This document shows positions 1-64,000 of a DNA stretch of 64,000 nt, piece by piece. The stretch is from Piromyces finnis finn (taxonomy: Eukaryota; Fungi; Neocallimastigomycota): the NCBI GenBank assembly GCA_002104945.1, contig MCFH01000029.1:1-64000 (forward strand), written 5' to 3'. The notes under the pieces were generated by a model, which worked only from the letters and a program-made list of their open reading frames with translations, was not told the origin of the DNA and searched no databases. How positions within the stretch are numbered: the first letter of the stretch is position 1; each line of letters opens with the position of its first letter. Both the position numbers and the translations under genes were made by a program.

Positions 1-1162
1 AATTATTAATTCTAGTGTTTATCCAAGTGTTCTTTAGAAATTCTTCTAAACTTATTAAATTAAATAATACTAATTGAGTAATTATTACTAAAATGATAAA
101 TTAAACCTGGAAATAGAACAATAATAACAATTCAAAGATAAAATACAGAACTCTTTTATGTTTCTGTATAAAATGAGTGTTTATAATAATTGATACTTTT
201 AATATTTTAATTTTTTAATTTTATTTTAATTTATTTTAATTTTATTTTAATATTATTTTAATTTTAAATTTTAATTATTTTATTCAAGGTATTATACATT
301 TAATGATAGTCAATGATAATTTATAATAATTTTTCTAAATTTAAACATTTTGAAGTAATAAGAAAATCAAATAAGTAATATTCTATATATTTTATAATAC
401 TAAGACATAATTTTAATTTATTCTTTTAATTTTAATAAATAATAAACTCTATATTATTATGATGAAACAATAAATTTAAAATAAAATAAAAATATGTTTT
501 ATAATTAACAAATAAATCACTCAAAACTCGAAAATAAACTCTTAAATCTTTATTATATTTTATAATTTATTTATTATCTATTTATTGTTTTTTTTTATTC
601 TCTTATTTATTGTACGCCCTTTATAAAGAAGAATTTTATCTTCCTTTTATACATTTTCATTTATTACATGTATTATTATTTTTAACTATTAAATGTTATT
701 ATTACTATTGTTATTATTTATTAAAATTAAAAGAATAAATTAAAATTATGTCTTAGTATTATAAAATATTATAGAATATTACTTATTTGATTTTCTTATT
801 ACTTCAAAATGTTTAAATTTAGAAAAATTATTATAAATTATCATTGACTATCATTAAATGTATAATACCTTGAATAAAATAATTAAAATTTAAAATTAAA
901 ATAATATTAAAATAAAATTAAAATAAAATTAAAATAAAAATTTAACAAAATTAAAATATTAAAAGTATCAATTATTATAAACACTCATTTATACAGAAAC
1001 ATAAAAGAGTTCTGTATTTTATCTTTGGAATTGTTATTATTGTTCTATTTCCAGGTTTTAAGTTTATCATTTTAGTAATAATTACTCAATTAGTTATTTA
1101 TTAATTTATAAGTTTAAGAGAATTTCTAAAGAACACTTGGATAAACACTAGAATTAATAATT
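1..1162. repeat. Long inverted repeat (foldback): arms ~1-445 and ~711-1162, ~265-bp spacer
   Basis: 1-42 (aattattaattctagtgtttatccaagtgttctttagaaatt) is the reverse complement of 1121-1162. The match continues with small indels to ~445/711. The left terminus may lie outside the window. Confidence 0.9.
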
Positions 1163-1504
1163 TGATGTATACCATTTTATTTTTAGTTTATTTATTCATT
1201 TTTATTTATTTATTATTATTTTATTATTTTAGTACATTATTGGATTAAGTCGTTTTATTTTATTTAATAATTTATTTTATTTAATAATTTATTTTATTAT
1301 TATCACTATTAGGTCGTTTTTACTCAGAATTTATTATATAATAAAGATAATATTATTTATTTAAAGAAAGGGTTATATTTTCATAAAATTATTATTCATT
1401 CATCTTTAAGGGTTATTATTGTTTATTTTTATTATAAGTTACTATGGGTTAAGTCGTGTTTATTAAGCTAGTTTTTATCATGTTTTTATGTGAGTAGCGT
1501 ATCA
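1163..1504 (-). mobile_element. 3' LTR of Ty3/Gypsy element 1 (342 bp)
   Basis: TGAT...ATCA termini. It directly abuts a purine-rich tract on the minus strand and lies 47 bp past the pol stop. No partner LTR is present in the window, so the 1163 boundary rests on the TG terminus and the end of the foldback arm. Confidence 0.7.
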
Positions 1505-1520
1505 AAATCCCCCACTTGAG
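1505..1520 (-). promoter_or_regulatory. Polypurine tract of element 1
   Basis: Minus strand reads CTCAAGTGGGGGATTT immediately before the LTR TGATA. Confidence 0.7.
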
Positions 1521-1551
1521 TTTGGACTTCGTCCCTGGAAGTCTCATTGTG

Positions 1552-4500
1552 CTAAGTATGATAATGAACTAAATTCTTTTGATGAACATTTCTTTCAGCT
1601 ATTGCACCACTAATAGGGTCACATAATGTAGCAGTATTAAATTCCATTTTAATAATACGGAAAGGTCCCATGAAAAATGGATCTAACTTTCTTCTTGAAA
1701 AATTTCTAACAAGTACTAAATCACCGGCTGAAAATGCAGTATTCATTGAAGCTTTTTGTTTTCTTCTATTTTCCCATAATTTATTAGCATTCTGAATATT
1801 TTTGGTAACTTCAATAATCCATTCCCAATGTGTAGTAAATTTATTTATTAAATATTCTTCTGGAGTTTCATATTCATTTTTATTATTATATTCTATCATA
1901 AGTTCAAATGGTTGAAGGTCAGTACGACCATATAATAATTCAAAGCTAGAAAATTTTGTTACTTCATTTTTACAAGTACGTAGAGCCCATAAAGCCGATG
2001 GAAGAACTTCGTCCCATTCTTTATTTGAGTCTCCTAATAGTCGAATATTTTTAACAATTTCTCTGTTACGATTTTCTACTTGTCCATTTGTTTCTGGATG
2101 ATAAGTGCTAGAATATTGAACATATATACCATATAAATCAAGAAAGCCTTTAGTAGCATCAGAAGTAAATTGTGAACCATTATCAGTAATTAATATTTCT
2201 GGAGTACCATGTCTAGAAAATACATTTGTAAGAAATTTTATAACATCCGTAGATTCAATTGATTTTAGAGGTTCAGCTTCAACCCATTTGGTAAAATTGG
2301 TAAAATAGTCTACAAGTACTATTATATATTTATTATTATTTTTAGTTATTGGTAGTGGTCCAATAATATCTAAACCAACTCTAGTGAATGGTAGACCTGG
2401 CTTTGTAGCAAATGATTCAGTACCACTATTAATAGGTTGAGGTCTCTTTAATTGACAATCATGACAAGTTTTTACAAGTAGTTCTACATCTTTAGCCATA
2501 TTTTTCCAATAATAACTTTTCTTCAGTCTATTATAAGTTTTATAAAATCCTTCATGACCTATTGAATGCGCAGCTAATAGTAATTCTATTTTCTCTTCTT
2601 TATCTTCAACAACTTTTCTGATATTGTCTCCATCTTTATAATATTTTATTCCATTTATTAAGATAATTTTCTTTTTAAGAAATTCTTTAATTTTATTACT
2701 TCCTGGATATTCATTTGAATTATTTTCACTAGTATCAATAGATGTGTCAGTTACAAGAACCGCTTCTGAGTCAGTATCATTATCTAATAATTCTTCTTTT
2801 CCATTTTCAGATGGGACTGAGGATGTTTTTATTTTATTTTCTATATTAAAATAATTATTTTTATCAATATTAAAAATATTAGATGGATCATATGAATGAA
2901 TATTATTATGATTATTATGGATGTTAGAATTATTATAACTAGTTGTAATATTTTCATTTAATTTAGGAAAATCATTTTTATTTATATCTATTTTATTATT
3001 TAAGTTGCGAGTATCATTTAAGACATTGATATCACTATTCATTACTTCATTATAAACAATATCATTATCATATTCAGATAATTCATTTATTTCATTATTT
3101 TTAAAATAATTATTATTCTTGCTTTTATCAATATCATTTTTAAAATTTATATTTATATTTTTACTTCCATGTGAATTATTATTAGTAGAGATATAATTAT
3201 TTAAATCAACATTATTAAGTTTAGAATATTTAATTGAATTTACACTTTCATTAACACAAGAATTTTTATTTAAGTCAATATTTTTATCAATATAAGGATT
3301 AATATTGTTATTTTTATTTATTTCATTATCATTAATACATGAATTATTAAAATTACAAGAATAAACTATATTTTCATTATTTTTAGAGTAAAAATCTTTA
3401 TTTGAATTTAAAATATTATTTTTAGTAGTTTCACCATCATTATTATTAAAGGTAGCTAGTGAAATTTTTATATCATTTTTATTGTCTGGTATTAGTCTAG
3501 ATAATGCATCAGCGACTACATTTTTCTTTCCTTGTTCATATTTGACTTTTACCTTGAGCATACTAAGTGTAGTAACCCAGCGTGTTTGACGAGCATTATT
3601 TGGTTCTTTATTATTAAATAAGCCAACTAAAGGTTTATGGTCAGTATATAATATCGTTTCTTCTTTATTCCCACTTATATAAGATTTAAATTTCTTACAA
3701 CAATAAAAAGCTGCGGTTCCTTCTAAGTCAGTTATACTATAATTAATTTCACTATCATTTAAAGACCTACTAACATAATGAATTGGATATTCAACATTAT
3801 TTTCATCTTTTTGAAGTAATACACCACCAATACCATTAAGTGATGCATCAGTTCTTATAATAAAATTTTTATCATAGTCAGGATATTTTAAAATAGGAGA
3901 CTTAATCAGTCTTTCTTTTAGTATTTGGAAACTTTCTTCAGTTTCAGATGTCCATTCAAATTTCATACCCTTTTTTAATAATTTATATAATGGATGAGCA
4001 ATTTGGGCAAAATCTTTTATAAACTTCCTGTAATATCCTATAGCTCCTAAAAATGATCTTAGCTGTGTAAGGTTTGTTGGTGACTTCCAATTTTTAATAG
4101 TTTCAATTTTCTTTTCAACTGGTTTGACACCTTCTACTGATAGAATATGACCAAGGACCTCTACTTCTTGTTTTAAGAAATGACATTTAGAAAGATTTGC
4201 TTTTATACCATTTTCTTTTATTATATTAAAAACCTTTTGAAGATCTAATATATGTTGTTCAAGACTTGGAGAAAATACTAAAAGGTCATCCATATAAACA
4301 AATAAACATTTTCCAATAAGTGGTAGAAATATATGGTTCATTTCTCTTTGAAAGGTTGCTGGAGCATTACATAAACCAAAAGGCATTACTTTGTAATTAT
4401 AATTTCCAAATATTGTTGTAAAACATGTTTTATCAATATCTTCTTTTTTCATTGGTATTTGATGAAAACCAGAGAATAAATCTAATGTAGATAAATATTT

Positions 4501-6222
4501 TACATTATTACCAATAGAAAATAATATTTCTTCGATGTATGGAAGTGGATATGAATCTTTTATTATTATAGAATTTAATTTTCTATAATCTACACACATC
4601 CTCCATTTTCCATTCTTTTTTGGTACTAATAAAACTGGAGAAGACCAAGATGATTGTGATGGTTCTATTAAATCATTCTTTAAAAGCTTTCCTATTTCTT
4701 CTTTTAGAATTTCCATATGTTCTTTATTAGAAATACGATACATTTTCTGTTTAATAGGATCATCTTGATTTAATTTAATTTCATGAGCTAATAATTTTGA
4801 TTTACCCAAATCATCAGTATCATTAGCTAAAACATCTATATTAGTTATTAAAAGATTCTTCAGTTGGTCTTTTGCTTCTTTTTGTGTTTCATCAACTATT
4901 TTATTAATAAGTTGTAATTTAGAATCACTAGTAGTTTTAATTTCTAAATCTTGATATTTATCATTCTGACTAGTTAAGTAATATATTAATGCATCTTGAT
5001 TAATTTCTTCATCAAATTCTTCTATTAAATTAGTTTGATTCATTTCATTAATACTTTCAAAAGATCCAATTTTGTGAATATCATCAGTTTTCTGATATAA
5101 AGTATGATCAGAAAAGTCCATAATTAATTTCATATTAGCTAAAGTTTCTACACCAATTAAGACCTGGAATATATCTTCTTTTTCAATAAGTCTAAATATT
5201 TCTTTAGATGTTATATTACCAATAGTAATTTCAATTTCATATAGATGCGACTCAATAGTAGTATTGGAATAAGCTTGATATAAAGTTTCTCTAATTTTTG
5301 AAACTGGTTTTAATGGAATATTATTTTCTAATAAGAATCTTCTAGTAATCATATTTATAGATGAACAAGAGTCCAAATATACAGTAGTTTCTATTCCTTC
5401 TATTTTACATTTTGATTTCACGACTTTATCTTTTCTTATGGTAGAAAGAATTGTAGATTCATCTTCAATAATTTTAGTAAATTTTAGTGCTTTTGAAAGT
5501 TCCGTTTTCAATTTAGGACTAATTTCGAGTAGTTGGCCTATTGTTATATTTGCAAATTTTTCACCTATATCTTTAGTTATATTATATTTTTCTTGATCTG
5601 CTGAAATAACTAATCTTTTTGTTCCTTTTTCATTTGATACATTTTTTTCCTTTTGACTCGGAAGTTCAATCTCTTTTGCTAGTTCAATTATTTCCTTTTC
5701 TCGTTCTTTTTTATTATTTCGTTTAGCTTTATCTATAGTGGGTTGATTAATGAATGAAGGATCTAATTGTTTTAATGCTTCTGTTGAATTAGTGTTATTA
5801 TTAATATTATTATCATTAATGTTATTATCTATTTTATTACTTTCATTATTATTTATATTAGTGTCATTATTCATACTCATATTATTATTAATATTATTAT
5901 TATAATTATTATTAAGATTATTATTATTATTATTATTATTATCATTTTCAATTACAGTCTCCATTTCTACTTCATTATTTGGAACGTCAATTATATCTTC
6001 ATAAATATTATTTAATGGTTCTCTAGTCTCATTACTTGGAACTCTAATTGGTTGTGGATTATCACTTAATTTTTCTTTGGTAGTTCTTTTATATGGTTTA
6101 ATATCAGTATTCTTTTTAGCTTTTCTTATTACTGGAATAGTAATTTCTTCATTTACTGGTACTGATATTGTAGCAAAAGTAGTATTGGTTTGATTTATGG
6201 GAGTATTCCTTCTCCCACTCAT
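1552..6222 (-). CDS. pol: Ty3/Gypsy Pol (PR-RT-RNaseH-IN) of element 1, expressed by -1 frameshift from gag
   Basis: PR-like YLDSCS; RT motifs WSSPVLLVPKK, YRKLN, LDLFSGFHQI, YMDDLL; RNase H RTDAS and YTDHKPL; integrase HHCC, GLDIIGP, TDNGSQF, GQVENRN and a GPF module. Ty3/Gypsy domain order; no chromodomain visible. Confidence 0.97.
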   Translation of the reverse strand: MSGRRNTPINQTNTTFATISVPVNEEITIPVIRKAKKNTDIKPYKRTTKEKLSDNPQPIRVPSNETREPLNNIYEDIIDVPNNEVEMETVIENDNNNNNNNNLNNNYNNNINNNMSMNNDTNINNNESNKIDNNINDNNINNNTNSTEALKQLDPSFINQPTIDKAKRNNKKEREKEIIELAKEIELPSQKEKNVSNEKGTKRLVISADQEKYNITKDIGEKFANITIGQLLEISPKLKTELSKALKFTKIIEDESTILSTIRKDKVVKSKCKIEGIETTVYLDSCSSINMITRRFLLENNIPLKPVSKIRETLYQAYSNTTIESHLYEIEITIGNITSKEIFRLIEKEDIFQVLIGVETLANMKLIMDFSDHTLYQKTDDIHKIGSFESINEMNQTNLIEEFDEEINQDALIYYLTSQNDKYQDLEIKTTSDSKLQLINKIVDETQKEAKDQLKNLLITNIDVLANDTDDLGKSKLLAHEIKLNQDDPIKQKMYRISNKEHMEILKEEIGKLLKNDLIEPSQSSWSSPVLLVPKKNGKWRMCVDYRKLNSIIIKDSYPLPYIEEILFSIGNNVKYLSTLDLFSGFHQIPMKKEDIDKTCFTTIFGNYNYKVMPFGLCNAPATFQREMNHIFLPLIGKCLFVYMDDLLVFSPSLEQHILDLQKVFNIIKENGIKANLSKCHFLKQEVEVLGHILSVEGVKPVEKKIETIKNWKSPTNLTQLRSFLGAIGYYRKFIKDFAQIAHPLYKLLKKGMKFEWTSETEESFQILKERLIKSPILKYPDYDKNFIIRTDASLNGIGGVLLQKDENNVEYPIHYVSRSLNDSEINYSITDLEGTAAFYCCKKFKSYISGNKEETILYTDHKPLVGLFNNKEPNNARQTRWVTTLSMLKVKVKYEQGKKNVVADALSRLIPDNKNDIKISLATFNNNDGETTKNNILNSNKDFYSKNNENIVYSCNFNNSCINDNEINKNNNINPYIDKNIDLNKNSCVNESVNSIKYSKLNNVDLNNYISTNNNSHGSKNININFKNDIDKSKNNNYFKNNEINELSEYDNDIVYNEVMNSDINVLNDTRNLNNKIDINKNDFPKLNENITTSYNNSNIHNNHNNIHSYDPSNIFNIDKNNYFNIENKIKTSSVPSENGKEELLDNDTDSEAVLVTDTSIDTSENNSNEYPGSNKIKEFLKKKIILINGIKYYKDGDNIRKVVEDKEEKIELLLAAHSIGHEGFYKTYNRLKKSYYWKNMAKDVELLVKTCHDCQLKRPQPINSGTESFATKPGLPFTRVGLDIIGPLPITKNNNKYIIVLVDYFTNFTKWVEAEPLKSIESTDVIKFLTNVFSRHGTPEILITDNGSQFTSDATKGFLDLYGIYVQYSSTYHPETNGQVENRNREIVKNIRLLGDSNKEWDEVLPSALWALRTCKNEVTKFSSFELLYGRTDLQPFELMIEYNNKNEYETPEEYLINKFTTHWEWIIEVTKNIQNANKLWENRRKQKASMNTAFSAGDLVLVRNFSRRKLDPFFMGPFRIIKMEFNTATLCDPISGAIAERNVHQKNLVHYHT

Positions 6223-6231
6223 AAGTTTAAA
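6198..6231 (-). promoter_or_regulatory. -1 ribosomal frameshift signal of element 1
   Basis: In-phase heptamer U UUA AAC (6231-6225), 7-nt spacer, stem UGGGAG/CUCCCA with 8-nt loop. A -1 shift enters the pol frame. Confidence 0.8.
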
Positions 6232-6605
6232 TGATTTTGATTAGAGTTTATAAGGCCTTGTTTTTCCATTTCTGCAAGTTCTTGGAACGTATATTTGCAA
6301 TCTTGCATTTTGTGGCCTACTTGTTGACATCTGAAGCATTTATTTCTTTAAGACTGGTTAAACATATTCACTTGACTTTGAGGTGTGGTTTGATTAACTT
6401 TATTAGTAGTAGTATTCATTTTATTAGCATTATTAGAATAATTATTAGAATTTTGATATGATTTATTTTCTTCCATATTGGAATAATTATTGTTACTAAA
6501 TGTATTAGAATTATTAGGGTATTTATTATAACCATTATTATATGCATTTTGATCACCTTGATAGTTATTATAATTATTATTATAATTATTATAATTATTA
6601 GTATT
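6219..6605 (-). pseudogene. gag: 3' part of element 1 gag (Asn-rich, CCHC knuckle), disrupted
   Basis: Encodes CFRCQQVGHKMQDC and ends HLNL*. In-frame TAA at 6348-6350. The frame continues at 14172-14221 once the 6606-14166 insertion and one GTATT copy are removed. Confidence 0.85.
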
Positions 6606-7027
6606 TGTAACGTGTATCTATATAAAAATTTACTAATATATGAATTAATAAAATTTATATAGAAAAATATTATTTATTTCCCTATAGGTTGATATAATTT
6701 GTTTAATTTTATTAGAAAATTGTTTTATTATTAATTATTTTTATTTTTAAAAATTAAAGTTACAAGTTAATAAAAACACACCATTTAATTTTTTGATTCA
6801 AACCACTTCTATTTATACTTTTTCTAAATCTGAAGTGGCTAAATAAAAAATTCAATTTTCTTTCGAAATTATTCTTTAAATTAATTAAAAATTACATAAA
6901 ATGAATCCCGTGATAAAAATACAATAAATATTTAATTTTTCGAATATTCGAACTTATTCTTTTTTCGAATAAGTTCTATAAGTTTCTATAAGTCATAAAT
7001 TAAATTGTTAAATAAATAATTTAAAAT

Positions 7028-7106
7028 AAAATTTAGATCAGGGTGTGAGTCGAACCCGAGTGATCTATATTGATGTCTTAAATACTAACCATTAAGACAA
7101 TATTAA
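7028..7106 (-). promoter_or_regulatory. Pol III type-2 promoter-like unit (A box + B box) inside LTR A
   Basis: A box TGTCTTAATGG (7099-7089, one mismatch to TRGYNNARYGG) and B box GGTTCGACTC (7056-7047). Their starts are 43 nt apart, as in the tRNA-Thr gene, and TTTT follows. No cloverleaf. Confidence 0.6.
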
Positions 7107-7121
7107 TTATCTAATAGATTC

Positions 7122-7980
7122 TGTTAAGGAATGAACATAAATAGTTGAATTAGCTAGAATTTTAGGAATTAACCTTCAACTATTTATATTCCTTACTAGT
7201 GTTTAACTCTATTTTTAAAATATAAAAATTATAATATATAATTTTTATACATTTTTCTAGTAATTATTCATATTTTTATTATATAGTTATATTATTTGTA
7301 TATAGTTATTTAAGACCTTTATTATTAGTATTAGTATAATTACTTATAATATTTTATACTTATAAATTTTACAAAATTTTATTATTAAAATAGTTATAGG
7401 AATTTTATTATTATTTAAGGTTTATTTTATTAATTAACTTTATTGTATAATATTTTATAATTTGAAATTATGACATAGAATTTAATTATAATTTTTACTA
7501 AAAGAGGCAACTGTTACACACAAAACAGAAGATACCTCGACAGAAAAATTATTATTTATGTCTAAAAAAGGGCATAATTAATTGAATAATATAATTTTAT
7601 TATATGTCATAATTAAATATATAATATATGATATGCAAAAATGTTACACATATCATAAATTAAAATTTTATTAATTATAAATTAAAAATTTTTCTATTCA
7701 AATATTAAGAGATTATTCATAATATATATTAAGGATTTAATTAATATATGTTACAGTGAATGATCCATATATTATGAATGAAATCAATTTAAATCCTTAG
7801 CTATCCAAAACCATTAAATTTCAAATAATGGATAGTTGGAAAAAGTACGAGGATTTTTGAGAAAATTTTTAAAAAATTGAAAAATCAAAAATAAATTAAA
7901 TGAATAAAAATTAAAATTAAATAAATTTTTATTTTTATAACTATTCAAGTGTTTTGTGATATCTTATTTGAACCGTAGCA
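7122..7980 (+). repeat. 5' LTR of element 2
   Basis: TGTTAAGG...CCGTAGCA; matches 13298-14156 (one substitution noticed by eye). Confidence 0.95.
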
Positions 7981-7987
7981 TAATTAA

Positions 7988-8005
7988 TGGTGGAGATATC
8001 GGGGA
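7988..8005 (+). promoter_or_regulatory. Primer binding site, tRNA-Ala type
   Basis: TGGTGGAGATATCGGGGA is complementary to a typical eukaryotic tRNA-Ala 3' end (...ATCTCCACCA). It lies 7 nt after the LTR. Confidence 0.75.
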
Positions 8006-8396
8006 TAATAATAACATATTGATATCACACTACATTTTTATAGTTACTTTTATAATTGTTTTTGTATTATTATTTAATTAAAATAGTTAATAATTCAAAA
8101 GAGGGTTATACTAGTATAATAAAAAGTTATATACTTCAAGGCACAAATTAAAATAGTTAATAGAGAGAAATTAATATTGTTAATTGGTGCAGTTAAGGAA
8201 GTATTTTATATTGGTATTACTAGTTTAACTAAAGAGAATAATTATTAGTGTTGTTAATTAAATATATTTCAAATATTGTTGTAATTCATTCTTTTAAATT
8301 CTTATAAAAGAAAATTATTTTTTTTTAAACTTGTTTCATTCTTTAATATTATTGTAAAATTGTATTTTTATCTTTATTTAAAACTTGTATATAAAA

Positions 8397-9305
8397 ATGA
8401 GTACGGGAGCTGATAAATCTATTGACTTTGCTAAATTAATGAAGGAATTAACGCATGTCACTAGATTAACCGAAGATAATTTGGACATTAAGACTTGGTA
8501 TAGTCAATTAAAGTATTGGACTATGCTTCAAGATGTTAAAAGTCCAAAAATGGTGTTTCTAGCTTGTTTGTTTACTACTACAGGAACACCAAATGAACTT
8601 ATTCAAGAGTTGAATCCTAATAAGGACTTCGAAAGTGATGAAGACAGTGAAGATAGTGATGAAGAAGATGAAGGTAGAGGAAAGAGAAGAGCTCACTACC
8701 CTTCCCTTAAAAAGATAGTCACTATGTTAGAAGAATTTTATGGAGTAAAGGAAGATCAAATAGAACTTCTCAAGGAGCTTAGGGATATGCGAATCAAAAA
8801 GAATGAAAAAGTAAAAGACTTCAACATAAGGTACCGTTCCTTGTATGTCAAACTAGACAAGAAGCGTAGAAGGAAAGTAGATGTTGAAGATTACTTAGAT
8901 TCCATTGAGCCTAACTATAAAGCCTGGGAAAATGTGCGTAGGGAAAAAGAAGTTACCTTAGCAGAAGCCTACAAGCTTGCCGAAGATGGGGACAGACTAA
9001 ATTTAAGAAATCGTCATAAAGCTAACAATTATGATGTATCCACCTCTTCTAACTCTGATAAAAGATATAAAAATAAATATGAAAGAAAAGAAGATAGCTA
9101 TGAAAGGAACAAGAAGCCAACAATAGCGAATTATGGTAATGATAAGAAAGATCCTATGAATGAGTTGACGGAGAAAATGAGAAACTTAACTATCAAAACT
9201 TGCTACTTTTGCAACGAGAAGGGACACTTTCAATATCATTGTCCTAAGCTGAGTGCCATAGTAGAAGAAAACAAACAAAAGGCCAGAAAAGGTCATTTAA
9301 ATTAG
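8397..9305 (+). CDS. gag: Gag of element 2 with C-terminal CCHC zinc knuckle
   Basis: First ATG at 8397 (the ORF track opens at TTG 8385). Contains CYFCNEKGHFQYHC and ends GHLN*. Confidence 0.92.
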   Translation: MSTGADKSIDFAKLMKELTHVTRLTEDNLDIKTWYSQLKYWTMLQDVKSPKMVFLACLFTTTGTPNELIQELNPNKDFESDEDSEDSDEEDEGRGKRRAHYPSLKKIVTMLEEFYGVKEDQIELLKELRDMRIKKNEKVKDFNIRYRSLYVKLDKKRRRKVDVEDYLDSIEPNYKAWENVRREKEVTLAEAYKLAEDGDRLNLRNRHKANNYDVSTSSNSDKRYKNKYERKEDSYERNKKPTIANYGNDKKDPMNELTEKMRNLTIKTCYFCNEKGHFQYHCPKLSAIVEENKQKARKGHLN

Positions 9306-9329
9306 ATAGTGGGAGAAGAAGCACTCCCA
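9296..9329 (+). promoter_or_regulatory. -1 ribosomal frameshift signal of element 2
   Basis: In-phase U UUA AAU (9296-9302), 7-nt spacer, UGGGAG/CUCCCA stem (9310-9315/9324-9329) with 8-nt loop. The -1 frame is open through to the 9755 ATG. Confidence 0.85.
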
Positions 9330-12300
9330 GTAATCCAAAAATAGCTTCACTTAATAACAGTTCAGTTGATAATAATGAGTACTCTGAATATTCTGAGTAT
9401 TCTGACTTATCAGATAATGAAGAAATATCTTCTATTGAAGATAAAATTATTGCTGCAGCTAAAAGAAAAGCTAATGATGAAGAAGACTCTTCCAAGAAAA
9501 GAGTACAAAAATCATTAAAAGAAGACCCAAGACCAATAGTTACCCCTGCTACTAGGAAGCAACAAGAACGTGAACTCAGTAATGAGAGTTTAGAATCAGG
9601 TTCACCATCACAACCCAAGAACCAACTTGACACGTCTGTTCTGAGTCAACCTAATATTAACAAGGAAAAAGAAAAAAGTAAAAGACTCAGAGAAAAACAA
9701 AGAAGTAAACCACCAACCCCCATAAATAAAGACGAAAGAGAAGAAAACGAAGATATGGAGGTCAGTATTGATACGGAAGATAAAGTAGAAGTAGAAAAAG
9801 CTAAAAAGAAAAATACAGATATTCTACCGACGTTATTGAAAATGACTAAAGATAAAGAAAAAGATAAAACTAAAGAGGAGAAAGTCACACGTAATATCCA
9901 AATGAGAGGTGATACCAGTGATTATGATATTTTTGAAGATTTAAACACAGCTAAATGTGATATTACTTATGGACAGTTATTTAATGTATGCCCAAAAATA
10001 AGAACACAACTTTCCCAAGGACTAAAGTTAGAGAAAGTACAAAGCAAGGTATCAGGTGCATTAAATAACATAGTAGCTACTACAACCTTATTAAATAATA
10101 TCTACCATGACTATATAAGTAAGAATAATGAAGCTTCAGAAGAGGATATAGCAATGGTGGATGCGACTGTGGATGGAATACCAGGAAAACTACTGGTGGA
10201 TACGTGTAGTAACTTAAATGTTATTACATCTTCTTTTTACAAAAGACTACCAAAGGAATATGAAGTGGTAGGAATAAGCAAAGGACGTATTCGACTAGCT
10301 ACTACTGATGAAGAATACTCTGAGGGTACTGTGGTGCGTATACCAGTTAGAATAGGAGAGGTAGAACTAGTGGTTGACTTCAGAATACTTGAAAAAGAAG
10401 AACCGTTCTATGATATGTTAATAAATTATAAAACTCAAGTAGATAATTTATTATATATAAATCCAGTAACCAAGAGCTTATGTCAAGTGAAAGAAAGAGG
10501 TGTAGTAGAAGAAATAGTACCTATCAATAACCAATATTATAATGAAGGAAAATTGGTATGTACTATTAAGAAGATACCAGATGGAGATACTAAAAGCTTG
10601 AAGTCTATTGAAGGTTTACCACCTCAGGAGTATATACACAATGAGATATTCTTGAACACCTTACCAAAAGATAAACGGAAAGAAATACTCCGACTTTTGG
10701 AAGAAAACTTAGAGATTATTGCGACGTCTTCTGAGGAATTAACGCCTTCTAAATTATCACCACATAAAATAAATCTAAAGGCTGGTGTAAAACCAGTTAA
10801 ACAAAGAGCTTATAGGTTAACTAAATTTAAATCAGATATACTAAAAGAAGAGTTAACTAAGCTAATAGAAAAAAAGTTAATAGAGCCGTCCTATTCAGAA
10901 TGGTCCTCCCCTGTAGTTCTGGTTCCAAAACATAATGGTAAGTGGAGAATGTGTGTGGACTATAGGAGAGTGAACGACCTCACGGAAAAGGACTCTTATT
11001 CACTCCCCTATATTGATGAAATATTTGATAGTCTGAACGGAGCCAAAATATTCACTACTATGGACTTATATTCAGGTTATCATCAAATTTCTATGCATGA
11101 GGAAAGCACTGAGGTTACTAGTTTTACTACCAAGTTTGGTAACTATCAGTTTAAGGTCATGCCGTTTGGGTTAACTAATGCACCAGCAACTTTTCAGAGG
11201 GAAATGAATAAGATATTATTTCCTTTAATAGGAAATTGTGTATATAATTTTATTGATGATGTACTCATATATTCCAAGAGTGTGGAAGAACACATGGAAC
11301 ATATTAAGAGAGTATTTGAAATATTGAAAGAAAATGAATTAAAAATAAATCTTGAGAAATGTAGTTTTATGAAGGAAGAAGTAAATGTATTAGGTCACAG
11401 GTTATCTACTAAAGGTTTGAGTCCTTTGGAAAGTAAAATAGAAGCCATAAGGAAGTGGGAAGCTCCAGGAAATATTCATGAGTTACGTTCGTTTTTGGGT
11501 GCAGTAGGATATTATCGAAATTTTATTCCTAATTATTCTCAAGTAACCGCGCCCTTATGTGAGTTATTAAAGAAAAATGTACGATATAAATGGGAAGAAA
11601 AACATGAAAAAGCATTTAAAGTATTAAAAGAAAAACTGATAAACGCTCCCATTTTAAAGTTTCCTGAATTTGATAAGCCTTTTATCATACGTACGGACGC
11701 GTCGTATGAAGGAGTGGGTGGTGTTTTATTACAAGAAGATGAAACTAACAAAATAGAACACCCTGTACATTATATTAGTCGAAGTCTTAGTAAAGCGGAG
11801 AAGAACTATGGAATAACAGAGTTAGAAGGTGCTGCGTTATTCTTTTGCGTGAGTAAGTTAAAACCTTATATTTTAGGAAACCCGTACACTACTATGGTTT
11901 ATACGGACCATAAACCACTTTTGGGTTTATTTAAAAATAAGGAACCAAATAGTGCACGTCACAACAGATGGTGTCTTACAGTAAGTCAGTTGGATATTGA
12001 TATTCAATATGATAAAGGAAAGAATAATGTTATAGCTGATGCATTATCAAGAATGAAGAATAAAGAGGAGAAAAAGATACTGGTAACAAAAATTAATAAA
12101 ACTAATAATGAAGAGTTATTAACCAAAGTTATTAAGGAGTTTATAGCTGAAAAATTTACTACCATAGATGGGAAAGACTATTTCGTAGATGGTAATAACT
12201 TACGTCAGCTAATATCTACTGTAGAAGAAAAAGTAAAGTTAATATTTCAAGCACATAACGTAGGTCATGAAGGTTATTATAAGACTTATCAAAGGTTAAA

Positions 12301-13273
12301 GAAAAATTATTATTGGAATGATATGATAGCGGATATTAAAAGAATTATTAGCAAGTGTGAGAAGTGTCAAGTAAATAGACCACAACCTTATCCAGAACCA
12401 ACTGAGGACAAAGCTACTAAAGTGGAAGGACCATTTGTACATCTAGGTTTGGATATTATTGGGCCATTACCTAAGACAAAAAATAGTAAACAATATATAA
12501 TAGTCATAGTTGACTATTTTACTAAATGGGTAGAAGCCGAAGCGGTGGAAACTGTTACTTCTCTGGACGTGATAAAGTTTTTAATAAATGTGTTTGCAAG
12601 ACATGGGGTACCACAAGTTATTACTACAGATAATGGAACTCAATTTACCTCAGATATGACAAAGATATTTCTAGACCTATATGACGTATATGTGAAGTTC
12701 ACAGTTCCCTACCACCCTGAAAGTAATGGATTAACAGAAAACCGAAATAAGGAAATTGGGAAACTTTTAAGACTTTTAGGGAAAGAAAGTAAAGACTGGG
12801 ATGAAGTTCTACCTTCCGCGCTTTGGGCCTTAAGAACTACAAAGAATACGGCTACGAAACATTCAAGTTTTGAGCTAGTTTATGGTAGGGAAGACCAACA
12901 ACCTTTTGATATAGCTGCCCGACCCACTAAAGATCAAAACAAGAGTTCCGATGAAATTCTTTTGGAAAAGTTTATAAATCACTACCGATGGACCCTAGAA
13001 GCTGCTGAAAATGTAAAGACGGCTAATAAATATTGGTCTATGAGAAGAGAAGAAAAATTAAGTATGAACCAAGCTAAGAAAATAAAAGTAGGTGACCTAG
13101 TTTTGGTAAGAAACTTCAGTAGAACAAAATTGGAACCTTACTTTGTAGGACCTCTCAAAGTGGTCCAGAAACAGTTCAATACAGTAGTCTTAGCAGACCC
13201 AGAAACTGGAGTACTAATGAACAGAAATGTACATTTCAAAAATGTCGTTAAATATAACTCAGCAACGGAGTAG
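9302..13273 (+). CDS. pol: Pol (PR-RT-RNaseH-IN) of element 2; frame opens at the frameshift site, first ATG 9755
   Basis: PR-like LVDTCS; RT WSSPVVLVPK, MDLYSGYHQI, FIDDVL; RNase H RTDAS and YTDHKPL; IN HHCC, GLDIIGP, TDNGTQF, GLTENRN. No chromodomain; uninterrupted. Confidence 0.97.
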   Translation, partial: LDSGRRSTPSNPKIASLNNSSVDNNEYSEYSEYSDLSDNEEISSIEDKIIAAAKRKANDEEDSSKKRVQKSLKEDPRPIVTPATRKQQERELSNESLESGSPSQPKNQLDTSVLSQPNINKEKEKSKRLREKQRSKPPTPINKDEREENEDMEVSIDTEDKVEVEKAKKKNTDILPTLLKMTKDKEKDKTKEEKVTRNIQMRGDTSDYDIFEDLNTAKCDITYGQLFNVCPKIRTQLSQGLKLEKVQSKVSGALNNIVATTTLLNNIYHDYISKNNEASEEDIAMVDATVDGIPGKLLVDTCSNLNVITSSFYKRLPKEYEVVGISKGRIRLATTDEEYSEGTVVRIPVRIGEVELVVDFRILEKEEPFYDMLINYKTQVDNLLYINPVTKSLCQVKERGVVEEIVPINNQYYNEGKLVCTIKKIPDGDTKSLKSIEGLPPQEYIHNEIFLNTLPKDKRKEILRLLEENLEIIATSSEELTPSKLSPHKINLKAGVKPVKQRAYRLTKFKSDILKEELTKLIEKKLIEPSYSEWSSPVVLVPKHNGKWRMCVDYRRVNDLTEKDSYSLPYIDEIFDSLNGAKIFTTMDLYSGYHQISMHEESTEVTSFTTKFGNYQFKVMPFGLTNAPATFQREMNKILFPLIGNCVYNFIDDVLIYSKSVEEHMEHIKRVFEILKENELKINLEKCSFMKEEVNVLGHRLSTKGLSPLESKIEAIRKWEAPGNIHELRSFLGAVGYYRNFIPNYSQVTAPLCELLKKNVRYKWEEKHEKAFKVLKEKLINAPILKFPEFDKPFIIRTDASYEGVGGVLLQEDETNKIEHPVHYISRSLSKAEKNYGITELEGAALFFCVSKLKPYILGNPYTTMVYTDHKPLLGLFKNKEPNSARHNRWCLTVSQLDIDIQYDKGKNNVIADALSRMKNKEEKKILVTKINKTNNEELLTKVIKEFIAEKFTTIDGKDYFVDGNNLRQLISTVEEKVKLIFQAHNVGHEGYYKTYQRLKKNYYWNDMIADIKRIISKCEKCQVNRPQPYPEPTEDKATKVEGPFVHLGLDIIGPLPKTKNSKQYIIVIVDYFTKWVEAEAVETVTSLDVIKFLINVFARHGVPQVITTDNGTQFTSDMTKIFLDLYDVYVKFTVPYHPESNGLTENRNKEIGKLLRLLGKESKDWDEVLPSALWALRTTKNTATKHSSFELVYGREDQQPFDIAARPTKDQNKSSDEILLEKFINHYRWTLEAAENVKTANKYWSMRREEKLSMNQAKKIKVGDLVLVRNFSRTKLEPYFVGPLKVVQKQFNTVVLADPETGVLMNRNVHFKNVVKYNSATE

Positions 13274-13297
13274 CTTGAGTTTTAACGAAGGGCATTC

Positions 13298-14156
13298 TGT
13301 TAAGGAATGAACATAAATAGTTGAATTAGCTAGAATTTTAGGAATTAACCTTCAACTATTTATATTCCTTACTAGTGTTTAACTCTATTTTTGAAATATA
13401 AAAATTATAATATATAATTTTTATACATTTTTCTAGTAATTATTCATATTTTTATTATATAGTTATATTATTTGTATATAGTTATTTAAGACCTTTATTA
13501 TTAGTATTAGTATAATTACTTATAATATTTTATACTTATAAATTTTACAAAATTTTATTATTAAAATAGTTATAGGAATTTTATTATTATTTAAGGTTTA
13601 TTTTATTAATTAACTTTATTGTATAATATTTTATAATTTGAAATTATGACATAGAATTTAATTATAATTTTTACTAAAAGAGGCAACTGTTACACACAAA
13701 ACAGAAGATACCTCGACAGAAAAATTATTATTTATGTCTAAAAAAGGGCATAATTAATTGAATAATATAATTTTATTATATGTCATAATTAAATATATAA
13801 TATATGATATGCAAAAATGTTACACATATCATAAATTAAAATTTTATTAATTATAAATTAAAAATTTTTCTATTCAAATATTAAGAGATTATTCATAATA
13901 TATATTAAGGATTTAATTAATATATGTTACAGTGAATGATCCATATATTATGAATGAAATCAATTTAAATCCTTAGCTATCCAAAACCATTAAATTTCAA
14001 ATAATGGATAGTTGGAAAAAGTACGAGGATTTTTGAGAAAATTTTTAAAAAATTGAAAAATCAAAAATAAATTAAATGAATAAAAATTAAAATTAAATAA
14101 ATTTTTATTTTTATAACTATTCAAGTGTTTTGTGATATCTTATTTGAACCGTAGCA
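13298..14156 (+). repeat. 3' LTR of element 2
   Basis: Copy of 7122-7980, preceded by the purine-rich AACGAAGGG plus CATTC. Confidence 0.95.
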
Positions 14157-14166
14157 ATTCGTTACA

Positions 14167-14221
14167 GTATTGAAATTATTTGGGTAATTATTTCTGTAAT
14201 TATTCCTTTTGTTAAAACGTT
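14167..14221 (-). pseudogene. gag: Continuation of element 1 gag
   Basis: Reads KRFNKRNNYRNNYPNNFN in frame with 6605 onward. The frame closes shortly after entering segment X. Confidence 0.75.
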
Positions 14222-15405
14222 TGTCACGAATACTAGTGAAATTACAATTTCAAGATCACTTGGAATTGTGAAATCACTTATGAAAATTTAAAATCAACAA
14301 ATATTTTATTTTCAAATAAATTATAAAATTTTATTAAGAAATATTTAAAAATTTAGGAAAGGTTAAAATATGACCTTAACCCTTAGTAATTTTTATAATA
14401 AATAACTTTAACCCTTATCGTTAAAATGGAATAAGAAAAAACACGCGTATCTCCTCAACGAATGACGATTTTTGAATAAAAATGTTTTGGTTATAATTAC
14501 GTTCGTTAGAAAGCCACGCTCGAGACAAACAACATATCTTAAAATCAGGTCAATATCTCTGCTGGTTCACGAGATATTCCAATTTAAAGATATTTTGTTA
14601 GCAATGATTAATTGTTTATTCAGAGAATGATCACCCCTGATATATCAAACATAAATCATTCACTCAAAGTATAAAAAATTATTGTTTAATTAAATTAAAA
14701 TTATTTTCCGGAACTAATTAACTTTATTTTATAATAATTATTTCAATAACATAATTTATAATCTTTGAACTAGAGGATTATAATTATTAATATTATATTC
14801 AATGAATTATATTATAATTAAGAAATAATTAATATTATGAATATTATAAACAATAGTTATTTTTTAATAATTAGGAATAAGTCTTAAGTTTAGTTTAAGT
14901 ATTATAAAATATATTATGAATATAATCATGTATTGAAAAGTTATTTTATTATTAAATGTAAAATTACAAATAGTATAAATAGTTTAGAATAGTTTATGAA
15001 ATTAAAATCTTTGTAAAGATTATTAACCAAAAATTATTAACCATAAATTATTAAATTATTAACTATAAATTATTAACTAAAGATTATTAACTATAAATTA
15101 TTAACTATTAATAATAATTAATACTTAATGAGTACTACTACTAAATAATCTTATTATTATATATTTTAGCAATATATCATTAAATAAAATAAAAGAAATT
15201 ATTTTAACCATAATATATAATTTAATTATTCATTTATAAATCAATTAAGATTATTTTAATAAAACATTTTTTTTTTTCTAACCTAGTTATCTTTTAACCT
15301 TTTATTTAATTTAATATTTTAATATTAAATTATAAGTTTAGTAAAACTTTTACATAACAGAAGAAGTAGTTAAAAAGTTATAATATAACTACCAATCCGT
15401 TATCA
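14222..15405. mobile_element. LTR-like segment X (1184 bp) with non-matching flanks
   Basis: TG...CA ends (TGTCACG / CCGTTATCA). The last ~52 bp are the reverse complement of the element-3 LTR terminus. Right flank TAAA, left flank CGTT. It may be composite. Confidence 0.55.
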
Positions 15406-15409
15406 TAAA

Positions 15410-17162
15410 TGATAACGGATTGGTAGTTATTCTACAACTTTTTAAACTACTTATTCGTTACCTTATATTGTTTTATCTCGACAGCTATTGTACGAGCTTT
15501 AACAATATCTACTTGTTTTATTATTTATTTTAATTTATTTTATAATATTTATAGTTTTATTATTTAATAATATTTATATAGAATAATAACACCAGATTTA
15601 TTCTATAAAATATTATTTATTATTAACACAATAATTACAAACTAGACAAGTTTAATTTCGTTTTTATATTTTCTTTTATTTATTGTTTTTATACTCTTTT
15701 TTAACAATAATTTTTATTATATAAAAACTTATTTTTGTCTTTTAATTATTATTATGTATTATTTAACTAACTATATTAACTATTATTAAAAATTCAACTT
15801 CTTATTAATATGTTAAGTCTTCCTATTTTCTACTAAAAATTATTATTATTCTTTATATTAAAAATTATTTTTATAATTTAACCCAATCAAATATATAAAT
15901 TTATAAAATATTTGATTTTATGTAAATTATATTTTTATGCTAAACTATATAAAATTATTTAATAATTATTTTTATAATAAAACGTTGTTAAGTTTTTGGG
16001 TTTGGTTATGCGGCCAGGTCAGAATGTTATTAATTATATAGTAAAAATGTTTTTTAAGAAATTAAATTTAATTATAAAATAACACCTTAAACTCCCAAAT
16101 GAAAATTGAAAAGTTTATATTTACTTTAAAATAACTTTTTATAAATTTTTTATTTATTTAATAATAATAATATAAATGATATTATAAGTAACTATATAAT
16201 TAAGATTATAACTATAATCTTTACAAAGAATTAAAATCGAATTCAATTCATTCTCTTTTATATTCTTTGTTCAGATTATTAAATTGATATTAATAAGAAT
16301 AAAGTATTACATGTAATATATTAGTAATATAATTAAATAAGTAATAAGATTGTTTGTTTGTTTGTTTGTTTGTCTGTTTGTCATGACATAAAATAAAATA
16401 AACATATGATTAATCATTTAAACAGTTGATCCTAATTAGTAATTATAAAAACTATTCAATTAATAATTCATCATTATTAATTGATATTACCATAACATAT
16501 TTGTTATAATTAAATAATTATTATTTTCAAAATTATTTCTAATAAAACTTGCCGTTAACCTATTTTATAATAATTAAGATTATTTAATTTATAGGTGTTA
16601 ACTGTTACACCTAAATGGGTCTAGTTCTATTTTTAGTAACAATCGTTATCATTAATTAAATTAATATAACTAAAATTCCTATTGATATATTTTTAATTTC
16701 ATCAAGTCATAAGAAATATTTATGATCCATACTTGATATCATATTGATTTTAATTTACCTAATAAAATCTTTAAATGATCATAACTTCCTTAAATGATCA
16801 GTTAGAAGGACCGCGATTGTACCAAATTGTAGCTTTCTTCCTAAGCTTTCCAATAAACCTAGTTTCATCACCGTAGCGATCGTTTTTTGGCGAGTTACAC
16901 CTTATTTCGTACTTGCTTATTTTTGGTTAAGGGTTATAGTGTATTGATATTAAATTTTTGAAATCATAACCCTTTCACTGAATCAAAATTTAAAAGGTGA
17001 CTTTTAAAAGTGTTTTAAAATAATTATTGAAATTATTTAATTATAATTATTATGTTTAATTAATTATAGATATTATCTGAATTTGTTTTAAATCCAGTTA
17101 ATATCTTCACAAACGTTCTACAAATATCAAATTTATAATATATTTATAATTATTATTTATCA
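15410..17162 (-). mobile_element. Solo LTR Y (diverged element-3 family, ~622 bp net) with nested insert
   Basis: Collinear with 17167-17791 apart from scattered differences. Flanked by TAAA at 15406-15409 and 17163-17166. Confidence 0.9.
15986..17111. mobile_element. Solo-LTR-like element Z (1126 bp) nested in Y
   Basis: Termini TGTTAAG / CTTCACA (imperfect inverted repeat). 5-bp TSD AACGT at 15981-15985 and 17112-17116. Contains a (TTGT)n tract near 16350-16381. Confidence 0.85.
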
Positions 17163-18146
17163 TAAATGATAACGGATTGGTAGTTATATTACAACTTTTT
17201 AACTACTTCTTCTGTTATCTTATATTGTTTTATCTCGACAGCTATTGTACGAGCTTTAACAATATCTACTAGTTTTATTAATTTATTTTAAGTTATTTTA
17301 TAATTTTAATAGTTTTATTATTTTAATAATATTTATATAGAATAATAACACCAGATTTATTCTATAAAATATTATTTATTATTAACACAATAATTACAAA
17401 TTAGACAAGTTTAATTTCGTTTTTATATTTTCTTTTATTTATTGTTCTTACGCTCTTTTTAACAATAATTTTTATTATATAAAAACTTATTTTTTTTTGT
17501 CTTTTAAATATTATTATGTATTCACTAATTAATTATATTAACTATTATTAAAATTTAACTTATTATTAGTAATCTAAGTCTTCTTATTTTCTACTAAAAA
17601 TTATTATTATTCTTTATATTAAAAATTATTTTTATAATTTAACCCAATCAAATATATAAATTTATAAAATATTTGATTTTATGTAAATTATATTTTTATA
17701 ATAAACTATATAAAATTATTTAATAATTATTTTATAATAAAATTTTCTACTAATATCAAATTTATAATATATTTATAATTATTATTTATCAAGATTTCCT
17801 CCCCTAAGATACGACTTAGTGGTAGCTGATAAAAATATTCATAAATAATAATAAATATATAAGTTTTTGATATTTTTATACTAAATATTTAAAAATTTAA
17901 ATTTTTTTTTTTTTTCTATATATATATATATATATATATATGATAAAAATAATATAAAATAAGGTTTATAAAAAAATGATGAAAAATTTGAAAATTTTTA
18001 TTAATAAAATTTTTTTTTTTTTCAAAGAGAAATAAAAAAAATGAAGTGAAATTTTGTTAAATGTCGTAGTGTAAATATTTTTGTGTTTTTATATATTTTT
18101 GTAATGTAATTGTCGTATTATTTGTATATAAATGTTTAATGTGGTT

Positions 18147-20138
18147 TTATCTTTCTTTAAACTTTGAAAATAGATGAAATTTTGATTTTAATATGTCGAA
18201 ATAATGTCGTTTTAAAATTGAAGTTACTGATTTGATATAATCTTTTAGATTGAAAATAATTGAATTTGAAATACTTTCTTTTACACTTTTTATTATACTG
18301 AAATATATATTCTTAAACGAATTATTTGATGAATTTTTGATTATATCATTTTGTTTATTTCGCTTTTTTCTTGATTTTAATTTCCTGTTAATATTAATAT
18401 TCAAGTGATTATATTTTAGAATTTTACTTTTATTTTTATATATCTTGATTTTGTGGCATTTTTCGTGAATAATTGGCGTTTTTTCTGCTTCATCACGGCC
18501 GACAAGATTTGACTTATTAATTGAAAATTTAATAAGTGAATCGTTTTTAATTCTTTTTGGAAATTTGCTGAAATTTGAATGAAAAATGTGATATTTTGGA
18601 TAAAAATATTTATTTTTAAATTTGAATAAATGTCGAAATTTAATTGAATATAAAAGTTTGTTTTTATTGTTAAAAGTCGAATTAAAATTTTGAATTTTGA
18701 TATTATTATTAAATGAATTAAATTGAGTTTCATTAATATTTGATGGATTGAAACAATGAATCATTGAAATATTTGAAAGATTATTTTTATTTTGTTTAAA
18801 ATTTGAGGGACGAGCAACCATAATAGGAGATGAATTAGTTTTCATGTAGAGAGAGTCATCATCAGGATCAATGTATAATCGGTGATCCTTTTGAGATTGA
18901 CGACCTAATATAATATCATAACATGAATCTTCATCTTCTAGAATCCAGAATAATGCATAGATTTTTAAATCACCAAATTTAAGAGTTAAATTAACAGCTT
19001 GATTTGTTGAAATAACTTGTTTGCTAGCTAATTTAAAGAAAGTTCTCTTAAAATGTGTAATATTATGATTTGCTGATATTAAATTAAAGAAGGATTTAGT
19101 AATAACATTAACATCAGAACCAGTATCTACTAAAACTCGGACAATGTTATTATCAATTGAGCCAATGACAGAAGCAATGTTGATTTTATTAATGACATTA
19201 ATTTCGTTATCTGCTATATTGATAATATCATCATCATTGTCATTATCAGCATCATCATTGTTTTCATTATTTTTATTATTATAATTTTCATTAATGATAT
19301 TAATAAATGAATTAATATCATCATCATTAAGATCCATATTTTGAATGGCGTTTATTTTCCGAACGTCATTTGGATCAAGCTTTAAACCTTTGGCACAAAG
19401 TCTTCTGATGATAGGACTGACTGCAAGTAATTGTGCAAAAGAGATACCAGCATTTGTATTATTAAGGGCATCAAAAATATTATATTCTTTATTTTTGCCC
19501 AACATGACAATAGAACGTAGGAAGTCATAATAGTTGCTTTTGGGAGACTTTTTGCTATCTATAACTTCTTCTAATTCGTCCTGTTTACTTGATATATCTG
19601 GACCAATTCTTCTTTTATTTCTGGTTTCTTTATTTTTCATCTTAGCAGAGGAAATATTCTTGCCTGCAATTACCGAGGGGTCTAAGATGTCTAGGCGGGA
19701 AGTAGTGGTATGAAAATTTGAATTTTTCTCATTACGAATTTCTTGCTGTTCTTTCATCTGAGTGGCCTTTGTGTGTATTGGCAAGGGGTTTTCTCGAAGT
19801 TTCTTTTTCTTCGACCGAGTCACGTGATCCTCATCTTCACTTTCATCACTTTCTTCAGAACTTTTCCTCTTGAATGCGTAAATAAGGTTTTCGATGTCCT
19901 TATCATCGATTGTATTTGTCACGTGATTTTGTGTAACACCATCCTTATCTATGTCTTTGATTGGATCATCCACCAAAGGGTCAGAGAATTTTTCTTCAGA
20001 ATTTGAAAATTTTTCTGTTTTATGTGAGTCACGTGTATCATTAACATAGATTTGCTCATTAATGTTGTTGATGTTGTGGGTTTGGTTATTATCAATTTTG
20101 GAGTTAGAAGGGGAAGATTGAGAACTTCCCCCATTTAA
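18147..20138 (-). CDS. Element 3 ORF2: aspartic protease plus basic tail (frameshift-dependent)
   Basis: VLVDTGSDVNVI protease motif and an ISFAQLLAVSP motif shared with elements 1 and 2. The -1 frame is open from the slippery site into the 18147-19976 ORF. Confidence 0.85.
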   Translation of the reverse strand, partial: LNGGSSQSSPSNSKIDNNQTHNINNINEQIYVNDTRDSHKTEKFSNSEEKFSDPLVDDPIKDIDKDGVTQNHVTNTIDDKDIENLIYAFKRKSSEESDESEDEDHVTRSKKKKLRENPLPIHTKATQMKEQQEIRNEKNSNFHTTTSRLDILDPSVIAGKNISSAKMKNKETRNKRRIGPDISSKQDELEEVIDSKKSPKSNYYDFLRSIVMLGKNKEYNIFDALNNTNAGISFAQLLAVSPIIRRLCAKGLKLDPNDVRKINAIQNMDLNDDDINSFINIINENYNNKNNENNDDADNDNDDDIINIADNEINVINKINIASVIGSIDNNIVRVLVDTGSDVNVITKSFFNLISANHNITHFKRTFFKLASKQVISTNQAVNLTLKFGDLKIYALFWILEDEDSCYDIILGRQSQKDHRLYIDPDDDSLYMKTNSSPIMVARPSNFKQNKNNLSNISMIHCFNPSNINETQFNSFNNNIKIQNFNSTFNNKNKLLYSIKFRHLFKFKNKYFYPKYHIFHSNFSKFPKRIKNDSLIKFSINKSNLVGRDEAEKTPIIHEKCHKIKIYKNKSKILKYNHLNININRKLKSRKKRNKQNDIIKNSSNNSFKNIYFSIIKSVKESISNSIIFNLKDYIKSVTSILKRHYFDILKSKFHLFSKFKER

Positions 20139-20144
20139 TTTAAA
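20110..20144 (-). promoter_or_regulatory. -1 ribosomal frameshift signal of element 3
   Basis: In-phase U UUA AAU (20144-20138), 6-nt spacer, GGGGAAG/CUUCCCC stem with 8-nt loop. Confidence 0.85.
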
Positions 20145-20989
20145 TGGTTTTGGGTTTTGAGGAGGGTAGCTATGATTTTGTTCACATCGGTCATTTCGTT
20201 TGGGCAGAAGCGGGCATCATGTCCTTTCTGGTTACAACGGTGGCAGATATGAATTTTCATCTGGGCAAAGCTTTTGGTCAAAGCATCCAGATCTGATTCT
20301 TTAGCTTCTTCTTTAGTAGTCTTTTCATTATCAGTACTACTATTATTTTCGTTATTATTATAAGAGGTTTTATCTTCAACTTCTATTTTTCTCTTATAAT
20401 AATTATTTTTGTTTTGAGTTCTTTTATTGGGTACATATTCATCATCACTTTCATAAGCAGATAGAAGCTCATCTGCTTTAATAGCAATGACCATAGCATC
20501 CTTTAAAGTTTTTGGTTGTTTGTTAATAAGAGAATTTAATATAGAAGTTCTCCTATTAAAAGCTTTTGTATAAAGAAAAACAAGTCTTTCTTCAGAAGGC
20601 TTGTCCCTTTCTTTAATTTCTTTCAAAAGGTCGTTAAAAGAACGGTTAAATTCTCTAACAGAGCTTTTGTTTACTTTTATTTTTTCTAACTTATTTAGGT
20701 TTCTATTAGAGGTTTTATCATCCTCAAATAAGTTAGATATTTTATTGATAAATTCATTATAAGATAGGGATCTATCTTCATAATAAATATCACTACAAAG
20801 ATCCTTTGAGTTACCGGTAGTAGCAAGCAAAGCAATTCTCTTCTTTTCTTTTTCAGAAAGAGCTAAGTCTTCTAAGATATCTTCAAGTTCCATTTTCCAT
20901 CTGAAGAACTTAGTATCTTTCTTGCCAAGAGGGCTTATTTCTTTAGCCATACTAGCGGCTCTTTCAAAATTGTTTTTATTTTCAGTCAT
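20135..20989 (-). CDS. gag: Gag of element 3 with CCHC knuckle
   Basis: CHRCNQKGHDARFC; ends NHLN*; lies just inside the PBS. Confidence 0.92.
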   Translation of the reverse strand: MTENKNNFERAASMAKEISPLGKKDTKFFRWKMELEDILEDLALSEKEKKRIALLATTGNSKDLCSDIYYEDRSLSYNEFINKISNLFEDDKTSNRNLNKLEKIKVNKSSVREFNRSFNDLLKEIKERDKPSEERLVFLYTKAFNRRTSILNSLINKQPKTLKDAMVIAIKADELLSAYESDDEYVPNKRTQNKNNYYKRKIEVEDKTSYNNNENNSSTDNEKTTKEEAKESDLDALTKSFAQMKIHICHRCNQKGHDARFCPNEMTDVNKIIATLLKTQNHLN

Positions 20990-21718
20990 ATTTAGTAAAT
21001 AAAAAAGATAATTATACTAAATATACTAATTAATAGGAATTATTTAAATTATCGGCTTTCCCACGGGACGACTGAGGTTCTCCACCACTTGATAACGGAT
21101 TGGTAGTTATATTACAACTTTTTAACTACTTCTTCTGTTATCTTATATTGTTTTATCTCGACAGCTATTGTACGAGCTTTAACAATATCTACTAGTTTTA
21201 TTAATTTATTTTAAGTTATTTTATAATTTTAATAGTTTTATTATTTTAATAATATTTATATAGAATAATAACACCAGATTTATTCTATAAAATATTATTT
21301 ATTATTAACACAATAATTACAAATTAGACAAGTTTAATTTCGTTTTTATATTTTCTTTTATTTATTGTTCTTACGCTCTTTTTAACAATAATTTTTATTA
21401 TATAAAAACTTATTTTTTTTTGTCTTTTAAATATTATTATGTATTCACTAATTAATTATATTAACTATTATTAAAATTTAACTTATTATTAGTAATCTAA
21501 GTCTTCTTATTTTCTACTAAAAATTATTATTATTCTTTATATTAAAAATTATTTTTATAATTTAACCCAATCAAATATATAAATTTATAAAATATTTGAT
21601 TTTATGTAAATTATATTTTTATAATAAACTATATAAAATTATTTAATAATTATTTTATAATAAAATTTTCTACTAATATCAAATTTATAATATATTTATA
21701 ATTATTATTTATCATAAA

Positions 21719-22576
21719 TGCTACGGTTCAAATAAGATATCACAAAACACTTGAATAGTTATAAAAATAAAAATTTATTTAATCTTAATTTTTATTCATT
21801 TAATTTATTTTTGATTTTTCAATTTTTAAAAATTTTCTCAAAAATCCTCGTACTTTTTCCAACTATCCATTATTTGAAATTTAATGGTTTTGGATAGCTA
21901 AGGATTTAAATTGATTTCATTCATAATATATGGATCATTCACTGTAACATATATTAATTAAATCCTTAATATATATTATGAATAATCTCTTAATATTTGA
22001 ATAGAAAAATTTTTAATTTATAATTAATAAAATTTTAATTTATGATATGTGTAACATTTTTGCATATCATATATTATATATTTAATTATGACATATAATA
22101 AAATTATATTATTCAATTAATTATGCCCTTTTTTAGACATAAATAATAATTTTTCTGTCGAGGTATCTTCTGTTTTGTGTGTAACAGTTGCCTCTTTTAG
22201 TAAAAATTATAATTAAATTCTATGTCATAATTTCAAATTATAAAATATTATACAATAAAGTTAATTAATAAAATAAACCTTAAATAATAATAAAATTCCT
22301 ATAACTATTTTAATAATAAAATTTTGTAAAATTTATAAGTATAAAATATTATAAGTAATTATACTAATACTAATAATAAAGGTCTTAAATAACTATATAC
22401 AAATAATATAACTATATAATAAAAATATGAATAATTACTAGAAAAATGTATAAAAATTATATATTATAATTTTTATATTTTAAAAATAGAGTTAAACACT
22501 AGTAAGGAATATAAATAGTTGAAGGTTAATTCCTAAAATTCTAGCTAATTCAACTATTTATGTTCATTCCTTAACA
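21719..22576 (-). mobile_element. Solo LTR of the element-2 family
   Basis: Reverse complement of 7122-7980 with few differences. TSD TAAA at 21715-21718 and 22577-22580. Confidence 0.96.
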
Positions 22577-22590
22577 TAAAAGATATCATT

Positions 22591-22662
22591 GCCCGTTTGG
22601 CTCAGTGGTAGAGCGTCGCTCTCGTAAAGCGAAGATCAGTGGTTCGATCCCGCTAATGGGCA
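22591..22662 (+). tRNA. tRNA-Thr (anticodon CGT), intronless
   Basis: Acceptor GCCCGTT/AATGGGC, D arm GCTC/GAGC, anticodon arm TCGCT-CTCGTAA-AGCGA, T arm AGTGG-TTCGATC-CCGCT. A T5 terminator follows within ~10 nt. Confidence 0.97.
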
Positions 22663-22725
22663 AATTCATTTTTAAAAGTTATTTTTTGTAATTTTTTATT
22701 ATAATAAAAAGATTTTATACTTTGA

Positions 22726-23384
22726 TTTTTTTTTTTTTTTAGACTAGGAAGAAAATATACTTTTTCATGTATTTATATTTATTTAATTTGTAATTTTATA
22801 TTATTTTAGGTGATAATATATTAACGTAATAATTAATAAATAAAAATAATAAAATACATAAAAATATAATTATAAAGTTAAATAAAATAATTAAGTTGCA
22901 TAAAAGTCCAATGAACTCTGCAACTTGTACTGTATAGGATTGGTTCCTACCTAATATATTAAATGAAATAATAAAGAGAAGTAATATCAGGTATGATAGT
23001 GTGGTGTCCACAAAATTTTTCCATGAGTTCATACTGTTTTTATTCGAAGAAATACTAACACTGAACCCTGTGTACGGAACATTACAAATGTTTCTTTGCC
23101 ATATCGGTACGACGTAGGCGCTCTTGATTACGTTAAGTATATTACTAAATCTATCAAAAAGTAGTCTCATTGAACTACTAATGATAGGAATTGTTTTAGT
23201 AAGAAAAGTCACGAGACCCTCTACATATGGAACATGAGACCCCGATAAATTGTAAAGCTGCTCATTCAAATATCTTTATTCCGCCTTGTCGATTTGTAGC
23301 TCATCCTAAGCTATAGTTCCACCAAGAAGGAACGTAAAAATGTAGATATAAATAATTTTTTTTCTTCCATTTCGGGGAGTAAGT
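22726..23384 (-). mobile_element. 5'-truncated LINE family B copy (3' end)
   Basis: T15 tail followed by AGACTAGGAAG as at 42578. ORF 22796-23269 matches the C-terminus of the 42632-44527 ORF. Confidence 0.9.
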
Positions 23385-23779
23385 AAAATAATAAATTGAT
23401 TTTTATATTATTATATATAAATAAACATTTAACATAACTTGATTTAAAAATAAATTATTAAATTATTATTTATTGTTTCTATTGTATAAAAAATATATAT
23501 GCTATAAATGTTAATTACTCTTTATTATTTATAGTTTTTTTTTTGTAATAATATATACATATTGAAAAATAAAAATATAAAATGTTTATTTACATATATA
23601 AATTTTTATGAGAAATTGAGATAAAAGATAAAAGTAAATGATAATAAAAAATATATTTATATATTTTTATAAAATAAAAATATTTATCTTATAAAGAATA
23701 TGTTAATATAAAAATTCATTTTTAAATGAGTAATATAAATATAAATAATAGTAATAATAGTAATAATAAAAAATTTATT

Positions 23780-30960
<7,181 letters not shown>

Positions 30961-31369
30961 TTATATAAAGCATTCTTTTTTCATTTAAAATTATAAATAT
31001 ATGTATGTTTTTTAATTTTTTATTAATAAAGTGAAATTAAAAATAATCTTTTAATAGGTGATGAGAATACATACTAGTTTTTTTTTAATGAATGACGATT
31101 GACCGTCATATAAAAGTTGATTACTTTTATTCATTGTTAATTATTATTAAATGTAATATATTTTTTTAATAAAAACTAGTAGAAAATAGTAATTAAAATA
31201 CATAAAATATTTCCTTTTATATTATTATTTTCTTAGTTTAAAACATTCAAAAAGTTTAGAATAAGCAAAAGAGAAAAAAATAATTTATATAATAAATTTT
31301 TCAATATAAAAATACAAAATTTAAAAAAAAAAGTTAAAAATTTTGATTAAAAATCTCCAATTTTAACTT

Positions 31370-31498
31370 TATTTCAATAAAATTTGAAGTTAAATTTCTT
31401 GCTTAAAAATGCTATTTCAATAAAATTTGAAGTTAAATTTCTTGCTTAAAAATGCTATTTCAATAAAATTTGAAGTTAAATTTCTTGCTTAAAAATGC
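31370..31498. repeat. 43-bp tandem repeat, three perfect copies
   Basis: TATTTCAATAAAATTTGAAGTTAAATTTCTTGCTTAAAAATGC at 31370, 31413 and 31456. Confidence 0.97.
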
Positions 31499-34352
31499 TA
31501 AGTATTCATTATATATTTAGTGTATTTAATAAAATATTAAAATGCAATGAAAATTAATTATATATATAATTATATAGTATGATATTTGCTAATAATATTC
31601 ATTTTATTATTACTACTTAATTATACTATTAAAAATAATAAAACTATCTTATTTAGATAAATTACTTTATAATAAAATAATAAAATCAACTTTTATTTCA
31701 TCAAAAATAGAATATTGCATAGTTTATATTTTTTAAAAAAAGGTATTAAGTTTTAATAAAATAAATAATAACATATATATACAAACAAAGACTATATAAT
31801 AATTTATTAAATTTATAAACCTTTATTATTTTTTTTTTGGCATAATTGAATTTATTTTAAATAACTTTTTAAAGTTATTTCTTTTTCAATAAAGTTTCAA
31901 AAATTAAAATTAAGAATAGTTAAAAATTTTTGAAAAGTTTTTTTTTTAATATATGTTATGAATTAATATATTTTAGGTTAATTATCATAAGATCAAAAAA
32001 ATAAAAAATAAAAAATAATAAAAAAAAAAAAAATAAAAAAAAAAATAAAAAAAAAACACTTTTCTTCTATATTCTTTTCGCGTACTTTTTTTAGTGATAA
32101 TAAAAAAAATTATATAAAATAAATATTAATTTTATAGATTTTTAGTAGAGTTTATATTGAAAATTAATTTTTTTCTCCGTTAATAATACTTTTTAATAAT
32201 TATTTCTATTAATTATATAGTTTATGAATAGATTATATATTGTTTAAATAAATATAAATGATTGAGAAAATAAATGGAAAAATAAAAATAAAAATAAATA
32301 ATTAAAAAGAACTAATTATTTATAACAAATAACATATTTTTTTATCAATAATAATATATTAAATAAATATGACTATTATTAAATAATATTTATTTAACTT
32401 ATTATAAATATATATTTTATAATTATTATAAAAACAGTTTTAAATAAAAAAATAAATGTAAAATAAAAATAATAAAACGAAAGGTTTTATATTATTTTTA
32501 ATTAAATAAAAAAAATAAATGTAATATAAAAATAATAAAACAAAAGGTTTTATATTATTTTTAAATATTGATTAACTTATTAAAAAAAACTTTCTTAATA
32601 AAAGAAAATAATTGTTAAATATAATTAAGGAATATAATTTTAATTTCCATAGATTTCATTTTTCTTTTCTTGTTTTCTTTAATTTGAAGAAAAAACTTAA
32701 AAATCATTTTCATTTTCATTTTATTATTATTTATTATATTCATTATTTAAAGAACAAGTTAACTAAAAAAAATTAATATAAAATGTAGAAAAAAAATCGC
32801 AGATTTTTAGAGATGAAAAATAAAACAATATATTAATGCTATAGAGAAAAAAAGTATAATATTTTTTTTATTTCTACTAAATATATAAGAAAAAAAAGTA
32901 TTTTTCTTTCATATTTATTACAAAAATATATTGAAAATATAGTTTTTTTTTTTTTAAGTTTATTATATATTGACATTACTCGAATAAATTAAATATAGTA
33001 TAAAAATCATATCATTATATATATATAATTGAATATATTAACTGTAGTATAACAATTTTATGTATTTCATTTTTTATTGTATTAAAAAAAATCGAATGGT
33101 TTTATGAAATTAAAAATCCAATTTTTTAATGTTTTATCATAATAGTTTTTAATTTTTATTTATTAATAAATTATGAATATATAAATGATTTTTTAATAAT
33201 AGTTTTATAATACTAATTAAAAGTTAATAAAATATCAAAAAAATAAAAGATATTAATAGAAGTAATATTTAAATAACATTTAAATTATACTTTTTTTTTT
33301 TTTAGAAACTTTAGTTTTTAACGATTAAGAAAAAATAATTAAATCTTAATTAAATTTTTATATGTAACAGTTTTATTTTTAAATTTTTAAATTTTCTTTT
33401 TTTTTTTAATTTATATTTCTCGTGTAACATAAATTTATTATTAAATGCTATCGAATCAGTTTTTTAAACTTTAAAGATTTATTTTTCGAAAATTTTTGAA
33501 TAACAATAATATAAATAAAAATAAAAACTAAAAATAAGTCATTCCTTTTAAAGTCTAAGACAATTTATAAAGTATACTGAAGAATATATTTATTATAATA
33601 TATATAAATAAAAAAATTAAATATAAATACTAGTTATTATATAATATATTCATTTATCATTGTCATTATTATCACTCTTATTCTCTTTTTTTTTTTTGAC
33701 CTTTTTTTTCTTCATCTTTCATTTATAATAACTAAATATTATGATCATACCATTACATTATTATAATAATATTATTAATTTATTTCTTTTATTACTACTA
33801 TATAAATTGCTAATTATAAAATATTTATTTATTTATATGAAGAATATATATTATTTGATAATAATAATTAATATTATTTTCTCTCTTGTTTCGTTATTAT
33901 ATTATGCATTAATAGCACATAACCAACAATTTTTATGTTATATTGTACAAAATATTATTCAAATTAAACAAATATCATAAATGTAATATATTTTGTTTAT
34001 ATTAAGATAAATAAATTTGATTTTAATAAAGTAACTTATTAAAAAAATAAAAGGCAAAATAAAAATAAATTAAATTTAATTAAATAATTTAACAAATTTA
34101 AAACATTAATAGAATAATAAAAAAAAAAGAATAATAAGAAAAACCGCTGCTTGAAGCATCATTTAAAAAAATGGAATATACCCAATTTTTTATATTATAA
34201 AAAAGAAAGTTTATAAATTATTAATATAGCTTCATTATAAATAAAGTTTATGAAATTGGCACATTGTTTTACTTTTATTTGTCGAATTGTTTTTTTTTTT
34301 TTTTTTCTACTAATTTAAAATAAGATAATAATAAGATATATAAATAAAATGC

Positions 34353-34396
<44 letters not shown>

Positions 34397-34578
34397 AGGA
34401 AAAAATATATATTATAATATTGATATCATTTTGTAATAATATAACTTTTATATATCAAAAAAAAAAAAAAAAAAAAAAAAGAATATATATTATCATAATA
34501 TTGAAAATCAAACAATATTAATAAAAATATAAATACCCTAAATATCAAATAGAAACAAATAAATTAATAATAATAAAA

Positions 34579-35667
34579 ATGAATAGTAATAATAATAATA
34601 CCAGTTCCATATACATACAGCCTAGATTTGAATCAAGTACAGGTACCTGTAACAGTAATCCAATACCCTTTATAGAAGGTTTTTTTGGAAAATTTCAAGA
34701 TTCATTTTGTTATACTTTTTTTTTACAGTTTATTGTAGTATCACTTTTATATTATAATGTTGGTAAAGGAAAATATTGGAAAATATTATTTTATGCATCT
34801 TTAGCTGGTATACTTGGTGCATTTATTGAAAATATAACAGTAGCATATATATGTTCATCCAATAATAATTTCAATAATATTATTCCTTTACTAATTAATG
34901 AAGTTTTCTGGATATCTAATGAATATGCTATACCTTTATTAAATTTAATTAAAATGAAAGCTTTTGCTAGAGGATTACTTGCTGAAATTACAAAATACAT
35001 TATTATTGGTTTATCAATACCATTTATGACTTTTAGATTAAGTATTGGTTTTGAACGAATGTCAAGAGGATATTTAAGAGATAAATTAATCAACTCTTAT
35101 CATGGTTATTGTTTTGCTATTATGGCTATTGCTGATATTATTTGTACATTTGCCATTCTTTACTTTGTTCGATTGAATAATAAAAAAGTTTTTGTCATTG
35201 CAACCTCAAATGTTAATAATTACATTAAGCATTCCAGTTACACCATTTTAGTTATTGTTGATGTTGTTAGCGCATTATTATCTATCATTGATATTTTTTC
35301 AAATGTTGGACCATTTAAAGATAAATTTTCAGATAAATTATTTACTCCATTACATTGTTTAAAATGTTCGTTTATACTGATTTTAGCAATTGATGCTTTC
35401 ATCTTTAAGTATGATGCTAATATTAATTCGCAAAATGGATCAAATGGAAATACAAAATTTAATGGTGGAAATACCTATAGATCTTGTATTACAAATCATA
35501 ATATAAATAAAAATAAAAATAAAAATACTTTATTAAATATTTCATCCTATAATTCAGCATATAAATATGAGTATCTAAAACCAGATTATGGTACATTAAA
35601 TAATAATAATAAAGCTATTATTAAAAATTATTCTAATAATAATATACTATCTAATGATAATTATTAA
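34579..35667 (+). CDS. Single-exon putative 7-transmembrane protein (362 aa)
   Basis: ATG preceded by AAAA. About seven hydrophobic segments by eye, an N-terminal Cys and an Asn-rich cytoplasmic tail. No family recognised. Confidence 0.8.
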   Translation: MNSNNNNTSSIYIQPRFESSTGTCNSNPIPFIEGFFGKFQDSFCYTFFLQFIVVSLLYYNVGKGKYWKILFYASLAGILGAFIENITVAYICSSNNNFNNIIPLLINEVFWISNEYAIPLLNLIKMKAFARGLLAEITKYIIIGLSIPFMTFRLSIGFERMSRGYLRDKLINSYHGYCFAIMAIADIICTFAILYFVRLNNKKVFVIATSNVNNYIKHSSYTILVIVDVVSALLSIIDIFSNVGPFKDKFSDKLFTPLHCLKCSFILILAIDAFIFKYDANINSQNGSNGNTKFNGGNTYRSCITNHNINKNKNKNTLLNISSYNSAYKYEYLKPDYGTLNNNNKAIIKNYSNNNILSNDNY

Positions 35668-35985
35668 TCTCCTCAAAAATTTGGATTCTTTAGTATATAA
35701 TGGGAAAAAAAAAAAAAATTATAATGTATATATTTAGAAACAGATTATTAGTCATTTATTCATGAAAAAATATTTATGTATAATAGTAATGTAAAAAATA
35801 AAAAATAATAAAAATAAATTATTATGTATATATCAAAATTAAACATATATAAAATGTATTAATTTAATTTTTCTTTTTTTTTTTCAATCAAGGAAGAGAT
35901 AACACACTTTTATATTTATTTATAATAATTTATAAAATTTTTCATTATATTTAGTGATAATATATTAATACATATTACTGTAGAA

Positions 35986-37019
35986 CTTTCATTCAAATTT
36001 CTCTGTTCTGTTTTATCGATTTGTAGCACATCCTAAGCTAAAGTTCTACCAAGAAGGAACGTAAAAATATAGTTATAAATAACTTTTCTTACTTCCATTT
36101 CAAGGAGTAAGTAAGTGATGAATTGATTCTTATATTTATTACATAAAAGGATAGAAAGATCGTCAAGAAAGCAAAGTGAAGAAATTCTGTACTCAGAGAA
36201 TGCAGGACATTCTAAAATCCAATGATAAGAAGATTGTTCATCATATCAGCAACATGGACCGACACGAGGGCAGTCAGGTGCAACTCTATTACTGGTAATA
36301 GCAATCCGGGTAGTGCTTTCATAACCGCATCGAATTCGAATAATTCAAGTAATTCCTATATCTAAGTGAGATTTATCGAGACTGATATGCATTAGGCAAT
36401 TTGAAATAGGGAATTCGTAGTTAGTATATCTGAGGGCTTTACTTCCATTATTTAGACTACTATTATTTCAATAATGTTCTCTAGTATCTTTAGTACTTTT
36501 AATATTTATTTTCATAAGTTTCTTATGTAGTGAACAAGATTCTTTGACCCAAGAATAATGAGACATGGGAGGAATAGATCGGACGAGATCTTTAATAATA
36601 CAATTTGATTTTCTCCATTTAACAAAGCATTTCACTTGTTGCGCAGCACAAATACCTGAAAGGGTAGGAATCTTCATATCTCTTGTAAGAGCATACAGAC
36701 TAATAAATGAATTACGTTCAAAAGCAAAATCTTTGTTAATAAAACTTTTATTATGAAAGCTATTGACACTCCATAAAACAGCAGTATTGATAAGAGATTG
36801 GACTCTTCTAGTTCTATTTTTGTTGGAACCAAGTAAAGGAGCATAATAAGAGACTTTGCTTAAAATATAAGAATGAATTACTATATTTTTTAAGCCAATA
36901 GGAACACAATTGTTGGTGAGGAAGTTCTTAAAAGAGAATAAAGATTTCTGAACTTTTTTGTACATATTAGACAGAATAGGAGTCAGAGAAAGATCTTCGT
37001 CGAAAGGGATTCCAAGATA
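35986..37019 (-). pseudogene. Decayed internal fragment of LINE family B
   Basis: Collinear with ~43115-44150. Several TGG-to-TGA stops; lacks both ends. Confidence 0.9.
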
Positions 37020-37285
37020 TTTTTTTTTTTTTTTTTTTTTTAACGGCATCAAATATTTTAAACTTTATTATTAATTTAATTAAAATTATAATACATGTAA
37101 TAAAAAAAATTAAAAATAAAAATAAAAATAAAAAAAAAATATGTTTAAATAAACACAAATGAATAAAAATTGGGTATAATGTATTCTAGTAATTTTAATT
37201 AAAGTAAGAAAGCCACTATCATACTAAAGTATAATAATTGTATTTGACTTCCAATGGGACACCGAGCCAAAGATCAAAAATTTTG

Positions 37286-40200
37286 TCATGGAACAAAATT
37301 ATGATCTCCATTGGTTGCGCTGGCCCTCCTGGCCTGTCTTACTGTTTCTTCAGCATTGACGCTCTTGGATGTTGCTTCAAACCTTTTGAACATTGACCAT
37401 TGCTGGCCAATAGCAAAAGGCATGATTTTGGTTAGAAGTTCCGCGGTTACCGTCAAGAATGGTGTTCCTTCATTAGTACTAGATTGAATCTGACGCTTAC
37501 AAAGTTCTTTCCATTCCCTTGAATTGTAATTGATATTGTTAAAACTTCTTCCCCCAAGAATGAATTTAAATATTTTACTGCACACACTAGAATAATCATA
37601 CACATTAATATTCACCGGATTATTAGAACTATTACTATCATTAACTAAATTACTATCTAAATTAGAATTATTATCATCACTATTGCTATCATTACTAATA
37701 TTATTATTTCTATTACTACTATTGTTATTATTACTATTTCTATTATTACTATTACTACTATTGTTATTATTACTATTGTTATTATTACTATTGTTACTAT
37801 TACTATTACTGTTATTGCTATCTCTGCTGATATTATCAATTTCATTATTATTGATAGGACTATTGGAATTACGTTGACTGAAAAAATTTAAAAGATGGAC
37901 TATAGAATCATAATGTTTAATACGGATATCTCTAAATGTTGGACAATCTAATAACCAATGTTTAATATTTTGATCTCCACACTTGCAACATGGACAGTAG
38001 TTAGGACAAACTGGATCAACAAATTTAGCAGCTTTGGCAACTCTAGCATCCAACTTGTATCCGCTTCTTGCTTTCAATAGCCAGTAGAAGCCATAGGCAA
38101 ACTCTGGGTACTCATAACATAATTTAATAAAATCTTTAGTTTCAATAAATTTATTATCATCATAATATTGCGCTTTGATTGAATTCCCTTTGAGATCTTT
38201 CCAATAAAAGTTTTTAATTGCTTTAATATCTCCATGTTTCTTTAGTTTTTTATCAAGTGTCCTACTTGATTTGCACCACGTGTATTTTCTAAATTTAGGA
38301 ATGTAATTGACAAGGTGTGAGATAATACAATTTGAGTTTTTCCATTTGTTAAAACATCTAACCTGAGCTAATGCACATTTGGCTGACAATGGAGGAATAT
38401 TCAAATCTTTTGAAATAGAGTATAAAGATATAAACGATACAGCTTTATGAACTCCGGCAATCCATCGTATTCCTTTGTTAACATGCTTCTGAGCAATCCT
38501 AGACCTAGCTTTGTTGGATCCAAGTAATGGTGCAAAGTATGAAACTCTGCTAATCACTTGTGAGTTAAGTACTAGCTTTTTGAAGGGAATAGGAATATTA
38601 GGATTTCTTAAGAATTTACTGACTGAGAAAAGTCCTTTCAAAACCTTGTTATTGAGAGTTTTAATTACTGGTTTAAGGGACAAATTCTTATCAAATGGAA
38701 CACCAAGATAAGTATAGCAATCAGTAGTTGGAATGGGTTGTCCTGCTAAGTAAAATGTTGGATCTCTCTTGTTCTGATTTTCTATTGATTCAGGACGAAT
38801 CACCATCGTTGAACATTTCTGGATACCAAATTCCATTTCATTATACAGTGCCCATTCATTAACTCTTCTAAGCATCTTTTTTAAGCATCCTCTTGTTGGA
38901 GCACAAATAACTATATCATCTGCAAAAAGTCCACCACAGCATCGAGTGTCACCTAAACTGACTCCGAGATCTTCACACTCTTTAAATATATCATTAATAA
39001 AGAGATTAAAAAGAATAGGCGAAAGAGGGCAACCTTGACGGACTCCTTTCTTTACATCAAAAGATTTCGAGAATTGTCCATCTAATTTGACATTAGCCTT
39101 AGATGTTAAATATAAATTTTTGATAAATTGTAAACTCTTACCTCGGATTCCTAAACAATCTAATTTATGGAGAATATTACTGATTGGGACTGAATCGTAT
39201 GCTTTCCTGAGATCTAAAAAGGCCAAATATGTCTCTTTATTATCTAATTGACGTCTACGGCATATTTCTTGGATTGAAATGAAAAGACTAATACTTTCTT
39301 CCTTTTTTCGAAAACCAAATTGTTCAGGTCTAATGAAATTATTCTTTAAACCATATTCTGAGATTCTAGTGGTGACAATTTTGGAAATCAACTTAATACC
39401 ATTATTGATAAGTGATATACCTCGATAGTTATCACAATCTGTCAAATCTCCCTTCTTAGGAATAGAAACAATACTGGATTCATTCCAAGAGCTGGGGAAA
39501 TCTCCATCCCAAATACGGTTGAATAATTTAAGAATAAAATTTAACCCATGAACATCATTATCTGAAGTAGTATTACTGGAAGAATTATTATCTGTAGCAT
39601 TATTAGAATCATTACTTGATGGAATTAATGCTTTGTAAAATTCAATTGGAATACCATCTGGACCTGATGCTTTATAATTTGGAGTAGAGAGGATAGCTGA
39701 CTTAACTTCATCAATACTAATATCTTGGTTGATATCCCACTCATCAAGCATAGGAAGTGAAAAACGTTTATTCGTTGGTTCTTCATACCAATGCTCCAAA
39801 TCAAGACTTACACCACTTGGATCTGATGCAAGCTTTTCGAAATGATCATGCCACACTTCTAGTTGTTCTTCTGTAGCAGCAACTAATTCTCCATTTTTAT
39901 TTTTAATTGGTTGAGCAATAAAGAAAGAATCTTTTCCAATTTTTGCAGTTTTCTTGATCCATTTCCAGGCCTTCTTAGGATTATGACTCTTCATATACTC
40001 ACATCCTGTTTTAATCCAATGAAGATATTCTTGTTTCCTAAATTCATTACATCTTTTGTGGATGTAATCAATGAGCTTACGGTAGATTTTAATTCTTTTA
40101 ATAAATTCATCTATATCATAAATTCTTTCTTTTTTAAATCTCTTATACAACTTCATTTTGATTTTTTGAAGATTAAAAATTTGTTGTGAAATATGAAATG

Positions 40201-41832
40201 AAGACTTTATAGCATTATTTGCTGAGGTAATACTGAGCTCGTCTGCAATTGAAAAAGCAGTTGAAGTAAACTCTTTGGAAAGTTCATCTGTAGAAACATT
40301 AGGATCATTGAATTTTGCTGAAAGTATTTGGAATTTATTATGACTGAGAATAGATTCCTTTTCCTCAATACATTTTAATCTATTCCATTTCAGAATTTTC
40401 TTAGGAACATTAAAGTCATTAGAAAAATCTTCCATAGGAATAAAATTTTACCATTAATAAGAAGTGGCTTATGGTCTGATACTGGATAAAAATTATTTAT
40501 AAATGATCCTGAGTGAATAAGATCTTTCATCTTCGAATTGATAAGAGCATGGTCAATGTCGGAAGATTGATCACCTCGAGTCCAAGAGATAGTCGACCCT
40601 CTAAGCGGAAGAATTTCCCAATCTCCTAATCCATTAGTTGATAACCAGTTGGATAATTTTACTTTAGACATATTAAAATCACCAACAAGAATCGATGGAT
40701 GGGATGAATGAGTTTGTAACCACAAGCGAACTTCTAACTTTGCATGATCAACATAGATGTTGTGATGACTATGAGGCATATAAACATTTCCAATCGAGCA
40801 TTTGAATCTGTTCCAGAGACTAAAAGTATAAATAGAAATAATATACTTTCCAGAGAAGTTTTCAAGTGAGGCTTGACACGAATTGTGAAAACCTAAATAT
40901 AAACCTCTCATTCCCGGAACTGATTCGTCAGCTTTCTTGAAAAAGTGTCTATAGTTTCGCAAAGTAACACGACAAGGATAATCTGTATTCGATCCAGAAC
41001 CATTACCAGTTTCTTGGAAACATAAAAATAATGGTTTGAAAATAGCTGTGAAATAGCTAATACTATCTCTCTTTTCGTGATTCCACCCATTGGTGTTCCA
41101 ACTAAGACAAAAAGAAAAGTTATCAGGCTTGTTGGATGAGGATGAGGAAGAATCGTTGCTATTATTATTATTATTAAAGTCATCGTTATTAATGGATGAT
41201 GCATCAGAGGAATAAGTAGAACTATTACTAGATGGCTGTGAAACTGAAGAACTATCAACTATTGAACTGTTATCAGAGTTGATAGAGCTATTAGAATTAA
41301 TTGTTGAATGTTGAGATTGAAATTGTGTTTGCTGTAGATCTGGAATATTTTCATGATGGGAAACATGTTGAAGATCCTGTTGAAGATCTTGTTGAAGATC
41401 GGATTGTTGATGAGATTGTTGAACTGATTGTTGAAATGATTGTTGAATAGAATGTTGATGTTTATTAGAAACTAAAATTTTACGTTTGAGTGTGGAAAAA
41501 GTGTATTTGTGATTCCTTCTACTACGAGCTGAAAAGGAAATTGAGGTAACTGAAAGTTTCTTCTTTAATATGTGTAAGATTTTAATACAATCTTTTGATG
41601 AACCATGAACCTTGACTAAGAAAAAGTGATCATTGAAAGTCTGAAAATATTTAACACTAATAACTGAATTAAATTTATCTTCTAGAATAACCTCGAGTTT
41701 TTCCCATAGCATATTTACTGACCATGATCGAATACCACGGATAAAGAAGGAGCGAATATCATCTAAGGGGATACCATAAGACCGGGTACCACGTCTGATA
41801 TAATTCTTATCTTTAATATAAAGGACTGACAT
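37286..41832 (-). pseudogene. A1 APE-RT ORF with one 2-bp frameshift near 40442-40445
   Basis: ORFs 40390-41832 and 37286-40435 together equal the 1508-aa A2 protein. GGAATAAAATTTT in A1 versus GGAATAATTTT in A2. Confidence 0.92.
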
Positions 41833-42538
41833 GATAATTAATTCTAATTAAAAAATATTGAATATAAAATAAATACTAATAAAAATTACAAATATAACGT
41901 ATATGGAAAAAAATCTGTCTCTCTCTCTCTTCTTAAAAGTACTGGATAGTACAAAAATTGTTACGATGCTTTGTTTAAAGTTTCTTTTTTTTTTTTTTTT
42001 TTTTGAATTCTAGTTGTTAACTTTTTTTAAAAATTCTAGTTTTGGTTTGTTATTAGTAAATTCGATTCGCTTTTTGACACTAAACTTGTTTGACTTTACT
42101 TTTCATTAAATATTTAAATTGGTAAAAAATTTGAATCAAGAATGTCGACACCAGAAAGCTTGTGAATAGTATTTTTACATGATGTAGAGTGAATCAGTCT
42201 CTTACAAGAAACAATACAACAATAGCTACATGAATATAAAAATACAATGCAAATGCTAAAGTTGACTACATTGGATTCTTACAAGAGAAGAGTAGTACTA
42301 CATGAATACATGAATAAAAGAAAAAAATACAGCAACAAAATGTATTACTCTTCTAATTAAATACTATACAAACTTACCTGAGTATCAAACATTCAACTTA
42401 TTCATTAAATACTTAAATTCGATGAATAAAATGTTTTTTAATCGCTCAGTACCATGAGCTTAGTCCTAATAATTTTCCCTTAAAGACTAACCAAGCATCC
42501 ATTGCGCAATACTTGGATTTAATTCTTTCTACTCTCTC

Positions 42539-42580
<42 letters not shown>

Positions 42581-42631
42581 CTAGGAAGAGAATACACATC
42601 TTTTATTTATTTACTTACTTAATTAGTGATA

Positions 42632-45600
42632 TTACATAATATTAGGTGATAATACATATTGATAATGATATAATAAATAATAAATAAAAATAATAAAATA
42701 TATATAAATAAAAATATAAATATAAAAAAATATAAAATAATTATTTAAGTTGCATAAAAGTTCAATGAACTCTGCAATTTGTACTGTGTGGGATTGGTCC
42801 CTACCTAATAAATTAAATGAAATAAAAAAAAGAAGTAACATCAGGTATGATAGTGTGGTGTCCACTAAACTCTCCCATGAGTTCATAATGTTTTCATTCG
42901 AATTTGAGGAAATACTAACATTGAACCCTGTGTACGGAACATTGGAAATGTTCCTTTGCCATATCGGTACGACGTCGGCGCTCTTGATTACGTTAGGTGT
43001 CTTACTAAACCTATCAAAAAGTAGCTTCATAGAGCTACTAATGATAGGGATTGTTTTAGTAAGAAAAGCCGCGAGACCCTCTACATATGGAACATGAGAC
43101 CCCGATGAACTGTAAAGCTGTTCATTCAAATGTCTTTGTTCCGCCTTATCGATTTGTAGCTCATCATAAGCTAAAGTTCTACCAAGAAGGAACGTAAAAA
43201 TATAGTTATAAATTATTTTTCTTACTTCCGTTTCGGGGAGTAAGTATGTGATGAATTGATTCTTATATTTATTGTAAAAAAGGGTAAAAAGATCGTCAAG
43301 AAAGCTAAGTGAAGAAGCTCTGTATTCAGAGAATGCAGAACATTCTAATATCCAATGGTAAAAAGATTGTTCGTCATATCCGCAACATGGACCGACACGA
43401 GGGCAGTCAGGAGTAACTCTATTACTGGCAATAGCAATTCGGGTAGTATTTTCATAACCGCATCGAATACGAATAATCCAGGTAATTCCTAAATTTAAGT
43501 GAGGTTTGTTGAGACCGATATGCATTAGGCGATTTGAATTAAGGAATTTGTTGTTAGTATATCTGAGGGCTTTACTTCCATTATTTAGGCTACTATTATT
43601 CCAATAATATTCTCTAATATCTTTAGTGCTTTTAATATTTATTTTCATAAGCTTCTTATGTAGTGAACAAGATTCTTTGGCCCAAGAGTAATGAGACATG
43701 GGAGGAATAGATCGGACGAGATCTTTAATTATACAATTTGATTTTCTCCATTTAACAAAGCATTTCACTTGTTGCGCAGCACAAATACCTGAAAGGGTAG
43801 GGATCTTCATATCTCTTGTAAGAGCATACAGACTAATAAATGAATTTCGTTCAAAAACAAAATCTTTGTTATTAAAACTTTTATTATGAAAGCTATTGAC
43901 ACTCCATAAAACAGCAGTATTGATAAGAGATTGGACTCTTCTAGTTCTATTTTTGTTGGAACCAAGCAAAGGAGCATAATAAGAGACTTTGCTTAAAATA
44001 TAAGAATGAATTACTATGTTTTTTAAGCCAATAGGAACACAATTGTTGGTGAGGAAGTTCTTAAAAGAGAATAAAGAATTCTGAACTTTTTTGTACATAT
44101 TAGACAGAATAGGAGTCAAAGAAAGATCTTCGTCGAATGGGATTCCAAGATAAGTATAGCAAGAAACCTTTGGAATCGAGTACATACCGATGTAAAATGT
44201 TGAGTCGACATAACTAGGGGATCTATTAAAGTTGATAGGTTTAACAACAATAGTTGCACATTTATTTATTCCAAAAGACATTTCATTTAAATTAGCCCAA
44301 TCAAGGACTAGATTGAGCATCTTTTGAAGGTTCTTCTTACTAGGAGCAATCAAAACAATGTCATCAGCGAAAAGGCCACCACAACAACGTTTATTACCTA
44401 AGCTAACTCCAAGCCTTTCACATTTATTTAAAATATCATTGATAAAGAGGTTAAACAGTATAGGAGAAAGAGGACATCCTTGTCTTACACCACGGTTTAT
44501 AGGGAATTCATTGGAAAGCATATCCAAGAAACGTGCACGAGCTTTAGAGGTAGAGTAGAGATTATTGAGAAAATCAAAACATTTACCACGTATACCTAAT
44601 TTATATAACTTTGTAAGGATATTAAAAATAGGAACTGAGTCGTATGCTTTTTTAAGGTCTAGAAAGGCGACATAAGTGGCTTTTCCTTTAAATTTCCTTC
44701 TTTGACAGATTTCTCTAATGGAAATAAATAAGCTAATACATTCTTCTTTATTGCGAAAACCAAATTGCTCAGGTCTTATAAAATTATGAGAAAGAGCATA
44801 CTTTGAAATTCTATTAGTTACAATTTTTGAAATAATTTCAAGACCTACATTGATGAGAGAAATACCACGATAATTATTACAGTCTGAGAGATCGCCTTAC
44901 TTTGGAATAGAAACAATGGAAGCAGAGTTCCATTTCAAAGGAAAGGAACCATTCCAGATTTTATTAAAAATTAATTTAAGACAATTTCCAGCAGACTTAT
45001 GTTCTTTCTCCAGTTCTTCGTTACAAAAGAAAGCTTTGAAAAATTCAATTGGGATACCATCGGGACCTGGAGCCTTGTTATTCTTCATTGACAGAACAAC
45101 ATTTCTAATTTCCTCAATAGAAATGGGATCATTTATATCCCATGCTATTTGATTGATATGGTTGAATTGGAAGGCTCTTTCCCAGTAACCACGATTTAAG
45201 CTGTGATTTGTAACATCAGATGCAAGATTTTCATAATGTTCAGCCCAACGTTTTAATTGTTCTTGAGGAGTAAATAAATCCTTGCCATTCTTGTCCTTAA
45301 TAGTTGAAACATGGGAGGACGAATAACTTGGTTTGGCAAGTTTTTTAAGGCCTTTCCAACCTTGTCTAAAGCTTTTATCAATAAAATGTTTACCGATAGA
45401 AACAATATTAGCTTTATAGAGATTGGATCTGAATTTGCTCTTAACCTTTTTGATGGTATTACATAGATTTTGGTATATGGAGAACTGGTTAAGATAATTT
45501 TCCATGTCAGCGCAATCTGAAAGGGGCTTAATATTTTTGTAAGCCAGGTGTTTTTCATGTGATAAGTTTTTGATGTATTGAGGGCAATGGAATGCTGGAC

Positions 45601-46930
45601 CTTTTAAATCTGCAGGCACAATGGCTTTTATTTCTTTACCTATAGTTTTGGAAGTATCTAAAAATCTTGAAACCATATCGTCAGCCGAAAGGCTATCACA
45701 ATTAGCTTCAAGCTCGGAAGCTAGAACAGCAAAGCGATTACTAGTAAGAATGTCAGAACACTTTGTGTTACAGATATGACTTGACCACTTAAAGGTCTTC
45801 TTAGGCTTTTTGAAACCATCCGAAGAGTCTTTTTTACAAGACACAAGGATCGGTTTGTGATCAGAAACATCGTGGAAAACTTCACAAACTGAAGATTTGT
45901 TTATGTGTTCTGTCATAGCTTTGTTGTATATAATATGATCAATGCATGAAGATTTAGATCCTTTTTCCCAGGTAAAATTATTACCAGTTAACTCAGCCAT
46001 AGTCCAATCCGGGAAGTGTTGTGATATATAAGATTTGATTTTAATAGCTGACATATTAAAGTCTCCTACAAGGATAGCTGGGTGGTTGAATTTGTTATGC
46101 GTTGTTAACCACTTATCAAGTTCATCAAAGGCAATTAATCTAGCATCCGGCCATCTAGTTTGCGGGAAGTAAATATTACCAATGGTACATCTCTGGTTCC
46201 AAAATGACAATATTGTAACTGAAATGATGTACTTATATAGAAGAGGTTCAGGAGTAAAGGAACAAGAATTATGAACACCAATGTAAAGTCCTCTCATACC
46301 TGGAACTTTAGGATTAGCACGTCTGTGTACTGGTTTATAGTTCGGTAGGCATGGGGAGGAAATTGCATTACCACAGAGGAATTGGCTGTTACCTACTTCT
46401 TGAAGACAGACACATACAGGTTTGAAAACAGAGATGAAGTATAAAACACCGTCCTTTTTCTCCGGGTTCCAACCATTGATGTTCCAACAAGTACATAAGT
46501 TGAAAAAGGAAGCATTAGAGCTTAGATGACTAAAATAGAAATCGTCAGAGAGTGGACCAGTAGTAGATTTGATAGATCGTTTGTTTTTGTATGATCTATT
46601 GTTTTTGAGCTTATCAATGAATTTCCAAGATATTTTACTAGAGATTGGGAGTTTTTCAGAAAGTGAGTGTATAAGTAACATGGCTTTAAGCGGACATTTT
46701 CCATTGACTTTAAGAATGAAATAGATACCGAGTGATTGTGAATATTTTTTGGTGAGGGATTGAAGAATATCATTGAAAGGTTGAATGTCCTTTAAAAGAA
46801 ATTCCATTAGTCGTTGTTTTGACCATGAACTAAGATCATGGATAAAAATTAGATATGATTTATTGGAGTTAGATCCGAAGAAACGAAGACCACGTCGTAA
46901 GGTAGGTACAGTACAATTGGTATTGTTCAT
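42632..46930 (-). pseudogene. Family B APE-RT ORF (1432 codons) with one in-frame TAA at 44897-44899
   Basis: The two ORF-track pieces are in the same frame; IPK*GDLSDCNNYRG is open on both sides. APE motifs WNINGW, LQEV, GDFN, IDH, SDH; RT motifs FLDLKKAYDSV, QGCPLSP, LFADD. Confidence 0.92.
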
Positions 46931-48173
46931 TTTGAAAGAACTTATTATGACAATAGATATTAATAGTTTGAAGTATTGATATAATGATATAAATAAGATA
47001 ATGAAATAAAATATATAGTAAAATAAAAATAATAATAGTAAAGACGGATATAATATATAGCAAGTGGATTATTTGTCAAACAATATTTTAAATTTATAAC
47101 TGGAAAAGTGGCTAAGTTGTTGACAAACTTAGTTCTAACTCTACTGAAGACTTTAAACGGGAAGATAAATTTTGAATATCTATCACTTTGGATTTCTGTA
47201 TTATAACTGTATTTTGAAAGCTCTTTATATTAATAAGAATTGTATAATTTATTGGATGATTATTGTATTGTGTTGATTCTGATTGTTGAAATTGAACATT
47301 CATATAGGTTGTTTATGTTGTAAGGTAGAGAGATAATAAGAGTGAAAAGTTGTTATATCAAAAATAATGGAAAAAAAGTTGAAGAATTTTGGGTAAACAT
47401 AATAAAAAAATTTTTTTTTTTTTTTTTTTTTTAAAGATAAAATTGAAACAAGAGTAGTATTTACAATATAAAAATAGAATACTCGATTTTCCAGGATAGA
47501 AGCTTTGATAATAGAAATGTTAAAGAAAAAAAGGTGTTAATACTTACCATAATAGTCCATAATAAACCTAATTAAGTTATACAGATATATAAATATACAT
47601 ATAATATAGAGTATAAGAAATATATATATATAGAAAAGAGATAGAAAAAGTATACAAAAGAATGTTAGTAGAAAAGAGATTCCTTGGAAAATCTAGAGTT
47701 ACAAAAAAATAAGAAATAAAAAAAGATATTACTAGAATCATATAAAATCATAAAGGAAAAATAAAAAAAAGCCGCGCCCCTCGAAAATAATAAAAATAGA
47801 AAAAATAAAAGATTAAATATGATTATAGTAATGAAAGCTGCACCCCACACGAAACTCAAGAATAAATGAAAGGAATAACCAACTAACTGAAAAAACAAAA
47901 CTATCTGACTAATCAACATATAAAGAATAAAAAAGGAATAAAAGAACAAAGAGAATAAGTAGTAAACTGGGATAACAAATTATCGATGAAAGCTAAAATA
48001 AAAATGAAATCAAGAAATATTCAAAATCAGTATTTAATACTACCGAATCAAACAATTTTAAGTTTAAAATAATATGTTATAAAAGTTGTTAAAGCAACTA
48101 CTATCTAAAAAATAAGTTGAAGGTGTAAGGGATATATGATATAACAACTAACACTCAAATTATCAACTCTGTT

Positions 48174-48345
48174 CGCTCAGTACCATGAGCTTAGTCCTAA
48201 TAATATTTCCAAATAAAGACTAACCAAGTATCCATTGCGCAATACTTGGATTTAATTCTTTCTACTCTCTCAGTACCATGAGCATGAGTAGACCCCCTTG
48301 AGAAACTACATTTATTAAATAAATGAAGGCACGTACCCAAGAGGG
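48174..48345 (-). ncRNA. Conserved structured 5' module of LINE B (copies at 53794-53963 and, split, from 42443)
   Basis: Five stems, with one covarying pair across three copies. G-U wobbles favour the element sense strand. Function unknown. Confidence 0.55.
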
Positions 48346-48405
48346 AAATAATTAGCAGCGGTATGTTACGATCATACTACTCTCTCAGTACCATGAGCAT
48401 GAGTA

Positions 48406-51400
48406 TTTTTTTTTTTTTTTTTTTTTTTTAACGGCATCAAATATTTTAAACTTTATTATTAATTTAATTAAAATTATAATACATGTAATAAAAAATTAAA
48501 AATAAATAAAAATAAAAAAAAATATGTTTAAATAAACACAAATGAATAAAAATTGGGTATAATGTATTCTAGTAATTTTAATTAAAGTAAGAAAGCCACT
48601 ATCATACTAAAGTATAATAATTGTATTTGACTTCCAATGGGACACCGAGCCAAAGATCAAAAATTTTGTCATGGAACAAAATTATGATCTCCATTGGTTG
48701 CGCTGGCCCTCCTGGCCTGTCTTACTGTTTCTTCAGCATTGACGCTCTTGGATGTTGCTTCAAACCTTTTGAACATTGACCATTGCTGGCCAATAGCAAA
48801 AGGCATGATTTTGGTTAGAAGTTCCGCGGTTACCGTCAAGAATGGTGTTCCTTCATTAGTACCAGATTGAATCTGACGCTTACAAAGTTCTTTCCATTCC
48901 CTTGAATTGTAATTGATATTGTTAAAACTTCTTCCCCCAAGAAGGAATTTAAATATTTTACTGCACACACTAGAATAATCATACACATTAATATTCACCG
49001 GATTATTAGAACTATTACTATCATTAACTAAATTACTATCTAAATTAGAATTATTATCTTCACTATTGCTATCATTACTAATATTATTATTTCTATTACT
49101 ACTATTGTTATTATTACTATTGTTACTATTACTATTGTTATTATTACTATTGTTACTATTACTATTAATATTATTACTATCTCTACTGATATTATCAATT
49201 TCATTATTATTGATAGGACTATTGGAATTACGTTGACTGAAAAAATTTAATAGCTGGACTATGGAATCATAATGTTTAATACGGATATCTCTAAATGTTG
49301 GACAATCTAATAACCAATGTTTAATACTTTGATCTCCACACTTGCAACATGGACAGTAGTTAGGACAAACTGGATCAACAAATTTGGCAGCTTTGGCAAC
49401 TCTAGCATCCAACTTGTATCCGCTTCTTGCTTTCAATAGCCAGTAGAAGCCATAGGCAAACTCTGGGTACTCATAACATAATTTAATAAAATCTTTAGTT
49501 TCAATAAACTTATTATCATCATAATATTGCGCTTTGATTGAATTCCCTTTGAGATCTTTCCAATAAAAGTTTTTAACTGCTTTAACATCTCCATGTTTCT
49601 TTAGTTTTTTATCAAGTGTCCTACTTGATTTGCACCACGTGTATTTTCTAAATTTAGGAATGTAATTGACAAGGTATGAGATAATACAATTTGAGTTTTT
49701 CCATTTGTTAAAACATCTAACCTGAGCTAATGCACATTTGGCTGACAATGGAGGAATATTCAAATCTTTTGAAATAGAGTATAAAGATATAAACGATACA
49801 GCTTTATGAACTCCGGCAACCCATCGTATTCCTTTGTTAACATGCTTCTGTGCAATTCTAGACCTGGCTTTGTTGGATCCAAGTAATGGTGCAAAGTATG
49901 AAACTCTGCTAATCACTTGTGAGTTAAGTACTAGCTTTTTGAAGGGAATAGGAATATTAGGATTTCTTAAGAATTTACTGACTGAAAAAAGCCCTTTCAA
50001 AACCTTGTTATTAAGAGCTTTAATAACTGGTTTAAGGGACAGATTCTTATCAAATGGAACACCAAGATAAGTATAACAATCAGTAGTTGGAATGGGTTGT
50101 CCTGCTAAGTAAAATGTTGGATCTCTCTTGTTCTGATTTTCTATTGATTCAGGACGAATCACCATCGTTGAACACTTCTGGATACCAAATTCCATTTCAT
50201 TATACAAGGCCCATTCATTAACTCTTCTAAGCATCTTTTTTAAGCATCCTCTTGTTGGAGCACAAATAACTATATCATCTGCAAAAAGTCCACCACAGCA
50301 TCGAGTGTCACCTAAACTGACTCCGAGATCTTCACACTCTTTAAATATATCATTAATAAAGAGATTAAAGAGAATAGGAGAAAGAGGGCATCCTTGACGG
50401 ACTCCTTTCTTCACATCAAAAGATTTCGAGAATTGTCCATCTAATTTGACATTAGCCTTAGATGTTAAATATAAATTTTTGATGAATTGTAAACTCTTAC
50501 CTCGGATTCCTAAACAATCTAATTTATGGAGAATATTACCGATTGGGACTGAATCGTATGCTTTCCTGAGATCTAAAAAGGCCAAATATGTCTCTTTATT
50601 ATCTAATTGACGTCTACGGCATATTTCTTGGATTGAAATGAAAAGACTGATACTTTCTTCCTTTTTTCGAAAACCAAATTGTTCAGGTCTAATGAAATTA
50701 TTCTTTAGACCATATTCTGAGATTCTAGTGGTGACAATTTTGGAAATCAACTTAATACCATTATTGATAAGTGATATACCTCGATAGTTATCACAATCTG
50801 TCAAATCTCCCTTCTTAGGAATAGAAACAATACTGGATTCATTCCATGAGTTGGGGAAGTCTCCATCCCAAATACGGTTGTATAATTTAAGAATAAAATT
50901 TAAACCATAAGCATCATTATCTGAAGTGGTATTACCGGAAGAATTATTATCTGTAGCATTATTAGAATCATTACTTGATGGAATTAATGCTTTGTAAAAT
51001 TCAATTGGAATACCATCCGGACCTGATGCTTTATAATTCGGAGTAGAGAGGATAGCTGACTTGACTTCATCAATACTAATATCTTGGTTGATATCCCATT
51101 CATCAAGCATAGGGAGTGAAAAACGTTTATTCGTTGGTTCTTCATACCAATGCTCCAAATCAAGACTTACGCCACTTGGATCTGATGCAAGATTTTCGAA
51201 ATGATCATGCCACACATCTAGTTGTTCTTCCGTAGCAACAACTAATTCTCCATTTTTATTTTTAATTGGTTGAGCAATAAAGAAAGAATCTTTTCCAATT
51301 TTTGCAGTTTTCTTGATCCATTTCCAGGCCTTCTTAGGATTATGACTCTTCATATACTCACATCCTGTTTTAATCCAATGAAGATATTCTTGCTTCCTAA

Positions 51401-53964
51401 ATTCATTACATCTTTTGTGGATGTAATCAATGAGCTTACGGTAGATTTTAATTCTTTTAATAAATTCATCTATATCATAAATTCTTTCTTTTTTAAATCT
51501 CTTATACAACTTCATTTTGATTTTTTGAAGATTAAAAATTTGTTGTGAAATATGAAATGAAGACTTTATAGCATTATTTGCTGAGGTAATACTGAGCTCG
51601 TCTGCAATTGAAAAAGCAGTTGAAGTAAATTCTTTGGAAAGATCATCTGTAGAAACATTAGGATCGTTGAATTTTGCTGAAAGTATTTGGAATTTATTAT
51701 GACTGAGAATAGATTCCTTTTCCTCAATACATTTTAATCTATTCCATTTCAGAATTTTCTTAGGAACGTTAAAGTCATTAGAAAAATCTTCCATAGGAAT
51801 AATTTTACCATTAATAAGAAGTGGCTTATGGTCTGATACAGGATAAAAATTATTTATAAATGATCCTGAGTGAATAAGATCTTTCATCTTCGAATTGATA
51901 AGAGCATGGTCAATGTCGGAAGATTGTTCACCTCGAGTCCAAGAGATAGTAGACCCTCTAAGCGGAAGAATTTCCCAATCTCCTAATCCATTAGTTGATA
52001 ACCAGTTGGATAATTTTACTTTAGACATATTAAAATCACCAACAAGAATCGATGGATGGGATGAATGAGTTTGTAACCACAAGCGAACTTCTAACTTTGC
52101 ATGATCAACATAGATGTTGTGATGACTATGAGGCATATAAACATTTCCAATCGAGCATTTGAATCTATTCCAGAGACTAAAAGTATAAATAGAAATAATA
52201 TACTTTCCAGAGAAGTTTTCAAGTGAGGCTTGACACGAATTGTGAAAACCTAAATATAAACCTCTCATTCCCGGAACTGATTCGTCAGCTTTCTTGAAAA
52301 AGTGTCTATAGTTTCGCAAAGTAACACGACAAGGATAATCTGTATTCGAACCAGAACCATTACCAGTTTCTTGGAAACATAAGAATAATGGTTTGAAAAT
52401 AGCTGTGAAATAGCTAATACTATCTCTCTTTTCATGATTCCACCCATTGGTGTTCCAACTAAGACAAAAAGAAAAGTTATCAGGCTTGTTGGATGAGGAA
52501 GAATCGTTGCTATTATTATTATTATTAAAGTCATCGTTATTAATGGATGATGCATCAGAGGAATAAGTAGAACTATTACTAGATGGCTGTGAAACTGAAG
52601 AACTATCAACTATTGAACTGTTATCAGAGTTGATAGAACTATTAGAATTAATTGTTGAATGTTGAGATTGAAATTGTGTTTGCTGTAGATCTGGAATATT
52701 TTCATGATGGGAAACTTGTTGAAGATCCTGTTGAAGATCTCGTTGAAGATCGGATTGTTGATGAGATTGTTGAACTGATTGTTGAACTGATTGTTGAAAT
52801 GATTGTTGAATAGAATGTTGATGTTTATTAGAAACTAAAATTTTACGTTTGAGAGTGGAAAAAGTGTATTTGTGATTCCTTCTACTACGAGCTGAAAAGG
52901 AAATTGAGGTAACTGAAAGTTTCTTCTTTAACATGTGTAAGATTTTAATACAATCTTTTGATGAACCATGAACCTTGACTAAGAAAAAGTGATCATTGAA
53001 AGTTTGAAAATATTTAACACTAATAACTGAATTAAATTTATCTTCTAGAATAACCTCGAGTTTTTCCCATAGCATATTTACTGACCATGATCGAATACCA
53101 CGGATAAAGAAGGAGCGAATATCATCTAAGGGGATACCATAAGACCGGGTACCACGTCTGATATAATTCTTATCTTTAATATAAAGGACTGACATGATAA
53201 TAAATTCTAATTAAAAAATATTGAATATAAAATAAATACTAATAAAAATTACAAATATAACGTATATGGAAAAAAATCTGTCTCTCTCTCTCTTCTTAAA
53301 AGTACTGGATAGTACAAAAATTGTTACGATGCTTTGTTTAAAGTTTCTTATTTTTTGAATTCTAGTTGTAAATTTTCTTTAAAAATTCTAGTTTTGGTTT
53401 GTTGTTAGTAAATTCGATTCGCTTTTTGACACTAAACTTGTTTGACTTTACTTTTCATTAAATATTTAAATTGGTAAAAAATTTGAATCAAGAATGTCGA
53501 CACCAGAAAGCTTGTGAATAGTATTTTTACATGATGTAGAGTGAATCAGTCTCTTACAAGAAACAATACAACAATAGCTACATGAATATAAAAGTACAAT
53601 GCAAATGCTAAAGTTGACTACATTGGATTCTTACAAGAGAAGAGTAGTACTACATGAATACATGAATAAAAGAAAAAATACAGCAACAAAATGTATTACT
53701 CTTCTAATTAAATACTATACAAACTTACCTGAAAAATCAAACATTCACTTATTCATCAAATACTTAAATTTGATGAATAAAATGTTTTTTAATCGCTCAG
53801 TACCATGAGCTTAGTCCTAATAATTTTCCCTTGAAGACTAACCAAGCATCCATTGCGCAATGCTTGGATTTAATTCTTTCTACTCTCTCAGTACCATGAG
53901 CATGAGTAGACCCCCTTGAGAAATTACATTTATTAAATAAATGAAGGCACATTCCTAAGAGGGC
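48406..53964 (-). mobile_element. Full-length LINE family A copy A2
   Basis: T24 tail and intact ORF. Its 5' end coincides with the base of the first module stem. It is flanked by a 68-bp duplication. Confidence 0.93.
48669..53195 (-). CDS. Intact single-ORF LINE protein: N-terminal domain, APE endonuclease, RT, C-terminal CCHC finger (1508 aa)
   Basis: WNTNGW, FQET, GDFN, DIDH, SDH; FLDLRKAYDSV, QGCPLSP, LFADD; CPCC...HWLLDC. Confidence 0.97.
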   Translation of the reverse strand: MSVLYIKDKNYIRRGTRSYGIPLDDIRSFFIRGIRSWSVNMLWEKLEVILEDKFNSVISVKYFQTFNDHFFLVKVHGSSKDCIKILHMLKKKLSVTSISFSARSRRNHKYTFSTLKRKILVSNKHQHSIQQSFQQSVQQSVQQSHQQSDLQRDLQQDLQQVSHHENIPDLQQTQFQSQHSTINSNSSINSDNSSIVDSSSVSQPSSNSSTYSSDASSINNDDFNNNNNSNDSSSSNKPDNFSFCLSWNTNGWNHEKRDSISYFTAIFKPLFLCFQETGNGSGSNTDYPCRVTLRNYRHFFKKADESVPGMRGLYLGFHNSCQASLENFSGKYIISIYTFSLWNRFKCSIGNVYMPHSHHNIYVDHAKLEVRLWLQTHSSHPSILVGDFNMSKVKLSNWLSTNGLGDWEILPLRGSTISWTRGEQSSDIDHALINSKMKDLIHSGSFINNFYPVSDHKPLLINGKIIPMEDFSNDFNVPKKILKWNRLKCIEEKESILSHNKFQILSAKFNDPNVSTDDLSKEFTSTAFSIADELSITSANNAIKSSFHISQQIFNLQKIKMKLYKRFKKERIYDIDEFIKRIKIYRKLIDYIHKRCNEFRKQEYLHWIKTGCEYMKSHNPKKAWKWIKKTAKIGKDSFFIAQPIKNKNGELVVATEEQLDVWHDHFENLASDPSGVSLDLEHWYEEPTNKRFSLPMLDEWDINQDISIDEVKSAILSTPNYKASGPDGIPIEFYKALIPSSNDSNNATDNNSSGNTTSDNDAYGLNFILKLYNRIWDGDFPNSWNESSIVSIPKKGDLTDCDNYRGISLINNGIKLISKIVTTRISEYGLKNNFIRPEQFGFRKKEESISLFISIQEICRRRQLDNKETYLAFLDLRKAYDSVPIGNILHKLDCLGIRGKSLQFIKNLYLTSKANVKLDGQFSKSFDVKKGVRQGCPLSPILFNLFINDIFKECEDLGVSLGDTRCCGGLFADDIVICAPTRGCLKKMLRRVNEWALYNEMEFGIQKCSTMVIRPESIENQNKRDPTFYLAGQPIPTTDCYTYLGVPFDKNLSLKPVIKALNNKVLKGLFSVSKFLRNPNIPIPFKKLVLNSQVISRVSYFAPLLGSNKARSRIAQKHVNKGIRWVAGVHKAVSFISLYSISKDLNIPPLSAKCALAQVRCFNKWKNSNCIISYLVNYIPKFRKYTWCKSSRTLDKKLKKHGDVKAVKNFYWKDLKGNSIKAQYYDDNKFIETKDFIKLCYEYPEFAYGFYWLLKARSGYKLDARVAKAAKFVDPVCPNYCPCCKCGDQSIKHWLLDCPTFRDIRIKHYDSIVQLLNFFSQRNSNSPINNNEIDNISRDSNNINSNSNNSNNNNSNSNNSNNNNSSNRNNNISNDSNSEDNNSNLDSNLVNDSNSSNNPVNINVYDYSSVCSKIFKFLLGGRSFNNINYNSREWKELCKRQIQSGTNEGTPFLTVTAELLTKIMPFAIGQQWSMFKRFEATSKSVNAEETVRQARRASATNGDHNFVP

Positions 53965-55384
53965 ACCAAGCATCCATTGCGCAATACTTGGATTTAATTC
54001 TTTCTACTCTCTCAGTACCATGAGCATGAGTAGACCCCCTTGAGAAACTACATTTATTAAATAAATGAAGGCACGTTCCCAAGAGGGATTTATTGCCTTT
54101 AAATCATTTAAACATTGATTCTATTTTATTGTTGAAAAAAAAAAAAAAAAGTTTAACGCATTAACCATCAAAAAATAGAAATTTTCAATTTTCTTTATTT
54201 GAATTTTATATAATATTATTTAATATCAATACTATAATCCATATTCATTGTTCTTTTTTTTATACTATTTCAACACACAAAAAATTTATTCAAAATTATT
54301 TATATTTTTTTGTATATAAAAATTTTTATTAAAATTTAATAATATTTAATGATATTAATAAAAGAATAAATATAAAAGTAAATTATATTCAATTCAATTT
54401 ACTAATAATAAATATCTTAAAAAAAGATATCATTAGAATTACATTATCATGAATAATTATAAATTATAAAGTATTTTTAAAAAAAATTGAAATAATATAA
54501 AATATAAATTAATATATTTGTTTTGTCAAATTAAAATATTAAAACTAAAAAACTATAATTATTGCTTTAAAAAAAATGCAAATTATGATTTTAAAATTTC
54601 TTTTAAATAAAAGTATTTAATTTTGTTTAAATTAAAAAATTATTTGTTTAAATAGTTAATTTAGATTTTGTTTGCTTTTTTTCATTTTTTTTAATTATTT
54701 GGATTTGTGCTTTAAAATTCTAAAAAGGTATGTAGTTGACCTTTAGTATAAACAATTTATTATGCTCGACTAATTTCATAAACTTGTTGGTATTGGTGAA
54801 ATTTTTATTACTTTTAGTGTAGTTAATAAATTTTGTTGCTTCTTTAGGATAAGATGGATTTCACTGGTAAAAAATCTTATAGTATTGCCTTTTATGCTTG
54901 GCTATTATAATTAGATAGCGCGTAAATGTTGATTTAGATTGAATATATACAATTCACATGATATATATAATTTACTTGACTTTAAAATAGCATTAGCTAT
55001 CTATTTATAATAAATTATAGAAGTATTATTGTTGATAATTATTATTTTTAAAGAGTTTAAAATTAATTTAAGTTTAACAATATTTGGTTGATAATTCTTT
55101 AAAATCATATTTTGGCGGAATTTTTAAAAAAGAGAATAGTTTTTAATTAGCTCCATTTTAGTTAATTAAATCTAAAAATATAATATATTTTAAATTCTAA
55201 AGCAAATAGGTTTTTTTCTTTTAGAAAATGCTATAGAATGTATAAAAAACATATTATAAATATTAATTTTTGCATATATTAACTTGGTGTTTTTTTAAAA
55301 CTTCAATTTTTTAAAAAAAATTATAAATTATAATTCATCCATTATATATTGCATTCTGTTTTTAAAAAAGGAATTTAACTGTTT

Positions 55385-57292
55385 TTAATTTTTAGCTTGC
55401 TTTAATCTTTCTTCTAAAGCATCTAATTCAGCAGAAAGTTTAGCTGGTAAACGATCACCAAATTGTGAGTGATATTCACGAATCTTTACAACTTCACTTA
55501 AATAAGCGTCAATATCAACAGTTAAAATCTTTTGTAAATCTTCTCTTGGGAGATCATCTAATCCGGTTAAATCAAGAGATTCAATGGTTGGAAGGTAACC
55601 AACTGGAGTTTCAACAGCAGATCCTTCCTTACCTTCAATACGGTCAATTATCCATTTTAATACACGAGAATTATCACCATAACCTGGCCATAAGAATCTA
55701 CCATTATCCTTACGGAACCAGTTTACATTGAAAATCTTTGGTAATGTATTTGGATCCTTAACCTTATCTACAAAGGATAACCAATATCCAAAGTAGTCTC
55801 CCATATTGTAACCACAGAATGGCAACATAGCAAATGGATCGAATCTAAGAGTACCTTGAGTACCTTCAGCTGCAGCTGTTCTTTCAGAAGCAACTGAAGC
55901 ACCCAAGAGTACACCATGACACCAATCACGAGATTGTAAAACTAATGGAACAGTACTTTCTCTTCTTCCACCAAATATGATGGCAGAAACAGGGACAGGC
56001 TTACAGCCATTTTCATAATACTCCTTATCAGCAACAGGACAATTTTCAGCATAAGCAGTAAATCTTGAGTTAGGATGAGCTAATGGTAAAGCATCAATTT
56101 GATTAGTTTCAGCATTAAATTCTTTTCCTAACCAATTAATGATTTTACCCTTTGGATATTCCTTGCTCATTCCTTCCCACCAGATATCACCATCTTCAGT
56201 TAAAGCAACATTTGTAAATATGGTATCTTTAGAACAAGATAACATAGCATTTGGATTAGATTTCATTGAAGTACCTGGTGCAACTCCAAAGAAACCAGCT
56301 TCAGGATTAATAGCGTATAAACGACCATCTTCCTTATTAAGCTTTAACCAAGCAATATCATCACCAACACATTCAACCTTCCAACCTTCTAATGTTGGGT
56401 TTAACATAGCTAAATTAGTCTTACCACAAGCACTAGGGAAGGCAGCACAAACATAATACTTTTTGTTTTCAGGACTAGTCAAACCTAAAATTAACATGTG
56501 TTCAGCTAAAGCATTACCTTCTTCATGGCACATCTTTGTAGCAATACGTAAAGCAAAGCATTTCTTACCAAGTAAAGCATTACCACCATAACCTGAACCA
56601 AAGGACCAGATTTGATGAGATTCTGGGAATTGAACAATGTACTTGGTTTGATTGCATGGCCATGAAAGATCTTTTTCACCCTTTTCTAATGGATGGCCGA
56701 CACTATGAACACATGGAATAAATTCTTGATCTTCCTTTAAAGCTTCTAAGACAGCCTTACCCATCTTAGTCATAATTCTCATATTAACAACTACATATCC
56801 AGAATCAGATAATTCAATACCAATACGAGATTGGTCACCACCAACTGGACCCATAGAGAATGGAATAACATAAAGGGTTCTACCCTTCATACATCCATTA
56901 AATTTTTCATTGAGAATTGCTCTCATCTTATTTGGTTCCATCCAATTGTTAGTTGGACCAGCATCCTTTTCATTTTCAGAGCAAATGTAGGTACATTTTT
57001 CAACTCTGGCAACATCAGATGGGTCAGATCTAGCTAAGTAGCAATTTGGTCTCTTTTGATCATTTAACTTGGTAAAGACACCACTTTTAACTAAACCATC
57101 AAGAATTTCTTGATTTTCTTCTAAGGAACCATCACAAATCCAAACATTTTCAGGTTTTAAAAGTTCGACTTTTTCAGCAATCCAGTTTTTGAGCTTGTCA
57201 TTCTTTTCAATTAAGTGGTAGTTACGGTAGCTCATGTTTCCAACGGTAGTGAAAGCAGAGGTGGTGTTAACGGAGGCAGTAGCAGAAGACAT
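55385..57292 (-). CDS. pckG: Phosphoenolpyruvate carboxykinase, GTP-dependent (intronless)
   Basis: Signature motifs [61 protein letters not shown] and NWFRKD. Confidence 0.98.
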
Positions 57293-57580
57293 TTTTAATT
57301 GATGTTTTTTAAAAATTTGAAAAAATTAAATTGGTAAGTGTTTTTAAAAAGTTTAATACTAAAGCGTTAAAAATATGGAAAAATATTAAAACAAAAGTTT
57401 TAAATATTTAAAAGTGTAAAAAAATAGGTTTTAATTTGTTTTGAAAAAAAACTAAGCACGAGAAACGAGTTTGAAATTAAAAGAAAGTCTTTCTTTTAAT
57501 AGTTGATTTGTTTGGAATTTTATTACTTAATAAAATGTAAAATCGGCAAAGAAATAAGAAAAAAGGGAACTTTTGAAGTC

Positions 57581-57588
57581 TATTTATA
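57581..57588 (-). promoter_or_regulatory. Candidate TATA box for PEPCK
   Basis: GAG-TATAAATA-GAC on the minus strand, ~290 bp upstream of the ATG. Weak evidence in such AT-rich DNA. Confidence 0.4.
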
Positions 57589-59234
57589 CTCTTTTGATTT
57601 CATTCCATCCTCTTCTTAATTACATTACATTTTATTTACATTATTAGCAATAACAATAAATGTATCAGCAAACTTAAATTTTATTTCATTTCCACCTATA
57701 TATTATCATATATTAGTATATATTTAAATTTATTTAATTCATTATAATTATTAACTAACCACCTTAAAAACCTAAAATTGGAAATATTTTTTTAAAAAGA
57801 ATAAGATTATTAAAAATTTTTTAATCTATTTTATTTATTATTTGTGTAATTTTAAAAAAAAAGTAATAAAAAAGTTTAAATATATTAAATGAATGTATTA
57901 AACTACTATATTAATTTATTATATTATATTGGTATATATAATTGAAATTCATTCTAATATACAGTTATTGTATATATTCAGAAAGTATTGATTTAAATTC
58001 CAATTATTCTTTTACTGATTTTGTGTTACATTGTCAATGAAAGTTAAATATTGAAGGCATAAAAAAATTATCGTAGAATAAAGCAAAACATGACATCATA
58101 ATTATTAAATTTTTATAAATCTAATCCTTATTATAGAAAATAGTATTAAATAATAATAAATTAAATTTTACTATTTCATGGAATGTATTATGATATATGA
58201 CAGCAATATAATTATAATATAATAAAAATAAGATTAAATGATCAATTATTTATAAAGATCAAATAAATAATAAACTATTGAAATGCTAATTTAAAGGAAA
58301 AATCTTTTTTTACCTGGTTTTGTTTTACCATAAATTAATCCACTTAAAAATTATATTTTTAATATTTAAAAAAGATTTAGCTTATTGTATATCATTCAAA
58401 AGTTCATTTCATACTCTATATTTCTAAATATAAAAAAAACTAAGGAATAAAAAAAATATGAATTTTTAGTTATTAAATAAAGAAAATAATAAATAAACAT
58501 ACCTTCATTTGCAACAAACACCATAGAAAAAAACATATAATTATCAAAAATCTAAATAATAAAAATTAACTATATTTTCATTATATTCCAATATATTTTA
58601 GAAATATATTTGATTAAATTAAATTAAATTAATTAATTAATATATTATTACATTTTTATTAAAACTTTATAAGATGGTAAAAAATTTAAGATCTATTTTT
58701 TAAAAATAATATTAAATAATTACATAAAAATACCAAATATAGTAATATTTATAAATATTAGCCCGAGAAGAGTATGATTATAAATAATAAAACAAATAAA
58801 TAATAAAATAAATAAATATTATTAATTAAATAAATAAACAATAAAATAAATAAATAAGTAGTAAAATAAATAAATAAATATTATTAAATAAATAAATAAT
58901 AAAATAAATAAATATTATTAATTAAATAAATAAACAATAGAATAATTAAATAAATAATATAAATAAATAATAATATTTATATAAATATTCAATGATTAAA
59001 TGAATAAAAGAAATCACATAAAAAAAGGTATTAATACATATATTAAATAAATAGAGAAATAAAAAAAATGATTTATTAGTATTATAATCAAAAAAAAAAA
59101 AAATTAAACTATGAATGTATAATATTAGGAAAAAAGATTTATTTTTAAAATAGTTTATTTGATGCATTGCTTTTTTTTTTTTGTTATTTATATTTTATCA
59201 TAAGCCAAAAAGTAATTAATATTTCTAGTTATAT

Positions 59235-60633
59235 TTACATTACAAGCAATACCAACAATGTAAACAATAAAATCATGTACTTAGAATTTTTAGTATGGAC
59301 TATGTTAGTTATGTTTTCATTATGAATTAAAAAAGATTGTATGGCCAATTCCTTATATAATTTTTCATAGTAATTCTTTGGAATAATAAATGAAGAAAGG
59401 ATGAAAATATCCTGTTTTTCAAACTCTTTTTCTTTTTAGTTTATTATATTCTTATTATTATTTACATAAAGTTAGCTAATTACCTAGTCCTTCATTTACT
59501 CTTACAAATAATGCACTTTTACTTATTTCAATACATCTTTTATATAATAAATTAAACTATTTACTATATTATTAATTCATTCATCATATATTATTATTTA
59601 TTTATTTAAATTATTTAATGATAATTTACTCTTGGACTATATATAAATATGGGAAACATATAAAATGGAATGTTTATAATTAAATATAAAGTGCATCTTA
59701 TTAATATAATTATAAAATTAATTTCTAGCCTTTATTTTTAATTTATTTATATATAACCTTAAATTATAACTAATTTTTTAAAAAAAAAAAAAAGGAACTT
59801 TAAAAAGAATAGAATAGAACAAAAAATAATATTAATAGAATGAAATGGAATTAAATTTTGATCAACCCTAACATCATTATAATTAAATCGTATGTAAAGG
59901 GTTTTTTGATAATGTTTATAGTAACACTAATGAATAAATAAATAAAAAGAGCAATTAATAATAATAGCTATTAAAGATATCTTTTAATACAGCATATTAT
60001 TTAAGCTAAATACTCACTTTACTATAATTATAATTTCATATATAAACACTTTTTTTTTCTTTTAATCCTTGCCAATTCATTAAAAACATTATGGTTGATC
60101 AAGGTTTTACCACCATTACACAAATTAATTAAATCAGAATAAATAAATAATGTAGATTATAAATATTTTATAGTATAAATAAATAATTAAATTATTTATT
60201 AATAAAATTTAAGTATCAATGTAAATATGAATTTCTTTTTTTTATTATTTATTTATTTATTTAAAAGATTTTATTAGTAGTATTTATTAGTAACAATAGT
60301 AGTGTAGTAATAATGACAATAGTAATAGTAATGGTATATTTAATTCTCATTATAAATAGAATTAATAGTATTACTACAATAACTGTAATTGTTGTTGTTA
60401 TGTTATGGCAAATAATTTATATCCACCCCTTTTTTTAAAAAATTTTTTATTCCTCTTTTTCCTTTTTTTAAAAAAAAAAAAAAGAAAATATAAAATTACA
60501 CAAAAATAATTAAATTAATTAAATTTCAATTCATATTACACAATAAAGCAAGTATTAATGGTAACTTTAGCTTTATAAGAAAAATTAGCAGCAGAAAGAT
60601 TATTTTTTTGTAATTTTGCTTATGTTGCACCAT
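59235..60633 (-). CDS. Probable small spliced gene, possibly secreted or GPI-anchored; upstream exons unresolved
   Basis: Exons 59536-59484 and 59431-59235 join in frame across a 52-bp GT...AG intron with GCTAAC and end in a hydrophobic tail (YMILLFTLLVLLVM*). A signal-peptide-like start lies at 60633 (MVQHKQNYKKIIFLLLIFL); I could not link it to these exons. Confidence 0.35.
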
Positions 60634-61339
60634 TTTATTATTTAACTTTCTTTATAAAAATAAAATAAATATTAATTAGAAGTTTAACTATTATTTAAAA
60701 AGAAAAAGCATTAAATAAAGTTCTTTATTTGTTTACTTTGGTGTTTTATTTTTCTTTTTAGTTTATTATTTTCCTATATATTAAATAAAACAATAAATAA
60801 ATTATTTTTTATTATTCAATAGTTATATTTAATATTATTTATTTTCTATATTATTTATTATTATTATTATTTATTATTATTATTCAATATTTAATTTCTT
60901 TTTTAAAAAGATACTTTTATTGATCTAAAATAGCCAATCATATTTTAGAGCATATTAAAAATATTATGAGAAATTAAATATAATAGTTAAAGTAGAGTTT
61001 AATAAAATTTATTATTATAAATGGTAATGAAATATAAAGTGAAATATATCTCTTTGTATTATAATATATAAATGTTTTGACAAATTTATATATTTTATTT
61101 ATTTTAATACAAAAGAAATGATAAAATGGTAAGAGCATAGAACCTTTTTCCAAAGTTGCCATTTATATACATAATTACCAAATCACAAGATCTCTTTAAA
61201 CTTTTTAAACTTTTACATAAATATTGAAGTGCGATTGAATCTTCTATATATAAAAAAAACTTAGCATTCTTTTAGAAAATAATGGATGGTGAGTTTTATG
61301 GACTAGAAATTTTAGGGAAAGGAAGAAAGAGGGAAAGAA

Positions 61340-61340
61340 T

Positions 61341-61399
<59 letters not shown>

Positions 61400-61594
61400 T
61401 TATTTATTATTTATTATTTATTTATTATTTATTATTTATTATTTATTATTTATTTATTATTTATTATTTATTTATTATTTATTTATTTATTTATTTATTT
61501 ATTATTTATTTATTTATTTATTATTTATTTATTTGTTTATTATTTATTTATTTATTTATTTATTATTTATTTATTTATTTGTTTGTTTGTTTGT

Positions 61595-61653
<59 letters not shown>

Positions 61654-61655
61654 TT
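61340..61655. repeat. (TTTA)n compound microsatellite with TTA and TTTG variants
   Basis: Direct reading. Confidence 0.95.
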
Positions 61656-63022
61656 TTATAAATACCATTATTTATACTTTTTTTTTTTTCTTAAATAAAT
61701 AATGAATATAAATAAAATTACTTTTTTTTCGCTTGATAGTAATAAATTGTATTTTGGGTAGTATATTACAAATATATCTTCTATTTTATTGTAAAAATAA
61801 TAAAAGATTAAAAAAGTCCAGCTATTATTTTAATTTATTATAGGTAAAACATAACTGCATAACTGCATAATTAAGAATTAAAAGAATAGATTTAATTAGT
61901 CATAAAAAGTTTTGTTGAATGTTGAATAATTATAATTACTTTTTTTTTTAATTATTTAAATATATATTATATTAAATAAAAATAAATATAAACAAATATT
62001 CAAAATAAAAATATAGGAATTGAAATGAAAAGGAAACATACAATACTTGTTATGTCTAACATCTACTTTAAATAATTTGATTATAATAATTTATCATACA
62101 ATACATATAAATTGAAAATAAAATTAAAATATTATCCATACCTTACATTACATACATATACATATTTATACATTGAATACATTATAATTCTTTGTTATTT
62201 TTGTTATTTTTTCATTAAAGCTATAGGATTAGATTATATTAAAAAGGTTAGAGTATTTAAAAAAAAAACTTTTTTTTTTTGTTATTATTTTTGAACAAGA
62301 AACAGAAATTGTTTGTTTGTTGTTGTTATTATTAAATGTTATATCATTATCAATATTGTATTTATTATATTTATTTATAATAATTATTAAACCATTTTAT
62401 TATTTTTTTAGTATTACCAATATTAAAATTTTATTTTTAAAAAAAGTTTATTGAAAGGCATGTAATTACAACGAAATAGCATAAATATATTCATATAATA
62501 TTAAAATTATTAAGATAATAATTTTAAGTAAAAATACATCAAGACTATCAAATAAATAAAAGAGATAATTGTAAATGAGTCCAAAGTAAGGTTATATACT
62601 CAATTATAAATTTCATTTTTTTCTTTTTTTTTGTGATAAATATTACGAAAATAATAATATCAGTAATATTAAAAATTAAAATATTAATTACTTTATATTT
62701 AATTATTATATGAGTAATAATCATTTCATGTATCATAACTATTTATATCTTCACATTTATATGAAAAACAACATGAAATATTCTTTTTTATTTATTTATT
62801 AATTTTCAATACGAGTATTTTTTAATAACATTAAAAATATTAAAAAGTAACATTCTCTTAAAAATGTTATTTGACAACTATATGATTTGATATTTATTAT
62901 CTATTTCTTATATAACTTTTGAAATTAGATTATTTAATAATAATAAAAGAAAAAATTATAATATTATTATCGTTTACAAAGTATTTTATTTTATAATTCA
63001 ATGTGTGTTGGTTTGATAAGTA

Positions 63023-63041
63023 TAACTAACCAACAACTAAA

Positions 63042-63108
<67 letters not shown>

Positions 63109-63117
63109 CTAACTAAC

Positions 63118-63164
<47 letters not shown>

Positions 63165-63293
63165 CTAACTAACTAACTAACTAATTAACTAACTAACTAA
63201 CTAACTAACTAAATAACTAAATAAATAAATAAATAAATAACTAACTAACTAACTAAATAAATAAATAAATAAATAACTAACTAACTAACTAAT

Positions 63294-63358
<65 letters not shown>

Positions 63359-63401
63359 AACTAACTAACTAACTAATTAACTAACTAACTAACTAACTAA
63401 C

Positions 63402-63476
<75 letters not shown>

Positions 63477-63505
63477 ATAAATAACTAAATAAATAAATAA
63501 ATAAA
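63023..63505. repeat. Compound (TAAA)n/(TAAC)n microsatellite
   Basis: Alternating blocks of TAAA and TAAC. Confidence 0.95.
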
Positions 63506-64000
63506 TATAATTTAAAATTAATTTTTTTTATTAGGAAAAATTTCACATTTAAAAAAAGCTATGTTACACAGAAACAAATTATAATATAATTTTTTTTAAA
63601 AATAATATAAATGAAATGAAAATTAGTTTCAAAGAAATCAAAAGTTGTAATTTAAAAAGGTAATTATAATATTTTATTTTGAAATGAAAAGATTAATTAG
63701 TATATATATTTAAGGAGTTATATATAAAATATTTAGACTTTATATGTTTGTTTCTTTTTTTATATTTACAATTCCATTTAAATTTTAAATTAATATACAA
63801 TTTTTAGAAAAAAGTTTGAATTATTAATTTGAAATTTCAAATTATAATGAATATATTTTTATTACATTATATATAATTATTTTTATTTTATTTTTGTATT
63901 GCTATTTTTATCCACTTTTTATTTCAACTAATATATTAGTGTTAGGTTTAAAATAGAATATATATTGTATATTTCATCTTTAATTTTAAGATTTTTTATT

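What the first reader, a model, noticed from the sequence alone, without database searches (positions are those of the whole stretch)
15401..22662. Polarised stack of LTR insertions at one 4-bp target 10 bp upstream of tRNA-Thr(CGT)
Seen: X-TAAA(15406)-solo LTR Y-TAAA(17163)-element 3-TAAA(21715)-solo LTR of family 2-TAAA(22577)-10 bp-tRNA. At least two unrelated LTR families therefore used the identical tetranucleotide. Age appears to increase away from the tRNA: the proximal LTR is nearly identical to the intact element 2, element 3 has matching LTRs, Y is diverged and carries a nested insert, and X has lost its left TSD. Known: yeast Ty3 integrates at Pol III start sites via TFIIIB, and Dictyostelium DGLT-A targets tRNA 5' flanks. 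Inferred: a Pol III-guided, nucleotide-precise, multi-family integration system that adds each new element at the tRNA-proximal end, leaving a chronological array. I do not know of such a system in anaerobic fungi.
Basis: partly seen in the sequence, partly recalled or inferred. Interest (0 to 1): 0.92.

Follow-up and report, generated by a model that had tools for sequence, protein, structure and literature searches.

The report
LTR retrotransposon stack anchored on tRNA-Thr
In this very AT-rich genome, probably an anaerobic gut fungus, Ty3/gypsy-type retrotransposons insert again and again at one fixed spot about 10 bases upstream of tRNA genes, as yeast Ty3 does, leaving layered stacks of old insertions.

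Summary

Corrections:
- X, Y and element 3 are all one family (family 3, two subfamilies). The stack holds two families, not more.
- X is a 51-nt stub in the opposite orientation.
- Y's 93% identity to element 3 is a subfamily difference, not age.

Genome-wide, targeting is by position, not by TAAA.
- 11 of 19 family-2 insertions sampled lie 14-16 nt from tRNA genes of nine isotypes.
- The 4-bp duplications vary in sequence.
- The element's 5' end always faces the tRNA. A terminus-plus-A-box pattern gives 13 hits in that orientation, 0 in the other and 0 in controls.
- Family 3 (gag-protease only) uses both orientations.
- Older LTRs abut each new insertion on the far side.

A second group of LTRs, with 5-bp duplications, inserts exactly 50-51 nt further upstream. 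It marks X and Y as formerly proximal.

The best reading is Ty3-like integration guided by the Pol III transcription complex. The factor involved is inferred, not shown.

Earlier notes of this scan (s1-183468, s1-185370) report the same two-site stacks elsewhere in this genome. No read-based check of the assembly was possible.

The parts
22591..22662 (+). tRNA-Thr(CGT) gene, the anchor of the stack
   Evidence: Rfam RF00005 at 67.1 bits. ARAGORN gives 22590-22663 with anticodon CGT. A T5 run follows at about 22670.
22581..22590 (+). 10-nt spacer between the proximal duplication and tRNA position +1
   Evidence: Read directly. At other tRNA genes the spacer is 8-14 nt, with a mode of 10-11.
22577..22580 (.). 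TAAA copy 4, the proximal target-site duplication (site A)
   Evidence: Read directly.
21719..22576 (-). Solo LTR of family 2, with its position 1 facing the tRNA
   Evidence: 99.8% identical over 859 nt to the LTR of element 2, reverse-complemented.
21715..21718 (.). TAAA copy 3
   Evidence: Read directly.
17167..21714 (-). Element 3, a 4.5-kb non-autonomous Ty3/gypsy-type element. 5' LTR 21090-21714, 3' LTR 17167-17791, gag 20135-20989, protease-only ORF 18147-19976.
   Evidence: The two LTRs are identical, 625/625. Pfam finds Ty3_capsid at 5.8e-11 and an aspartyl protease, with no RT or IN. A TGG-starting primer site lies inside 21089 and a purine tract beside 17792. At least 7 other copies have the same 3.9-kb LTR spacing at 99% identity.
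17163..17166 (.). TAAA copy 2
   Evidence: Read directly.
15410..17162 (-). Y, a solo LTR of family 3 (subfamily b), split by a nested LTR
   Evidence: LTR3 positions 625-50 map to 15410-15982 and positions 47-1 map to 17116-17162. It is 99.4% identical to the distal LTR3 in L002 and about 94% to the element-3 subfamily.
15986..17111 (.). 'Ynest', a 1.13-kb TG...CA LTR of the second targeting class (site B). Its 5-bp duplication AACGT is at 15981-15985 and 17112-17116. It lies 51 nt from Y's tRNA-facing end.
   Evidence: Junctions were read directly. There are 366 genomic candidates. Pairs 6.39 kb apart indicate full-length elements. Stacks with 5-bp gaps occur. The same 50-51-nt offset is seen in L003, L018, L020 and L029.
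15406..15409 (.). TAAA copy 1
   Evidence: Read directly.
15355..15405 (+). X, a 51-nt stub holding the last 51 nt of a family-3 LTR. Its orientation is opposite to Y and element 3, so its 3' end faces the tRNA.
   Evidence: LTR3 positions 574-625 match at 98%. Family 3 with its 3' end facing a tRNA is common genome-wide (L037, L048; 7 pattern hits).
14222..15354 (+). 'V', a 1.13-kb TG...CA LTR of the second class that cuts X on its left. Its flanks (ACGTT on the left, TAACA on the right) do not match.
   Evidence: There are 337 genomic candidates, and stacks with 5-bp gaps. In L012 the duplication is CACGA.
7122..14156 (+). Element 2, the intact autonomous family-2 Ty3/gypsy element. LTRs 7122-7980 and 13298-14156, gag-like ORF 8385-9305, pol 9755-13273, duplication ATTC at 7118-7121 and 14157-14160.
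   Evidence: Pfam gives PR, RVT_1, RNase H, Integrase_H2C2 and rve in that order. The LTRs are 99.9% identical. The primer site after the 5' LTR matches the 3' end of tRNA-Ala(TGC) seen in L008.
7031..7106 (-). tRNA-like module inside the 5' LTR of element 1 (LTR1 = 6606-7121 plus 14161-14166). A-box-like at 7099-7089, B-box-like at 7056-7046. Element 2 is inserted 11 nt plus the duplication upstream of it.
   Evidence: Read directly. ARAGORN and Rfam do not call it. Homologous LTR1 copies in L001 and L018 carry family-2 insertions at the same site.

Best explanation
The stack records repeated, position-specific integration by Ty3/gypsy-type LTR retrotransposons, guided by the Pol III transcription complex on the tRNA gene.

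How it would work:
- The integrase complex is docked at a fixed distance upstream of the tRNA gene, most likely on TFIIIB near the Pol III start site, as for yeast Ty3.
- It makes a 4-bp staggered cut whose proximal edge is about 10-11 nt from tRNA position +1.
- The proximal copy of the duplication stays at that distance. The next element therefore cuts the same four bases and pushes all earlier insertions outward.
- The result is X > Y > element 3 > solo family-2 LTR, all separated by TAAA.

Family differences:
- Family 2 is autonomous (PR-RT-RH-IN) and integrates in one orientation only, with its 5' end towards the tRNA (divergent transcription).
- Family 3 encodes only gag and protease, so it must borrow RT and IN in trans. 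It integrates in both orientations.
- A second group of gypsy-type elements with 5-bp duplications (LTRs V and Ynest) uses a second fixed site 50-51 nt further upstream.

Shown: the positions, orientations, duplications, stacking and family identities.
Inferred: the tethering factor, and the relative order of element 3 and the solo family-2 LTR.
For: **Local anatomy**
- Four TAAA copies sit at exact LTR boundaries, with a 10-nt spacer to the tRNA.

**Family 2 genome-wide**
- The 5' flank is visible for 19 insertions. In 11 of them, LTR position 1 lies 14-16 nt from tRNA +1 (13-16 nt from the ARAGORN start). The tRNAs are Ser x2, Arg, Glu, Cys x2, Ala, Val, Trp, Gly and Thr.
- Four more abut tRNA-like sequences with A and B boxes at tRNA spacing.
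- The pattern 'LTR2 5' terminus + 19-25 nt + A box' gives 13 hits with 0 in the control, five of them at new loci.
- The same pattern with the LTR2 3' terminus gives 0 hits.

**Family 3**
- The 5' end faces a tRNA at 13-18 nt in L027, L030, L031 and L038.
- The 3' end faces a tRNA in L037 and L048, plus 7 pattern hits.

**Target is a position, not a sequence**
- The duplications differ between genes.

**Stacking**
- The distal flank, right after the duplication, is the terminus of another LTR in most loci.
- L020 has ATTC three times.
- Two tRNAs not used to select loci (L009 tRNA-Met, L019 tRNA-Arg) also carry an LTR end at 16 and 12 nt.

**Order of insertion**
- X and Y each carry a second-class LTR exactly 51 nt from their tRNA-facing end.
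- The same 50-51-nt offset is seen in the window's left-hand stub (14171-14221) and in L003, L012, L015, L020, L029, L039 and L041. In L018 the same offset lies in non-LTR DNA beside the LTR1 tRNA-like module.

**Relation to Ty3**
- The family-2 integrase region is homologous to Ty3 integrase, 7Q5B, E = 3e-19.
- Ty3, Tj1, Tca8 and Tyl elements and DGLT-A are documented precedents (PMC5911963, PMC4600332).
Against: - No factor binding was tested, and the Pol III start site is not mapped in this organism.
- The family-2 pol ends about 10 residues after the SH3-like C-terminal domain. It has no chromodomain. The chromodomain is the part of Ty3 integrase that staples it to Brf1 (bioRxiv 10.1101/2021.07.27.453949). 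Any contact must therefore differ in detail.
- The duplication is 4 bp, not Ty3's 5 bp.
- About 80 exact family-2 5' termini exist genome-wide. Only 13 are tRNA-adjacent by a strict pattern that catches about two thirds of known cases. Many copies are therefore no longer proximal, or sit at other targets.
- L002 and L035 have mismatched flanks.
- The V|X junction has mismatched flanks and is unexplained.
- The assembly could not be checked with reads.
Confidence: 0.85

Rival explanations
1. The anchor is the Pol III gene but the tether is not TFIIIB. The integrase might instead read TFIIIC, a Pol III subunit (as Ty1 integrase reads AC40), or a positioned nucleosome edge.
For: - The family-2 integrase lacks the chromodomain that Ty3 uses on Brf1.
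- The strict one-way orientation resembles Ty3 when the TFIIIC contact is altered, and resembles Tj1 (PMC5911963, PMC4600332).
- A second site exactly 50-51 nt upstream suggests a larger fixed assembly.
Against: - The insertion window lies where TFIIIB-guided elements (Ty3, Tj1) insert.
- Ty1-type targeting through Pol III and nucleosomes gives a broad periodic window, not one site (PMC5911963).
Confidence: 0.2
2. New elements home to the termini of resident LTRs (nested or self-targeting), and the tRNA is incidental.
For: Almost every insertion abuts an older LTR terminus on one side.
Against: - The constant partner is the tRNA, at 8-14 nt on the other side.
- The older LTRs belong to at least 6 unrelated families.
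- Insertions occur inside LTR1 at tRNA-like spacing, and next to non-LTR DNA (L004, L033).
- The second-class site keeps its 50-51-nt offset in non-LTR DNA in L018.
Confidence: 0.04
3. The integrase prefers TAAA or AT-rich sequence, and the tRNA proximity arises by chance or by selection on random insertions.
For: - The genome is about 80% A+T.
- All four local duplications are TAAA.
Against: - Duplications at other genes include ATTC, GTGT, CATT and ACGT.
- The reversed-pattern control gives 0 hits against 13.
- Selection cannot produce a 3-nt-wide distance peak together with a fixed orientation.
Confidence: 0.02
4. The stack is an assembly artefact or a product of recombination between repeats.
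For: - Highly similar repeats (99-100%) are hard to assemble.
- The read check failed.
- The V|X junction has mismatched flanks.
Against: - The same architecture, with different tRNAs, duplications and element combinations, recurs on more than 30 contigs.
- Exact 4-bp separators would not arise from misassembly.
- Contigs from the source sample's runs hold 50-60% of the sampled words of 21500-22900.
Confidence: 0.02

Closest known systems
Ty3 of Saccharomyces cerevisiae (Metaviridae), with the related Ty3p, Yarrowia Tyl3/Ylt1/Tyl6 and Candida Tca8/beta
   Same: - Ty3/gypsy gene order.
- Insertion in a window a few nucleotides wide just upstream of tRNA genes.
- The target is defined by position, not sequence.
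- The family-2 integrase is homologous to Ty3 integrase (PMC5911963).
   Different: - The duplication is 4 bp, not 5 bp.
- Family 2 uses one orientation only, whereas Ty3 uses both.
- The family-2 integrase has no C-terminal chromodomain.
- The host is a different fungal phylum.
- Many families share the site, and stacks are several layers deep.
Tj1 of Schizosaccharomyces japonicus
   Same: - A Ty3/gypsy element.
- Inserts 5-11 bp upstream of the mature tRNA 5' end.
- Fixed orientation, described as unique among wild-type LTR elements (PMC4600332).
   Different: [quoted passage not shown] Family 2 here is divergent: 13 versus 0 by pattern, and 15 of 15 in the sampled loci (11 tRNA genes and 4 tRNA-like sequences).
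- Tj1 makes a 5-bp duplication.
Dictyostelium DGLT-A (LTR) and TRE5-A (non-LTR)
   Same: - Several unrelated retroelement groups target discrete distances upstream of tRNA genes: DGLT-A at 13-33 bp and TRE5 at 40-54 bp.
- Clusters build up at tRNA genes (PMC5911963, PMC5006619).
   Different: - Here both distance classes are LTR elements.
- The windows are much sharper: about +/-3 nt at the first site, and a fixed 50-51-nt offset for the second.
- DGLT-A inserts in either orientation.
Ty1/Ty2/Ty4 (copia) of S. cerevisiae
   Same: They target the region upstream of Pol III genes, so several families coexist at tRNA genes.
   Different: - They use a broad, nucleosome-periodic window of up to 1 kb, through integrase binding to AC40.
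- The second class here looked copia-like because of its 5-bp duplication. However, the ORF upstream of a V 3' LTR ends in a Tf2-type integrase SH3 domain with a chromodomain-like tail.
Helenus TRIMs (LTRs carrying a tRNA-derived sequence; PMC10886601)
   Same: LTR1 of element 1 carries a tRNA-like module with A- and B-box-like motifs at tRNA spacing.
   Different: - Helenus elements are short and non-autonomous, and are reported in Pucciniales and Agaricomycetes.
- LTR1 flanks a 1556-aa gag-pol ORF.
- Here the module acts as a target for other elements.

Membership tests
Ty3/gypsy (Metaviridae) LTR retrotransposons | pol domain order PR-RT-RNase H-IN between LTRs with TG...CA ends | tested here: met
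   In the element 2 pol ORF, protease is at residues 135-213, RVT_1 at 390-550, RNase H at 613-744, Integrase_H2C2 at 825-876 and rve at 895-988. The LTRs run TGTTAAGG...CCGTAGCA.
Ty3/gypsy (Metaviridae) LTR retrotransposons | Element 3 belongs to the same superfamily | tested here: met
   Its gag matches Ty3_capsid at 5.8e-11. Its protease region is 29% identical to that of element 2, E = 3e-24. It has no RT or IN, so it is non-autonomous.
Elements targeted to the Pol III start site (Ty3-like) | Insertions concentrated in a window a few nucleotides wide immediately upstream of tRNA genes of many isotypes | tested here: met
   11 of 19 family-2 insertions and 6 family-3 insertions lie 13-18 nt from tRNA +1. 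Pattern searches give 13 and 7 hits with 0 in controls.
Elements targeted to the Pol III start site (Ty3-like) | Target chosen by position, not by sequence | tested here: met
   The duplications vary between genes, while the spacer to tRNA +1 stays at 8-14 nt.
Elements targeted to the Pol III start site (Ty3-like) | Other Pol III genes (5S rRNA, U6) are also targeted | not tested
Only tRNA-like modules in LTR1 were seen as extra targets.
Elements targeted to the Pol III start site (Ty3-like) | Integrase binds TFIIIB (Brf1/TBP) | not testable with these tools
   The host's Brf1 and TBP sequences could not be fetched. The claim rests on analogy with Ty3 (bioRxiv 10.1101/2021.07.27.453949).
Ty3 proper | C-terminal vestigial chromodomain after the integrase CTD, which contacts Brf1 | tested here: not met
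   The family-2 pol stops about 10 residues after the SH3-like CTD. Pfam finds no chromodomain even at E <= 10.
Ty3 proper | 5-bp duplication and both orientations | tested here: not met
   Family 2 makes a 4-bp duplication and uses a single orientation, 13 versus 0.

The most novel reading that the evidence does not exclude
Anaerobic fungi may carry a two-register system anchored on Pol III genes.
- One group of Ty3/gypsy families makes 4-bp duplications about 11-14 nt upstream of tRNA +1.
- A second gypsy group makes 5-bp duplications exactly 50-51 nt further upstream.
- Each group shows fixed or family-specific orientation.
- A gag-protease-only parasite rides on the first system.
- LTRs that carry tRNA-like decoys recruit both registers.

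The family-2 integrase would achieve Ty3-like precision without the chromodomain that Ty3 uses. That implies an independently evolved contact with the Pol III machinery.
Probability: 0.55. Interest if true: 0.75.

Novelty: new variant of a known kind. Interest (0 to 1): 0.62.

Why it matters
- Targeting of Ty3/gypsy elements to Pol III genes is documented in ascomycete yeasts and in Dictyostelium. Finding it in an early-diverging fungal phylum extends the phenomenon. The held literature has no report of it there.
- The family-2 integrase lacks Ty3's Brf1-binding chromodomain. The element is also strictly oriented, opposite to Tj1. This offers a natural comparison for how integrases read the Pol III pre-initiation complex.
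- The two exact registers, 50-51 nt apart, could serve as in vivo footprints of that complex in an organism with few genetic tools.
- The stacks give relative chronologies of transposon activity.
- Safe-haven integrases of this kind could also be of interest as site-specific integration tools for anaerobic fungi.

Tried and rejected
1. **Read check of the assembly and of strain alleles.** Local scripts read window.fa only as a whole file or as a BLAST subject.
2. **More genomic loci.** A survey centred on tRNAs was therefore impossible.
3. **Cross-species test.** Family-2 pol relatives (73-78% identity) exist in rumen and gut metagenomes and in an Orpinomyces gene set. The contigs fetched (L051-L055) break at the LTRs and hold no tRNA, so they are uninformative.
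4. **Is the tRNA-like module next to element 2 a real tRNA?** ARAGORN and Rfam do not call it, even at E <= 10.
5. **Y's 93% identity as a sign of age.** Rejected. Y is 99.4% identical to another distal copy, so this is a subfamily difference.
6. **Second-class LTRs (V, Ynest) as Ty1/copia.** Suggested by the 5-bp duplication and by two coordinate coincidences with RVT_2 hits. Rejected for V: the ORF upstream of a V 3' LTR ends in a Tf2-type integrase SH3 domain. That link rests on adjacency only.
7. **Ty3-style chromodomain in the family-2 integrase.** Not present.
8. **The V|X junction.** The flanks are mismatched (ACGTT and TAACA), and V's orientation fits a target to the left. I considered recombination between two V copies from two converging stacks and could not test it.

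Full report
**1. What is in the window**

The window is extremely AT-rich, with 11-35% G+C per kb. It holds one tRNA gene, tRNA-Thr(CGT) at 22591-22662 on the + strand (Rfam 67 bits; ARAGORN).

Direct reading and BLAST against the LTRs defined here give the following order on the + strand.

| Feature | Coordinates |
|---|---|
| X | 15355-15405 |
| TAAA | 15406-15409 |
| Y | 15410-17162 |
| TAAA | 17163-17166 |
| Element 3 | 17167-21714 |
| TAAA | 21715-21718 |
| Solo family-2 LTR | 21719-22576 |
| TAAA | 22577-22580 |
| Spacer (10 nt) | 22581-22590 |
| tRNA-Thr(CGT) | 22591-22662 |

**2. What the elements are**

- *Family 2.* Its intact copy is element 2 (7122-14156, + strand). The LTRs are 859 nt and 99.9% identical. 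The duplication is ATTC. Pol carries PR-RT-RNase H-IN, so it is an autonomous Ty3/gypsy element. The solo LTR next to the tRNA is its reverse complement at 99.8%.
- *Element 3.* It lies on the minus strand. Its 625-nt LTRs are identical. It encodes a Ty3-type capsid and a protease-only ORF, with no RT or IN. At least seven other copies have the same 3.9-kb LTR spacing at 99% identity, so it is a recently mobile non-autonomous element. This agrees with scan note s1-176991. Its protease is 29% identical to that of element 2. It is a separate family of the same superfamily.
- *X and Y.* Both are family 3, not further families. Y is a solo LTR of a subfamily. It is about 94% identical to the element-3 type but 99.4% identical to the distal LTR3 in locus L002. 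X is only the last 51 nt of a family-3 LTR, in the opposite orientation.

**3. Genome-wide test**

The window is contig C155 of a 56.5-Mb, 232-contig assembly. From memory, these figures fit Piromyces finnis. Pol relatives in rumen metagenomes and in an Orpinomyces gene set support an anaerobic fungus.

The first look listed 239 candidates for the family-2 LTR and 321 for the family-3 LTR; the 40 scored copies of each are mostly 99-100% identical. I fetched 20 family-2 loci and 30 family-3 loci.

*Family 2*
- The 5' flank is visible for 19 insertions.
- In 11 of them, LTR position 1 lies 14-16 nt from tRNA +1 (13-16 nt from the ARAGORN start). The tRNAs are Ser x2, Arg, Glu, Cys x2, Ala, Val, Trp, Gly and Thr.
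- The element's 5' end always faces the tRNA 5' end.
- No 3' end abuts a tRNA.
- A genome-wide pattern (LTR2 5' terminus, 19-25 nt, A-box consensus) gives 13 hits, with 0 for the reversed control. Five of the hits are at loci I had not fetched.
- The same pattern with the LTR2 3' terminus gives 0 hits.
- There are 80 exact 5' termini in all. About 14 of them are internal to full-length elements.

*Family 3*
- The 5' end faces the tRNA in L027, L030, L031 and L038.
- The 3' end faces the tRNA in L037 and L048, with seven more 3'-facing hits by pattern.
- X's inverted orientation is therefore normal for its family.

*Duplications*
- They are 4 bp and differ from gene to gene.
- The spacer to tRNA +1 is 8-14 nt, mostly 10-11.
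- The site is specified by distance, not by TAAA.

**4. Stacking and order**

In most loci the DNA just beyond the distal duplication is the first base of another LTR. At least six families are involved. L020 repeats ATTC three times. Two tRNAs that merely happened to lie in fetched flanks (L009 tRNA-Met, L019 tRNA-Arg) also have an LTR end at 16 and 12 nt.

Reuse is not always exact. Shifts of 1-4 nt occur (L016, L018, L019, L022).

*An independent marker of order.* Two 1.13-kb TG...CA LTRs behave as a second targeting class:
- Ynest, 15986-17111, with duplication AACGT.
- V, 14222-15354.

These LTRs sit 50-51 nt inside the tRNA-facing end of an older LTR in Y, X, the left-hand stub (14171-14221), L003, L012, L015, L020, L029, L039 and L041. 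In L018, Ynest lies at the same offset in non-LTR DNA beside the LTR1 tRNA-like module.

Genome-wide they form their own stacks, separated by exactly 5 bp. One example is three V copies plus one Ynest at C13:1063166-1067641. Pairs lie 6.4-6.7 kb apart, which indicates full-length elements.

X and Y therefore each stood next to the tRNA when they received this mark. The 5' LTR of element 3 and the solo family-2 LTR carry no such mark. This supports the order X, Y, then element 3 and the solo LTR. The last step, solo LTR after element 3, follows only from the model.

Scan notes s1-183468 and s1-185370 describe the same two sites at other tRNA genes of this genome. I had reached this reading before seeing them. 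They are not independent evidence.

**5. The left part of the window**

Element 2 is not next to a real tRNA. It is nested in the 5' LTR of a third gypsy element:
- Element 1 lies on the minus strand, with a 1556-aa gag-pol ORF at 1552-6222.
- Its 5' LTR (LTR1) is 6606-7121 plus 14161-14166.
- Element 2 sits 11 nt upstream of a tRNA-like module in LTR1, with A- and B-box-like motifs at tRNA spacing.
- ARAGORN and Rfam do not call the module.
- Homologous LTR1 copies in L001 and L018 carry family-2 insertions at the same site. In L018 a second-class LTR lies 66 nt upstream of the module.

This agrees with scan note s1-176554 and extends it.

V's left flank is a 51-nt LTR stub preceded by GTAT. 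This fits a second stack growing from the left. V's two flanks do not match, so the V|X junction is a rearrangement that I cannot resolve.

**6. Mechanism**

The closest documented systems are:
- Ty3, 1-4 bp from the Pol III start site, through integrase binding to TFIIIB.
- Tj1, 5-11 bp from the mature tRNA end, with fixed orientation.
- Tca8 and the Tyl elements.
- DGLT-A and TRE5 of Dictyostelium (PMC5911963, PMC4600332, PMC5006619).

The family-2 integrase is homologous to Ty3 integrase. The CCD-CTD gap is about 120 residues by coordinates. However, pol stops just after the SH3-like CTD, so the chromodomain that Ty3 uses to grip Brf1 is absent (bioRxiv 10.1101/2021.07.27.453949).

By contrast, the ORF upstream of a V 3' LTR ends in a Tf2-type SH3 domain and a chromodomain-like tail. 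That link rests on adjacency only.

I therefore file the system as working like Ty3, not as Ty3 itself. The tether to the Pol III complex is inferred.

**7. Limits**

- No read-level check was possible.
- No tRNA-centred census could be made.
- No cross-species flanks were obtained.
- Other Pol III genes were not examined.
- The held literature has no report of tRNA-targeted elements in anaerobic fungi. This shows only that none is in that library.

**8. Verdict**

This is a new variant of a known kind: targeting of Ty3/gypsy elements to Pol III genes, in a new phylum. It has a strictly divergent orientation in one family, a parasitic gag-protease element, a second exact register 50-51 nt upstream, and an integrase without Ty3's chromodomain.

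Noticed in passing
window 15986-17111 and 14222-15354; also L003, L012, L015, L018, L020, L029, L039, L041: A second class of about 1.13-kb LTRs (5-bp duplications) inserts exactly 50-51 nt upstream of the first site. That is about 65 nt from tRNA +1. It has a fixed orientation and forms its own stacks with 5-bp separators genome-wide.
   Followed up: partly
window 7031-7106 (minus strand), inside LTR1 = 6606-7121 plus 14161-14166: The 5' LTR of a third gypsy element (ORF 1552-6222, minus strand) carries a tRNA-like module with A- and B-box-like motifs. Neither ARAGORN nor Rfam calls it. Element 2 and insertions in the homologous copies L001 and L018 sit at tRNA-like spacing from it, so it seems to act as a Pol III-type target.
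   Followed up: partly
window 15354/15355: The junction between V and the X stub has mismatched flanks (ACGTT on the left of V, TAACA on the right). V's orientation fits a target to the left. Two stacks may have met here and recombined. This is unexplained.
   Followed up: partly
L003 8531-8695; L020 2334-2485: There are closely paired tRNA genes on one strand: Ser(GCT)-Met(CAT) 8 nt apart, and Gly(TCC)-Thr(TGT) 7 nt apart. They may be dimeric tRNA transcription units like the Ser-Met genes of fission yeast. LTRs sit upstream of the first member only.
   Followed up: no
window 7981-8010 and L008 9467-9540: The primer-binding site of element 2 (starting TGGTGGAGATATCGGGGAT) is complementary to the 3' end, plus CCA, of the tRNA-Ala(TGC) gene seen in L008. 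Element 3 has a different TGG-starting site beside 21089.
   Followed up: no
L007 (C229:77680-90052): Three family-2 LTRs lie 6175 nt apart with internal sequence between them. This is a tandem pair of elements sharing the middle LTR, next to tRNA-Cys.
   Followed up: no
window 22835-23341 versus 42689-43201: About 170 nt downstream of the tRNA there begins a segment 83-91% similar to the 5' part of the LINE-like repeats at 36-54 kb.
   Followed up: no
C219:37695-42222 and C219:64636-76845 (L021-L024): The same element-3 insertion, with identical flanks, appears twice in inverted orientation on one contig. A segmental inverted duplication has carried a stack with it, so some copies are not independent insertions.
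   Followed up: no

Follow-up and report, generated by a model that had tools for sequence, protein, structure and literature searches.

A predicted pseudoknotted RNA head at the 5' ends of divergent LINE families of anaerobic gut fungi

Introduction

HDV-like ribozymes release the RNAs of R2, RTE and L1Tc retrotransposons. In R2, which is site-specific and co-transcribed with rRNA, the 5' UTR RNA comprises an HDV-like ribozyme and a protein-binding pseudoknot. Mouse L1 elements carry tandem 5' monomers which act as promoters without a covarying RNA fold, and L1 subfamilies acquire new 5' ends. Retroviral RNAs have a hairpin loop with a 6-nt palindrome (DIS) and, in the R region, terminal homology able to guide strand transfer. 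For the L1Tc/ingi elements of trypanosomatids, promoter activity as well as cleavage have been demonstrated for the 77-nt, HDV-like sequence called Pr77 or L1TcRz (PMC1874656, PMC3185411, PMC3383444, PMC4035085). The A-module of the Dictyostelium element TRE5-A is a plain promoter that can be replaced by the actin promoter (PMC3159450).

Here, we analysed a stretch of 64,000 nucleotides of Piromyces finnis (called the window for simplicity), in which two divergent LINE families, A and B, share a structured module at their extreme 5' ends. Like Pr77, the module is a short segment that starts at nt 1, is common to divergent families of one host clade, is predicted to form a pseudoknotted RNA and is proposed to act both as DNA and as RNA; in trypanosomatids the sharing set consists of a LINE and non-autonomous families. 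Unlike Pr77, the module has a core of ~123 nt with three domains and a kiss between a bulge and a loop, lacks HDV features or an Rfam match, and is known here from sequence alone. It resembles the R2 5' RNA as a pseudoknotted, structured LINE 5' end whose shape is conserved over its sequence, but the gut-fungus elements are dispersed, the module is common to several families and the topology is different. With the mouse L1 monomers it shares the tandem repetition of units at the 5' end of the element and the gain of 5' ends by different families, whereas its units start exactly at the first base of the RNA and end at varied points, resembling template switching. Like the TRE5-A A-module, it is a LINE 5' module of roughly 200 bp in a very AT-rich genome, but organism and element differ. 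A palindromic 6-nt hairpin loop and terminal homology able to guide strand transfer are reminiscent of the retroviral R region and DIS; in contrast to the DIS, palindromes are missing from some module types, and kissing is a candidate interaction read from the nucleotide sequence.

Results

Three LINEs with a common 5' module

The window is very AT-rich (GC 12-34%) and contains three LINEs arranged head to tail on its minus strand: A2, B and A1. The A-family element A2 is whole (54087 to ~48405) and has two module units at its 5' end; its body (48405..53963) consists of the module, ~770 nt of A-type UTR, an intact reading frame of 1508 aa with APE, RT and a CCHC knuckle, and a poly(A). The body of the B-family element (42541..48345) has a 1.4-kb 5' UTR, broken APE and RT frames and a poly(A) at 42541-42577, and A1, a second A-family LINE, is 5'-truncated (42540 to ~37030). 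The relatives of the ORF proteins come from rumen and gut metagenomes, gut-fungus data and one Orpinomyces gene model, for which reason identity of the module with the TRE5-A A-module was rejected.

An N-terminal domain of ~100 aa is conserved in both LINE families (coded on the minus strand at 52806-53195 in A and 46541-46930 in B). It contains the motif RRGxRxxG followed by LIFIxxLxSW and is predicted to be ferredoxin-like (beta-alpha-beta-beta-alpha-beta, pLDDT 79). The domain had no Pfam match and, since its structural matches were only generic, we did not assign it a role as RNA-binding domain or protein partner. Within the A-type 5' UTR, a block (..TGTAAGAG..TGATTCACTC..) is conserved at the DNA level between sources in otherwise diverged flanking UTR (window ~53525-53560 on the minus strand; L031:~680-715; L034:~420-455; L045:~200-235; L148:~345-380). 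The window also contains a tRNA-Thr(CGT) gene (22590-22663) with a repeated LTR-like sequence directly upstream (inverted repeats at 21763-22579 matching 7119-7935 and 13295-14111).

The 172-nt module is present in full at the 5' end of the B element (48174..48345, minus strand; module position p corresponds to window coordinate 48346-p). All further copies in the window lie on the same strand: the upstream unit of A2, which comprises p1-123 plus a G (53964..54087), the full module of A2 followed by the A-type 5' UTR (53794..53963), the A1 module from p73 on, which is interrupted by the B insertion (42443..42540), and a 29-nt remnant of the A1 module (p56-84; 48377..48405) between the A2 poly(A) and a 31-nt filler preceding B. 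As claimed in the preliminary description, A and B share a near-identical 5' module: the two A-family copies in the window are 93-96% identical to that of B, whereas the proteins have 38% identity in the APE half and the 5' UTRs are unrelated 3' of the module.

Hundreds of near-identical module copies are found at unrelated sites of the genome. With the 172 nt as query, a rough count of 391 candidates was obtained, as compared to 870 for the A 3' end, and a covariance-model search of the same genome gave at least 150 top-scoring matches, all of them near-identical copies, with no older diverged module family among them. At 60 sampled loci the module was always followed by an A-type or B-type UTR, the exception being one recombinant type (L025/L131; G000:C1:2590593-2590764), in which an additional, 5'-truncated unit lies upstream of an A-type body with a B-like S4 loop. 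In the middle of the ORF, copies of A are 100% identical. The A and B LINEs are evidently very active and dispersed.

Predicted fold of the module

Unguided folding of the 172 nt with RNAfold yielded an MFE of -52.4 kcal/mol (z = -3.7), and the 124-nt core gave z = -4.35. The first 123 nt comprise three domains, namely S1 with an inner hairpin, the nested S2 and the S3 hairpin (all coordinates on the minus strand). The 5' arm of S1 (p1-12; 48334..48345), with C1 at the base of the helix, includes two G.U pairs with the 3' arm (p42-53; 48293..48304), and the inner hairpin of this domain, H1, spans p21-37 (48309..48325). S2 (p54-85; 48261..48292) has an outer stem of 7 bp, an inner stem of 4 bp and the loop UGGUAC. 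The S3 hairpin (p97-122; 48224..48249) has a stem of 8 bp and the loop UGCGCAAUGG, which includes the palindrome UUGCGCAA. S4 and S5 (p123-171; 48175..48223), of which S5 repeats the CUCA-UGGUAC-UGAG hairpin, are an extension specific to this genome; they are not conserved in other fungi and are missing from the 123-nt repeat unit. Every stem listed in the preliminary description is present on the minus strand of 48174-48345 and was recovered by the unguided folding. The single pair described there as C-G, T-A or a G-U wobble was located at S3 columns 106/121 (CG:2, UG:2, UA:1).

The same architecture in other gut fungi

LINE contigs of other sources were gathered through their proteins. The complete arrangement, with S1 beginning at nt 1 with CCC, a pseudoknot between bulge and loop, a nested S2 and the S3 hairpin, was found in the window copies and in eight of these contigs (L053, L031, L032, L057, L062, L038, L150 and L147), usually near the start of the 5' UTR. 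Across the module types S1 has 7-12 bp, opens with CCC, closes with GGG and usually encloses H1, which has 5-9 bp and a loop of 3-5 nt and is absent in L031/L032/L057. S2 has an outer stem of 6-11 bp, an inner stem of 3-6 bp and a 6-nt loop with GUAC or a close variant, and S3 is a hairpin of 6-10 bp with a loop that is mostly UGCGCAAUGR. The L038/L147 type has lost this loop motif, so that a binding site is not defined by any one conserved sequence. The stem sequences are almost wholly different between types, as exemplified by the inner stems of S2 (CUCA/UGAG, CUCG/CGAG, AGCUG/CAGCU, AUUCCU/AGGAAU and CCA/UGG). Each type folds alone to the same architecture, with z between -3.4 and -4.7.

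The pairing of the bulged GTGCC with the loop GGTAC, which had been put forward as a possibility, is available in the window copy, and the pseudoknot is kept in three lineages in all. In this genome the 5-bp pseudoknot is predicted between GUGCC in the internal loop of S1 (p14-18; 48328..48332, minus strand) and GGUAC in the inner loop of S2 (48273-48277, minus strand). Every module type has such a pairing between the S2 inner loop and the strand that directly follows the 5' arm of S1, namely GUAUC:GGUAC in L053, CCGUA:UACGG or UGCGG in L032, L057 and L031, and GUACU:AGUAC in L038, L147, L150 and L062. C-G is replaced by U-A at one position, and at others a change of one partner leaves the pairing intact. 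When the bulge was shuffled, such a 5-bp match arose by chance in 2-10% of the trials per type; chance is thus unlikely for a pseudoknot present in three independent lineages.

Built from copies of this genome only, a covariance model detected L053 with 57 bits (E about 1e-13) and, with filters off, L032, L057 and L031 with 15-20 bits (E about 1e-3 to 1e-2). The contig positions of these matches fit LINE 5' ends, and those in L032, L057 and L031 are the module positions found by eye. Over both models used (R1 and R2), L053 was matched strongly and the L031/L032/L057 types weakly, and L062 and L038 were misaligned. In the alignment of this genome's copies with L053, which was fitted to the structure and has one partial row, 99% of the cells pair and both partners have changed in 12 pairs; this number was reached by 0/500 shuffles, and slid controls gave ≤2. 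Between L147 and L150 (L038 type), H1 and S3 show compensating changes, and a U-A pair of the S2 inner stem becomes U.G. Covariation across species is found, its absence from a larger alignment, jointly with a lack of structure or cleavage in vitro, having been named at the outset as the outcome that would leave only a DNA-level promoter or target role. Because a MAFFT alignment of all module types was structurally wrong and was discarded, the comparison between types was curated by hand and script. A descriptor scan for the module was too loose and also matched GC-rich unrelated contigs.

The curated helices contain 258 Watson-Crick pairs, 17 G.U pairs, 1 A.C and 3 other mismatches, a contrast that is inflated by bounding the helices with G.U allowed and amounts to ~7 to 1 if internal independent cases only are counted. 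Since each G.U pair is an A.C on the other strand, the excess of G.U indicates that folding is maintained in the sense strand, which argues against symmetric protein sites, cruciforms and minus-strand cDNA. These data bear on the reading that the module acts at the DNA level only, i.e. as an internal promoter and/or preferred target with inverted repeats that bind protein or form cruciforms and an RNA fold devoid of function. The palindromic loop sequence TTGCGCAA would suit such a site, but the S3 arms lie off-centre relative to its dyad, and the combination of covarying stems and constant loops is the reverse of what conservation of half-sites predicts. Taken together, the comparison shows a head whose sense strand, as predicted from these sequences, keeps a fold with three helical domains and a bulge-loop pseudoknot, and the module is, on this evidence, a real RNA element, structured and under selection.

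A second kind of 5' module was seen in other gut-fungus LINE lineages. It is a long terminal hairpin which starts with CCCCGATGAAG and closes with GGGG (L063:783-820, L034:83-190, L148:55-130, L043:~105-150, L068:~44-90, L046:~22-60 and L053:~200-240); it occurs in tandem in L034 and L148 and is followed by a hairpin with a loop resembling that of S3.

Exchange of the module between LINE families

The ORF of L032 is the B orthologue and that of L031 the A orthologue (60% identity each), A-like and B-like proteins being 38-43% identical to each other. The two contigs come from sister assemblies, of which that of L031 also contains the B-like protein. Their modules are near-identical mutually and very different from those of this genome. 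In general, module identity is about 95% within a source, and between sources it is only the structure that identifies a module. As A and B orthologues of this second source share one diverged module, the module moves between families. In this genome, some B elements have an upstream A-type unit, which shows a transfer in progress. The sequences thus compared show a module that is swapped between LINE families within a genome and diverges fast between genomes.

RNA start, tandem units and insertion sites

About 80% of the sampled full-length A and B copies begin at C1 (CCCTC) after unrelated flanks, and the rest lack 1-12 nt; C1 is always abutted by filler or other sequence. The start of A2 at the base of stem 1, described previously, is shared by most full-length copies at unrelated loci, which begin exactly at C1. 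This shows, as judged from the ends of the copies, that the module belongs to the retrotransposed RNA and that C1 is the start of this RNA.

Two to five tandem units are found at element 5' ends, with periods of 124, 129, 137, about 210 and others. A five-unit array ahead of an A element (G000:C156:866206-866740; L137-L139) has a period of 137 and identical junctions (..AAGG+AT+CCCTC). At tandem junctions the downstream unit always begins at C1, while the ends of the upstream unit vary (66, 120, 123+G, ~135+AT, ~208+T), with p120-123, at the 3' base of S3, as the most frequent end; the 123+G junction recurs in several independent insertions. These junctions look like the product of a reverse transcriptase that reaches the end of its template and continues on a second RNA that carries a module. 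A B element with two units (A-type unit, G, B module) lies inside a single 13-bp target duplication and was therefore copied as one piece, with its internal C1 uncut.

In the window, B is inserted at p73 of the A1 module between the 12-bp direct repeats CTGAGAGAGTAG (42529-42540 and 48377-48388), and on contig C151 another A copy lies inside a module at p54 with the 12-bp duplication TCTACTCATGCT (L151 and L152; G000:C151:137500-138000 and 131900-132100). Since 12-bp repeats flank both insertions, the nesting is real, and a pure template-jump origin of the window array was rejected in part. Several other A poly(A) tails abut p54-56 of a module, and the 5' junctions of insertions into the module contain 5-31 nt of filler. 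The module DNA is, by these junctions, an insertion hot spot at p54-56 and p73. Upstream of the module in L053 (1-49), L062 (2740-2819) and L029 lies an internal fragment of another LINE ORF, directly followed by a full module at C1; such joins reflect nested insertion or template switching in other fungi as well.

Comparison with known ribozymes

The module had been described as matching no ribozyme core that could be checked by eye, and the Rfam search agrees with this. There was no match at E up to 10 in the window and none at E up to 5 in eight contigs from other fungi; the models for HDV, CPEB3, drz, hammerhead, twister, pistol, hatchet and hairpin remained unmatched in all of them. Mapped by hand onto the HDV-like fold (nested double pseudoknot, 3-bp P3, L3, P1.1), the module showed a different topology: the 3' strand of its pseudoknot lies inside the hairpin loop of inner S2 and not after P4, and in the place of a 3-bp P3 there is H1 with its 5-9 bp, missing altogether in the L031/L032 type. 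No junction nucleotides are conserved across the module types, and the junctions adjoining C1 vary in length and sequence. The module matches no catalogued RNA and is a candidate for a new Rfam family.

Discussion

We propose that the ~123-nt unit is the 5' RNA head of a clade of single-ORF, APE-type LINEs of the Neocallimastigomycota, which combines a DNA promoter with a selected, structured RNA leader, and to this reading as a whole we assign a probability of about 0.5. As DNA, the unit would be an internal promoter that sets the start at C1, in the manner of an L1 monomer or Pr77. Dispersed active elements need an internal promoter, and the unit is the only segment that is shared, terminal and multiplied; by its position and tandem repetition, the sole basis of this assignment, the module DNA probably carries an internal promoter. 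As RNA, the head would be compact, with its first base within a GC-rich helix, and may be under selection because it shields the 5' end or flags it to the LINE ribonucleoprotein or a host factor. The head would also offer homology for strand transfer at the 5' end, by which the module could spread between families. Both roles, as DNA promoter and as RNA, probably coexist in the same sequence. An RNA start with C is unusual for polymerase initiation and would fit processing better.

The suggestion of a functional RNA, as first made, covered self-cleavage as well as packaging, dimerisation or a translation element. Its core has held: covariation, the excess of G.U pairs and the pseudoknot in three lineages all speak for a structured RNA under selection. 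Self-cleavage is not supported, given the non-HDV topology, the variable junctions and the uncut two-unit elements. Roles of the module in packaging, dimerisation and translation are possible.

A function at the DNA level only is an improbable alternative in our view. It would account for tandem multiplication as in L1 promoter monomers and for the module being an insertion hot spot with 12-bp target duplications, but an element has no benefit in being a target, and the excess of G.U over A.C shows that pairing is kept on the sense strand only.

About equally doubtful is a role as RNA dimerisation and strand-transfer element, in which palindromic loops (UGCGCA in S3 and GUAC in S2) would kiss like the retroviral DIS and terminal homology would guide the end of the cDNA. 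It would account for the tandem units and for the trading of modules between families, including the B elements that carry an A-type unit upstream; the self-complementary loop motifs, conserved in most types, and the frequent end of upstream units at the 3' base of S3 are in keeping with it. However, the L031/L032 loops (GUGCGG, GUACGG) are not palindromic and pair intramolecularly with the S1 loop, the S3 loop of the L038/L147 type is not palindromic either, and we know of no LINE that requires a dimeric RNA.

With a similarly low likelihood, the head may be a new kind of RNA that defines a 5' end, either self-processing or guiding a host RNase with a fold unlike that of known ribozymes, or a strand-transfer head that blocks exonucleases and serves for trading 5' ends.

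The least probable reading is that a new self-cleaving ribozyme, or a structure guiding a host RNase, frees the LINE RNA at C1 from read-through transcripts: it is favoured by an RNA start that is a C and the first base of a helix, by a pseudoknot that joins the strand adjoining S1 with a downstream loop and by the frequent head-to-tail nesting of elements, where read-through would happen, but it is opposed by the empty Rfam searches at permissive thresholds in this genome and other sources, the unfamiliar topology, the variable junctions next to C1 and the identical 123+G junction in several independent insertions, and self-cleavage is unlikely because two-unit elements with one target duplication were copied uncleaved.

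Turning back to the combined promoter and RNA leader, its interest lies in the small number of lineages in which the problem of a defined LINE 5' end has been solved, namely by HDV-like ribozymes, the L1 and Pr77 promoters and the R2 5' RNA. A very active LINE clade of poorly studied fungi appears to use a different, pseudoknotted head, which is swapped between families that are 40% identical. With ~123 nt, it would provide a compact test case of how selection acts on LINE leaders at the RNA level, how templates are switched at RNA 5' ends and how promoters are captured, and the module, as a promoter or stable leader, may offer a handle for genetic tools in anaerobic fungi.
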